The position numbers and the translations under genes are program-made. Of a stretch of 64,000 nt of DNA, positions 1 to 64,000 are shown piece by piece (the first letter of the stretch is position 1; each line of letters opens with the position of its first letter). Location: assembly GCA_964270895.1 (NCBI GenBank), contig OZ185440.1; one strand, written 5' to 3'. This DNA is from Podarcis filfolensis. Its lineage: Eukaryota. The notes under the pieces are model-generated. The model worked only from the letters and a program-made list of their open reading frames with translations, searched no databases and was not told where the DNA came from.

Positions 1-51
1 CCCTTACTTTTTAGGAGGGAAAAAGTGAGTCTTATAGAGCAAAAAATACGG
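1..51. mobile_element. Terminal part of TcMar (Tc2/Kanga-like) MITE, truncated by window edge
   Basis: Ends ...ttatagagcaaaaaatacgg followed by TA, the same terminus as the copies at 1965, 4347 and 17804. Confidence 0.7.
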
Positions 52-628
52 TACTGTCTCAATCGGGCCCAAAATGGTCTGCTCTGATTGGCAGCAGCAG
101 CTTAGGGGCAGAAAAGGTCTTTCCCAACACCTCCCACCGGATCCTTTTCACGCCAGAGGTTGATCCTGGAGCCTCCTGCATGCCCAGGACCCGCAGCGAC
201 ACCACTGACCCTTCCCTCCAAAAGGCACAGAGGCTGGTGTCTTCCTAGCTACGACCCCCCCCCCCACTCTGCCCTTCTTCAGCCCCAGGGCTCCTTCCTC
301 CAGTCCGGTCCCTGCTTCCACCTGCAACGAAGCAGAGCTGCACCTGCTCTTCCTGCCCGCCCGTTTCCCAACTTAGGTCTGGAAGCTCCTCGGGGCAGGG
401 GACTGACCTTTGTTGTGGCTCTGTAAACACGCGTGCACGGCGCTTACTGGAATATGATGGCCTATCTGAGGAGAGGGAGGGTGTCCCTAACATTGGAGGG
501 GGGTTCTTATAATGGCGCCCCGAACTCCATTAACCCCCCCGCCACCCCCGCGCATGCGTACTTTCGAGAAACCGTCCCCACCCCACCCCCACTAATACAC
601 AACCCCTCAAGGCCGCTCGCTCGCTCAC

Positions 629-900
629 CCCCACCCCGCGAGTCGCTTCCCTCCGCTGGCTCGTCCCGGCTGGAGGAAAAGGCGAGGAAGACGACGACGA
701 AGGCGGGCCCAGCTCTTGTTGTGGTAACTGAGCGGGCGGCGGAGGCCCCATGACCGGAGGCTGCGGGGAAGAGGAACCGCTCCGTGAGGAGAAGGAGGCG
801 GCGGCGGCGGCTGAGGGGACTGAGGCGGCGGCGGTTCGTTCGCCTTTATTTTCCTCTCGCGGGCTCGCTCGCGCCCCTCAAGGCCTCCATGGCGCCACAT
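629..900 (-). other. PLAGL2: Putative first (5') exon of PLAGL2; 5' end uncertain
   Basis: Minus-strand donor GG|GTGAGC at 628-623 inside the CpG island. Identity is inferred only from the known head-to-head PLAGL2/POFUT1 synteny; no PLAGL2 zinc-finger coding sequence is in the window. Confidence 0.4.
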
Positions 901-1102
901 CCGGCCCAGACCGGAAGCCGCCTCGGCCCGGCCGCTCTGCCCTCACGAGCGCCGCCGCCGCCGCGGGGCGTGCCGGGAAAAGGGGCCGGTCGCCATGGAG
1001 ACGGGCGCGGCCTAGCCCGGCCTAGCGAGGCAGCTTCTCTCCCGCTAAACTCTACGAGCCGAAGCCGCTTCTTCCAAGCCGGAGGAAGAGACGGAGGGAG
1101 GC

Positions 1103-1238
1103 ATGGCTGCTCCCGGGAAGGAGGCGGTCGGCGTCGCGGGCCTGCAGCTGCTGCTCGTCCTGTTCCACCTGGGCAGCGGAGGCGAAGGCGGCGGCGCCTG
1201 GGACCCGTCGGGATACTTACTCTACTGCCCCTGCATGG
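1103..1238 (+). CDS. POFUT1: Protein O-fucosyltransferase 1, coding exon 1 (signal peptide ...WDPSGYLLYCPCM-G)
   Basis: ATG at 1103, hydrophobic leader, YCPCMG motif, donor G|GTGAG; 136 nt, phase 1. Confidence 0.95.
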
Positions 1239-1770
1239 GTGAGGCGGCGGGGGGCGCTTCCTTTCCTCCCCTCCCAGGGCGCCACTCGGGTATCACCGTC
1301 CCCTCTCCCCCCCCCTTCTTTCCCCGTTCCTCTCGTAGGCCGTGGCTCTGTAGGCCGGGGGCTCTGAGGGGGCCTTCTCGGTGCCATTGGACTACAACTC
1401 CCATCATCCCTCACCGCGGGCCGCGCTGGCTGCTGGGAGTGGAAGTCCAGCCGTACCTGTTTCTTTTTCATAACTTACTCAAAATCAAGCAAATGTTTGA
1501 AGTGGAGATGGAGTAATAACCACACTTGCTGTCGCTGAGAATATACGTTAAGGTTCACGTGGGGGTTTGTTTGTTTTGCTGCATGCAGGGATGTAAAGGG
1601 GCAGCTGATGGATAATCATTTTGACAAATTCTGGAGGGTGTTAACTAGAGTTTAACTGAGAACAATGCACAGGGATAGGGGCACATCTTGGACATATCTT
1701 ATGCGGAGAGTGGGAAGCTGGTTTTGGAAAACTGTATTAAATTGAGTTAATTTGGCAATGATTTGTAATA

Positions 1771-2678
1771 CAGTGGTACCTCAGGTTACATACGCTTCAG
1801 GTTACAGACTTCGCTAACCCAGAAATTGTACCTCGGGTGAAGAACTTTGCTTCAGGATGAGAACAGAAATCACGTGACGGCGGCAGCAGGAGGCCCCATT
1901 AGCTAAAGTGGTGCTTCAGGTTAAGAACAGTTTCAGGTTAAGAACGGACCTCCAGAACGAATTACCATATTTTTCGCCCTAGAAGGCGCACCGGCCCATT
2001 GGACGCACCTAGTTTTCAGAGGGGGAAATCAAGGAAAAAAATATGATCCCCCCCCCAGGTCTGGGAGTAGCGGACAGGCTGCACGCAGCCTGTCCGCTAC
2101 TCCAAGACCTTCTCCCTGCTTTTGTGGGAGGTGGAGGAATTCCCCCACCTCCCGCAAAAGCCCACAGGAGCCGCGTGCGACTCCTGCGGGCTTTTCGACC
2201 AGGAGGGAGAAGGGACTGAAACGGCCAGTCAGTCCCATCTCCCTCCTTGGGGAAAAGCCCCCATCTCCCGCAAAAGCCCACAGGAGGGAGAAGGGACTGA
2301 CTCAGCCAGTCAGTCCCTTCTCCCTCCTTGGGGAAAAGCCCCCAAGAGCCGCACAGCCTTTAAAGAGCGCGCAGCTCAAAGCGGGGTCGGGGAGCAGTGT
2401 GAAGGCGTCGCTCGCCTTCCCGCTGCCCCCCATCCTCTGGGGCTGGTGATGAGGGAAGCGCTGCGCTCCCCCACCGCCAGCCTCAAAGAGCAGACTCTCC
2501 TGGCTTCAGCGAAAGCAACGCAAAGCCTCCGGAGCAGGCTTCGGAGGCTTCGCGTTGCTATCGCTGAAGCCAAGGAGCCTGCATTCGCCCCAAAGGACGC
2601 ACACACATTTTCCCGTCATTTTTGGAGGGGAAAAAGTGCGTCCTATAGGGCAAAAAATATGGTAAGTACTTACCACTG
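1771..2678. mobile_element. Tigger/pogo-like TcMar MITE (CAGTGGTACCTC termini), interrupted by a nested MITE
   Basis: TA-CAGTGGTACC...ACCACTG-TA; same family as the copies at 13904, 59212, 62497 and 63533. Confidence 0.85.
1965..2662. mobile_element. Tc2/Kanga-like TcMar MITE nested at a TA site
   Basis: TIRs CCATATTTTTCGCCCT / AGGGCAAAAAATATGG; TA duplicated at 1963-64 and 2663-64. Confidence 0.85.
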
Positions 2679-3567
2679 TACTGTAATTCAGAAAATCAAT
2701 AAAAATAATTGGCAGTGAAGTCCAGTCATACCTGGAGGCCGCAGATTCACATCTTTTTTTCTCCTCTGTTCCTTTTACCTTTTTGTAAAAAAACCAAAAA
2801 CCAACATCTCGTTTCTTCTGCTGTGCTTTTTTGTAACTTGGGATGCTGCCTTGCCCTCAAGGTGGGTCGCGGTCCGTCTAGCTCAGTGTTGCTTGCACTG
2901 ACTGGCAGTAGCTTCCTTGGATTGCAAAAGCAAGAGTCCTTCCCAGGCCTCTATGGCCTTTTAAATTGTATGTGTGGAAGGCTCTTACTAAGCCTCTTAC
3001 TGTTTTGTTTATTATATTATGTATTTTTGTGTTTTTAATACTGCAAACTGCACTGTGGTCCTTGGATGAAGGGTGGCATCTAAAATTAATTCGTATTAAT
3101 GATAATATTGGGGGTCGAACCTGGGACCTTGTGCATGCAAAACAGGTGCTCTGCAGTTGAGTTACGACCTTTTACAAGACTGTTTCCTCCTGTCGGTCAG
3201 ATGATGGGTCAGAGGGACAAGTTCAGTCCTGCTGGGTGCTGCTGCGCTAGTGTGTTTTCCACAGGGCAAAGCAGACCTGTGCTGCCAGCAGACTTGAACC
3301 TTCTGCTCATCATTTGGTGAGCAGAGAGTTCCATCCTGCTGGGTGCTGCTTCACCAGCATGTTCCTGGTGGGACTGCTGCCCTGTAGGTTATTGTTAGGT
3401 TGCTGCATGCTACTATTGCATTATAGGTTAGGGAGTGACCTGCTTGTGGTTCTTGATCAACCTGTGGTGTGTTGGACTCCTATGTAACGGTTCCTATTCT
3501 CTGCAGTGGAGTACACCAATTAGAAGATAAATGTTAAAAGTCAAGAAAATAATACAATGGACTTAAA

Positions 3568-3594
3568 GTGTGTGTGTGTGTGTGTGTGTGTGTG
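3568..3594. repeat. (GT)n microsatellite
   Basis: Direct reading. Confidence 0.95.
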
Positions 3595-4163
3595 AGATTT
3601 AAAGACTGCTAAACTTTTATAAGCTCCCTGGGCAAGCTTTCAATTAAGGTGACAGCAACTGTGATTTTTATTTCAGCTATGTAAATAGCCACTTGATTAT
3701 TCGATATGGGTATAATTTGCCTCCAGGTTATCAGACGTCTCATTGCCACCTTCCTTGATACCGCTTTCTGAGAGCATTCCAAATAAATCCACAGAGGTCA
3801 GAAGTCTTGCTATCCAAGTATACTTTCATCTGTTAGTCCTTTGTGCAATAAGTTTCTTATACTTTTGTCAGAGTTTCCTTGTTATTTGGAAGTAATTATT
3901 GGTTGTCATTGAATACTAGGACTTTTTTTAATGGGGGGAGAGGACCTCTGCAAGCTTCTGTGGGTTGGGAATAGTTCCAGAGTCCTAACATTTATGCGAC
4001 TTGCCTTATGCTTAAGCTTTGTGAACAATTCAACATAATGAAGGAAGATCTGCAGCATTTTGAGTTTGGCAGCCATGTAGTTCTTCAGTATGAAGTTTCC
4101 CTAGGCTTGTTGCTCTGCCCCAGCCTGGTGACTAAGAAACAGGTCTTTATGTTCTATTTCAAG

Positions 4164-4285
4164 GGAGATTTGGGAACCAAGCAGACCATTTTCTGGGCTC
4201 TTTGGCGTTTGCTAAAATGGTGAATCGGACCTTAGCTGTGCCCCCCTGGATTGAGTACCGGTATCACAGGCCTCCCTACACAAAT
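4164..4285 (+). CDS. POFUT1: POFUT1 coding exon 2 ([41 protein letters not shown])
   Basis: Acceptor tttcaag|GG, donor AAT|gtaag; 122 nt; GRFGNQ GDP-fucose-binding motif. Confidence 0.97.
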
Positions 4286-4346
4286 GTAAGTAGTTCTGAG
4301 AACTTCTGAGGTATATTTGGGTTCTGTGCTTTTGGAATGCTAAGTA

Positions 4347-4811
4347 CCGTATTTTTCGCCCTATAGGACGCACTTTTTCCCCTCCAAAAATGAAGGGGAA
4401 ATCTGTGTGCGTCCTATGGGGTGAATGCAGGATTTCGCTGAAGCTTGGAGAGCGAGAGGGGTCGGTGCGCACTGACCCCTCTCGCTCTCCAGGCTTCAGG
4501 AAGCTATCAGCAAGCCTGGGGAGCCCATGGGAGTTCCCACAGGGCTCCCTAGGCTGCGGATAGCAGCCTGCTGCCCGGAGCGCGGGGTGCACTGAAGCAG
4601 AGCGCCCCGCACTTCAGGCAGATATCCGCAAGCCTGGGGAGCCCGCGGGAGTTCCCGCAGGGCTCCCTAGGCTGCGAATAGCAGCCTGCTGCCTGGAGCG
4701 CGGGGCGCGCTGAAGCCATGCCTGGGGTGAATAAATTTTTTTCTTTATTTCCCCCCAAAAAAACTAGGTGCGTCCTATGGGCCGGTGCGTCCTATAGGGC
4801 GAAAAATACGG
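4347..4811. mobile_element. Tc2/Kanga-like TcMar MITE
   Basis: TA-CCGTATTTTTCGCCCTATAGGACGCAC...GTGCGTCCTATAGGGCGAAAAATACGG-TA; internal tandem duplication of about 115 bp. Confidence 0.9.
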
Positions 4812-5221
4812 TATTTTCCCAAAGCCACACATAAGCAGGCTCAGTGAATAGGTCCTTGGAACAGATGAGTTAATTCTGCTGGTGTTGGGTGCTACCTACA
4901 TTTTGTATACCTTGTACAAGCAAAAAAAAAAATAGTTTTCAACCATTAAGCTCTGGTCCCCCTCTAGTCTTTAATTAGCCAACTGCAGGTCTTGAAAGCT
5001 CTCCTGGCCTCTGCTTCAAGCTGGAGTTTCATGGATAGTGAAGGAGTCAATAGTACATCAAACCTGCAAATCTGACAGACCAGGGTAGACTAGGCTTTGG
5101 AAATCCTTCAGCCCTTTACGTTATGCTGCTCGCTTTTCCTTCAGACGGTTGTGGATTCACTATTGCTGGAACAGTTATGTGTGTGGACAGGCTCCTAAAC
5201 TCTGTTCTCTTTGCATTGCAG

Positions 5222-5404
5222 CAGCACGTTCCCTACAAAGAATACTTCAAGCTGGCGCCTCTCCTGGAGTACCACCGGGTCATCACTTTGGAGGAATTTA
5301 TGGAAAAGTTGGCACCCATCCACTGGCCTCCTGGCAAGCGAGTGGCATACTGCTTTGAAGCAGCGGCTCAGAGGAGTGCTGACAAAAGGACTTGCCCCAT
5401 GAAG
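5222..5404 (+). CDS. POFUT1: POFUT1 coding exon 3 ([11 protein letters not shown]...DKRTCPMK)
   Basis: NAGNAG acceptor tgcag|cag, donor AAG|gtaag; 183 nt. Confidence 0.96.
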
Positions 5405-5519
5405 GTAAGAGTCTTTCTCATCCCTGAGGTGCCTTCTGTAACCCTGGGCTGTAGTAAAAGCTCTGCTGCTGCCGTTCTTCTAAATCAAGAAAAAAGCACA
5501 CCAAGAACTCTGGCCAGTA

Positions 5520-5880
5520 TAAGTTTCAATAGTGGGAGTGGTCCGTACTCGCGAATCAATAGTCAATTGTAACAAAAACTAATCCATTCAAAAGTATGTA
5601 TTCTGACAAGGATTACAAACTCAAACAGAGATTACAAATTCAAACTCATAAGGATATGTATAACACAATAATTTGTTACAGTATTAGAGCTAAGAGTTCA
5701 TGTTAGTCCATAGTCAGATTTGACGTGAAGATCTTAGTTTCAATCATTGAGCAGAAGTCAATTATGGATCAGAAATTATGGATAAGAAACCAGGACAGGG
5801 CCCTGTTTCGATGTATTCACCTTCATCAGCTGGAAGTATCAAACACTGCATGAAAATACATTTAAATTCTAAATTATCAT
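5520..5880 (-). mobile_element. Probable Penelope-like element terminal-repeat fragment (boundaries approximate)
   Basis: AT-rich segment carrying a CTGATGA...GAAAC hammerhead core with a palindromic stem III, a known PLE hallmark. No RT or GIY-YIG ORF seen. Confidence 0.45.
5781..5840 (-). ncRNA. Type I hammerhead ribozyme motif
   Basis: Minus strand reads CCAG-CUGAUGA-A-GGUG/AAUA/CAUC-GAA-ACAGGGCCCUGU-C-CUGG. Core boxes, stems I-III and a GUC cleavage triplet are all present. Confidence 0.7.
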
Positions 5881-6214
5881 AAATTATAAAACAGTATTAT
5901 GCAACAGCTAGCTAGGGACCATGGGAGTTGTAGGCCAAAAACATCAGGAGGGCTGAGTTTGAGGAAGTTTGTTCTAGATAATGTTCTGTGGATCATTTCA
6001 GTGTGTTTGTATTTAACTTCATTTCATCCTCTCTATACTTGGAAAGCTTCTGGTAAACTTACACACAGGTTTCAGTGGGGGCGGGATTATGGAATATGGG
6101 CTGTGTCAGTTAGGAGCTTGCGGCTCCCGTAGCAACTGCAAAGCTGCCTGTTCCTCTGGCCTGCCTCACCTTTCATCTTCCGCAGTGAACAAGCAGCTGC
6201 CTTTGCTTTTGCAG

Positions 6215-6327
6215 GATGGAAACCCCTTTGGCCCCTTTTGGGATCAGTTTGCTGTGGATTTCGATAGGTCAGAGCTGTTTGGAGGCCTCTCCTTCAGTGC
6301 CTCTTACAAGGACCACTGGATTCGAAG
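6215..6327 (+). CDS. POFUT1: POFUT1 coding exon 4 ([12 protein letters not shown]...KDHWIR-R)
   Basis: Acceptor ttttgcag|GAT, donor AG|gtagc; 113 nt. Confidence 0.97.
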
Positions 6328-6988
6328 GTAGCAAGTGTCGCTTGGGGGTGCCATTGGGCGAAGGGCATGGTTAGGCACTGGGCACATTTCTCCATTGCTG
6401 CTCTGGCTTGTAAAGGGTTCTTGGAAATCATCTTCATCATCTTTTATTTGTATCCCGCCCACCCCAGCTGAAACCGCGCTCAGGGCGGCTAACGTCAGAC
6501 ATATAACTGTTGGGATGCTGCAGTTGGCAAGGCCCCAGCTGGCTCCAGCCCACCGGCCAACGTGCCAGTCAAACTCCAGTCCTTGGTGCAGCATGAATCT
6601 GCAACCCAGAGCTTCAGAAGCTGGGCACGCAACTCAGCAGAGTAAACGCACAACAGAAGTGGCAGGGAGAGGCTGTGTAAAGCATATTTACAGGCAGTTT
6701 ATTCAGCATACATGAGGACAAAAGGAAAAACATGTCTTCTCCCTTTCATGTCCAAGCAAGCAGCATAAGCAGTAGCTATACACACAACGGAAGTTCCCAG
6801 CAAGCTGTGCTGGAGTGTAAACAGACATGTGACATACAACAATTCCACACATCTGTTAAGGTGGAACGGAATATCTTAACAATAACATTGGTATAAAATC
6901 AAACAATAATTAAATTACCTCCTAAAAAACAAGTCAGTATCAAATTAAAATCTAATTAGATGGCTTTCCGCAGGATTAGGGTTGGGAA

Positions 6989-7154
6989 CATAGCTGTCAA
7001 CTTTCAGATTTGAAAATAAGGGATCAGCAGCCTCACCTGTCCCGGGGACAGTCTACGGGATATCTAACAATCCGGGATAGCAGCGGAAAGCAGCGGGAAA
7101 TTGCGCTGGAATAAGAGAATTTCTCGCAAAAAAAAGGGAAGGTTGACAGCTATG
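6989..7154. mobile_element. hAT-type MITE
   Basis: TIRs CATAGCTGTCAAC / GTTGACAGCTATG; 8-bp TSD GTTGGGAA. Confidence 0.9.
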
Positions 7155-7254
7155 GTTGGGAACAGTAAATGCTCATCAGGCCCAACTGCTTACGCTGTTC
7201 TTATATGGACCTGTGAGAATGCTGGGAGGCCTCTTTCATACTAGTTCTTATACA

Positions 7255-7450
7255 AAAAGAGAAGGGGATTCAGGCTGAGCCCTGACCAAAGGCCTGGCAG
7301 AACAACTCCGTCTTGCAGGCCCTGCAGAAAGATGCCAAATCCCGCAGGGCCCTGATCTCTTGTGGCAGAGTGTTCCACCAGGCCGGGGCCAAGGCCAGCC
7401 TAATCTCCCTGAGGCCTGGAATCTCCAAGATGTTGTTCTTTGCAGACCAT
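7255..7450 (-). mobile_element. L2-type LINE ORF2 C-terminal fragment
   Basis: Translates to ...APAWWNTLPQEIRALRDLASFCRACKTELF, same family as the copy at 8982. Confidence 0.75.
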
Positions 7451-7589
7451 AAAGAAAGATGAACAAGTATCCTGCCTTTCCACACGGATGGCAACCAAGG
7501 TGATTTAACAACAAGAAAACACAAAAACAGACAAAATATAATATCAGACAAAAACTGAGCAGATAAATGCCTTGATAATAACATTACAT

Positions 7590-7800
7590 TTTCCATTGAG
7601 GATGGGATAAGAAGCTGTGGCATATAGCAAAATAGGGGTCTTTCTGGTTCCTATTTTTGGGAGATGACCATCTGGGTCCATTAGGCTTTCCTCTAAATCA
7701 TTTAGGAAAAAGCTAAACAATGTGGGGGCGAAAATACAGCCCAGTCTCACTCTCCTTGCCATCCCAGTACAATCTGAAAGTTGGCCCACATCTAACCTGC
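7590..7800 (-). mobile_element. Degenerate non-LTR RT fragment (RTE-like)
   Basis: GCIFAPTLFSFFLNDL...HLPKIG...LLYA motifs, related to the RT at 42493. Confidence 0.6.
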
Positions 7801-8416
7801 AGTTTGCTATCACTGCTCAGAGCTTTAATAAGGAAGAAGAGTCGCATAACGGTCTTTGGGTGGTACGTGTTTTGTAAGAAGTTCAAGGATCTTGGGCAGT
7901 AGAACTAGGAAAGATGTCTCCAGCTCTGAGACCATAAGACACTGCTGCCAGTTGGCATGCGTAGGGCAAAGGTCTGTGACAGTATTAGGCAGGTGCATGC
8001 ATGCATAACTAAAGTCTGCTTGCTTAGTCTGTTGATTTTTCAGAGATTGCTGCCATAGTTTAAAATACAGGGAGGTGCACTTTGCAACTTCTTTCCCCTA
8101 AGGAGGCACGCCTAAGCTCCAGTATGCAAATATTTGGGAGGTGATGCAAAGCGTCTGGGGAATTAGGAAGTTCTTATGAGCTGAAGAGCATGACAACAGA
8201 AATGCAAAATACAGATTAACTTTATTCGGGTTAGCATATTCTTCATAAATCTTGTTAGTAATTCATCTCTTTGTTGTAGGTGTGTTAAAAAAAATTTTTA
8301 ACTAGAAAAAAGCATTTGCATTAAAAGTTCTCAACAGGAAAAACTGAGTAGCACTGGTGCGAGCAAACATGGCAAGTTGTAGCTCCTGTTGATCTTTCCA
8401 CTGTGTCTTTTACTAG

Positions 8417-8609
8417 GTTTCCCTCCTCTGAACATCCTGTTGTGGCTCTTCCGGGGGCACCAGCCCAGTTTCCAGTTCTGGAAGAGTACCGGTCCCTGCA
8501 TCAGTACATGGTATGGTCTGATGAGATGGTGAACAAAGGCGAGTCCTATATTAATTCGTTCCTGGTCAGACCCTACGTGGGAATCCATTTGCGTGTCGGT
8601 TCAGACTGG
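8417..8609 (+). CDS. POFUT1: POFUT1 coding exon 5 ([20 protein letters not shown]...[10 protein letters not shown])
   Basis: Acceptor tactag|G, donor TGG|gtatg; 193 nt; HLR motif. Confidence 0.97.
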
Positions 8610-8981
8610 GTATGGTTCTTACATATACTTCCATGGGGACTGTAATGTGGGATGCACTGTAATAGAGTCTTGACTGGCAGCTTCTAGCTCTATATGAATA
8701 AAAAAGGGAGAGGGTGGGGCTGTTAAGAACATATGCTGATTCAGAACAAAATACTACCTAGCTCAGCATCCTGTTGCCTACCTAGGGCCATCCTTTGCCA
8801 GCTGGGTGCCTCTGGGAAGCTCATAAGCAGGAGTTGAGATCAGGTACCCTCTCTCTGTTTTCTTCCCCAGCAGCTGGTGATATTCAGATCCTGAAGGGGT
8901 GTACACATTGTGACTTGCAGTTATTGACAGCTTCCTGCATACTTGAACTAGACTGTTTGGGGATGGGAATATAACTGAAGC

Positions 8982-9560
8982 TAATAATAATAATAATAAT
9001 AATAATAATACATTTTATTTATACCCTGCCCTCCCTGGCTCAGGGCAGTTAACACCAATAAAATCACAGTAAAAGCATAATAGGGGGGAAAGGGGGGGGA
9101 GAGAGAGACAATTTAAAATACAGGTTAAAATGCAGCCTCATTTTAAAATAGCCGATAAATCAAGACCATAAGGGGAGGGAAACATAAGGGTCAGACTGAA
9201 TCCAAACCAAAGGCCAGGCGGAACAGCTCTGCCTTGCAGGCCCTGCAGAAAGATGTCAAGTCCCGCAGGGCCCTAGTCTTTTGTGACAGAGCGTTCCACC
9301 AAGTCGGGGCCAGTACTGAAAAGGCCCTGGCCCTAGTTGAGACCAATCTAGCCACCTTGCGAACTGGGACCTCCAAAATGTTGTCATTTGTGGACCTTAA
9401 GGTCCTCCACGGGGCATACCAGGAGAGGCGGTCCCGTAGGTACGTGGGTCCTGGGCCGCATAGGGCTTTAAAGGTCAAAACCAGCACCTTAAACCTGACC
9501 CTGTACTCCACTGGGAGCCAGTGCAGTTGGTAAAGCACTGGATGAATGTGATCCTGCGGC
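8982..9560 (-). mobile_element. 5'-truncated L2-type LINE with (TAA)n tail
   Basis: LHWLPVEYRVRFKVLVLTFKAL...RAFSVLAPTWWNAL on the - strand; tail at 8982-9011. Confidence 0.9.
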
Positions 9561-9722
9561 AAGGACCCTCCATTAGCAATGTGGTTTTTTTGCCTGCTTT
9601 GGCTAGCTGTATGGAATTCTCCTTCTCCATTGCTATGAAGTCCTCCTACCTTGTATGATGCTCTGTTTCTTACCACTTCTACCTGTGTGTGATGTTCTGT
9701 TTTTCTCCTCCCCCCGCCTTAG

Positions 9723-9965
9723 AAAAATGCATGCAATATGTTGAAAGATGGCACTGCTGGGTCTCATTTAATGGCGTCGCCACAGTGTGTGGGCTATGAT
9801 CGGAACACTGCTGCACCCCTTACCATGGATATGTGTCTGCCAGGCTTGAAAGAGATAAAACGAGCGCTAAGACTCTGGGTGAAGAAGACAGATGCAAAAG
9901 CTGTGTACATCGCCAGTGACTCTGAACCTTATACGAAGGAAATACAGCAGCTTTTCAAACAAAAG
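9723..9965 (+). CDS. POFUT1: POFUT1 coding exon 6 ([10 protein letters not shown]...QQLFKQK)
   Basis: Acceptor ccttag|AAA, donor AAG|gtaat; 243 nt; MASPQC motif. Confidence 0.97.
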
Positions 9966-10479
9966 GTAATGTCCTGCTGGAGCAATGAGTAGTTACTGGT
10001 GGTGCAAACTTCACTGCTTTTCTCTCTCTGGGTGTATGCTTTGGAAATATTAATATCTTGCCTTCTCAGATGGAGGAATCGGGGGCTTACAGCAGGGATG
10101 GGCAGAAGAAAGTTTGGGCTCTACTGGGTCTTTGAGTGATTTGACAGATGTTTTGGCAACACAGTTCTTTTGCTCAGAATATATGATGCGGTTGCATTAG
10201 ATATAGAGGTAGCTGAACACTACTTTGGAAATCATTCAGGTGACTTTCCACATGGCAAACCCATTGTGGTAGTTCTTGAACCAAGGACTGTAAGACAGAA
10301 CGGCATCCAACAGACTCCGTCTGAAAGATACTCTGGGAACCTGAAGGTGTTATAGAAAGGTGCAGCTTGATGAAACAAGTTCAGGTGGGGGGATAGATAT
10401 ACAGTTTGTGGCAAATGCCACGTCTGCTTGTGTGTGTTCACTTTCAATCACTGGGCTCTGCTTGTTTTCCCCTTTTCAG

Positions 10480-10668
10480 ATAAAAGTGGTGTACCTGCAG
10501 CCTGAAGTGCCCCAGGTAGATTTGTACATTCTCAGCAAGTCTGACCACTTCATTGGAAACTGTGTTTCGTCCTTTACTGCCTTTGTGAAAAGAGAACGCG
10601 ATGTGCATGGGAGACCCTCGTCCTTTTTTGGCATGGACTATCCACCCACATCAAGGGACGAATTGTAG
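10480..10668 (+). CDS. POFUT1: POFUT1 coding exon 7 (IKVVYLQ...[18 protein letters not shown]...RDEL*)
   Basis: Acceptor ttttcag|ATA, stop TAG, ER-retention RDEL. Joined CDS 1179 nt = 392 aa. Confidence 0.97.
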
Positions 10669-13603
10669 CCCCTAGAGGAAGAGATGCCTTTCGACCCACT
10701 ACTTACATACAGTTCTCATAAATACAGTTCTCAAAGCAAGCACTGGATATATCTGGATTCTACAGGTTCATCCTCATGGCATTCCTTGAATATTACTAGA
10801 ATGTGACCTGAAAGGAGAAGTGGATGACTTCCAAGAAACATTCCCTCCTCCCACAGTTGTGGTTCAAATGAGCAAACCCACTCCGTTCCTCTCTTCCCCT
10901 TTCTGTGCTGTCTTGCTACCTCTTCTGGAATTAATGACTCGTCTGGTGCTTCCTTAATGTACAGTATTCTCAAGACAGCTTGTTCACTGACAAGAAATGT
11001 TCTGACATTAAGAACTGGGAACCAGCAGATACGTTCTCAGTTGTGCAACCGACTGACATTTGCCTTGTGTGCTTTTGTTTTCTGAGCTGCCAAATGGGTT
11101 TAATTCCCATTCCCCCTTGCTGGGAGTGGGGAGACTATAAGCAAATGATTTTGCTATCAGCTGTGACACTTTATGGGACTTTCAGAGATGTTTTAGTCCT
11201 AATAACTCTGGTGCCCTGTGGACCAGTTCTGTTTGAGGCAATTCCCAGGTAGCATAGAGATACCTTTTTTTTTTAATCCTATTACACAAGAGCCTTTTAG
11301 AGCAGTTTTGTATTTTACAAAATTGGCAGTCTAAGCACTGTACACAGTATAAAATAGAAGTTAAGAAATAATCTCCTTTTTGAAACACCATAATAATCCG
11401 TAAATCAAATATTATGCACCTTTTATTGGGCCCATTTGCAACTTCGCTGAGAGCTCAGTGCATCAATTGCATTTTAATGGCTTTTGGTGGGTCAGCAATC
11501 ATGTCTTTCTGAGCTCTCTATTCTGGAAACCCAGCCTGGCTGCCATCTTGAAAGTATTTTGTTGCATTGAGCAGGGGCTTGGACTAGGAGACCTCCAAGA
11601 TTCCTTCCAACTCTTGTACACTCATTCTTTGAGCATCCCTTTTATGTTTAGAAGCTGTGACCTTTTAAAAGTCTCTGAAAGGAATAACCACTTGGTCCAC
11701 TTTGAATTGCAGATATTTACTTTGAGTCTCTTGAAAAGAGGAGCCAACAGATAGTGGATCTTGATTTTTTTGTTTTAAAGTATTTTATGCACTTTTCTCT
11801 GCATAATTGCTCTGAAATCATGATTCAGCTTTCTCGATGTACATCTGAACTATGCTCACTAATTTACCTGTAGAGTTTTCCCACAGAAAAATCCTCAGGC
11901 AGGAGATCTGCAAACTGTCAGGTTACTTAGTTCATGTTATGTTTTCTCATCACATCAGTAGTAACTTTCTGTGGTGACAGCGCAGCATCATACCCTCTGA
12001 TAATTATCTGCTCCTGTGCATTCAGTTGACAAATTGTCCTGGCTGCTGACTGCAAGCCTGAACTATCCTTCCATCTGCACTCTATATTAAGACTGAATAT
12101 GTTGTGCTGGGGGAGAGAACTTTCTGGAGCTTTCTATTTGCTTTATTGGGCTTGAATTGCACAGACAGCATCGTTACCTTCTGTATCTTCCTTTTAGGTG
12201 TTGATGAAACAATCTTGCGATAGCAGGATTGAATTGCAAATGAACTTTTCCTAGGTTTGTTTGCTGGTGGTAGCAGTATTGCCTCCAGTCTCTTTTCTGT
12301 CTTCCTCTGCCATCTTCTGAAAAAACTGGTTCATAAATGCTAACAGTTTCGGCTGACCAGTAAACACTTTTATAAGCAGCAACTTTGCAAGTTTATTAAT
12401 TTAATCACTACCTTGCATCCCTTACTTTATTGATAGTGAATTATCACTGGCAAGCTACAAATCTGAAAACCAGCATTGTATTTGCTGGAGACGTCTTTGC
12501 TCATCTTTATGCAGTACTGAAGAAGTTTGTTTAAAGGTTCAGTCTTAAAAGGTGTAGAGAAGCACTAGGCTTGGAAGAGAAATGCAGTTCCTGTGTCCTA
12601 GTTTTGGTAGATTCTGCAGTGAAACCATGTCTTCCAAAGCTACCTGTAATATGGATGATAATGATGGTGATGATCGAATGAAAAAAAAGACTCTCAATAG
12701 ATTGTCCAGGAATGTTTATGAAGAACAAAAAAAAAACCCAAGAAAGGCTGAGGCTTTGACAGCACATGGAGATGATCTCTGACTTCATCTGTTAGGTGGG
12801 ATCCTCCCTTCTGCTTGAGCTTCTGAAAGAATCAGTATTTTGATTCCAAAGATCAGTAAGTGCCACAATATTTCCGACTGGAGCAGCAAGAACAAACAGT
12901 TACTCTTCTGCAATTCGTCAATAAGCATAAGAATATAGCAATTTCCTTGATGGATCAGGCAAAGGTCCATCTTAAACCAACCTTTTGTTCCCAACAGCAG
13001 CCATCCAGAAGACAATGGCAGGGCCTGAAGGCAGCAGTTCTCCTCACCAGCTCACCTCCACCTTGTATATCAAGTTATATTGCCATATGGAAGTTCTGAT
13101 TACCTGTTATGGCTAATGGCCGTTTGTAGATTTCACCTCCCAAGAATCTGACAAAAAGCTGCTTTACTGCCTGATAAACCCATGGCTAGCTCCACATATT
13201 ATCAAAGGAAGTTTCATAGATTCAATTATGTCCTGTGACAAAACTTACCTTTTTTGTCTGCCTGGCAGTAGGTGGTTTGGTCTGTTTTGTTAGACGAACC
13301 TGGGTTTCCAGTATTATGAGAGGTAAGGGGAATCTCCCTTTTTGCTCTCCACGCTATTCATAGTTTTGTAAACTCTTTATCATGTATGCAAAGTTACTCT
13401 GCAGTTCATATATTTATATATAAAGCCCACTGTCTCTTAGCCAGCACTGAAGCATCAACATTAATATCTGGAGGCTTCCTAATGGGCATGAGAATCCTCT
13501 GTGCTATACCTTCAATATATCTTGCCTCTTTGTGGGAGGAAATGCCAACCTCTGGTTTTAAATGCAATTAATGAATTTTTTTTAAGGTGGCAATCCTGTA
13601 CAC

Positions 13604-13739
13604 CAGGCTTCCTCAACCTTGGCCCTCCAGATGTTTTGAGACTACAGTTCCCATCATCCCTGACCACTGGTCCTGCTAGCTAGGGATCATGGGAGTTGTA
13701 GGCCAAAAACATCTGGAGGGCCGAGGTTGAGGAAGCCTG
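13604..13739. mobile_element. 136-bp hAT MITE
   Basis: TIRs CAGGCTTCCTCAACC; 8-bp TSD CTGTACAC. Confidence 0.92.
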
Positions 13740-13903
13740 CTGTACACCATTATTTGGAAGTAAGTCCCAGTGAACTCAGTGTGGATACTCATAGGGCTGT
13801 GCTGTTAATGATGTTGACCATATGGAATTTGCAGGGGTGCAGCTACACCGTGCCATGAGGAGGCAATTCATCCGTAGGGTGCAGCCTCGCCAGCATTTGT
13901 GTA

Positions 13904-14634
13904 CAGTGGTACCTCGGGTTACAGACTCCGCTAACCCGGAAGTAGTACCTCGGGTTAAGAACTTTACCTCAGGATGAGAACAGAAATCACGCGGCATCAG
14001 CAGGAGGCCCTATTAGCTAAAGTGGTACCTGAGGAGATTTCACCCCTCCCATATCCAAGAATCTCCTGATGAGTCTGCTGATTCTCCAGAGAGGAGGAGC
14101 AGCGTTCTGCTCTCTACTTATTCCACTCCAGCACCACATCAAAGAGTCAGTCAGTCAGTGTGCCGGAGAGAGAGAGACTGAGTGTTAGAGATCGTGTGTA
14201 TAGATAAGGTTGCTGCTAAGAGCAGCTGCAGACACTCAGTGCAGTGCAGCATTCATTTATGCTTAGACCTATTTAGCTCTGTATATAGTTGTATAATAGT
14301 TGTAGATAGAATAAAGAAGTTATTCTACAGAGCTGCTCTCCGAGTTGTTTATACTCTGCTATACTCTGCTGTGTGACGACTGTCTTCTTGTTGGAGTGAA
14401 TCCGGTGCTCACAACTCTAAACTGTGAGTCCACACCACTCTGACCTGTTCCTGTGCAGAAGGTGGTCTCTGGAAGTGCTACCCAGCTCGCCTAGCCCAGT
14501 CGGGGCTGAAGTGCATGAGTCCAGTTAGTGGCACTGGCTCAAGAGCGATGCTGACAGTACCTCAGGTTAAGAACAGTTTCAGGTTAAGAACGGATCTCCA
14601 GAAGGAATTAAGTTCATAACCAGAGGTACCACTG
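13904..14634. mobile_element. Tigger-like MITE interrupted by a solo LTR
   Basis: TA-CAGTGGTACCTC...GAGGTACCACTG-TA; the two halves rejoin after removing 14030-14561. Confidence 0.88.
14030..14556 (+). mobile_element. Solo LTR (527 bp)
   Basis: TG...CA termini; 5-bp TSD GTACC (14025-29 and 14557-61); internal AATAAA at 14310-15. Confidence 0.8.
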
Positions 14635-14774
14635 TAAACTCCATTTATGTGGCTGGCTCAGAATGGAGGACATCTGGGGTATTTGTGTGCTATGCACAAT
14701 ATCAGAAGCCATGTTTTAATTTTTTAAAAAATTAACTAATGTACAGAGCATAACTTTGTGATTTTCATTTTCAT

Positions 14775-14780
14775 AATAAA
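14775..14780 (+). terminator. Candidate POFUT1 polyadenylation signal
   Basis: AATAAA with upstream TGTA and a downstream U/GU-rich tract; implies a 3' UTR of about 4.1 kb (inference). Confidence 0.4.
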
Positions 14781-16012
14781 ACATTAATCTTTCTCTTGAG
14801 TGTTTTTATGACTTGAAACATTCCTCCTAGCTTTGGCTATGGTTAACATCCACCTGGTGAAACCGTGTGCCGATGTTTTCTCCTTTTAGAAAAAAGGAAG
14901 TTCTTGGCCCAGATGGCTGCCTTTCACTCTTCAATTTAGGGATCTCCAAACATAGAATCTCCCTGCCATGGAGCTGATTAGGCTTATGTTATTGGCAGAA
15001 GGACCCAGCTTAGAAGTGAGGTCATGGGCTCTCTCTTTCCACACAAGCTGTGCACACTTCCAAGCATCTGTTTTTAAAAGCAACAGATTCTTGTGCAGCG
15101 TGGATTAACCAAGAGCTTCTTTGCACAGTTGAAGATTTTATCTGACTGCCCAAGAACTGCTTTTCTCCCATTGCATTTAGTACTAGTAGTAATAATAATC
15201 ACCTCGAACAATTTGATTTTTTCCAGACAGATGATCAAATTCTGAATGGAATGAAGTGATATTGATTTCTGTTACTTGCAAGTCAGCAGTTTAGGGCAGC
15301 AGCTTGGGCAGTGTTGATTTAAGATTGGCACATGGCGCAATTCACCTGTTAAATAGTGTCAGTTGACCACCTACTATTTGAGTGTAGTTCTTAGAATGTC
15401 ATTATGTAAAGGGCAGCACACCACCTTACTTCATTCAAGTGTAAATTTGTTAGCTGGGCAGAAAGACAGCCTGACCCCTTGACCAGGAAGTGGTGAGTGT
15501 AAACCTTGCAGAGAACCAAAGCTTCCCTCCTTGAACACCTCTTATATGGGGGCATTTCTGTATAGGAACGCAAGCAGCCATCGGTGGTAAAAGCCACTGC
15601 CTGGCCTATAGAGGAGCCGCTTCCGTTTTGAGAGGTGGCTGCTCCATTAGGGTGGTGTGTCTCTGAAGACTGATGGAGTCTGGTGGGTTCCTGGGGGCTC
15701 TCTGTTTCCAGCTGACATAGCTGGTACTTCTGTTGAATGTGGTGACGACTTGGGTGGTTGGCATGACTGCGTCCTCTCCTGTGGTACAGGACCAAGTTAG
15801 CTCTCTAGTTCATTAGGCAGGTTAGAAATGGCTAGGATGAAGATGGATAACCTGTGACGAGCTAACAGCTCATCAGGCCTACTCTTTGACAATGAAGAAA
15901 CAGGACTCTGGGAGAGAGGTCCTGTGAATATAGAGAGTCTAACAATCAATTCTACTCGTCTTTCATCTGTATCAAGCAAGGCACTAGAAGTGCCCAGCAC
16001 TGGTAATGTGTT

Positions 16013-16306
16013 GGAGAGCCAGTATGGAGTAGTAGTTAAGAGCGACAGACTCGTAATCTGGTGAACCAGGTTCGCTTCCCCGCTCCTCCAGATGCAGCTG
16101 CTAGGTGACCTTGGGCCAGTCACACTTCTCTGAAGTCTCTCAGCCCCACTCACCTGACAGAGTGTTTGTTGTGGGGGAGGAAGGGGAAGGAGAATGTTAG
16201 CCGCTTTGAGACTCCTTCGGGTAGTGATAAAACGGGATATCAAATCCAAACTCCTCCTCCTCTTCTTCTTCTTCTTCTTCTTCTTCTTCTTCTTCTTCTT
16301 CTTCTT
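16013..16306 (+). mobile_element. tRNA-derived CORE/MIR-like SINE with (TTC)n tail
   Basis: A/B-box-like head, GTGACCTTGGGCCAGTCAC core, (CTT)n tail at 16262-16306. Confidence 0.8.
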
Positions 16307-16569
16307 GGATGAGGGCCAACAAACAAGCTCAGAAACTGAGGCTCAACTGTTTGAACTGGTGTTCAGTCAGTTTGGGGGGTGGTCCACTCCCTTTAAGGTT
16401 CAGACTCCTTGCTTAAGGATGCTCTTAGGTCCTAGAACATCAATCCTAGTCCTAAGGACATAAGAGCCTGCTGGATGAGGCCAGTAGCCCCATCTAGTCC
16501 GGTATCCTGTTCTCATGGTGGCCAACCATGAGATGCCTGTGGGAAACCAGCAAACAAGATCCAACCACA

Positions 16570-17030
16570 ATAAATTGAAATTGAAATACTTTATTGTCAC
16601 TTGTACAACTTGTATACCGTGAGATTACACGAGCACCCCCCACTCAGCTCTCTTAGTCTTAATTCCCCTCGTTTACTGACGCACACCCACCAAACCTGAA
16701 AGTCAGTTGCCCTGTTGTTATCTTTTCATTCAGCAGCCTACCAGCCCACGGATAGAAGCTGTTCTTTACCCTGTTGGTGCGACTAATCATGCTTCTATAT
16801 CTTCTGTGTGAATCATCCCTGAGAATTTTCCTCACTCTCCTGAGGCATCTGCTATTTCATTCAGCGGATTCATGGGACAGCCCATAATATCTTGTGCTGT
16901 ATTCACCACCCTCTGTAGACACTTTCTATTGTTGACCAGTAGTATGGAGATCATCAAATGTTGATTGACATCGTTCTTTCGCAATACTCTGAGGAGATGG
17001 AGTCTCAGTTGGGCTTTCTTAACCACCTGG
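16570..17030 (-). mobile_element. Rex1/Babar-like LINE 3' fragment
   Basis: VKKAQLRLHLLRVLRK...RKCLQRVVNTAQDI translation; short-repeat tail near 16570. Confidence 0.6.
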
Positions 17031-17061
17031 GTTGTATTTATTTTCCAAGTAAGGTCTTCAC

Positions 17062-17414
17062 AGGGATGCGGGTGGCACTGTGGGTTAAACCACAGAGCCT
17101 AGGACTTGCCGATCAGAAGGTCGGCGGTTCGAATCCCCGCAACGGGGTGAGCTCCCGTTGCTCGGTCCCTGCTCCTGCCAACCTAGCAGTTCGAAAGCAC
17201 GTCAAAGTGCAAGTAGATAAAAAGGTACCGCTCCGGCGGGAAGGTAAATGGCGTTTCCGTGCACTGCTCTGGTTTGCCAGAAGCGGCTTAGTCATGCTGG
17301 CCACACGACCCAGAAGGAAGCTATACGCCGGCTCCCTCGGCCAGTAAAGCGAGATGAGCGCTGCTACCCGAGTCGTCCGCAACTGGACCTAATGGTCAGG
17401 GGTCCCTTTACATT
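17062..17414 (+). mobile_element. Full-length Sauria SINE
   Basis: tRNA-like head GGGATGCGGGTGGCACTGTGGG, GGTTCGAATCC B-box, ...CCCTTTAC tail; 12-bp TSD TAAGGTCTTCAC. Confidence 0.92.
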
Positions 17415-17803
17415 TAAGGTCTTCACTGAGATAAACTCCTAGGAATTTAAAGGAAGAGACTCTCTCCACACAGCCCTCCCCGATGTACAGCTGATATTAA
17501 GGTGCAAGTTGTTCCCTAGGCACCATGTAGATATTTTTTGGACCTCCCCTCTGAGCCCTCTGCCCACCTGTGAGTCCCAGCAGCTAGCATTCAGAGGCAT
17601 ACTGCACAGAGGCGAAGTTCAAATAGTGTCGTTTCCAAGCCCCAGGCAAGGTGTAAAGTTCTGTGCAGCTCCTGTCTTGAGTTGAGGTCAGTGGCATCTG
17701 GGGAGAGCTGAGCACCCCTCTTTTAAATGCTGCTCTTTGTTTATACTGTATGGTGTTCTGCCCCTTTTTTAACCATGCCGGAAAATGAAGTTGAAGGGAA
17801 GTA

Positions 17804-17972
17804 CCGTATTTTTTGCACCATAACACTCACTTTTTTCCTCCTAGAAAGTAAGGGGAAATGTCTGTGCGTGTTATGGAGGGAATGCCTACGGGTGGCATGC
17901 CTACGGATTTTCCTCCTCTAAAAACTACGTGCGTGTTATGGTCGGGTGCGTGTTATAGAGCGAAAAATACGG
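17804..17972. mobile_element. Short (169-bp) Tc2/Kanga-like MITE
   Basis: TA-CCGTATTTTT...AAAAATACGG-TA. Confidence 0.88.
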
Positions 17973-19837
17973 TATATAAATTGACAACGTTGCGACAGCT
18001 TAACCAAAAAGCATCTCTGCTTCTCTTTCTTTTTCAGTTGTCTCCCGTTCCCTAATGGGGCTTCACACACACTCTTTAATGAATGGGGGACAGAGAAATT
18101 GTGCACAGCAAGATAGCAAAGTAATGGAGAAATTGCATCCAGCAAGCATAAGGTTTTGGGCAACAGGCCAAGAACTGGAACACTGAAGGCTTTATAGCCT
18201 CAGATGCAATTTCCCTGGTCTCTTCCAGAAAGTCCCATAAAACACATTAATCACAATTAATTTTTTTTTATCAATACACTCCTCCAGTGGGCACTTGTGC
18301 TTCCATTCACTTGATGTTTTCTCTGCCAGCACTGCCATAAATTATGTTCCTTCCCTCATTTCCATTCTACCAGAATTGCTTCACTGGGCGCCAGTGCCAA
18401 ATTTGAATTCCTAGAAGTCCTTTTGCCCTTAGGACTGAGATCAGATGGCATTTCTAGCTGTAAAACAAATAACAAAGATCATCTGCTGTGCAGAGAAGAT
18501 GAATTAGGATCATAAAGCTTTTAAGATAGTTTTAAGAACAAAAATTATATAGCAGATTTATTTAGGAAGGGGCTTTGATGAGCCTAAACAAAAATTACTT
18601 GCATTGGACTTTAATACGGAATGAATTCCGATGGACACAACACATGTAATTTTTCTGTGTGTAGACGCAAAGCTAGTAGTGTGTGCTGAGGCGCAGAGGG
18701 ACCCCATTTTCACCAGCTCACTTCAGATAGTCATTCAAATCACATAACTTCTCTCACTTCTTCAGTCCCATGTGAACCAATGGTTTGGAGGTAGCACTAA
18801 CCATAGTTTTCTGATGTGGAAAGGCATGGGAAACAGACAAGCACAACGCAAAAGTGGAGTAGGGCATCTAGTAACGAAAGGGGGAAGAGAAAGCAACACC
18901 TTCCTGATCCTCCAAACCACGGCTGGATGAGTGTACAAATGGATATTACTGGTTTGGACTGGTTTGGTTAAATAATGTACAAACCATCAATAGGTTAACC
19001 TGAAGAGACTCAACTTATATTTTCAAGAAAAACATTTAAATGATGTTTACCACACATCAAAACATCAAATCAAACAACCCATGGTAAAACATTACTGACA
19101 AAAGTCAAATATAAAATATACATTCAAAGCAACATAATTAGCATGAAATGAAAAAATTAAAATAATTCAAAAGAAAACATTACAAAAGTGGTGAACTACA
19201 AAATAAACATTGAACACAGCGAAGTTGAACCAAAAATTCCAAACCATTATTTCGATAGAAAACATTACTAAAGGAAGTCAGATATAAAATGATCATTTAA
19301 AACAGCATAATTAGCAGGAGGAGAGGGGCTGCTCTTTTGGGGAGGGAGGAAGCCTCTTGACGCCGCCCCAATTCTTGTCTGCCACAGGGAGCTGCTCCAT
19401 TGCTGTGGGGTTTTGGGGAGTCACTTCGCCTGTCCCAAGCTGCAGGAGCTGACCCAAAGCCCAGGCTTCCCTCCGCAGAGTCGGGGCAATTTATTGCTAA
19501 GGTGCCACCTCACTGCACCTATCCAAATTGCATCCCATCTGCCATTTTCTTGCCCAATCACCTGTTTTCGCGAGATGATTTGGCAGCTCTCCCATCCTTG
19601 CTCCCGGCTGGACCGCTCTGAATAAATTTGCATTTCCTACAGGTTTTTTATCACTTCACCACCCTCTCTTCCTTTATGCCCACATCTTGCCACAGCTCCC
19701 TTCCTACTCCTGGCAGTGAAGCTGTCCAGTTTTTGAGGGGTCTCCTATTGCCTCTCCCGCTGCCCGCCCCCCAGCGGCTGCTCTGCTCTCATTCCGCTTC
19801 TTTTCCTCCTTGCCCTTATGGGATGATTTTTAACAGA

Positions 19838-20380
19838 TTGTTGTTGTTTAGTTGTGTCCGACTCTTCGTGACCCCCTGGACCAGAGCACGCCAGGCACTC
19901 CTGTCTTCCACTGCCTCCCGCAGTTTGGTCAAACGCATGCTGGTAGCTTCGAGAACACTGTCCCACCATCTCGTCCTCTGTTGTCCCCTTCTCCTTGTGC
20001 CCTCCATCTTTCCCAACATCAGGGTCTTTCCCAGGGAGTCTTCTCTTCTCATGAGGGGGCCAAAGTCTTGGAGCCTCAGCTTCAGGATCTGTCCTTCCAG
20101 TGAGCACTCAGGGCTGATTTCCTTCAGAATGGAAAGGTTGGATCTTCTTGCAGTCCATGGGACTCTCAAGAGTCTCCTCCAGCACCATAATTCAAAAGCA
20201 TCCATTCTTTGGCGATCAGCCTTCTTTATGGTCCAGCTCTCACTTCCATACATCACTACTGGGAAAACCAGAGCTTTAACTATACGGACCTTTGTTGGCA
20301 AGGTGATGTCTCTGCTTTTTAAGATGCTGTCTAGGTTTGTCATTGCTTTTCTCCCAAGAAGCAGGTGTCTTTTAATTTCA
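19838..20380 (-). mobile_element. BovB (RTE) LINE 3' fragment
   Basis: MTNLDSILKSRDITLPTKVRIVKA...FELWCWRRLLRVPWTARRSN; (CAA)n tail. Confidence 0.95.
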
Positions 20381-21339
20381 CGAGTGCTGTAGGAGGGTAT
20401 ATTAATTGCAATTTATCCTTCCAGGCCCCCTGCCCCAGGTGTGACTGTTAAACAGAGTTTTAAAATCCCATCCCTGGCAGCAAAATTGAAAGCATAGGAA
20501 TTAGGCTGCAAAACCTCCTTTTGAGCAAGTCCAACTTACAAAGCAAACTGACTTCCTTCCCTCTTTGGAAAGAATCAGGCAATAGCTCGTAAAGTAAGTT
20601 TAGAAATAAGATTTACTTACTTTATAATCCAGCATTGGTTCACAGCAAAGGCAGCACTAAAAACTATGCACTATTTTTTTTTTTTAAATTTACACTATAA
20701 CCAGTCTTAGCACCAGCCAGGGACTAGAGCAAACAGAGCACCAATAAACACTGTTAACGAAGCAGCAACTAAAAGATGCGCTAAGCATCCCAATTACAAG
20801 GAGAGGCTATTGGTTTGTTTTTGCTGTATTATGTATTTTTTATATTCCACTTTTACGTTGCTGACAGCCCTGAGATCTATGGATTCATGTTAATGTCATA
20901 TATACATAAGTTTATTTATATAAAAATTCGTATATCAATGATAAAGTAAAAGAAATACAGCAAAAGCCATATGATTAGCAGCATTAAGAAAACCTAAAAA
21001 AAGAAAGATCAAGCTGAGCTCATAGAAACCCTGGATCTCCCGCTTTCTCCAGTGGATTAAAACACACCTAAGCTATACAGCTGAAAACGCCGGCAGCATT
21101 AAGATAAATTCAGCGGTGTAAATTAGTTTTGATGGCTGTAATAATGGAATACTGAATTGTACAGTTTTTGTAAAATATGCAGGGATTTAGGATATGTAAA
21201 ATGAAGCATGGAAAGAGAAGAATGGAAGCCATTGATATCTTCAGGATGTAAAAAGGAGTATTTTAAATCGTAAAAACAGAAAATTTAATAAAAATTATAT
21301 TAAAACAAAACACACACACCCCGTAAGCTGCGCACGTGG

Positions 21340-21760
21340 CTGGGGCGCCTCGAGGGCCAGAGGGGCGTGTCCCGTTGCCAGGGCCGAGGGCGCGGAGGAG
21401 GCGGGGCCCGTTGCTAGGGCCGGGGCGTCGCCAAGGAAGTGATGGCTTCGGGGCGGGCGGCCGCGTTGCCAAGGAAGTGAGCGGCGGCCTCGGCGGGGCC
21501 GGACTCCCCCTGCCGTATCCGGTGCTGCCGCCGTCCCTGCCGCAGCGGCGGGAGGAGGAGCGGGGTCTCCATGGTGACGGCGCAGGTGAGTGAGGGGCCT
21601 CGCCCTCGCCTTCTTCCCCCCCCCACCGGCCGCGCGCCTGGGGCGGCGAGGGGGTGCGCGCGCGCGGCGGGAGGAGGAGGAGGAAGAGCCGCATCTGTGG
21701 GGCGGGGGCCTCGGGCGGCCCCACGCCTCTCCCTCTCTCTCTCCCCTTCCTCACGCCCAG
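21340..21760 (+). promoter_or_regulatory. KIF3B: KIF3B CpG-island promoter with RFX X-box and ETS motifs
   Basis: GC/CpG-rich. GTTGCC/GTTGCT/GTCGCC half-sites at 21374, 21410, 21427 and 21465; palindromic GTCTCCATGGTGAC at 21565-78; GGAAGT twice. Confidence 0.75.
21480..21585 (+). other. KIF3B: KIF3B non-coding exon 1 (start approximate)
   Basis: Strong donor CAG|GTGAGT at 21585/86 in the CpG island. Exon 2 acceptor ttctttccag|GTT at 30435 lies 69 nt upstream of the ATG. Confidence 0.7.
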
Positions 21761-22102
21761 GGGCACACGCGTGTCTGGGTGTGGTAACGTGGGAATGCGT
21801 GCACGCGCACCGGGGTGCTCCCTCCTCCTCCTCCTGCACTCTCAAGGCACACGCGTGTCTGGGCGTGGAACCGTGGGAATGCGTGCACGCGCACCCGGAT
21901 GCTCCCTTCCCCTCCTCTCGCCTTCTCCATCTGCACTCTCAAGGCACACGCGTGTCTGGGCGTGGAACCGTGGGAATGCGTGCACGCGCACCCGGAGGCT
22001 CCCTCCCTCTCCTCCCTACCCCCCCTCCTTCTGCACTCGCAAGGCACACGTGTATCTGGGCGTGGGTGTGGATGGTGGATGCGTGCAGGCACCCGGATGC
22101 TC
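21761..22102. repeat. Four-copy minisatellite (85-100 bp unit)
   Basis: Unit GGCACACGCGTGTCTGGGCGTGGAACCGTGGGAATGCGTGCACGCGCACCCGG plus a variable pyrimidine spacer; copies start near 21762, 21846, 21943 and 22043. Confidence 0.9.
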
Positions 22103-23266
22103 CATACACACAAGGCCATGCCCTGCTGCGACCCCTCCAGGTGAATTGACCCTGCAGGAGGAGGCAGGGAGGGCCACCAGCTGGGATGGAAACAAATCCA
22201 TGGAGGAGGAGGGGGCTATGGGGGGCTCCTAGCCAGGAGGGCCATGCTCTTGCCCTCCACAGTCGGAGGCAGCAATGCTTCTGAATCCCACCTTCTGGAA
22301 AACCCCAGCAGGAAGGGAGAGGGATCTTGCGTTCGAGTCCTGCTTGTGGGTTTTCTGGTGGGCCACCGTGAGGAGGCGATGCTGGACGCCGTGGGCCATG
22401 GGCGTGATCCAGCAGCCGGCTCTTCTTCTGTTCTTCCGCATGTTATTCAATGCCTGTCCGTCCGTCCCCTGCAGTTCTTTGAGGGTGTCCTCAAACACAA
22501 GAGGCAGCCACCAGCAGGGATGGCTTTTGTGAGACAATTAGACAAGACACGGCTGTCCGTGGTCACTAGCCGTGATGGCTGTGGTCTGCCTCCGCCGCTG
22601 GAGGCATTATGCCTCTCAGCACCACAGCATTGTAGAACTGTAGCGTTGGAAAGGACCCCACGGGTCATCTAGTCCAACCCCCCGGAATGCAGGAATGTCG
22701 ACACCTGCCCTCTTGCCATGCTTTAAGTGTCTTATATGAGGATGCTTCTACCTGTGTTCAGGAGGCAGCTTGCACATCGAGGCTGCTCATCAAAACATTT
22801 AGGGAGATGGAAGGAGTGTACCTCAGCAGTGGAGCATATCTTTCGCATGCCAAGGTTGAATTACTTACCATTTATATGTGGATTTTTTTAAATAAAATAA
22901 GTCTACAAATTAAATAATAGGAAAAGACCCTGGAGAGTTTCTGCCAGTATTAGAAACTCAGATTTATAAGCTAATTGCCAAATAGCGCCTTGAACCTACA
23001 GACTGTCTAGGTGCCATTTTTCCCCCTAGTGAGATTTTTTTATTGTTATTAATATTTTGCGTTTCATTTTGATACCACTTTATATTTTAAAGACAAAAAA
23101 ATCAAAGCGGTTTACAACACATTAAAACATAAAATTAAGCAGTCCAGAATAAAACAAATTCAAGCTTCAAGGAAAATATTTCAGATCCTTCTCTGGGTGA
23201 CCTTTTGCTTTCCCCGTATTTATTTACCTACTTAATTTATATAGCGCCCCCACAGCAGAAGTACTC

Positions 23267-23485
23267 TAGGAAGCCAGGGTGGTGAAGTGGTTCGAGTGTC
23301 AGACTAGGACCTGGGAGATCAGGGTTCAAATCCCCACTCAGTCCTGAAGCTCACTGCGTAATCTTGGAGTCAGTCACAACCTCTTAACCTCTACCTTACA
23401 GGGTTGTTGTGGGGATTAACTGAGAGGGGGGTGAACCATGTACTCCACTCCTTGGAGAAAAAGGTGGGATATAAGTGCAATAAAT
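23267..23485 (+). mobile_element. Old MIR/CORE-like tRNA SINE
   Basis: GGTTCAAATCCC B-box, degenerate core, AATAAAT tail. Confidence 0.6.
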
Positions 23486-26400
23486 GAGTTATTCTGCTTA
23501 GCTGCTTAAGAAACCTGGAGAGGCCAGCCAGATGGAGATGTCAGTCGCCAGCTGGCATCCAGGGATCTCCACGTGGTTGCAATTGCACCCCAGCCAGTAG
23601 CAAAGTGTGCCCGGTGCCTTGCTGATTTCTAACACTGCTTCCTAGACTCTGCTTTCTGGGTACCAGTTGTGCTGTCTCCATCCTGTGGTTGTTGAATCTC
23701 CTTGTCTTGTAGGCTTGCACACATAACCATGCACCTAAGTGTGTAATCCACACAACTTGGGAGCAAGTTCTGCTGCATTCAGTAGGGCTTGCTTCTGAGT
23801 AAGCAGACATAGGATCAGGCTTCATATAGACACTGAAGACCAGGCACCACCAAAGTAGCCGAACTAGAGGGAGCCATACTATTGCCAGCTAAGAAGATCA
23901 GGAGGAAAGAACTAGATAAAATAGTGGTCAACTGCAAAGGGGATTCGGATATTTAATTTGGCACATTTTACTAGAGAATCTTACACTATTCTATTTTGTG
24001 CAACATAATATTGCTGGTGCAATATGAAGGTAGCATTATGTTCATTGCTCATCTGTGCAAGGGACAGTTGGCTGTGGTGGTCTTGCTTATGTAGCAATTC
24101 GTTGCTGCAAAAAATGATTTCATCAAAGCAAGAAGGGTGCTTATTTCCTCTCCTTAGAAGGAACCCAATTCTGCAAATGAATAGTTTATTCTGTCTTTGT
24201 TCTCAGGATGGTGTGTTTTAACAGAGCCTGTGGTGTGTTTCTCTAAACTGCCATAGATCTGATTTTGACAGTTGCTCTGTTGCTTGGCTGTATTGGTTGT
24301 CACTGAATGCCTAGCAGCGTGGGGTCATATAAGGGCGATTGTCATGCAATTTTCAGTCAATAAGAAACACAGAATAGACTGAATTGATATATTTTATTGG
24401 ACCATCTTTTAATGAAGGAACATGCGAGATTTTGTGGACCGATAAAATTGTTTACATATGCAATCAACCTTGTCTTGTAAAAAAATACTTTAGATTTAGC
24501 TATTTTTGTGTTCCAACTGATGAAGAGCGTTGTGCAATTATGCACCTAACCCAGCAGATGTTGTCCCTGATCAAAGGCCTTGCTTGACTCTTTTGTATTT
24601 CATGGGGATGAAATAAGAGCGTCAATTAGTATATATAGGGAGTTTTTTGTACATGACTGTGATGTCTATATGAGAGGGAGACATCTGGGAAAGGCAGGAT
24701 GAGGATAGATTTTGAGGTGGGTGATTTTCTCTAGCCCTATTAAAGCTGAAAGATAGCAAAGCTTGGCTTTTTCAAGAGAAGCCAAACAGCCATTGATTGC
24801 TCTGCTTTTCTGAAGGGTGTTCAATTTCAATTTTCAACTCCCAAAAAAATAAAATCACAAAAAGAAATATATCTTACCTAAGACATGTCTGTGTTTCCAG
24901 TTTCTTTGAACCCATAGATCAGGGAACATAAACACTATTTTATTTTTTATTTTTAAATACTATTCTTACTAATACACTACTACTACTACTTTTTAGCTGG
25001 AGGTTAAGTTTGTGGTGTGTACTCAGTAGAATTAGTTCAGCTGAGAAAAATACCTCATCATAATGCTCCACAGTTCACACCTGGAATATTCTGTCTGATT
25101 TGAGACACCTCTTTACCATAAAGAGGAAAAATTGCTGAAAGAGAGGAAAATCACAAATTGCCCATTTATAAGATGGAATAATGGAAGGAGCCAAATGATG
25201 CTAAGAAGGAACATAATTACAGATACTTGACAGGTTCAAGTAGCAAAAATGGAAAATAATTGTTCTTAGAATCTCTTTAAATCTCATCCTCCACCTTCCA
25301 GGTCTAGTGTGGAATCTTGTGTTTACACTACTAAAATAAAATTAAAGGCAATCCTGGAATATATCCAGTATGTAGCAATCTTGTCCTAGCTTGTTGGTTC
25401 TCAAGGCGCAGGCTATTTGAATTAACTAGTCTCCTTAATTTCTGATTTCTTCTAAAATTCTCTGATGATTGAACTGCCACACCAATTTAATTTCAAATAG
25501 TACCAGGACTTAATTTCCAGGCATGACTTCATCCTACGCTCCAAGAAAACAGGCTTTGAATTGCTTCCCGTATTCTGTACAATTGGAAATGCAATCTGAA
25601 GCTCTGGGTGAGTGTAGTGGATTAGAGTCAATTTGGGATCTGGCCAGATTGCTTTTGGATTTCAGAAGAGTGAGAGGGCTCTTTCCGGAGAGCGCCGTGT
25701 CCTAAAGGCTTGTCTAAAATAGGATGTTGGGCCGGGCATTCAGCAGGGATGGAGTGCGTCGCCTCATGAAATGTTTGGTTACAAATAATTGATGTATTTG
25801 GGTGCAAGCAATTAAGGCACAGTAGCGCATGGCAGAACCTGCTTGACGGACATTTGCTGTCACATGTGGTGTATTCTGCTTTTGGCAAAATAAACAAGGG
25901 CGCACTGCTGGGAACCATGCCTTTCCTCCCATCATGTGGTTCCCAGAACTTCTCCTCGACCCCCAAATTCTTCAGCTGCCACCCGTGCTAGTTTCAAAGA
26001 ACCTCATTGCATGCTCCAGGATGAATACCACCCCTTTGTCCTCACAATGTCAAAATCAGGCTTGAAATCCCAACTTAGTGGAAGGTAAGGAGCTGCCTTA
26101 AAACTCAGACAAACCTCTCCCTCATCTAGTTCAATAGCCTTTCCTGTGGCTGGCAGAGCCTCCCCAGGGCTTAACAGTGAGGTCTTTCTCAGCCCTCCTG
26201 CCAAAGGTCCTTTCACGGGATCTCCTTGTGGCAAAAACGGGAGCATTCAGCATGCAAATCATGCGCTCTACCACCAAGCAGCAGCCTCTCCCCTTGACTT
26301 CACCCACTTTGTATAAATTGTTAATTGAAAGGGGGAAGAAAATCCACCCTCATTATCTCTCCTTAGCCAGCCATACAGTTAATACGACGAGGCAATTCAT

Positions 26401-27781
26401 CTGCGCTGAGTATACTTCAGTACGTGCTTTAAAAAGAGACAGGGCCCAGCGGATCTTCAACTTCAGCTCTCATCCTAGCTTTCTGGTGCTTGTGTGTTCC
26501 TTCGGCGTGCAAATAGAGAACCTGCGTTACCACTTTTCAGAAAGTAGCACCTTCTGCATGATTTGGACTATGTCACATCATTTGTGCTGCTTGGGGCTGA
26601 TGGGAGTTGTAGTCCAAAACATCCGCAGAGCACAAATAGTTGTTGTTTTTTGGGGAGAGGTTGTAATATGGGTTATGGAAGATGCACCAGGTCTCAGCGG
26701 TGTCCTAATCCCTGGCATGGCGCAGTTGCAGCGTTCTGAATCTTGTATCTTGCACCAAGTTGAATGGGCTGCTTTACACCCGACAGCTCTAAAATAAAAA
26801 ATGTTCAGGTCCTGTCAATACAGAATTAGAACTGCATTCAGGCCATGGCATGTTGTGCTTGAAGGCTCGACGGGCAGGAATCGCTTTCCTGTTGAAGCTG
26901 CAGGCAGCCTGACCGAACTTGTTTATTTGATGCTCTTAGATTGTGGCTGCTTGTCAGGCTCTGTCCCTGGCAGGGCTGCTTGAACATTTATTTCCTTTGG
27001 CTTCTTGGCTCTTCCACTGGTTTGGTTATAGCAGGGGTGGGGATCTCCAGCCTCCACCCTGGACTAATTAGGCCTGCCAGGCCTCTGCATTTGTCCCACA
27101 AGGCCCTTTTGGCAAAGCCATGGCCAGCTGCCCTGCATGTGAGTGGCAGGTAAGATCCATGGGGATTGCAGGCACTGCCTGCTAGCTGATTGGTACAAAG
27201 CACATTGAAAGGGGCTTTTGAAGACCTGACAACTGGTCAGATCTTCAGAAGCCCCTTTCAAAATGCTATTTTCTGCAGCACTTTAAAAGAGGCTTCTGAA
27301 GACCCCTGTGGGCAAAAAAGGTCACCTGTCATCATTGTGACATTAGGTGATTGACAGCTGGGCTGCTCCACTGACCTGTCCTACTTGGCCTGCTAGGGGT
27401 GGAAGAGCTAAGGATCTGGCCCTCTCGCCAGAGCCAGTTCTCAGCCTTGGTTTGCAGTGACTTTCCAAGCACAGAGGTGGAAGCGAAATCAGATTAGTCA
27501 AAATTACTCCGTTACTGCAGCCATACAGGCAGTATGTGATTTCCAGGAAAGGATGCCGGGTCTGTCTGGAAACCTCTCATAGTCTGCTGTATGGCAGTTC
27601 TCTGACATTGCTCAGTAGTGGGGGAAAAGTGTCAGTACCTGCTCCAGTCTTAATGAGATTCTCCAGGGTTAAGCTTTGCACTGGAAAAAGTGCCACATGT
27701 AGTCAGACTGAGGCAGAATAGAACTGTACTATGACTTCCCTTGATCGGAATACTGTCCTTCTGTTGATGCAGCCTAGAATA

Positions 27782-28131
27782 AAGGTAAAGGGACCCCTGA
27801 CCATTAGGTCCAGTCGTGGCCAACTCTGGGGTTGCGGCACTCATCTCGCTTTACTGGCCGAGGGAGCCGGCGTACAGCTTCCAGGTCATGTGGCCAGCAT
27901 GACTGAGCCGCTTCTGGCGAACCAGAGCAGCGCACGGAAACACCGTTTACCTTCCCGCCGGAGCGGTACCTATTTATCTACTTGCACTTTGACATGCTTT
28001 CGAACTGCTAGGTTGGCAGGAGCTGGGACTGAGCAACGGGAGCTCACCCCGTCGCGGGGATTCGAACCGCCAACCTTCTGATCATCAAGTCCTAGGTTCA
28101 GTGGTTTAACGCTCAGCGCCACCCGCATCCC
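27782..28131 (-). mobile_element. Full-length Sauria SINE
   Basis: Reverse complement of the 17062 copy; 14-bp TSD TGCAGCCTAGAATA. Confidence 0.92.
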
Positions 28132-28694
28132 TGCAGCCTAGAATAGCATTAGCCTTTTTTGCTGCTGCGTCACACTGTGGACTCATGTTCAGCTTGTGGG
28201 CCCACTAAGATCCCTAGATCCTAGACCCCAAGGAAGTGGAAGAGGGAAGTGCGACGATGTCGTGCTGTGCATTTTCTAGCAATCATACATTGTGAGGGCA
28301 AGAGGGTGAGAAGGAGGCAAGAAGTCGCTGCTTTCAGTGCCAGCCATGCATTTTCTGGAACGTTATCATTCTGGCCTGAACGTGTGGTTTCCTAGCAATG
28401 ATGAGCCCCTCTGAGAGTTTTATTACGTTTTTAATTAAGGCTAACGAAGGTGACTTGGAAGCATTTTAAGTAGGAAGAAAGCAAAAGCTTTAGGGCAGTT
28501 TTCTAGGATCTAAAATTTGAGAGTTCCTGGATAGCATGTGCAATTGCTGCGTCTGGGAAATCTTAGAATCGTAGAGTCCAACCTCTTGCAATGCAGGAAT
28601 CTCAGCTAAACCATCCATGACAGATGGCCAACCAACCTCTGCTAAAAAACCTCCAAGGAAGGAGAGTCCACGGTGTACAGAGTTATACAGTGTA

Positions 28695-28870
28695 GGACTG
28701 TAGCTCAGTAGTAGAAGATCCTGGGTTCAGTCCTTGGTATCTCCAGGGAAGACTGGGAGAGGACCATGTCTGGAAGCCTGGAGAACTGCGGCTATTCAGT
28801 GTAGACAATATTAAGCTGGGTGGTCCACCGGCCTGACTCATCAGTCTACGGCCACTTCCTGTGTTCTAAT
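28695..28870 (+). mobile_element. tRNA-Ala-like SINE, degenerate
   Basis: GGACTGTAGCTCAGTAGTAGA head; related minus-strand copies near 75-215, 3113-3170 and 40140-40296. Confidence 0.55.
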
Positions 28871-29184
28871 TTCTTCTCCTTGGGCCAATCCTTGGCAAGA
28901 AATCCCAGTTTTGAATAAAGGTGGTGTTGGGTTTTTTTTTAATCGAGCAGATCATTACCATATAACTCAGCTTGCACTATTACAGCGCTTTGAGTTGGTT
29001 GGTGAGGTCAGCAGCTGCCGAGGTGGAAAGGAGAGGCGTGCATTCTAGAACACGGTTGGAGGGCAACAAGGTTGTGACAAAATCTGGGCCCTGGAGGGGA
29101 GGAAAGAGGAGCAAAAGGAGTCCTGCGGCGTGTGGACAACGTTCCTGAACGTACAAGAGACTCTTAACTTGGAAGCCGGCTGAA

Positions 29185-29185
<1 letters not shown>

Positions 29186-29233
<48 letters not shown>

Positions 29234-29514
29234 TATTTATATCCCGCCCTTCCCGGTTCAAAAACCGGGCTCAGGGCGGCTAACAACAAATTTAAAACAC
29301 TTTAAAACACTTAATTATAAAAGCAGCATAAAATACAGTATAAAAACATGAATAACAATAAAATTCAAAAATCAATTAGATAATCCCCAGGGCTAGCTGG
29401 TTGAATTGGTCCTTATTGGGCCAGCGAGGAGGCCAGGGGAGAATTAGCTGTGGGGTCTCAGAGCGGGTAACCTTCATAAAAGGGGAGGGGGAGGGAAGAG
29501 AAGGGAAATAAAAG
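29186..29514 (-). mobile_element. L2-type LINE 3' UTR with (AAT)n tail
   Basis: Reverse complement of the 3' end of the copy at 36847; (AAT)n at 29186-29231. Confidence 0.8.
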
Positions 29515-29599
29515 TGCTAGCACTGCCCTTTTGCACATTTTCCTTGAAAGGATGTAAGTTGAGAATTTCAGAATGGCTAGACCTCTCTGAACCTCCTAG

Positions 29600-29990
29600 T
29601 CAGCTAGTCAATCTTCAGATTTTGAATGAAGCTGTAGGAGCCACTGCAGATAATCCTCCGAGGCCCTTCTTCATGTGCCCCCTCCACGAGAGGTCTGGAG
29701 GGTGGCGACACGAGACCAGGCCTTTTCTGCAGTGGCTCCCCTTTTGTGGAATGCTCTCCGCAGGAGGGCTTGCCTGGCTTCTCCATTACTTGATCTTTAG
29801 ATGCCAGGCGAAAATGTTGCTCTGTATCCAGGCTTTTGGCTGAGAAACAGTCTATGGCCTTTTAAATGTGTTTGTGGGAAGGTTTGTTTGTTTGTTTTAT
29901 TACATATCATGTGTTTTGATTTTGTATTTTTATGTTGTGAATTGTCCTGTGATCTACGGATGAAGGGTGGTATACAAATTTATTATATTA
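29600..29990 (+). mobile_element. Old L2-type LINE 3' fragment
   Basis: Degenerate ...PFCGMLS...LIFRCQAKMLLCIQAF C-terminus followed by a 3' UTR-like tract. Confidence 0.6.
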
Positions 29991-30503
29991 TCATTACTAC
30001 TACTACTACTGTTATTTCTGTTATTTCTATTATTATAGTTATTATTATCATCATCCAAAGTGATATTTCTCATTTTTAACGAAACTTGAGTTAAAAGTCA
30101 TTTGCTTCAGTCACTAATACTGATCAAATGGGAATAGGAAGCACTTATTTCCTGTCATTTAGAAAGGGAAAAAACATTTTACATTGTTATTTCTTCTTGT
30201 TGTTCTGCCTCACAGTAACTCCGAGAGGGATGTTTTTGCTTGTTTTTATCTTACAGTTGGGAAATTGAGATTTTGAGATGGTGGTTTGGCCTGTCCACTC
30301 TGGGAATTGATGTTTGGGTTTCAACTTTCATCTCTAGTGTTAAAAGCCAGACCAGGGATGGGGAGGGGCTGGTTTCTACGCACTGCTTTCGTGCCTTACC
30401 TCTGTGCTCAATTCTCGCCTTTGATTCTTTCCAGGTTTGGAAAAACCCCTGGCCTTCCTGGTCCTGCCGTCTGCTGAGTTTGCCCTAGCGCCAACCTGTT
30501 GTC

Positions 30504-31913
30504 ATGTCGAAGTTAAAGTGCTCAGAGTCAGTCAGAGTGGTGGTGCGATGCCGGCCGATGAACAGCAAAGAGAAAGTAGCCTCCTACGAGCAAGTGGTCC
30601 AGGTGGACGTCAAGTTGGGGCAGGTGTCAGTGAAGAACCCCAAGGGGACTTCTCACGAGCTGCCAAAGACTTTCACCTTTGATGCCGTTTACGACTGGAA
30701 TTCCAAGCAGTTTGAACTCTACGATGAGACCTTCCGGCCCCTGGTGGACTCGGTGCTGCAGGGATTCAACGGGACCATCTTTGCCTACGGGCAAACCGGC
30801 ACGGGGAAGACGTACACGATGGAAGGTGTGCGTGGCGACCCCGAGAAAAGGGGCGTCATCCCCAATTCCTTCGACCACATCTTCACGCACATCTCCCGGT
30901 CTCAGAACCAGCAGTACCTGGTGAGGGCTTCTTACCTGGAGATCTATCAGGAGGAAATCCGGGACTTGTTGTCAAAGGATCAGTCCAAGAGGCTGGAGCT
31001 GAAGGAGCGGCCAGACACGGGAGTCTACGTGAAGGACTTGTCGTCCTTCGTCACAAAGAGCGTCAAGGAAATAGAGCATGTCATGAACGTGGGGAACCAG
31101 AACCGCTCAGTCGGGGCCACCAACATGAACGAGCACAGCTCCCGTTCACACGCCATCTTTGTGATCACCATCGAGTGCAGCGAAGTGGGGCTCGATGGGG
31201 AGAACCACATACGCGTCGGGAAGCTCAACCTGGTGGACCTTGCCGGCAGCGAGCGCCAGTCTAAGACCGGAGCCCAGGGGGAGAGGTTGAAAGAAGCGAC
31301 AAAGATCAACCTCTCTCTCTCTGCCTTGGGCAACGTCATATCTGCCCTGGTGGACGGCAAAAGCACTCACATTCCCTATCGGGATTCCAAGCTCACCAGG
31401 CTGCTCCAGGATTCGTTAGGGGGCAATGCCAAGACGGTGATGGTGGCCAACATCGGCCCCGCCTCGTACAACGTCGACGAGACCCTGACGACGCTGCGGT
31501 ACGCCAACCGGGCCAAGAACATCAAGAACAAGCCGAGAGTGAACGAAGACCCCAAGGATGCGCTGCTGCGGGAATTCCAGGAGGAGATCGCCAGGCTCAA
31601 GGCACAGCTAGAAAAGCGGTCCGTTGTCAAGAGGAAGAAGAAAGACAGGAGGAGAGACGGAAGCTTCAGCGCCGGCGGGGAGGATGAGGATGAGGAGGAA
31701 GATGGCGAAGAAGGGGAGGAGGAAGGAGGCGGTAACAAAGGTGACTACTGGAAAGAGCAGCAGGAGAAGCTGGAGATCGAGAAGAGGGCTATCCTAGAGG
31801 ACCACAGTTTGGTGGCCGAGGACAAGATGAGGCTGCTGAAGGAGAAGGAGAAGAAGATGGAAGACCTGAAGCGAGAGAAGGAGGCAGCTGAAAGGCTGGG
31901 CGCCAAAATCAAG
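30504..31913 (+). CDS. KIF3B: Kinesin-2 motor KIF3B, coding exon (exon 2): motor domain, neck and start of coiled coil
   Basis: [19 protein letters not shown]-loop GQTGTGKT, switch I NEHSSRSH, switch II DLAGSE; donor AAG|gtagg; 1410 nt. Confidence 0.98.
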
Positions 31914-33347
31914 GTAGGAGGCTCTTTGCCGAGTTCTGTAGCTTCAGAAAAGTGGCCTGGGAGGAACCTCTCTGGGGGAGGTTCAGTGTTGAAGACTAGA
32001 AACAGAAACATAGGGATGGGAATTGTTCCTGAAACGCTTCTCTGATGTTCAGAGTGGTTCTGACATTCTGAATTCAAAGGTTTCCTTTCCAAATTATTCA
32101 CAGCTAGAGAACTGCTGCCAGCAGTTGGAAAGGTGTAGGTGATTTAAGACCTGGTTTGGACAATCAAATTCTGGCTTCAGAGGCAAGGACGGATGCATGA
32201 GATCTGTGCACTCACAGACTGCCTCTTTGTGCAAGCAGGGAAGCAAGCCAAGACCTTGCAGCTAGCCATAGTTTTCTTTTGTGTGCTAAGCAGGGAGCGA
32301 TGGACAGTGGCTTCCAGACATTGGCAGGCCAGCTTTATTTTATTTATTTCATACGATTCATAAAACACTGTAAAAAACAACAACCTTGCAGCTGTTTGCT
32401 TTAAACAATGGCATCTTATCCTGCCAGTTCAGAAGCTATTGCCCATAGCTTCCTAATCCAGTTCACATGTAATAGAAAGCTATATTGTGACTTCTTGGCT
32501 TGTTTCCTTGCTTTCATGAAGGGAAGAGTGAAGGGGTGGCATGCATGTGAAGAGCTTGTGCACATTTAATCAAGTGTTGCCCACAGCTGCCAATGAACCA
32601 TCTTCATCCTTCCTCTGTCAGCTGCTCGTAGAGTCGAGGATGGCCACCTCACCTTAATGAGCCAAAGGTGAAACAGCTTCCCATCTTGGTAAGTTTTCAC
32701 AAGATCTGAAGGCCGGTCAAAAATCAGTGTTTTCTTCTAACTGTGATTAGTAAAAGAAATGCTTGATGGGGGAAAAAAGGAGTGGGACCTGAGCAGGTAT
32801 TCTCAACCCAACCCAATTCATTTCCTTTCATTATTTATTTGCATTTTTAATGAACATGTAACAATCAACCGAGACCTGAAAAGAGTGATAATGCAAAGCA
32901 AAGCAAGCCGGTGACCAAATCTCCCATTGAGATGTGAGGAAGGTGTGGAAAGAATAAGAAAAAAAGAGGCAGGGACATGGGTCACAAGCGGTTGCCATGT
33001 GATTCAAATGAAGACCCAGAGACACAGCAGGCTTTTATACACCGAGACCTATGCAGATGCCATGAATAGTCCCATGCAAAGTCATATTTGGCAGGTTCAG
33101 ATGGGAACGATTATTCGTATATGTCATGAAAGCCCACCAAACAGCTAGAAAGCCACCCTGAGTCCCTGTCAGGGGAAAAGGCGGGATATAAATAAATATG
33201 ATGATGTTGATATAATCAAGTCTGATCCTTCTTAATTTCTCAATGATCTGGTGGTGTGAAAGGACCGTAATAAGTCACTCAGGGAGGAGAACCCCAAATT
33301 TATGAGTGTACTAGAAAAGGTCAACTTGTCTTCTGATTTGCATAGGG

Positions 33348-33482
33348 CAGGCGTGGCCAAATTTGGCCCTCTAGCTGTTTGGGACTACAACTCCCATCAT
33401 CCCTAGCTAACAGGACCAGTGGTCAGGGATGATGGGAATTGTAGTCCCAAAACAGCTAGAGGGCCAAGTTTGGCCATGCCTG
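33348..33482. mobile_element. 135-bp hAT MITE
   Basis: TIRs CAGGCGTGGCCAAA; 8-bp TSD GCATAGGG. Confidence 0.92.
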
Positions 33483-34046
33483 GCATAGGGGATGTTAAGA
33501 AAGAGGAATGTGCCGGGAGAGCAGAGTAAGAAGTCTTTGAGGCCATTTGAGCCATCTCCTCAGGGTACACTTGTCAAAAGGGTCACCCACCCAATTTCAC
33601 TGCCTCCCAAAGGTAGGGAGAAGAGCTAGAACTCTGATGGGAAAATGCAAAACATGAACAGTCCTCCATCTTCACCCAAAGTGTAGAGTCGTTATAATGG
33701 ACTGAGGGTATCAGCTGCCTTGGATGACAAGCCATGTAAGCGTGGGAAATGTATGGGGAAAGGTAGAGCACATCTTAAGATTCTAGGCTCACTCCCTGGT
33801 ATCCCCAGGGTTGGGGCAGTTCTCCTCTGCTGGAGTCCTTTGAGAGATGCTGTGAGGCCGAGCAGCTGCTTCTGGGCAGCACGAACCAAAACCCAAGCTT
33901 AGGTCTAAGGAGGCACGGTTTATGAGACAACTGTGTGAGATCTCTACCCATTTTATTTTATTTTAAAGAAAGCAGTAATTGTGAGGCTCTGCAAGATGCT
34001 GATTTTGGTTATTGGAACCCTCCACCCCTCCCATTCTGCTTTTCAG

Positions 34047-34148
34047 GCAATGGAAAGCAAGCTCCTTGTTGGAGGGAAAAATATTGTGGACCACACAAAC
34101 GAGCAGCAAAAAATCCTGGAGCAGAAGCGGCAGGAGATTGCTGAGCAG
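34047..34148 (+). CDS. KIF3B: KIF3B exon 3 ([34 protein letters not shown])
   Basis: tttcag|GCA ... CAG|gtgag; 102 nt. Confidence 0.97.
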
Positions 34149-35041
34149 GTGAGAGGGAGAGGGAGAAGTGCATGCGTTGAGATGGGTTGCAGGGGTCCCA
34201 GAGTGTGCAGAACGGGGTGGGGGGGAGCCTGTGGCTGGACTACAACTCCCATCATTCCTTCCCACTGGCCCTTCTTGCTGGGGCTGATGAAAGTTGGAGG
34301 GCTGAACATTCTCCACTGCCCTGTGCTGTGGCCCTGGGAAGCTCATAGCACCTTTTTCCATTCCACCGAGGATCAAGGATGTCTATAACATTTGGGCAGA
34401 ACCCACTGGGAACATTTCCTGGGCAAGCATCTTTGGAATCCATTCAGCAGCAATGCGAATTTAATAAGAGCCTTGCTGGATCATTTATTTATTTATTAGA
34501 TTTATAAACCAGTTTGGATCAGAATAGTACTTGGTCTAATCCAGCATCCTGTTGCCCACAGTGGAAAACTTCATGCATCTAGAAAGTGCATTTGGGGTTG
34601 AAGGCAAATTCCCCCCTTTTCAACTCAAGCTCTGCAACAATTGGTATTCAAAGGTATACTTCCTCTGTATATGGAGGTTCTGTTTAGCATGGCTAATGCT
34701 GCTGTTTTGAAAGTCCTTTCAGTTTCAATGATGAGTGTACCAGGGATGTTCTCAGTGGCTTTTGCTCTTACTGTTTCCTTTTTTAATACATGAGGTTCAT
34801 GAACATAATTGCTTGAAAACTTTGAGAACAGCTGAAAGCTAGTAAAATGCAAACACTGCAAGATCTTCAAGAAGCTGCATGAGAAAAGCTATTTTACTGA
34901 ACTTTGCTTACTTTCTTCGTTGGTTCTTCCCCTTTTTCATCCTTTAAAACCCCTCTGGCCAATTAACACTTTGCAGAAAGGAAGCCCATCTTTTGAAATC
35001 CAAGACTTTTGCTCTTTCCTTTAAGGTGTGAGAACTTAGAA

Positions 35042-35291
35042 CAGGGGTCAGCAACCTTTCTCAGCCGTGGGCCGGTCCACCATCCCTCAGACCATGTGGT
35101 GGGCTGGACTATATTTTGGAAAAAAATATGAACAAATTCCTATGCCCCACAAATAACCCAGAGATGCATTTTAAATAAAAGGACACATTCTACTCATGTA
35201 AAAACACGCTGATTCCCAGACCATCCGCAGGCCGGATTTAGAAGGCGATTGGGCTGGATCCGGCCCCCGGGCCTTAGGTTGCCTACCCCTG
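35042..35291. mobile_element. hAT-Charlie-like MITE
   Basis: CAGGGGTCAGCAACC...GGTTGCCTACCCCTG; 8-bp TSD ACTTAGAA. Confidence 0.92.
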
Positions 35292-35850
35292 ACTTAGAAT
35301 GTAGGGGTGGGATTTGTCTCAGTTGATGCACAAGCAGAACAAAGCCTTCCTATGCAACAGGACACCCCTCTCTCTGCCCCATGTGTCCCCTGAATCTGCT
35401 CTGGTGTTTGGTGGAAAACCAAAAACAGGTTTAGGAGGAGGAGAGAAGGGAAATCCTATTATGCAAGTGGACCTCATTCTGCTCACAGATCCACCTCTTA
35501 CTGCCACATTCCACTCTGTGGCTGCAGTCCAGTGCACTTGGAAATGAGCCCATTGAATCTAGTGGTGCATGGTAAACATGGTTTGGGGTCAGTCTGAAAG
35601 TCTGTTCCGAGGTCATCAGTAAGCCTTTCAGCAATTCCAGACGAAGTTCAGGCTTCTTGAGCCTCACAATATTTCCCCTTAAAATTATTTGGAACAAAGT
35701 GAACCTTCAGAATAAAATCCTTCAAAAATACACAGCATTGATTGGTAACGCCTTGTGTAAATTCTCTCACCCCCTGCAAATGAATGGCATGTACCCTGAC
35801 AGCGCTGAAGTCCAGGCCAAAAAAAAGGTCATCTTTGTTGTCTCCCGCAG

Positions 35851-35973
35851 AAACGACGAGAGCGAGAAATCCAACAGCAGATGGAGAGTCGGGATGAGGA
35901 GACCTTGGAGCTGAAGGAGACCTACAGCTCCCTGCAGCAGGAAGTGGATATCAAGACTAAAAAACTGAAAAAG
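35851..35973 (+). CDS. KIF3B: KIF3B exon 4 ([17 protein letters not shown]...KTKKLKK)
   Basis: cccgcag|AAA ... AAG|gtgag; 123 nt. Confidence 0.97.
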
Positions 35974-36467
35974 GTGAGTGGCCTCCCTGGAGGTGGGCTG
36001 GCAGGTATGTACAGGTACTGTATGTGAGCTCTGAAAATAAGCATGGATGTGGCCAAGTCCAGAATTGGGCTTCCCATCTTCAAGGCACTAAGATGTGATA
36101 GTTTTCTCTGCGCTTTTAGGGCAGGCAATAGTTAATTGTCTCAAAGGAGTCAGAGTGGATCAAACCCCCTGAATTTCCCCCCACCCAAACCAGGCCCAGC
36201 TTGCATCTCCTCATGAAGAATAAGGCCCAGTGGTTCTCTTTGACCTTGGGGGAGATGCAAAGCTTTTTGACAGATGCATGTTAAAATTCAGAGTTTTTGG
36301 CTGGAAAATTCTCCACTTGCATGACCTGGTAAGCTGTTGTAATTTTACAGGTTCTAACTAGTTCTATGAGCCATAATTATTATACGTAATCGGTTGTGAT
36401 GCTATGTAGTCATTGATTTTTATTTTTTTTTGCAATAGAATTAATATTTTGCTAGGTTGGTTTCAGA

Positions 36468-36805
36468 CAGGGCTGGGGAACCTCAGGCCTGAAATCCAAC
36501 TGTGGCCCTCCAGACTATGTTACCAAGCCCTTGGGACAGTTCCCAGACCACAGCCTTCGCTGACCCTGCTTGGATCCTTGAGTGTTTTAGCCAAGCTGAA
36601 ATGTGTCCTCTTATATTACCTCCTGCTTGTCTGAATGGAGGGCAGAGAGGGCTTGCAGAAACTAGCCTACTGTACAAAGGTGACATTTGCATTAGTTGCC
36701 CCACCCACTTTACCTCTGGCCCCGCCCTCCACTGGTACGTGGCCCTCGCAAGCTTGCCCTGAAGGGAAGACGGCCCCTTGGGCTGAAAAGTCTTCCCCAC
36801 CCCCA
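36468..36805. mobile_element. hAT MITE, older
   Basis: Imperfect TIRs CAGGGCTGGGGAA; 8-bp TSD GTTTCAGA. Confidence 0.75.
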
Positions 36806-36846
36806 GTTTCAGAGATTCATTTTCCACCAATATTTCTGCGTGCCTA

Positions 36847-37430
36847 ATTCCTAAGGAAAAACCCTTATCTCCTGGTCTGCCCCGCAGAGGACCTTAAGGT
36901 CCATGAATAACCATCGTTTAGAGGTCCCGGGCCCTAAGGAAGTCAGACTATCCTCCACCAGGGCCAGGGCCTTCTCAGTGATGGCTCCAACCTGGTGGAA
37001 TGCTCTGTCCCAGGAGACCAGGGCCCTGCAGGATTTAACCTCCTTCTGTTGGGCCTGTAAGACAGAGCTATTCTGCCTAGCCTTTAATTTGAATTCAGCC
37101 TGATCTTTTATTTCCCTTCTCTTCCCTCCCCCTCTGCTTTTATGAAGATCACCCGCTCTGAGACCCCACAGCTAATTCTCCCCTGGCCTCCTCACTGGCC
37201 CAAGTAGGACCAATTCAGCCAGCTAGCCCTGGGGATGATCTAATTGATTTTTGATTTTTCAATTTTATTGTTATTCATGTTTTTATACTGCATTTTATGC
37301 TGCTTTTATAATTAAGTGTTTTAAAGTGTTTTAAATTTGTTGTTAGCCACCCTGAGCTCGGTTTTTGAACCGGGAAGGGTGGGGTATAAATAAAAATAAA
37401 AATTATTATTATTATTATTATTATTATCAT
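36847..37430 (+). mobile_element. 5'-truncated L2-type LINE with (ATT)n tail
   Basis: RARAFSVMAPTWWNALSQETRALQDL...; tail grades into (ATC)n up to 37451. Confidence 0.9.
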
Positions 37431-37674
37431 CATCATCATCATCATCATCATCTAAAGAAGGCAGCTGGACTGCGCAGCCTTTGCCCTTTATTTTTAACCA
37501 AAACCTGAGCTTATGGCATACCATTGTGGGGCACAATCCACCAAGAGGTTTCCCTGCACAAACCCTTTTGAAGTGACCGGGAGCTGTGCAAGAACTGAGC
37601 CGCTCGCTCGTGAGGCAGAGGTGGTAGGCTTGGCGTTTTGTGTTGTAGGCCATGACTCTGGCTCTCTCTTTCAG

Positions 37675-37793
37675 CTCTTTTCTAAGCTGCAAGCCGTGAA
37701 GGCTGAAATCCACGACCTTCAGGAGGAGCACATCAAAGAACGCCAGGAGCTGGAGCAAACCCAGAATGAGCTCACACGGGAGCTGAAGCTCAA
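37675..37793 (+). CDS. KIF3B: KIF3B exon 5 ([19 protein letters not shown]...ELKL-K)
   Basis: ctttcag|CTC ... AA|gtagg; 119 nt. Confidence 0.97.
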
Positions 37794-37947
37794 GTAGGTT
37801 TTTCAGCCAGCTGTGCGTTGCTCTCGAGGGCTTGGGAATGGCCTGCCGAGCAAGCTGTCTGCTGGCCAGGAATGAAAAGCGAATATTTCACTTTTCCTGA
37901 GGCTGCTTGGAGTGTGCTTGCAACATTCCCTTTGTTGATCTCTGCAG

Positions 37948-38061
37948 GCACCTGATTATCGAGAACTTTATTCCCTTGGAGGAGAAAAACAAGATCATGA
38001 ACAGGTCGTTCTTCGATGAGGAGGAGGACCAGTGGAAACTGCACCCCATCACCCGCTTGGA
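37948..38061 (+). CDS. KIF3B: KIF3B exon 6 ([38 protein letters not shown])
   Basis: tctgcag|G ... GA|gtgag; 114 nt. Confidence 0.97.
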
Positions 38062-38559
38062 GTGAGTTGGCGGCCCCCTTGAGCTGGGCTGTAGGGTTTG
38101 GGGAAAGGGGGACACACCCTCCATTATCTCTTTAGATTTTCAGTTCATCCGGCCCATTCCCTGCAGCTCTGGACTTGAAATCCAAGCTTAGCTCCATTTT
38201 TCTCAGTTGGTGGCCCACCCAAGGGCAGCAGACTTTCTGCTCCCCTCCTACTTTTCCAGCCCCAATGATCACGCCACCATTCTGCAGCTCAGGTTGATTG
38301 AGGCAGGACTCTGGCTGGCAGCAGCTCTGCTTCTGATCCTGCAAGGCGGTCGCTGCAGCCTTAAATGTTATATGAGAGATATTGTGATGTAACTACCGCT
38401 ACTTGAACGCTGCAGATGCAACATGGAGTTGTGTCCCCAGCTGCCTAAAAGCGGGAATTTAGCTCAGAGCTTGCTAATGTATTTTTCTATTTAGACAAAT
38501 ATTTGTGTACTGCTGCGTCAAAGCAGTTTACAGAAATCAAAAGAAAAAAGAAAAAACAT

Positions 38560-38837
38560 AAAAAGTTAAAAAGCAGACATCAATTAACCATTGTGGAAGC
38601 TCATATTTTTGCCTACATAAGGCAACAGAACAGAAATGTTTGCAGCAGGCATTTAAAAGTTAGCACAGAAGGCGTCTGCTGAATCTCTAGTGGCAGTGAG
38701 TTCCAAAGGACTTGTAGGATGACCAACGACACTCTTGCAGATCTCAGTGACTGAGCAGGGAAAGAAGGGCTCAAGTGATCCCTGAGGCCCCCTGGACCTA
38801 AGTTGAAAATTAATACAAGGACCTTGAACCTCAGCAA
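38560..38837 (-). mobile_element. Old L2-type LINE fragment
   Basis: RFKVLVL...LRDHLSP...SLRSA...LWNSLPLEIQQ. Confidence 0.7.
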
Positions 38838-39645
38838 CTAGTTCTGAGAGGCATTTTGCCTCTGAAAGTCTCTTTTGTCCTTCATGGATTTCTGTATCGC
38901 CAGCTTCCTCTGCAAGTGCAACTTGCAAAGGGTCAGGAGGAGGAAACCATTGGTTTGCCCAGTGCTGCCTCTTAAGGCAGCAAAATACCGTGTGCTGGAC
39001 CTAGTACAGTAACGGCATTGCATTGCACATTGATGTTCATCCTCCCAGCTGGGATGTTAATCCACATGCTGCAAGATAAAATCAAGGCAGGGCCCAAGGT
39101 ATGACAGCTGAGGACAGATGGAAAGGAGCAGGCTGAGAAGTGTGGCTTGTGGGGAGTGAAGAATGAAGTCGCATCTGGCGGCATATCTCATCCTGGAGAT
39201 TTCCAAATTTCTACACAAAGCTTTCCCCGCATGGTGTTTGTAATGAACAAAGAATATATTAATCAAGAGATCTCTTCCTGGGCCCGTTCCTTTCAAGTAT
39301 AAAGTGTCCCCAGCATCAGCGTCGGGAAACTGCTGACACAGCTTTGCTATATAAAGCCTCCGTTAGCAAATTTAGATCTGCTGACCGACAAGGAAACCAA
39401 AATCTTCCCTCCTGTCTTTTGCACAGGGTACACCTCATAGGAAAAGCAAGCAGGGTAGATGGCTAGGGGACAGTTCTACCATTGCCAGGTTGAGGGAGAC
39501 ATGCGGCAATACCGGTTTGTGTGTCAGTGTCCGGCTGGAGGACATGCCCGTGCTTGCACAAACGTAACTGCCAGCGAAAACATAGGCGCGCTTGGATTCC
39601 TGCTCTTTTTTCATGGGGATAAGCATTCATATAATAAGGGCAGAA

Positions 39646-40068
39646 TTGTTGTTTAGTCGTTTAGTTGTGTCCGACTCTTCATGACCCCCTGGACCAGAGC
39701 ACGCCAGGCACTCCTGTCTTCCACTGCCTCCCGCAGTTTGGTCAAACTCATGTTAGTAGCTTCGAGAACACTGTCCAACCATCTCCGTCCTCTGTCATCC
39801 CCTTCTCCTTGTGCCCTCCATCTTTCCCAACATCAGGGTCTTTTCCAGGGAGTCTTCTCTTCTCATGAGGTGGCCAAAGTCTTGGAGCCTCAGCTTCAGG
39901 ATCTGTCCTTCCAGTGAGCGCTCAGGGCTGATTTCCTTCAGAATGGAGAGGTTGGATCTTCTTGCAGTCCATGGGACTCTCAAGAGTCTCCTCCAGCATC
40001 ATAATTCAAAAGCATCAATTCTTCGGCAGTCAGCCTTCTTTATGGTCCAGCTCTCACTTCCATACATC
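39646..40068 (-). mobile_element. BovB (RTE) LINE 3' fragment
   Basis: Near-identical to the 19838 copy. Confidence 0.93.
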
Positions 40069-40297
40069 TGGACCATAAAGAATAGTTATATTTTAAACAG
40101 ACTAATTGTGTTTGTGGTGGAGGATTGCAGTAGCTAAACAGCACTGAGGAACATAGGGTTCTTATGTCGAGCTGGACCATTGGTCCATCTGTCTCAGTAC
40201 TGTCTGCACTGGCTGGCAGCAACTCTGCAGGGGCATTCCCAAACCCAACTGGAGATGTTGCCAGGGACTGAACCTGGAACCTTCTGCATGCCAAGCA

Positions 40298-40298
<1 letters not shown>

Positions 40299-40345
<47 letters not shown>

Positions 40346-40749
40346 TTATTATTTATACCCTGTCCATCTGGCTGGGTTTCCCCAGCCACTCTGGGCGGCT
40401 TCCAACAAAGTATTAAAATACAGTAGTCTGTTAAACATTAAAAGCTTCCCTAAACAGGGCTGCATTCAGATGTCTTCTAAAAATTTGGTAGTTGTTTTTC
40501 TCTTTGACATCTGGTGGGAGGGCATTCCACAGGGCGGGGGCCACCACCGAGAAGGCCCTCTGCCTGGTTCCCTGCAACTTGCCTTCTCGCAGTGAGGGAA
40601 CCACCAGAAGGCCCTTGGCGCTGGACCTCAGTGTCCGGGCAGAATGATGGGGGTGGAGATGCTCCTTCAGGTATACTGGACCAAAGCCGTTTAGTGCTTT
40701 AAAGGTCAGCACCAACACTTTGAATTGTGCCTGGAAACGTACTGGGAGC
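40299..40749 (-). mobile_element. L2-type LINE 3' fragment with (AAT)n tail
   Basis: LVLTFKALNGFGPVYLKEHL...RAFSVVAPALWNALP. Confidence 0.9.
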
Positions 40750-40787
40750 TAATAATAATGCTACTAATACTACTAATAATAATAGTA

Positions 40788-41026
40788 CAGTCATACTTTG
40801 GTTGTCAAACAGTATCTGTTCCGGAAGTCCGACTTCCAAAAACATTCGACAACCAAGGCGCAGCTTCCCATTGGCTGCAGGAGCTTCCTGCACTCAATCG
40901 GAAGCCGTCTCGGATGTTCGGATTCCAAAGAACGTTCACAAACCGGAACACTCACTTCTGGGTTTGTGGTGTTTGGGAGCCAAAACGTTTGACTCGCAAG
41001 GCGTTCGGGATCCAAGGTATTGACTG
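40788..41026. mobile_element. Tigger-like MITE inserted in the (TAA)n tail of a second L2 remnant
   Basis: TA-CAGTCATAC...GTATTGACTG-TA; the L2 tail resumes at 41027; related to the 62218 copy. Confidence 0.8.
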
Positions 41027-42291
41027 TAATAATTTTTATTTATATCCCACCTGTCTGGCTGGGTTTGCCCAGCCACTCTGGGTGACTTACAGAATTTATA
41101 AAAACAAAACAAAACATCAAACGTTAAAAGCCAGGTGCTCTACAGCTGAGCAGATCAGGCCCTTCCCATAATAATCCTTGTGGGAAAAGTTGTTCTGATA
41201 TTTAAATATTTGAATGAAAGAGAGGCAAGCCCTCCTGACGGAAGCACTTGCATTGTCGTTTTTTCAAACACCTACAGCTCAGGCGTGGTCTCAGAGAGAA
41301 CTCTGGCTATGGTAGGTTTCATACAAGTGGCAGCATCCACACATCTGTCTGTTCCTACTCCTGCAGCTCCCAGTTAAATTGTGGGATAGGTGCTCCTCTT
41401 CTCCCTGGATCAACCCCGTTTCCCTTGTTCTCATGGTAGCTCTTAGCGACCAAGACCAGTCTGAAGGTTTCATATTTTTTTTAAAGAAATATTTATTAAA
41501 GTTTTACAAAAACAAAAACATAATAAAAGAAAAAAGAGAAATAAAAATACAACATATAAACACACAGAAAAAATAAGAAAAATTAAAAACAATTCCATTT
41601 TTCATAACATAAAACTCATTTGCTTGTTTCTTTGACCTCCTCACACCTCCCCTTCTTGTATTCCCATTTGAATAATCAAATCAGCAAATCCTTACCCTCT
41701 TTCATTTATCTTATCTCTATAACTTAACATTTTATAACTCTGTATTTTCATCCATTATCAATTCATTTTTGCATATTCTTATTAACTTTGTTACTAATAC
41801 CATTTATTTCCAATCCAACATCATTTTAATTATGTTTTTACCTATTCATAACCCTTTTTCCATATTCTCTTAAAGCATTACAGCTGGAAACCACTTAATT
41901 TCTATCCAATATCATTCTAACAGTCATTAATTTTACAATATTTCTGTAGATAGTCTTTAAATTTCTTCCAACAGTCTGAAGGTTTCCTGACGGTGCTGGC
42001 CCTGGGCTTGCCAGGCAGCTGCCATCATGTAGCCTGGCAGCCAGGAGTGGCACAGTAGCAGCTAGGACTCTCCTTCCTTGGAGGCTGGGTGGCCATCTGC
42101 CATGGATGCTTTAGCTGAGTTTCCTGCATTGCAGGGGGTTGGACTAGATGACCCTGGGGTCCCTTCCAAGATTTTCCTGATGCGGCAATTGCAGGCTGGT
42201 TGGAGAGACTCAGTGGGTCCGAAGTTGGGCCGCTTGTGGAGGGAAGGGGGCTGGCTCCAGCAGTGGGCTTGATGTCCTTTTCCCTTGCCAG

Positions 42292-42397
42292 GAATCAACA
42301 GATGATGAAGAGGCCGGTGTCAGCTGTGGGATACAAGAGGCCCCTGAGCCAGCATGCTAAGATGTCCATGATGGTTCGCCCAGAAGCCCGGTATAGG
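42292..42397 (+). CDS. KIF3B: KIF3B exon 7 (NQQMMKRPVSAVGYKRPLSQHAKMSMMVRPEARYR)
   Basis: ttgccag|G ... AGG|gtaag; 106 nt. Confidence 0.97.
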
Positions 42398-42492
42398 GTA
42401 AGCTCTCGCTCAGATCTGCATAAAATCGTGAATGGTGTGGAGGGTTCATCGTGGGAGAAGCTCGCCATCTCCCCAAATACAAAAGACCTGAG

Positions 42493-43158
42493 ATCGGACT
42501 CTGCTAATTACAGGCCAGTTAGTCTCCTAAGCATTATCAGTAAACTATATGCTGCCCACTTATGTGATAAACTGGAGGATTGGATGGAGCGAGAACATGT
42601 CCTTACAGAAGCACAAACTGCTTTCAGGGCAAACCGGTCCACTTTAGACCAAGGCCTAGTACTCCAACATCTTGTGGAAAAATACACCTCAAGAAAAGGA
42701 GGATCCCTCTACGCAGCTTTCACAGATTTTAAATCTGCCTTCGATTTAGTATCACAAGATAGGCTTTGGGAAAAACTTAGCGCCTCAAACGTAGACAGAC
42801 GTCTACTGTGTCTTATCTGCAGTTTATATGAAAACACTCGGGTCTGGGTTAGGTGTGACCGACAGGGCCATTTATGCAAGGAAATCCAAACCTCCCATGG
42901 TGTTAAACAAGGCTGCGTCCTTGCGCCTACTTTATTCAACTTCTACATTAACTCCTTAGCAGGAAACATGGAGAAAGAAAATGCCCACCCCCCTAAATTG
43001 GCTGGTATATTTGATAATTTTTTTAACTGCCGCTATATCTGAATTGTCTCTGTTGTGCCCGATTGCAATTCGGTGTATTCCTGTTGTGTTTTGTGGTTTT
43101 CCTGATGTTGTGGGTGACCCGGAGCTGGTCTGTGACCGTAATAATAAAATTCAAATTC
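42493..43158 (+). mobile_element. Non-LTR retroelement (RTE-like), 5'-truncated and internally deleted
   Basis: RT motifs NYRPVSLLS, FRANRSTLDQ, FTDFKSAFD, GVKQGCVLAPTLF; 3' end GACCGTAATAATAAA-(ATTCAA)n; 11-bp TSD AAAGACCTGAG. Confidence 0.88.
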
Positions 43159-44057
43159 AAAGACCTGAGGTGCTAAAACGTTTAGGCAGGAGGTTTACAC
43201 CATGCAAAAAGAAGCACTTCGAAGTATAAGTCACCTTTCGCTCTCTACGCTGCACAGTGTTGCAGTGGCCGGGGGCTGGGAGGGTGGCTGCTTGTGCCAC
43301 TCAGGTGCACAGCTTTTGTCTTCGAGAAGAATGCCACGTCTGCACCCATAACCAGAGGTGCATCTCAGCACTGTGCCCAGGGTTGCAGGGCTTCGCTGAG
43401 GCACCGATTGCTACTTTTCATCAAGAAAATTCCCTGTTAGTCATGCTGTTTGTTTGGTTCCTGATGCAGCATGACAATTCACAACAGGCCTATATGTCAG
43501 GGGTGGGGAAGCAGTTATTTCCCTTCCACCCGAAACATTTTCGTCTGTAAATTTTTAACATATGCAATATTTGGTTGTCCTCCAGTAGGAGAGCCAGGCT
43601 GTCTTTAAAAATTATTATTTATCTTATTTACATGTATGTATGTATCAGAAAGTATAAGTACAGGTGCCAAATAAAATAAAACTAAATTAGAAGGGGATAT
43701 CTCAGACTAAACATACAGGAACACATTTCTGTTCCAAAAACAAACATAAAAAAGAATACCAGAAGATTCCAAGTAACACAAATAGGTTTAAATTATCGTG
43801 TACCTTATTACTCCAGTACATTGTGAAAAGACACCATTTCTCAATACTGTTGTCGACTCTCTCTGGTTCTCACCATATATGCAAGATGTTAGTTAGCCAT
43901 TCTCTCGTGGATGGCGTTCTCATTTCCCCCACAGTTTTGACAAATATTAATTCTGGCAGCAGTTAAGTGATGCTACATTAATTCCCTGTCCTCTCTTAGA
44001 GCAGTTTACATAACATATCTAAATAGTAAAGTTGGAGGAGCCCATGGGTAAAGTATA

Positions 44058-44415
44058 CAGGGACATGGGTGGCGCTGTGGGTTAAACCACAGAGCCTAAG
44101 GCTTTCCGATCCGAAGGTCGGCAGTTCGAATCGCCACGACGGGGTGAGCTCCCGTTGCTCGGTCCCTGCTCCTGCCAACCTAGCAGTTCGAAAGCACGTC
44201 AAAGTGCAAGTAGATAAATAGGTACCACTCCGGCAGGAAGGTAAACGGCGTTTCTGTGCACTGCTCTGGTTTGCCAGAAGCGGCTTAGTCATGCTGGCCA
44301 CATGACCTGGAAGCTGTATGCCGGCTCCCTCGGCCAGTAAAGCAAGATGAGCGCCGCAACCCCAGAGTCATCTGCGACTGGACCTAATGGTCAGGGGTCC
44401 CTTTACCTTTACCTT
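44058..44415 (+). mobile_element. Full-length Sauria SINE
   Basis: Same consensus as 17062; 14-bp TSD ATGGGTAAAGTATA. Confidence 0.92.
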
Positions 44416-45112
44416 ATGGGTAAAGTATAGCCCAAGATATCGACCGGAGGGTCAACTCAGCCCCCTGCTAACTGTCTCCGTGTTGTGATGCTGTGGAAGA
44501 AATCCCCACCTCAAGTGAACATAGAGACACTCAGACCCAGCTTCCTGCAATACCTGCCGTCCAACTCTCTGCATAGCAAAACATGTTTCCTAAAGCAAAG
44601 CCCTCTGCTTGGCTGAAGACTTATAACAAAAGGGACCTGGCCTCTTGTTCTCTGCAAAATGCCCAGCATACTGATGGCCTCCTATAAATAAGTAATACAG
44701 GCTTACTGAGCAGGAAGAGTATGGGTCGGGGCCAGGGGGACCAGGAAGCCAGAAAAAGGGGGCAAGCTGTCAAATTATCGCTGGAATGAAGGCGCCTATT
44801 GGAAAATGCAGGATGCCAAACATTTCAGTGTGTCGTCTTTATCGGGAGCAAAGAGATTTCTATTCCACTTATAGTGAGGGGTCATTTTGAATTCAAAATG
44901 CTGTGGACAGCTTGAGCTTTCTAATAAATATCTCTGCAATCTTTTAGAAGTATAATCCACCTGAGTTCCCGTGACTGTCCTTTCGTTACCTACAATGGGG
45001 GGAACCTTTGCCCGATTTCTGCTGCGAAACAGAGCACATGTGAGCAATAAAGTTGTCTGCTGGCTTGTGGGCCTAGGTGCCTGTCTGAACTCTCCTGGTT
45101 CTGATCCCTCAG

Positions 45113-45291
45113 GCAGAAAACATTGTACTGCTGGAACTGGATATGCCTAGCCGGACGACCCGGGACTATGAGGGCCCAGCCATTGCCCCCAAAGTACAAG
45201 CAGCTCTCGAGGCTGCTTTGCAAGAAGAAGATGAGATACAAGTGGACGCTTCCACATTTGAGAGTACATCCAACAAGAAGTCAAAATCCAG
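45113..45291 (+). CDS. KIF3B: KIF3B exon 8 ([22 protein letters not shown]...NKKSKS-R)
   Basis: ccctcag|GCA ... AG|gtgag; 179 nt. Confidence 0.97.
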
Positions 45292-46138
45292 GTGAGCTCT
45301 GGTTGTTGGAAGGAGAGCAGATAACACACACAATTCCGGAAGCCCATATCCTGGGTAGTCAAGTTCAGGCTGAATTTGTTAGCACCGGACCACTTAATTT
45401 GAGGGGATGGTTTTTGCACAGTAAGCAGTATTTGGTAGAGGTGAAGGGTTTTCTAAAATGTTTGATAAAATGGGAGAGGCTTGGCATGCTGCTGCCCCCT
45501 TTTCTAAAAGCAGCCATAGAAGGAAAACTATTTGCAACAACTGCTTGACTGTCAGCTGGAAACCTGGTTGTTTTCTTAAAGCGGTGGTTCCCAAAGTGGG
45601 CAGTATTGCTCCCTGGGGAGCAGTGGGATTACTTGGGAGACGCTAAGAGGCAAGGGGTGGAAGGGGTTGGTGGTGGTGTAAATGACAATCAGACTCTGAA
45701 AAGTTGGTATGACAATATCAAGCTCATCACTTTTGTTGAATTAATGGAACTAAATGGTTTTAATTTGATTTTGAATAAATGTGCAGCAAATGGTTACTAC
45801 TTTGAACTTTATTGTGCTGCTATCATCCTTGGTGGGTTGTGAAAACTTCTGTTCTGAATGCTGCTTTTTTGTAGGGTTGGGTTTTATGTAACCAAGGGGG
45901 AGGTGGCCCAATTTTGGGGTGGAGCCACTGTCTTAAACAGAACAGCCTGGCCATCCCAAAGCAACGTAGTCGGTAAGGTTTGGTAGTAATAAGCCAATTC
46001 TAAAGCAGATTGTCGCACAAGAAGCCAATAATTCATCATTCAGCTCTACGAAATGGCTTTCCTTGTTTATCCCCGACACGTTTTGAGAAGCTACGCTCTT
46101 CGTTCGTCACATATTCTTCGGGTTCTTCTGTTTTCCAG

Positions 46139-46229
46139 GCCTAAAACGGGAAGGAAATCGGGTGGCTCTTCGTCCAGTCCATCTGGGTCTCAGCTCTACC
46201 CTCAGTCTCGTGGGCTGGTCCCCAAGTAA
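46139..46229 (+). CDS. KIF3B: KIF3B last coding exon (PKTGRKS...LYPQSRGLVPK*)
   Basis: ttttccag|G, stop TAA. Joined CDS 2244 nt = 747 aa. Confidence 0.97.
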
Positions 46230-49200
46230 AGCCAGTTCGCTGCTAAGGTGTGGCTGTGCAGCAGCTTTGCCTTCCGAGAGCTGAGGCAAGCAAAGGACCT
46301 TCGGAGGGGACTCTGTGGCCAGGCTCCAAAGTGATTCCCTTCAAGACGAAGCGATGGCCCTCTCTGCAGCTGAACTATTGTTGTTTTTTGTCCAGCCAGG
46401 CGTGTTCCAGGTGGGCTTCCGTCCTCCACGATGGAGTTCCATGTCCCTCTGGCATTTGGTCACCAAGGGGAAAGAGACTTTAGTTAGGAAATCAGAAATG
46501 CATGAGAATACATTAGTGTTAGATGCAACAAGAAGCCTGGGGGGGGGGGTTGTCACCTTGCCATCTCCTGCTCCTCTTCCTCTTCCAGTCTTCTTGCTGC
46601 ACTTGGTTTGCCTGCCCTTGGGATGGAGCCCAAAGCCATCTCAGCAGAACCAGCAATCTGGGACTTGATGATGCTTAATAATCGAGTGAGGCTGAGAAAG
46701 CGACCGCCTGTGGCAGAAGATCCATTTCCTTTCTTTCCATCGAAAGACTGGCACCATTGGAAGGGTTTTTGTTTTTCTGGGGGGTGGGATGGAGTACAGG
46801 TGGACGTGCCTCCAACCCACGGAGGAGCCGAGAGCGAAATGCACCCCACAGCTACTTAGACATGTTTCCTGTTAGAAATGCAAGCCGAAGGAGGGCTTTG
46901 AAAACCTGCTCTCTCTCTCTCCTCTGGAACAGAAGCAATAGAAACTTAACAAATCCTTTGCCTGTTTACAAGGATTGGCAAGAGTTGTTCTAGGTGGAGC
47001 TCCTAGAGACTTAAGCCATGACCGGCAAGGTCCACTCTGTGCAACAGTCAGCGCTGTGTGCCAGGTGCCAGCTCCGCATTTAGCGCTCTTCCTCTGCTCA
47101 CCATCCAGTTTCTCCCAGTGTGCTCCACCAGGCACCTCTGCTTTGAGGGAATGCCGCGGCAGTTCCTTCATTGTCTTCCACTGTCCGCGTGGCCTTTGTG
47201 ACTTCTCGAGGCTGGTTCTGCTTTCCGCCGCAGAGGGGTGGAAGCCGAAGCAATTCCTGGCCACTGCAGAACGTTCCTTTTGTGAGCAGAGGGTGGTTTC
47301 GGACCAGAGTTGCTGCATCTCACCTTGTCCAAAGTGGTAGGATCTTTCAAAGTGTTCTGAGCTCCGAATCTTCTGTCGGATGGGAATGGGGTTTAAGGTT
47401 TGAGTTTGAGGGGAAGGCACCACTGCCCTTTCCAGTGGCGAGGCTTGTGCTAGACCAGTCCTGCTTCTTCAGAGTCTCTTCTTTCTCCTCACCCCAGTTC
47501 CAGAGCTGCCCTGTGCAGTGTTTGGGGCGCAAGTTGCTGCTGAATTGGGCCAGGTCAAAAGGCTGAAGAAGGTGCCCCCTCCGGGTATCGTTTTACGGTT
47601 CAGTTTGTACGTTTAAGATTGATGTATATTGAGAATTCAGTTGTTAATATTTTATTTTGGGGTTGCTGTCGACAGTTGTACTGTGAATATTCCCCAACCC
47701 ACCGGCTTCCTCTCTGAATGTTTTAACGGCCCTCCTCTCCCCAGACCCTGCTGTGGGTGCGAGTGTGCATGTAGGTATGTATGAGAACTTGCTTGGTTAT
47801 AGGAATACTCTCAAATGCGTATGGCCTTTGCCTTGTTGCCCTTATGTCAAACATTCTCTGAGCAGTCCTCTCCAGCTGCACGGACTCCATGGTTTCTCAC
47901 TCACGCGAGCAAGGACAACCCAGACAGGCCATCCTACCAGCCCACAGCTGTACCAACAAGTCCCGTTGCTTTGGATTCTGGGCAGTACGTTTCTGGAATG
48001 AGGCCGGTTTTTCTGTTTTCAAAGTATGACTTCCACGGAGTGGAGCTGTATGGCCCCTGGCTGTTGCATTGGCCAGAGGGAACCTGCATCGCCTCCCTTT
48101 CACGGTGAGATTGGCCGCTCTTGACAAAAAGCCTCTTTTCTTTGGCTCTTGTGGTATCAAAGTGCTCCCACCCCCATCCGGTTCAGCTCTGTTGTTTTGA
48201 TCCCTTGTTATTTAAGAAAAGGATTGTATGGCTTAGATACTGAGGGGTGCTGGTTGTGAATCCAAAGAATCGTTTAGGCAAAGGTACAGCGTCTGTGGGC
48301 TCTGCCATTGTATTGGGCTTCTGCTGGGAAACCTCCAGGGGGGAGAACCAGAGGGGGAATATCCTAGGGGATGCTTTGCATGTAAGAATTGGGTGGGCAG
48401 GCCAGTGCCTCAAAGATTTCTCCAGGCTAGCTTGGAGAAACCCCTGGGTTAAGGATACAAGAGAGAGGAATGAGAAGCAGGAGCAGACAGACCCCTCAGT
48501 GCTTTGTTTATAATGCGATTCTTAACTCCTCTCCCCTCTTTCCTGACAAGGGGCTCTTCTCTAAAACTGACAAATGGGCAGAATTACCCTGATACACCTG
48601 AGGTCCAGCACGAAAGAGAAACCCATTAAGGCCTAGGAAATGACGGGTGCAACCATGGGAGCTAGCTTGCAATGTCTTTGTCTTTCCTTTGATCTGCATA
48701 ATTGGATTAGCTTTTCCTCTCCCAAACATAATTCAGCAAAAGTAGCTCTTGAGGTCCAGGGCCCAAACCTTGAGGTCCACGACCACTGAAGCAGTTTCTT
48801 TAAAAGCTTTATGTGAAACTCTTGGACACTGCTGAGAATTGTGCCAACCTTTCAGCTGGTAGGTGCAGCCTATGTGTCGCGGCCATCGCCAACGTGGTGC
48901 CCTTGAGGTTTGGACTACAACTCCTACCAGGCCCCACCAGAACTTCTGAGGGGCACCAGGTTGGCAAAGACTTTTCTAGGGAGAGTCTGTTCTATTATCT
49001 GTAGACCTGGTCACAAGATGTTCAGAAAATCACTTTAAATAAATCTCTCTGCAAATTCGTTTCTGCTGTTTGTGGCATTAGGCAATGTAACTGAGGTTGA
49101 AAAATAAACCACAAATCTCACAAGTGCTGTTCTCGCACAGCCGACACACTAGAAAAGCTAATGCAAGAGCCATCCATGATCCTATGACTGTGTAACACTG

Positions 49201-49567
49201 GTCAGCTGGGTGGGTGCTCAGCACCTTTGTACTGTATGTTGGTGGCTCAGCCCAGAAAGGATGGGGTGTTTGTTGATTTAAATCTGTCCTTATTTGACCC
49301 CACAGATCCAATCCACTGGGTCGGACTCCAATGTGACTGAAATGAATGAGAGCAGCACAGTGGTGCAAAGCCATTTATTTCAGTGGGTCTCACACAGGGA
49401 CCGTACCCAGTGGAATGAACATGAACTGGCGCAACTGTCTTCTGAGAAACTTCCCAGTCCTTTGGAAATAGCTCGTACATAGTTCCTTTTCTGTCCATAG
49501 ATCTTACAGCTTGTATCTGTTATCATCTCTCTTGTCTAGGAATGTAAAAGTGCTCCTAAAGATGTGT

Positions 49568-49581
49568 AATAAATAAATAAA
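49568..49581 (+). terminator. Probable KIF3B poly(A) signal (overlapping AATAAA x3)
   Basis: AATAAATAAATAAA with upstream TGTA elements; implies a 3' UTR of about 3.4 kb. Confidence 0.6.
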
Positions 49582-50136
49582 AATTCAATTGGATTTATTG
49601 TATGTAAAATAATAATAATAAAGCCTCTTCCTTCCCCTCCTCATTGTTTTTAGTTACATTTTTTCATATGCTGTTTCACATTCACAGATTTTCTTTTGGA
49701 AAAGGTGTTCATACATTGATGGGAAACTTGAGTCCTAGAATTTTATTAGATTTCTAAACTCATCCCATATTTTAAGCCCTTGATCCCAGTAGAGTTCCTG
49801 CTGTTCCCTTTTGCCACCAGACTTTTTAACCAGTATGATTATATAATCATGTATCTGAATCTTTCCCCACCCACCTATACTTCATTTCCCACCTGTTATT
49901 GAGGCCATTATTTCAGAAGGAGCAGGAGCTGGTAGTTTTCAACCTCACCCTGTCCTTCCTCCAAGGTTGCTGTTTGAGGTAGGTAGGCACAAGGAAAGAG
50001 GCAGTGCTCTGCCATTTAATCCCAGTTCCTGAACGTGTGAGTGCGTGTGTGTGTTAGGTGGTCAAAGTGTCAGAAACATTACCTAGTTCCCACAACCTCT
50101 TTCGCTGGGCATATTTAAGTAGAGGCTACCTGCCAG

Positions 50137-50402
50137 CTTCACAGATTATGAAGCTGAGGCTCCAAGACTTTGGCCACCTCATGAGAAGAGAAGACTCCCT
50201 GGAAAAGACCCTGATGGTGGGAAAGATGGAGGGCACAAGGAGAAGGGGACGACGGAGGATGAGATGGTTCGACAGTGTTGTCGAAGCTATAAACATGAGT
50301 CTGACCAAACTGCGGGAGGCAGTGGAAGACAGGAGTGCCTGGCGTGCTCTGGTCCAGGGGGTCACGAAGAGGCGGACACGACTAAACGACTAAACAACAA
50401 CA
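50137..50402 (+). mobile_element. BovB 3' fragment
   Basis: KLRLQDFGHLMRREDSLEKTLM...RTRLND; (CAA)n tail; 9-bp TSD ACCTGCCAG. Confidence 0.93.
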
Positions 50403-50804
50403 ACCTGCCAGGGGTGCTAGATCTCTCTGAAGCATTCTGCAATGCAGGTATTAATACTACGCAGCTCGAAGCAATAGGATGAATAAAAACTGACTCCTCT
50501 CGGAATAAAAAAGTATCCAGACCGAAAAGTATGGTTCCAAAAAAAGCAGACCTTTACTAACAGAACTTTCTTCAAAAGAGACTTACAACAAGAATGAAAC
50601 ATCCAAACAGTTGCATAAAAGCATGTGCTTCTCAAGCATGTTTTCTTTCCCAGTTTCTAACACTGCTTGGGAGCTGTGGTAGACGTAACGTCCTCTATGT
50701 TGCATGAGGGTGACAAAGAGTTCTGCTCATCGTGGCATTGCTGCTTCCTGGCTCTGGGGTAGGTCAGAGGAAGAGAAGAGGAAAGAGTGAGTGACCTTGC
50801 AAGA

Positions 50805-50965
50805 TTACCTTTTCTCTAAACTGAGAAGACCCAGAGATCACAACCTTTCTCCATGGGGAGGGTGTTCCATTCCATGGATCAATTCAGTTGCTCTTTCCTG
50901 AACCTTTTCCCAACCCCGCAACATCCTTTTTGAGGTGAGGCCACCAGAACTGTGCATGGTATTAT
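50805..50965 (-). mobile_element. CR1 LINE ORF2 remnant
   Basis: Degenerate match to the CR1 C-terminal LGLFSLEK region. Confidence 0.55.
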
Positions 50966-51204
50966 TTCAAACGCAATTGCACTGTAGATAGGAAAAATTC
51001 TCCAAAAACCTCACCTTTGACTCTGAGCCTGGGTAGGGCAGGGTATAAATAAAAGTTATTATTATTAATGTTTTAAAGGAGAGGGTGGGAGGTGCTTCAG
51101 AGAGCAATTTACTAACCCATTTCCTGCAGTGCCTTAAATTTCTTTTCCCCCACCCCAAACCAAATAGCACAAATTTTATGGCCTACTCACATCTGGGTCT
51201 GTGG

Positions 51205-51296
51205 TGGTCAAGACTGCCTCTGCAATGTGTGGGGGGGGGGTGACATGGTTGCCCTTGACTACTAGCCCCTGCTCAGTCCCCCGTCATGCTGGAATC
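51205..51296 (-). pseudogene. TARDBP-like: TARDBP-like exon 6 5' remnant (LVVKGNHV-TPPP-HIAEA vs TDP-43 LIIKGISV-HISNA)
   Basis: Short similarity in the expected order after exon 5; poly-C insertion; acceptor not certain; no Gly-rich domain recognised. Confidence 0.5.
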
Positions 51297-51469
51297 TCAG
51301 CTAAAGCTTCTACGACAGACAGCCACCCAATAGGACAAGAATTAGTCTGTCTTGTCACTCATGAGCCTGCTGCACTTAAGTTTTTCTATACAGTAAGAAC
51401 TTCATGAACAATGCTTAAGAATAAGTTGCCCACACATCAGCAAAAGACCAGGGCACTTTGCACAGATAC

Positions 51470-51634
51470 CTGATCATCAGCAAACGTAACAGGCAAAGCC
51501 TCCAAAGGGTTATTCAACGAAGACATCAATGACTTCTCCAAATCGGCAAATAAACTCACAGATATCATCTGCATTCATGTCTTCGGTGCAATCCAGCACA
51601 CCTTCCTCGGATTTGAAAATTCTTCTGAAGTTGG
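51470..51634 (-). pseudogene. TARDBP-like: TARDBP-like exon 5 (RRM2), disabled
   Basis: caccag|CCA ... GATGATCAG|gtatct, exactly at the TDP-43 exon 5 ends. CTEDMNADDICEFICRFGEVIDVFVE*PF vs [29 protein letters not shown] (15/29 identical). Deletions of 4 and 2 nt, plus a TAA at 51510-12. Confidence 0.88.
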
Positions 51635-51841
51635 CTGGTGCCAATGCAGAACAAAAGATTAATATTATTTATTGAATTTTTTATATTAGAAAAACAATTT
51701 AAAAGCAATTTAAAAGAAGAAGCAGTACCCTCTTGCTGGGCAGCAGCAGTCCTTATGAAAACTGTCAGGCCCCGCCCTGGGCCAGGTGGAGAGAGGCAGG
51801 AACAGGGCCCTTAGACTCTCAGCAGGGTGGTCCTTGCCAGG

Positions 51842-51844
<3 letters not shown>

Positions 51845-51889
<45 letters not shown>
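51845..51889. repeat. (CAG)15 trinucleotide repeat
   Basis: Direct reading; lies in intron 4 of the TARDBP-like relic. Confidence 0.95.
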
Positions 51890-51890
<1 letters not shown>

Positions 51891-52200
51891 CCTTAGATTT
51901 TAATTAATACAAATGTTTTTGTCTAGCTGTTTTAATAACCAACATACTGCATGCAGAGTTGTGTACACACATATCTGCTTTCTTGCACAGAAGCCCTTCT
52001 GCTATGAACACTTCACACATTTCCATGTGCCTGTGCAGTAAAAACACCAGAAACAGAACTTATGTCAAGCTTAGAAGACACTCCGTTACTTATTTTGAGA
52101 AATGGGGAGAAAAAGAACAACCATCTCTGGATTCATCTGTGCTTCTGAACAAACACTGTGAGAGATTAACGTGACACTTTGGCTTAAATCGCAAGGAAAC

Positions 52201-52342
52201 TTCCTTGAGGTTCTATTTCAGAAGCTGGGATCGAATGTGGCGGTCCAAGCCTCTCTACCATGACTTTCATCTGTGCTTCGTAGTCGGCAAATCTCACCAG
52301 ACCGATCCGCTTCAACTGGCTGGATCTGCAATCAGTCATCAC
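52201..52342 (-). pseudogene. TARDBP-like: TARDBP-like exon 4 (RRM1 second half)
   Basis: ctcttctcctgaccctag|GTG. VMTDCRSSQLKRIGLVRFADYEAQMKVMVER vs [31 protein letters not shown] (14/31 identical). 3' third diverged; donor GAA|gtttcc is weak. Confidence 0.85.
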
Positions 52343-53150
52343 CTAGGGTCAGGAGAAGAGATGAGATGGCTGTAACAACAATGGCATTGCACTACCAATT
52401 GCGTACCAATTCTACCAGCTATTTCATGGGTTGAATTTCAAAATGAAGTAGTGCGGAAAATAATGTTTGATGATTTTCAGCGGAAGGTTTCATCCTGCTT
52501 TCATCATCTTCCCTTGCTAACAGCTGCAGCCTAGAGACCAGGCTCCACTGTCCCTCAACAGCCATTCTGTCTGGCTGCAGAAGAGGGAGAGAATGGAGAG
52601 AGGCCCACTCCATGAATTCTGCCGAGAAACCAGCTCAGCCATGTAACTTTCGGGGTTCTCTCTCTCTCGACTCAGATTTAGACAAACCACCCCAGCTACC
52701 AGCATGAAAAGGTCAGAACTCTTCCTATTTTTATCACAATGACTTCAACTGACCAAACTCAATACCGAAACGGACTAAGACCACAAATTCTGCTGAATTC
52801 TGAAACAGATGCGGTTGCTCAGTCCCAGTCCCTTGCTTCAGTGGCCCTCAAGGGACGACTTGTTTCCATCATGCGTTGATTGAACCACAGCCACTTAGTC
52901 CCAGCACCGAAGAAGACAAAAGTCCGAGGGCAGCAAATGGCATCTCAACAATCCTGTTCCCAAAAAGAAATTTCTGTTCTCGATACCAGGCTCGGATACC
53001 ATTTTTTATGGTTATTTATTTATTTATTTTTGGGTAATTTCTTTCTTGCAGTGGGTGAAGCAATATCTCTTAAGAAACCACAACAAACAGCAGTTACATT
53101 TGGATGCTTTGGCCAGTCATGGCTCATGGAAGGGTAGTTACGCCAGATAC

Positions 53151-53296
53151 CTGGACTCTGAGAACTGCTCCAAATCTGCTGAAGAACTCCTCCAGTTTGC
53201 GCTCGGACGTTTCCCATGCGAGCCCATAAACCACCAGGTCAGCGGTACCAAGACATTCTTGTTTCACATCCATTTCCTCCATTTTCAAATTCTTGC
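53151..53296 (-). pseudogene. TARDBP-like: TARDBP-like exon 3 (NLS region and RRM1 first half), reading frame intact
   Basis: ctttag|GC ... GTCCAG|gtatct; 146 nt, phase 1 to 0 as in TARDBP. ADLVVYGLAWETSERKLEEFFSRFGAVLRVQ vs [31 protein letters not shown] (18/31 identical). Confidence 0.9.
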
Positions 53297-53494
53297 CTAA
53301 AGATAGATGTGTCCATCAAACATAGTCAGCACTTTAAAAAATAGCTAAACAAATATTCCCATTAGTTGCACTGAAAAATTTGAGTGAAGCAGATCATTCT
53401 AGAGCTACGTGAAACTCAATCCTAGGTTACTCATCGGGTTTAAGTTTTTCACTCTGAAGTACCACTGTGTTCAAATAGGGCCAATTCCTTAATA

Positions 53495-53756
53495 CAGTGG
53501 TGCCCCGCAAGACGAATGCCTCGTAAAACGAAAAACGTGCAAGACAAAAGGGTTTTTCAGTTTTTGTGTCGCTTCGCAAGACGATTTTCCCTTTGGGCTT
53601 GCTTCTGCAAGACGAAACGTCTTGCAAGTTCTTGCGAGTTTGTTTCCTTTTTCTTAAAGCCGCTAAGCCGCTAATAGCCGTGCTTCGCAAGACGAAAAAA
53701 CCGCAAGAGGAAGAGACTCGCAGAACGGATTAATTTCATCTTGCGAGGCACCACTG
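53495..53756. mobile_element. Tigger-like MITE (GCAAGACGAA-rich subfamily)
   Basis: TA-CAGTGGTGCC...GGCACCACTG-TA; related to 58886. Confidence 0.88.
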
Positions 53757-54341
53757 TAACTATTTAGGATTACAGCCTTGAGGTGTATTTGCTTTTTTTG
53801 TTTGTTTGTTTGTTTACCAATTGCTCCCACTTGCAATCCTTTTCATCTTTAAAACCACTGTTAGCGTGTCCCATATATTTAAAAGACGAAAAGAAACTAT
53901 GTAATTTAGTTGATCGATGAGGGGTCTAAAAATAAAAGATGCCCAATTGCCTAACAATTTGAGCAACTTACAGGGCTCTGGAAATCTAGGACAAACTAAA
54001 AGAAAATAGATTATCAATATATAGGTTTTCATAGTCAAAGAACCCATAATTCTTTTTTTAAAAAAGGCAAATACAGCACATAAAAACAAGGACTGAGCCA
54101 TTTCAGAGATCACAGGAAACTGAAGCTTCCCAGGCAGTACACGGCACAGGGAATACTTGCATCACCTTTGGGATGATCACAGAATCAGAGTTGGAAGGGA
54201 CCTCTGAGGGTCATCTAGTCCAACCCCTGCAATGAAGGAACCTCCACTCAAGCAGCTGTGATAGATGGCCATGCAGCTCTCTCCCATAGGAGAGCATAAG
54301 GCAGCCAGTTAAATCTTCTTCCTTCCATTTACCCCTATAAA

Positions 54342-54680
54342 AGTAAAGGGTAAAGGGACCCCTGACCATTAGGTCCAGTCGTGGCCGACTCTGGGGTTGC
54401 GGCGCTCATCTCGCTTTACTGGCCGAGGGAGCCGGTGTACAGCTTCCGAGTCATGTGGCCAACAAGACTAAGCCGCTTCTGGCAAACCAGAGCAGTGCAC
54501 AGAAACGTCGTTTACCTTCCCGCCGGAGCGGTACCTATTTATCTACTTGCACTTTGAGCTGCTTTCAAACTACTAGGTTGGCAGGAGCTGGGACTGAGCA
54601 ACGGGAGCTCACCCCGTCGCGGGGATTCGAACCGCCAATCAGAAGTCTTCTGATTGGCAAGTCCTAGGCTCTGTGGTTTA
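54342..54680 (-). mobile_element. Sauria SINE, slightly 5'-truncated
   Basis: Same consensus; carries an internal perfected palindrome at 54634-54658. Confidence 0.9.
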
Positions 54681-54816
54681 TTAGGACACAAAAGCAATAA
54701 CCTCATGTCTGGGAAAGGGAAAGTAAGGCAGAAGAGGCAGGGCTGGCTTTAAGGGCATAGCAATCTGCTCTTTTGAGCAAGAACTTCATGTCTGAGGCAG
54801 TTAGGCAGCATCTTAC

Positions 54817-55400
54817 CCGCCTTAACATGTGCAACACATGCACAGAAGTGGGGCAGGGCAAGATTTCCCCCCACCCCACTACTCTGAAATAAATAACCCC
54901 CTTGATGTTTTTTGCAGCGTCTGAGGAGCTTGCTGTTTTGCAGGCTGTTGGGCAATTGGCTGTGGCTGCGAGGGGGGTGGGGGGAGAGCTGAGGCAGAGA
55001 CGGTTTTGCAGTGATTGTAACTGTTTTGCATGGTGACATCTCTGCAAAACCCTATCTGCAAAACCGATCTTTGCCTCGGCTCTCCCGTGGAATACCGTTA
55101 CAATCCCTGCAAACATTTCATCCCCCCCAATAGTTAATTTTAGTTAATTTTCCAAATTTATAACAAACATAAAAAACATTACAATATAAAAAAGACAAGC
55201 GAACAAACATATATCCTAACTGTAAAAATTCCAATTTAATTATCGTTACTGGATGACTTCCTCGAGCCCCCCTAGCTGAGTTTCCATATAACTCATTGTA
55301 GCGGTTTTCCAATATCCCTGCAAACATTGCAAACGATTTCTCGGCACACCCCCAGCCACACCCGTGCCCAACATACACGCATGCACGCTTCCACATGATA
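54817..55400 (-). pseudogene. TARDBP-like: Tentative TARDBP-like exon 2 (N-terminal domain) remnant, broken by insertions
   Basis: TANCPTAC vs TAQFPGAC; KNIKGVIYFRVVGWG vs RLVEGILHAPDAGWG; strong phase-1 donor GCGG|gtaaga compatible with exon 3. Similarity is weak and frameshifted. Confidence 0.35.
55118..55313 (-). mobile_element. Short LINE-tail-like retro-insertion
   Basis: Flanked by the 15-bp direct repeat ATCCCTGCAAACATT (55103-117 and 55314-328); AT-rich 3' UTR-like body. Confidence 0.7.
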
Positions 55401-56354
55401 AGCTTTGCAGGCTTCACGGACTTCATATAATGAACTGTACAATGATTCTAAGAGCCTGGGGGTGCAGAAAGGCTGCCCCTGGACTGGGAGGCTCCATAAG
55501 GCCTTAGGAAGAGCTTGGCAGCTGGATGAGGCCAAGCGAGGCCCCGTCCCCCTAGCCTTGCGACAAGCAGCCCCCCAGAGATGCCCTTACCCGCAACAGG
55601 ATTCGAACGCAGAACCAGCCGCCCTCTCCCTTCCGTGGTTCCCAGCAAGGGGGAGTCCGACGCGTTGGCTGCCTGCGGTGCTACTTATCTCTCTCCCCCC
55701 CCCCATTTCTTTGTTTATTGCATTTATTATCCCACCTTCCCCCCCCAAAGATCTCTAGGTGGCGCACCTGGTTCTCCCCCTCCTCCACGTGTCACCCCAA
55801 CAACCACCCTGTGAGGTAGGTTAGGTCGAGAGGCAGTGAAGGGCCCACGGCCGAGTGGGGATTCGAACCCAGGTCCTTAGCCCGACACTCTAACCATTAT
55901 ACCACACTGCCGCCCCTCAGTGACATGTGGGCCGGCCCTCAGAACGGGGTCAGGGTCAGGGCTCTCCCGTCTCTCCCCGCCCGCCTCTCAACGGGCCAAC
56001 GCGGGAGCTGGGAGCGTTAACGGGTTTGCGCGTTCACACGAGGGCTGGACGCGCGAGTACCCGGATGTCTCGGCCTCTTCCCGGCTTCCCCCTCCCCGCT
56101 TGGCGCCGCCGCCCATCATGCACCGCGGCAGCCTCCCCGCAGCGTCGCCAGCGCCGGAGCGGAAGCCCCCTCCTCTTCCGGGCGGGAGAGGGCGCATTCT
56201 CCCCGCCGCGGCGCCTTCTGGGATTTGTAGGCCCGACGCCCTTGCCGCGCGTGCCCGCCTCCGCTCCCCGCTCCGCTCGCCAAGACTACATCTCCCGTCG
56301 GCCCGCGCGGCTTGTTTTCCTTCAAACCCCCCCGAGCGAGCCCTCTCCCTCCCT

Positions 56355-56554
56355 NNNNNNNNNNNNNNNNNNNNNNNNNNNNNNNNNNNNNNNNNNNNNN
56401 NNNNNNNNNNNNNNNNNNNNNNNNNNNNNNNNNNNNNNNNNNNNNNNNNNNNNNNNNNNNNNNNNNNNNNNNNNNNNNNNNNNNNNNNNNNNNNNNNNNN
56501 NNNNNNNNNNNNNNNNNNNNNNNNNNNNNNNNNNNNNNNNNNNNNNNNNNNNNN
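56355..56554. other. Assembly gap (200 N)
   Basis: Direct reading. Confidence 1.
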
Positions 56555-56681
56555 CTCTCTGCCCCCCCCCCCCTCCCGCGGCCGCTGTTGTTGTCCTCCG
56601 CCGCCCCCCCCTCTCGACCTCCTCCTCCTCGCGCGCGCGCCTGCCGGGAGCGCCCCTCGCTTGTTTTCCCCTCGGAGGAAG

Positions 56682-56741
56682 ATGAAGGAGATGAAGCAGA
56701 GGAGGAAGAAGGAGCGCACGTGGGCCGAGGCCGCCCGCCTG
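56682..56741 (+). CDS. ASXL1: ASXL1 coding exon 1 (MKEMKQRRKKERTWAEAARL), start of the HARE-HTH domain; exon 2 not found in window
   Basis: Matches the ASXL1 N-terminus KKKKERTWAEAARL; donor CTG|gtgag in phase 0; synteny with KIF3B. Confidence 0.93.
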
Positions 56742-57224
56742 GTGAGAAAGTGGGGGGGGGGAGAATAAGCCCCTCGCGTGGGTTTTTTCCCCTCCTTTTT
56801 GTGTGTGCATTGGGGGGGTGTTTATGGGGCGGAGGGCTCTTCCTTCCCTTTGTCGCTTTGTGGGGCGGGGAGGGAGGAGCTGCTTCCCCATGGAAACGTT
56901 GCAGGGGGGGTCCTCACCTTTTCCAGGTGGGAGAGCTACGTGGGCACAACTCCCCCTCCACTCTCCCACCCCCCACGAGGATGGGCGTAAGAACGAGAGC
57001 GAGGCCATGCAGGAGGGTCAAAACTTGAAATCCCCCCCAGTTCGGTCTTTGGGGCTCTTAGGCCCTGCAGAGGATCCACAAAGTGGAGGTGGGAAACGTG
57101 TGAAGCCCTCCAGGTGATGCTGGACTACAACTCCCATCATCCCCTGACCGTATTGGCAGTGGGAGTTCAACAGAGGGCCGCAAGTTTCCCCATTCCCATG
57201 ATGCAGAATCTCTGTCCTAAGGAT

Positions 57225-57778
57225 GCCAGAAGAGCCCGGCTGCTGGATCAGGCCAAAGATTTGTCTAGTCCACCATCCTGTTCTCACAGTGGCCAACCAG
57301 ACCCCTTGGCAGTAAGTCTGCAAGGAGAACCAGAATGCATCTGTGCTCTCCTGGATGTAATTCTTAACAGCTGGTATTGAGAGGCATGCTGCATCTGACA
57401 GCGGAAGAATAACATAACGGTCCTGCATAGCAGCTCTAGATACCCTTGTGTTCCATGAATTTTTATAATCCACCATTAAAGCCATCAAGCCTGGTTGCCA
57501 TCATGCTTTGGTAAGAAGTGTCATAGTTCTGTGAAAAAGAACTTTCTTTTCTCTTGACCTTTCAACTTCATTGGATTGCCACAGGTTCTAGTGTTATGAG
57601 AGAGGGGTAAAAGCTTTTTATAAAGTTCTGAAATGCCCCAACTTGACTTTTCTCCAAACTAAAAAGTCCCAAATGATGTAACCTTTTCTCATAGGAGAGC
57701 TGCTGCAGACCCCAGTCATTTTTACTGCTTTTTTCTGAAGTGAGATAACTGTACACAATATTCTAAATGTGGTCACAT
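57225..57778 (-). mobile_element. CR1 LINE 3' fragment
   Basis: GLQQLSYEKRLHHLGLFSLEK plus the squamate CR1 3' UTR (GCTGGATCAGGCCAAAG...CTAGTCCA). Confidence 0.75.
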
Positions 57779-57905
57779 GTCCAAGGTGCTAACGTCACAT
57801 TTATGTTTGTGTGTAGGTTCTGTGAAGGCTGTGCTAGTAATAGACAAGTTCATCTACAAACAAATGACAGTTGCTTCAGCCTCCCTAGAATAGGGAGAAA
57901 CAATA

Positions 57906-58114
57906 CAGTGGCACCTTGGTTTTCAAATGTCTCTGTTGACGAACATTTCGGTTTTTGAATGCTGTAAACATGGAACTAAATGGTTTGGTTTTTGAACACG
58001 CCTCAGAAGTCGAACATGCCACGTGGCTTCCGTATTGGGTTTTTTGTTTTCGAACATTTCAGAACTCAAACGGTCTTCTGGAACAGATTACGTTCGAAAA
58101 CCAAGGTACCACTG
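57906..58114. mobile_element. Tigger-like MITE
   Basis: TA-CAGTGGCACCTTGGTTTTC...GAAAACCAAGGTACCACTG. Confidence 0.85.
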
Positions 58115-58885
58115 CAATAATATTTAGAGGGGTAGCCATGTTACAACACAAACATAGCCATGTCTACTCAGAATTAAGCCCCATTGAATTCAGTAGGACT
58201 TACTCTAATGTAAGTGGGGTTAGTATTGAAATCATTATGATACAGCCGCCTTGTGGGTAACTGATGAAATGGGTCACAAGACTGAGTGTTTTTACAATAA
58301 TATTCTTCACATTTGTATAATGCTTTCAAATGTTCAAAATGATCCATATGCCTATAATGTAAGTTAGTGTTTTCCCCAGGTGGACAGGATTAAGGCTGAG
58401 ATAGACATGTTTGTCAGAGGCCAACTTTTAAGTTCATTGCACACTTGAGATTCAAACCCAAGGACTTGCATATTTGTAGCTCACCCTCATACCTACTGCA
58501 GCACACCAGCTTTGCAATAAGGATCCTATAATGGGAAGAGAGGAGCCCGTCAGGAAATAATGAAGCATTGGACTGGAATTCCATTTTGTGTATTTAGAAA
58601 TTTTTCAATGCAACAGGGATTTATACTTCATTCATTCTCCATAGAGCACTCCCTCAGGATGCAAGAAATTTGAGAGCTTGTCCTATAATTTATACTTATG
58701 TCATGGGGCTTGGAATGAGTTACACAGAAATTGTCTGAAGCATAGTATATGGTTGCACAGTTCTTTCCACATTAGAGGCAGTATACAATGTGGTAGAATA
58801 AACTTTTTTTGGAAAGATTGCTTCTGGTTCAGGGTATGAAAATGAATTTCCAAGCTCAGAGTTAGTCACCTCTGTTTTCCTGATA

Positions 58886-59136
58886 CAGTGGTACCTCGCA
58901 AGACGAAAACGCACAAGACGAAAACGCGCAAGACGAAAGGGTTTTTCGTTTTTTGCGTTGCTTCGCAAGACGATTTTCCCTATGGGCTTGCTTCGCAAGA
59001 CGAAAACGTCTTGCGAGTTTGCTTCCTTTTTCTTAAAGCCGTTAATACCCAGCGAATCCGCGCTCCGCAAGACGAAAAAATCGCTAGACGACACAACTCG
59101 CGGAAGGAATTAATTTCGTCTTGCGAGGCATCACTG
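58886..59136. mobile_element. Tigger-like MITE (GCAAGACGAA-rich)
   Basis: TA-CAGTGGTACCTCGCAAGAC...GTCTTGCGAGGCATCACTG-TA. Confidence 0.9.
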
Positions 59137-59211
59137 TATATACTTGTCTATGTGTGAGTAAAGAGTCTCCTCTGTTTAAGTTCATTCATGTTGGCATAAG
59201 CATGTCAGATA

Positions 59212-59437
59212 CAGTGGTACCTCAGGTTACATACGCTTCAGGTTACAGACTCCGCTAACCCAGAAATAGTACCTCGGGTTAAGAACTTTGCTTCAGGATG
59301 AGAACAGAAATCGTGCTCCGGCGGCACGGCAGCAGCAAGAGGCCCCATTAGCTAAAATGGTGCTTCAGGTTAAGAACAGTTTCAGGTTAAGAACGGACCT
59401 CTGGAATGAATTAAGTATGTAACCAGAGGTACCACTG
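59212..59437. mobile_element. Tigger-like MITE, uninterrupted
   Basis: TA-CAGTGGTACCTC...GAGGTACCACTG-TA. Confidence 0.92.
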
Positions 59438-59659
59438 TATATCTGTGTTGCCTGACTATGATAGGGACTTTTAGTACCATGATAACACTGTTACTGTATT
59501 GTATATTGACTTGCCGGGCAGAGCAAACTCAAAGAATGCCAGGTGTCTTTCTAGATGGAGGTTATTTCTCACTTCATTAGACATACCTCTACCTGTGACA
59601 TACATGTGATGGAAAGAGAAGCTAAAATGCTACTCCCATGTTTATCTAGGACTCTAGAG

Positions 59660-60009
59660 CAGGGGTCAGCAAGGTTTACCGGCCATGGGCCGGATCACTC
59701 CCATGGAGATCGTCCGTGGGCCGGATTGGCGCAGCGTGATACCAGAAATTGCATCTGTGCATGTCTGTGGCGTCGGAAATCGCTTCTGCGCATGCACAGA
59801 TGCCAAAAATAACGCCTGTGCAAAAGCGATTTTCGGCGTCTGGACATGCGCAGATGTGATTTCCGGTATCTGCACTTGCGCAGATGTGATTTCCAGTGCT
59901 GCTCGGAGAGTTGCTACGCTGGTTTAGCGCAGCACGCAGGGGACTCGCCGAGCAGGCGGCTCATGGGTCAGTAAAACGGTCTTCATGGGCTGCACGTTGT
60001 CAACCCCTG
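59660..60009. mobile_element. hAT-Charlie-like MITE
   Basis: CAGGGGTCAGCAA...TTGTCAACCCCTG; 8-bp TSD CTCTAGAG (Charlie-type NTCTAGAN). Confidence 0.92.
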
Positions 60010-61643
60010 CTCTAGAGGCAGGGGCACTATCTCCTCCCCACAATACGTGTAAAGAGAAAAGTTTCTCCTATGTAGTAGTAATTGGTACACACATTGCAGA
60101 GTTGAGGCAGGACTTGGGAATCTCTTACAGCTGTTTAATACATTTTTAAAAAGAAAACTCAATAAAGCCTGGGAAACTTTGTCTGCCCACTGGTTTTCAT
60201 CTTCAGAATGACATGGGGACATCTGTTTCCACATTTTAAGCCTTGCAGCAAAGGGAGAAGAATTTTGCCTGCTGTTGTCATTTCCACATAAGATTCCACA
60301 GTGACAAGTTGCTACAACCTCTGAGGCAGGAAGGCATCCCATGGAAATTGTTTCTTCTGCTCTGGATGTTCTCACATTCGTAGTTTCCCATTGGCTGAAA
60401 CAAGGAGGTGAAAGTATGGGCCACTATAGAGCATTGGTTCATTTCTGCCTAGTGCTATGTCTGGTAGAAGCTGGGAATCATATTCTCATGTCCAGTTGGG
60501 AAGGACTGTTTCTTAAAGCAGGATTGTGTTTCCCCCTTTTATGAGAATAGGTGATTTACCATTTATTCTCACTCTCCTTCCATAAGAACTGTATTGAAAT
60601 AGACTGCCTGGCTCATACATTATGGTTGGTTGAGGTAATTTTCACTGTCCTTTTTACAAAGGAGAAACCTTCTTTAAAGATAGATCCCTTTCGTGCAGGG
60701 ATAGATTTTTAACAAGGGTTTTAAAGGCCCACAGAATGAGTTATTCTCCAGAAGAAAGTACTTTTTAATTCCATTTTCTTGTTCGCTGTGAGGGGTGTTC
60801 ATGCAGGTGTGAGGGAGATACAAAGGTTTTCATTAATGGTTGAGAGAGTGAGAAGTGTAGGCTCTTAGAGGCGAATGCATGTGTGTTCCCATTTATGGTA
60901 AGAAGTAGGCGTTCTTCCTGAGAAAGCTGCCAGCAGTTAGTAGATGCTGATTAAATTTCTCAATATTACTAAAATATATCGCCTCTAGGTATGGGCAGAA
61001 TTTCTGGCTTGCTTTGTTAGAGGCTTAAGGAAACAATTTTGTGGTGTCATTAGAAGTAGATAAACTAGCAACCTTTCACCTCTGGAGCGGAGCCATGTTT
61101 TTGATCGCTTCAGTATTATACTTACTTACCTAGGACTGACTTTTGACTAGGCATGTGTAGTACAGTCCGTAAGACTGCAGTGGTATAGACCTGGACTTAA
61201 CCCCAATAGCACACGATGGGAGTTCTTCCAACTAAAAATGCATTGGATTTTGCTCCAAGAATCTGAAGCTTCTCTGCTTTAGTGTTTTCCAGCACTTCCT
61301 GAGATCAAACTGATTTGCATTCTGAGGAATGTTTCAGGAATTTACTGTGTGGTTACAGTTGCAAAAAAAACGCTTCTCCCTGCATGTGAATTGTGAAATC
61401 TTAAATGGAGGCATGTCCTTTCTTCTTTTTGGTTTGCACTTTAAAAATAACAAAGCCCATCCATTCTCCACTCCCAGTAATAAAAAAAGAGGTGTGGAGG
61501 AGGGGATATGCAGAACTGAAGCATAATTGTATCTATTTAGGGGACAAATTCCTCAGGTGGGCGTGTAAAACCTTCTATCAAAACTCTGATAACACTTCCC
61601 TCCTCCACTCCAAACTAGAGATGAGCAGTAACATTGCATACAT

Positions 61644-61950
61644 CAGGGGTCGGCAAGGTTTACCTCACCTGGGCTGGTTCACTCCAGCGGAGATTCCTCC
61701 GTGGGCCGGATCACACGTGTGTGTAAGCGTGTCTGTCCACAATTTCCATTGTCGGCGTCTGTGCAGACATGTTTTTCGGCGTCAGCGCAGACACAGTTTC
61801 CAGTGCCATGGAAGCGAGTCCCTGCACCGGTTTAGTGCAGCACGTGGGGACTCGCCAAGCAGGTGGCTTGGTTCGGAGGTAGCCCGTGGGCCAGTTAAAT
61901 GACCCCCGTGGGCTGCTTGTGGCCCATGGGCCTTAGGTTGCCAACCCCTG
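61644..61950. mobile_element. hAT-Charlie-like MITE
   Basis: CAGGGGTCGGCAA...TTGCCAACCCCTG; TSD GCATACAT/GCATACAC; same family as 59660. Confidence 0.88.
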
Positions 61951-62217
61951 GCATACACCATGCTCAGTTATTTGCAGGCTGGATCATGCAGCTATCTGCT
62001 TTTACTGTGCTGTTTTCAGAGACTGGGTTCAGGAAGTAATTCTTCCCTTCTACTTAAAAAAAAATTATGTTGAGTAGGGCAAGTTGTATGTGGCTGTAGT
62101 CTGGATGATCTGTCTTCTATATTATTGACTGAGGATGAAACTTTTCAATTTTAGTTGTGGTTTCCTTTCTTGGACAGTATTCACCCCCTGCTTGACTGTC
62201 TAGTACAGAAGTGTGTA

Positions 62218-62467
62218 CAGTCGTACCTTGGTTTTCAAACAGCTTAGTTCTCGAACGTTTTGGCTCCTGAATGCCACAAACCCGGAAGTGACTGTTCTGG
62301 TTTGCAAACTATTTTTGGAAGCTGAACATCTGATGGGGCTTCCACGGCTTCCGATTGGCTGCAGGAGCTTCCTGCAACCAATCAGAAGCCGTGCTTCGGT
62401 TTCTGAACATTTTGGAAGTCGAATGGACTTCTGGAATGGATTCCATTCGACTTCCAAGGTACTACTG
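62218..62467. mobile_element. Tigger-like MITE
   Basis: TA-CAGTCGTACCTTGG...CCAAGGTACTACTG-TA. Confidence 0.88.
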
Positions 62468-62496
62468 TACTTGTTTAGCTGTGTTCAAGTTTAGTA

Positions 62497-62717
62497 CAGT
62501 GGTACCTCAGGTTACAGACGCTTCAGGTTACAGACTCCGCTAACCCAGAAATAGTACCTCGGGTTAAGAACTTTGCTTCAGGATGAGAACAGAAATCGTG
62601 CGGCTGCAGCAGCAGCGGGAGGCCCCATTAGCTAAAGTGGTACCTCAGGTTAATAACAGTTTCAGGTTAAGAATGGATCTCCAGAACGAATTAAGCTCTT
62701 AATCCGAGGTTCCACTG
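62497..62717. mobile_element. Tigger-like MITE
   Basis: TA-CAGTGGTACCTC...GAGGTTCCACTG-TA. Confidence 0.9.
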
Positions 62718-63532
62718 TATTTAGTGCAAGAGCATTCATACAGTGATACTTATTCTGTCCACAGGGGCCACAAAAATGCCAGTGGCAGCCATGCACTTAA
62801 TTCTGGAAATTGCTACCTGATGCTTCCATGGATGCCCAGTATAAAGTGAGATCTTGTCTCCTTTTGTATCAAGCACAAGAGATTGTGGTCCCCTTCCAAC
62901 ATCTTATGGCATGTGGAAGAGCTTGAGGGGTGGGACAGAGTGCTTTTGCCCCTTACTTCATGCCAGTTTTTGCAGGAAAAGCAGTGGGAGTATTACTGAC
63001 GTTCCCCCAGGCTTGTGAGTACCTCTTGCTTTAGTCCTCGCATTAGGCAATTCCAGGCATTAGCTGGAGACTCTCATGATGCTTTGGACAAATGAGCTGC
63101 ATCTATCAGAGCGCTTGGAGGGAGGGGGGGAGACACACAGTGATGATGGCAACCAAAATTTTTGTCCAGCTCTGAAACTCTGCTAAAGTTTTTAGACTTA
63201 CGCTTTTCTTATAAGAATATATATGCCTGCCACTGAAGTTCTTCAGTGAGTTCTTTTTACTACTACCAAGCATGATAACCATCTTGATGTAGTGGAGAGT
63301 CCATAGAATTTGCACTGGGGAGGCCTGGGTTCAACTTTCCACTGGGCACCTCACTCTTACTCTAGAACAGCTACTGTTTCTTAGTTCTGTACTTCACTTC
63401 CTAAAATAGTTTAGCATCCACAGCATATAGCTGTTAATTGTTCAGCTTGATGAAGATGTTAACCCAGTGTGTGGTAACTGCAGAAAGGGCAAATTCTATG
63501 CTAGGGATCGTTAGAAAAAGAGTTGAAAATTA

Positions 63533-63744
63533 CAGTGGTACCTTGGGTTACAGACACTTCAGGTTACAGACTCCACTAACCCAGAAATAGTACCTCGGGT
63601 TAAGAACTTTGCTTCAGGGTGAGAACAGAAATCGTGCAGCAGCAGGAGGCCCCATTATCTAAAGTGGTGCTTCAGGTTAAGAACAGTTTCAGGTTAAGAA
63701 CGGATCTCCGGAACGAATTAAGTTCTTAACCTGAGGTACCACTG
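63533..63744. mobile_element. Tigger-like MITE
   Basis: TA-CAGTGGTACCTT...GAGGTACCACTG-TA. Confidence 0.9.
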
Positions 63745-64000
63745 TATATCACGATAGCTGAAATAACGAAGGAGCTACGCAGAGGCGAACACAGCATGTC
63801 CTGGCAACTGCTACTACTTAAGGGTCTAAAACTGATAAATGATACTTTGATCAGTTACCTCATGGTGATTGTCAGCAGTAGGCAAGTCAAAATGCATCCA
63901 AATGAGACTTTTGCTTTTGGGCTTGGCTACCAAGTGATGGTATATGGCCCCCCCCCATACATAAAAATTCTTAGAAGTAAATGAAAATTGCTTGTTGTTG

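Follow-up and report, generated by a model that had tools for sequence, protein, structure and literature searches.

A partial TARDBP copy between KIF3B and ASXL1 of lacertid lizards is very probably an old, unprocessed pseudogene

Background

Does the interval between KIF3B and ASXL1 of a lizard hold a second TARDBP (TDP-43) gene of early vertebrate origin, or the remnant of a later copy? The question was raised by an earlier note, made from the letters of a 64,000-nucleotide stretch of Podarcis filfolensis DNA alone (assembly GCA_964270895.1, contig OZ185440.1; further called the window), which described there an intron-containing TARDBP relic and thought of an ancient ohnolog persisting in reptiles. 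In this study, we are presenting an analysis of the identity, origin and decay of this relic. Obtained results indicate that it is very probably an old, neutrally decaying, unprocessed and partial TARDBP pseudogene.

Results

The relic is located on the minus strand, 5-7 kb downstream of the KIF3B stop codon (CDS ends at 46226) and head to head with ASXL1, whose exon 1 has CpG-rich surroundings with a run of N at 56355-56554. The features are as follows:

30504-46226, plus strand: KIF3B coding exons (context)
51410-51469, minus strand: start of relic intron 5; donor GTAT preserved, then CAAAGTGCCCT and more matches to skink intron 5
51470-51634, minus strand: relic TARDBP exon 5 (linker and most of RRM2); 165 nt vs 171 nt in TARDBP
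51510-51512, minus strand: TAA stop in place of the Lys codon of IPKPF (relic exon 5, RRM2)
51635-52216, minus strand: relic intron 4; 3' end matches skink TARDBP intron 4
52217-52342, minus strand: relic TARDBP exon 4 (RRM1 second half)
52343-53150, minus strand: relic intron 3; 808 nt, 793 nt in skink TARDBP
53151-53296, minus strand: relic TARDBP exon 3 (TDP-43 amino acids about 80-134: NLS region and RRM1 first half); frame open in the window
53297-53474, minus strand: remnant of TARDBP intron 2, 3' part; collinear with skink and snake intron 2
56682-56741, plus strand: ASXL1 coding exon 1 (context); ATG at 56682

The three exonic blocks (53296-53151, 52342-52217 and 51634-51470) are collinear with TARDBP exons 3-5, and the minus-strand exons that the earlier note had placed here are indeed present, with TDP-43 similarity far above chance. 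In a search of 177,635 solved-structure sequences, each piece alone had TDP-43 as the top match (E 6e-10, 0.02 and 6e-7 for exons 3, 4 and 5, respectively), and for exons 3 and 5 the next family was 3-5 orders of magnitude weaker (hnRNP D-like, E 2e-6, as the runner-up for exon 3). Thus, the concern raised beforehand that TDP-43 might give no match, or some other RRM family a better one, was not borne out in any of the three blocks. With catshark TDP-43 (P0059) as a query, tblastn gave collinear matches at amino acids 84-135 (46% identity), 135-165 (42%) and 187-240 (41% plus 89%), and no other match above noise in the rest of the window. The blocks were also found with a TARDBP-only nucleotide profile, at E 1.5e-19, 5.7e-12 and 3.6e-36. 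HMMER comparison of the exon 3 translation with 1.84 billion representatives revealed no closer intact relative, only canonical TDP-43 exon fragments (at most 56% identity) and multi-RRM proteins. By these matches the relic belongs to the TARDBP / TDP-43 gene family as a derived sequence; the layout of functional TDP-43, a single open frame that codes for TDP-43_N, two intact RRMs and TDP-43_C, was not found in it.

Five of the six splice sites are intact at TARDBP positions in this window: the AG before exon 3 and the CAG/GTATCTGG donor after it, the AG acceptor of exon 4, and the AG acceptor and CAG/GTAT donor of exon 5. The earlier description of AG/GT sites at the TARDBP boundaries holds for these five and fails for the exon 4 donor, where the homologous site is mutated from GT to AT (52216-52215). 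The GT at 52200, located 17 nt past this site, is non-homologous, and therefore the homologous exon 4 ends at 52217. In-frame deletions of 18 and 15 nt shorten exons 3 and 4 to 146 and 126 nt, respectively, from 164 and 141 nt in TARDBP. For the second half of exon 4, a frameshift (reading 'AWTATFDP') was considered and rejected, as the nucleotide alignment shows the 15-nt deletion instead; the protein alignment built on that reading was used for single residues (RRM1 RNP-1), not for the tree or topology tests. RNP-1 in relic exon 4 is KRIGLVRF vs KGFGFVRF in TARDBP, with both RNP-1 phenylalanines of RRM1 replaced. Exon 5 is frameshifted twice, having lost 4 nt near 51596 and 2 nt near 51491. 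Intron 4 includes a (CTG)15 microsatellite at 51845-51889.

Exons 2 and 6 were not found in the flanks of the relic by restricted tblastn, by blastn with skink and snake exons, or by Smith-Waterman comparison with shuffled sequences. Neither being detectable, the copy is regarded as partial, and the exon 6 trace claimed earlier is not confirmed, as restricted tblastn and blastn found nothing of it. A weak N-terminal-domain-like peptide match at 54963-54859 (E 0.03 in a 3-kb search) had no nucleotide support and was taken as chance. The copy was presumably partial at birth; exons 2 and 6 may instead have been copied and then deleted.

The relic shares intron sequence with squamate TARDBP. Before exon 5, 24 of 25 nt are identical to the skink (Lerista) gene (TCTTTTGTTCTGCATTGGCACCAG); GTATCTGGC after exon 3 is common to the relic, skink and snake TARDBP, and CTCTTCTCC..ACCCTAG before exon 4 to the relic and squamate TARDBP. 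The intron 2 remnant matches skink intron 2 over 81 nt at 68% (E 5e-6) and snake intron 2 over 57 nt at 70%, the last 160 nt and first 12 nt of relic intron 3 match intron 3 of both genes, and more collinear matches to skink and snake were noticed in introns 2, 3 and 4. No collinear matches were found between the relic introns and bird TARDBP introns, and the intron flanks of bird, frog and seahorse are unlike those of the relic. Over 30-nt intron flanks the identity was 60% to skink vs 29-45% to other TARDBP genes. With introns at parental positions and of parental sequence, the proposal of a DNA-level, intron-retaining TARDBP duplicate between KIF3B and ASXL1 is supported, and judging from sequence comparison the relic is evidently an unprocessed (duplicated) pseudogene.

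The structure of both ends might also suggest a semi-processed retrocopy: a LINE would have reverse-transcribed a TARDBP pre-mRNA with incomplete splicing or intronic polyadenylation and inserted the product here, truncated at 5' and 3'. Both copy ends are truncated inside introns, LINE reverse-transcriptase fragments are located nearby (RVT_1 ORF 42200-43042), and TARDBP is known for retained-intron transcripts, all of which is consistent with such an origin. We find it very unlikely in view of the internal introns kept in the relic. Of the marks of a processed pseudogene (no introns, poly(A), target-site duplications), none was seen: introns 3 and 4 are present, no A-tract follows exon 5, and no target-site duplication was noticed downstream of it, although age would have erased both tract and duplication. 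A retrocopy primed at the normal 3' end should also hold exon 6 and the 3'UTR, which are both absent.

Phylogenetic placement gave the same direction as the introns. Identity to the relic at third codon positions decreases from skink and snake (57% each) through bird (44%) and frog (40%) to seahorse (32%), while at positions 1+2 it is flat, 66-70%, across these species. In the maximum likelihood tree, built from nucleotides of five TARDBP genes with no shark or invertebrate outgroup, the relic forms a clade with skink and snake, with support 97.6/91 for exons and 99.3/98 for exons plus flanks. AU tests reject the relic as sister to sauropsids (p 0.0046 and 5e-5); the three placements relative to skink and snake TARDBP are all within the AU confidence set, in a tree that holds no lacertid TARDBP. 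Intact TARDBP was seen in skink, rattlesnake and a bird.

An ancient ohnolog, that is a second TARDBP from the vertebrate 2R located in the KIF3B-ASXL1 paralogon, gone in mammals and decaying in reptiles, was the most far-reaching suggestion of the earlier note, which had itself named a tree nesting the relic within recent lizard TARDBP as evidence against it. Human 20q11 and 1p35-36 have several paralogous gene pairs in common, so the location is not absurd for such a gene, and lungfish and newt have two TARDBP-like genes each, on different contigs. The tree does nest the relic with squamate TARDBP, the ohnolog root branch is rejected by AU (p 7e-5 and 5e-4), and the squamate-specific TARDBP intron sequence, the order of third-position identity (squamate, then bird, frog and fish) and the presence of exons 3-5 only speak against an ohnolog as well, as does the empty KIF3B-ASXL1 interval in gar, iguanian, cordylid and viper. 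Teleost tardbpl was tried as the relic orthologue and rejected, as seahorse tardbpl adjoins a 6PGD gene, the PGD-TARDBP neighbourhood known from human 1p36, not kif3b or asxl1. We consider the ohnolog origin practically inconceivable. The relic appears not to be an ancient vertebrate paralog, and the tree and introns point to a DNA duplication within the squamate lineage.

The locus was examined in four lacertid copies: the Podarcis filfolensis window, a Podarcis-like assembly (L006), Podarcis muralis and Lacerta agilis. No relic-like sequence was found in the KIF3B-ASXL1 interval of Sceloporus (iguanian), Hemicordylus (cordylid), Vipera or gar by a search that recovered the lacertid copy at E 1e-12 to 1e-36. 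Persistence in reptiles, as supposed earlier, does not fit the three empty squamate intervals and the squamate-nested tree. So far, the relic is known only from lacertids, in a survey of lacertid, iguanian, cordylid, viper and gar intervals.

The decaying state of the relic, one of the two fates named in the earlier note, is apparent from the stop, the frameshifts and the lost exon 4 donor. The TAA at the Lys codon of IPKPF is present in all four lacertid copies and therefore predates their divergence. Other lesions are private: L006 has lost 7 nt and carries TAG in place of TGG, Podarcis muralis has acquired a second stop, and Lacerta agilis lacks exon 3 and has half of exon 4 deleted; the reading frames differ among the species. 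Among lacertids, the relic exons are no more similar to each other than is the intergenic DNA around them. An apparent excess of exon conservation (96% vs 89%) was rejected as an artefact of blastn gap counting, since a sliding comparison free of gaps does not set the exons apart. With disabling mutations common to its relatives, independent ones besides and no excess conservation, the relic is a pseudogene. On its stem, positions 1+2 accumulated 0.47 substitutions per site vs at most 0.003 on squamate TARDBP branches. A young duplicate, the alternative that had been named earlier, is at odds with this stem branch of about 0.5 substitutions per site, and we infer that the relic is old. On the stem, change at positions 1+2 amounts to 0.62 of that at position 3 instead of equalling it, which could reflect either synonymous TARDBP change before the duplication or a spell of weak constraint on the copy.

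The latter would be expected of a formerly functional truncated paralog, i.e. an RRM-only TDP-43-like protein expressed from a borrowed promoter and dead before the lacertid radiation. Apart from the ratio, the deletions in exons 3 and 4, being multiples of three, are in line with it. Such a history is very improbable in our opinion, as neither the start-codon exon nor the N-terminal domain is detectable and the RRM1 RNP-1 aromatic residues are replaced, and change at positions 1+2 would, by a crude clock, fill the time since the bird-lepidosaur split and leave little room for constraint.

Fragments of the relic might also serve in a transcript from the bidirectional ASXL1 CpG island, as a non-coding RNA or a short ORF. 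A gene model in L006 (33598-37273, minus strand, 103 aa) extends from this island into relic exon 4, where its stop coincides exactly with that of a reading from the exon 4 acceptor; therefore some transcription or splicing through the relic is possible. Brute-force exon models ending in '...VMTDPASRSGSVW' followed by a stop use this acceptor too, and the five intact splice sites in the window would be available for such use. The enumeration of exon combinations for the 103-aa model gave too many solutions to decide between them. The model has no Pfam match, the loci of Podarcis muralis and Lacerta have no call of this gene, and Lacerta lacks exon 3 and half of exon 4, all of which, together with the differing frames and the unremarkable conservation over the relic, makes exaptation unlikely. 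The use of the surviving splice sites by a divergent ASXL1 CpG-island transcript in lacertids we regard as slightly more doubtful still; if true, TARDBP-derived exons would now be part of a lineage-specific transcript, non-coding or with a micro-ORF, which might influence ASXL1 promoter activity.

Discussion

From the homology, exon-intron collinearity, lesions, phylogenetic position and taxon distribution of the relic we infer how it was copied, when, and that it was 'dead on arrival'. The copied piece of genomic DNA, about 2 kb or more, would have begun inside intron 2 and ended inside intron 5 of the ancestral squamate-lineage TARDBP, with exons 3, 4 and 5 in between. It would have entered the KIF3B-ASXL1 intergenic region after the lepidosaur-bird split and before the sampled lacertids diverged. 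The copy would have arrived with neither the promoter, nor exon 2 (start codon, N-terminal domain), nor exon 6 (glycine-rich tail, 3'UTR), and would therefore have been unable to make TDP-43. Essentially neutral drift would have followed ever since. The in-frame deletions in exons 3 and 4, the loss of the RNP-1 phenylalanines and of the exon 4 donor, and the RRM2 stop would be damage older than the divergence of the lacertids, to which each species then added its own frameshifts, stops or deletions.

Since the copy seems to come from a DNA duplication in the squamate lineage and not from an ancient paralog, the relic is an ordinary unprocessed pseudogene. The lacertid KIF3B-ASXL1 interval should be annotated as carrying a TARDBP-derived unprocessed pseudogene, not a gene or TDP-43 paralog. 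The result also disposes of the tempting wrong inference of a second, ohnologous vertebrate TDP-43 gene. As a long-lived neutral copy of a parent that evolves slowly, the relic could calibrate lacertid neutral substitution and indel rates, and it could be a rare-genomic-change marker for squamates once scored in teiids, amphisbaenians, geckos and tuatara.

Like other vertebrate unprocessed pseudogenes and partial gene duplicates, the relic has introns at parental positions with recognisable parental sequence, lies at an unlinked intergenic site, lacks the gene ends and shows stops, frameshifts, a lost donor and independent lesions per species. It differs from most fragment pseudogenes of vertebrates in being unusually old, given the length of its stem, yet recognisable. 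With squamate TARDBP (Lerista edwardsae KAJ6651065, L008; Crotalus adamanteus KAK9391910, L010) it shares collinear exons 3-5 of the same phases, exon lengths equal apart from the deletions, and 65-66% nucleotide identity in exons. Unlike these genes, it lacks exon 1/2 (N-terminal domain) and exon 6 (RRM2 end, glycine-rich tail and autoregulatory 3'UTR), carries the KRIGLVRF RNP-1 and the RRM2 stop, and is located in another chromosome region, by KIF3B and ASXL1.

Mammalian TARDBP pseudogenes such as human TARDBPP1 are processed, intronless retrocopies, unlike the relic, in which introns 3 and 4 survive together with portions of introns 2 and 5. The relic resembles them (human TARDBPP1, PMC3658164) in being non-functional and outside the parental locus; they were suggested to be remnants of a lost tardbpl (PMC3658164). 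Teleost tardbpa/tardbpb (tardbp / tardbpl) are full-length, functional products of whole-genome duplication (PMC3658164; bioRxiv 10.64898/2026.10.06.756961), and the lacertid relic is similar to this pair in that a vertebrate genome carries TARDBP-derived sequence at a second locus.

Identification and genomic setting of the relic

The minus-strand blocks for which the earlier note had proposed a likeness to TDP-43 are real. Queried one at a time against the full set of solved structures, each gives TDP-43 as its top match (E 6e-10, 0.02 and 6e-7 for exons 3, 4 and 5, respectively), and tblastn with catshark TDP-43 (P0059) places them collinearly at residues 84-135, 135-165 and 187-240, with no above-noise match elsewhere in the 64-kb window. 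They constitute an old, unannotated, partial and unprocessed TARDBP pseudogene of lacertid lizards, here called the relic.

Relic blocks and the neighbouring gene boundaries
53294-53151, minus strand: relic exon 3 peptide, TDP-43-like translation, KNLKMEEMDVKQECLGTADLVVYGLAWETSERKLEEFFSRFGAVLRVQ
52342-52201, minus strand: relic exon 4 peptide in the extent first proposed, TDP-43-like translation, VMTDCRSSQLKRIGLVRFADYEAQMKVMVERLGPPHSIPASEIEPQG
51634-51470, minus strand: relic exon 5 peptide, needs two frames, ...PRKVC / DCTEDMNADDICEFICRFGEVIDVFVE*PFGGFA / VTFADDQ
46226: end of KIF3B CDS
56682: start of ASXL1 coding exon 1, MKEMKQRRKKERTWAEAARL, within a CpG-rich region

These boundaries place the relic in an intergenic interval of 10.5 kb, in which it is oriented head to head with ASXL1. 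The KIF3B exon encoding the kinesin motor corresponds to a 513-aa ORF (30504-32045), which shares 99.8% identity with the KIF3B of Podarcis muralis and of Lacerta agilis and so marks the window as lacertid DNA. A further ORF of 280 aa (42200-43042, plus strand) encodes a reverse-transcriptase domain (RVT_1, E 1e-22) and continues in-frame straight from KIF3B exon 42293-42406; presumably it is a LINE fragment in the intron directly past that exon. Stretches 50141-50400 and 54176-54680 are interspersed repeats, multiple copies of which (81-95% identity) occur in the Podarcis and Lacerta loci, both in KIF3B introns and in flanking DNA; the former stretch overlaps ORF 50058-50393, whose end (...DRSAWRALVQGVTKRRTRLND) looks like a retroelement-derived repeat tail. 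Within the ASXL1 CpG island, shortly before the start codon, is a run of 200 N (56355-56554).

Exon anatomy and splice sites

Exons were mapped in the TARDBP loci of skink, rattlesnake, bird, Xenopus laevis and seahorse (tardbpl), where exons 3, 4 and 5 measure 164, 141 and 171 nt (168 nt for frog exon 5). Nucleotide alignment to TARDBP shows that relic exon 3 has 146 nt owing to an 18-nt in-frame deletion, exon 4 has 126 nt after losing 15 nt in frame, and exon 5 in the window has 165 nt with deletions of 4 and 2 nt. The AG/GT sites previously described at the TARDBP boundaries hold for five of them, intact at homologous positions (exon 3 acceptor and donor, exon 4 acceptor, both exon 5 sites); the GT at 52200 is a different site, the homologous exon 4 donor (52216-52215) now being AT. 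RNP-1 of RRM1 reads KRIGLVRF vs KGFGFVRF, so that both phenylalanines required for RNA binding in TDP-43 are replaced. Protein and nucleotide searches detected neither exon 2, which encodes the N-terminal domain, nor exon 6, with the end of RRM2 and the glycine-rich tail, nor the 3'UTR, and the exon 6 trace reported earlier is thus not confirmed.

Origin of the relic

The decisive point for the origin is the homology of the relic introns to those of squamate TARDBP. The sequence 5' of exon 5 is ATCTTTTGTTCTGCATTGGCACCAG in the relic, GTCTTTTGTTCTGCATTGGCACCAG in skink TARDBP and ...TTCTGCATTGGTACCAG in snake, with an unrelated pyrimidine tract in bird; 3' of exon 3, GTATCTGGC is common to relic, skink and snake, the bird having GTAAAATCC. 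Similar matches are seen in the exon 4 flanks and at the start of intron 5. Intron-vs-intron blastn aligned the relic collinearly in intron 2 (81 nt to skink, E 5e-6; 57 nt to snake), intron 3 (161 nt to skink) and intron 4, and gave no collinear match to bird TARDBP introns. Relic intron 4 also carries a (CAG)15 / (CTG)15 microsatellite (51845-51889), adjoining an insertion that the skink intron lacks.

Identity at codon positions 1+2 is flat across TARDBP genes (66-70%), while at third positions skink and snake stand at 57% each, bird at 44%, frog at 40% and seahorse at 32%. In the ML tree the four lacertid copies group with skink and snake TARDBP (SH-aLRT/UFBoot 97.6/91 for exons, 99.3/98 with 30-nt flanks added). 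The AU test rejected a position sister to all sauropsids (p 0.0046 and 5e-5) as well as the attachment branch of a 2R ohnolog (p 7e-5 and 5e-4); three placements, with skink, snake or the pair as sister, are indistinguishable. No other branch of the tree comes near the relic's in length, and the squamate grouping is therefore conservative, since long-branch attraction would draw it to frog or fish rather than to short squamate branches. Intron homology, third-position gradient, tree and AU test together refute the ancient ohnolog suggested in the earlier note: the relic arose by DNA duplication in the squamate lineage. The accompanying description as a decaying DNA-level duplicate is borne out by the retained squamate TARDBP introns, the lesions and the lack of excess conservation.

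Decay among lacertid copies

The relic was found in all three other lacertid loci compared, those of P. muralis (L007), a Podarcis-like assembly (L006, GCA_947686815.1) and L. agilis (L002). A TAA replacing Lys of IPKPF in RRM2 is common to all copies examined. In P. muralis, exon 5 stays in a single frame for 57 codons but is interrupted by a second stop; in L006, exon 3 carries TGG>TAG and exon 4 has lost 7 nt, and both Podarcis loci share a 1-nt insertion at the exon 3 end. About 260 bp at window 53495-53756, just upstream of the relic intron 2 remnant, are missing in the same two loci, through either an insertion or a deletion. In L. agilis, exon 5 has lost 2 nt and exon 4 its 3' half, and no exon 3 is detectable at the locus, an insertion or rearrangement having eliminated or displaced it. 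Lacerta L002:29875-33285, past the equivalent of window 52513, is not alignable to the window (~50% identity).

On the stem to the lacertid copies, positions 1+2 changed by 0.47 substitutions/site, vs <=0.003 on squamate TARDBP branches, and the exons are no better conserved among lacertids than the intergenic DNA around them. The pattern is that of neutral decay, already under way before lacertid divergence.

Exaptation into a transcript from the ASXL1 CpG island would be suggested by a 103-aa gene model in L006 (33598-37273, minus strand; approximately window 52300-56300), which starts in that island and terminates at a stop codon within relic exon 4, apparently via the relic exon 4 acceptor, as enumerated exon models suggest. 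The model, however, has no Pfam match, is missing at the loci of P. muralis and Lacerta, and is not conserved, which leaves exaptation improbable.

Age and mechanism of duplication

The relic stem is ~10-12 times the per-lineage divergence of the window from Lacerta (0.47-0.54 vs ~0.04 substitutions/site), and topology limits the duplication to after the bird-lepidosaur split and before the lacertid crown; as a rough estimate these point to an old event of Mesozoic order, not a recent segmental one. A long functional phase of the copy is unlikely, since the substitutions at positions 1+2 by themselves take up all the time there is; the stem ratio of positions 1+2 to position 3 is 0.62, which may come from synonymous substitutions in TARDBP predating the copy or from weak constraint on it for a time, the squamate TARDBP genes in the tree being those of skink and snake. 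Non-allelic DNA-level copying of an internal TARDBP segment into the KIF3B-ASXL1 interval fits best, because every internal intron is kept and exon 6 is missing; a minor alternative is a semi-processed retrocopy, which the same retained introns disfavour.

Comparison with other vertebrates

No TARDBP-like sequence was detected by tblastn and nhmmer profiles in the KIF3B-ASXL1 interval of Sceloporus undulatus (6.8 kb), Hemicordylus capensis, Vipera latastei or spotted gar, whose annotation shows no gene between kif3b and asxl1; as a sensitivity control, a TARDBP-only profile picks up the lacertid copy with E values of 1e-12 to 1e-36. The duplication may predate the split of major squamate clades, in which case absence elsewhere would reflect deletion or decay.

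Two full-length TARDBP-like proteins lie on different very large contigs in the lungfish Protopterus (P0106/P0147) and the newt Pleurodeles (P0131/P0133), and two TARDBP-like proteins share one contig in the tailed frog Ascaphus (P0083/P0096) and in little skate, Leucoraja (P0070/P0078). These pairs represent TARDBP duplications that are either lineage-specific or older and, as far as can be told, have no relation to the lacertid relic. A 6PGD gene lies next to seahorse tardbpl, matching the PGD-TARDBP neighbourhood of human 1p36. This flank agrees with the view taken in the literature of tardbpa and tardbpb as teleost-specific duplicates (PMC3658164; bioRxiv 10.64898/2026.10.06.756961).
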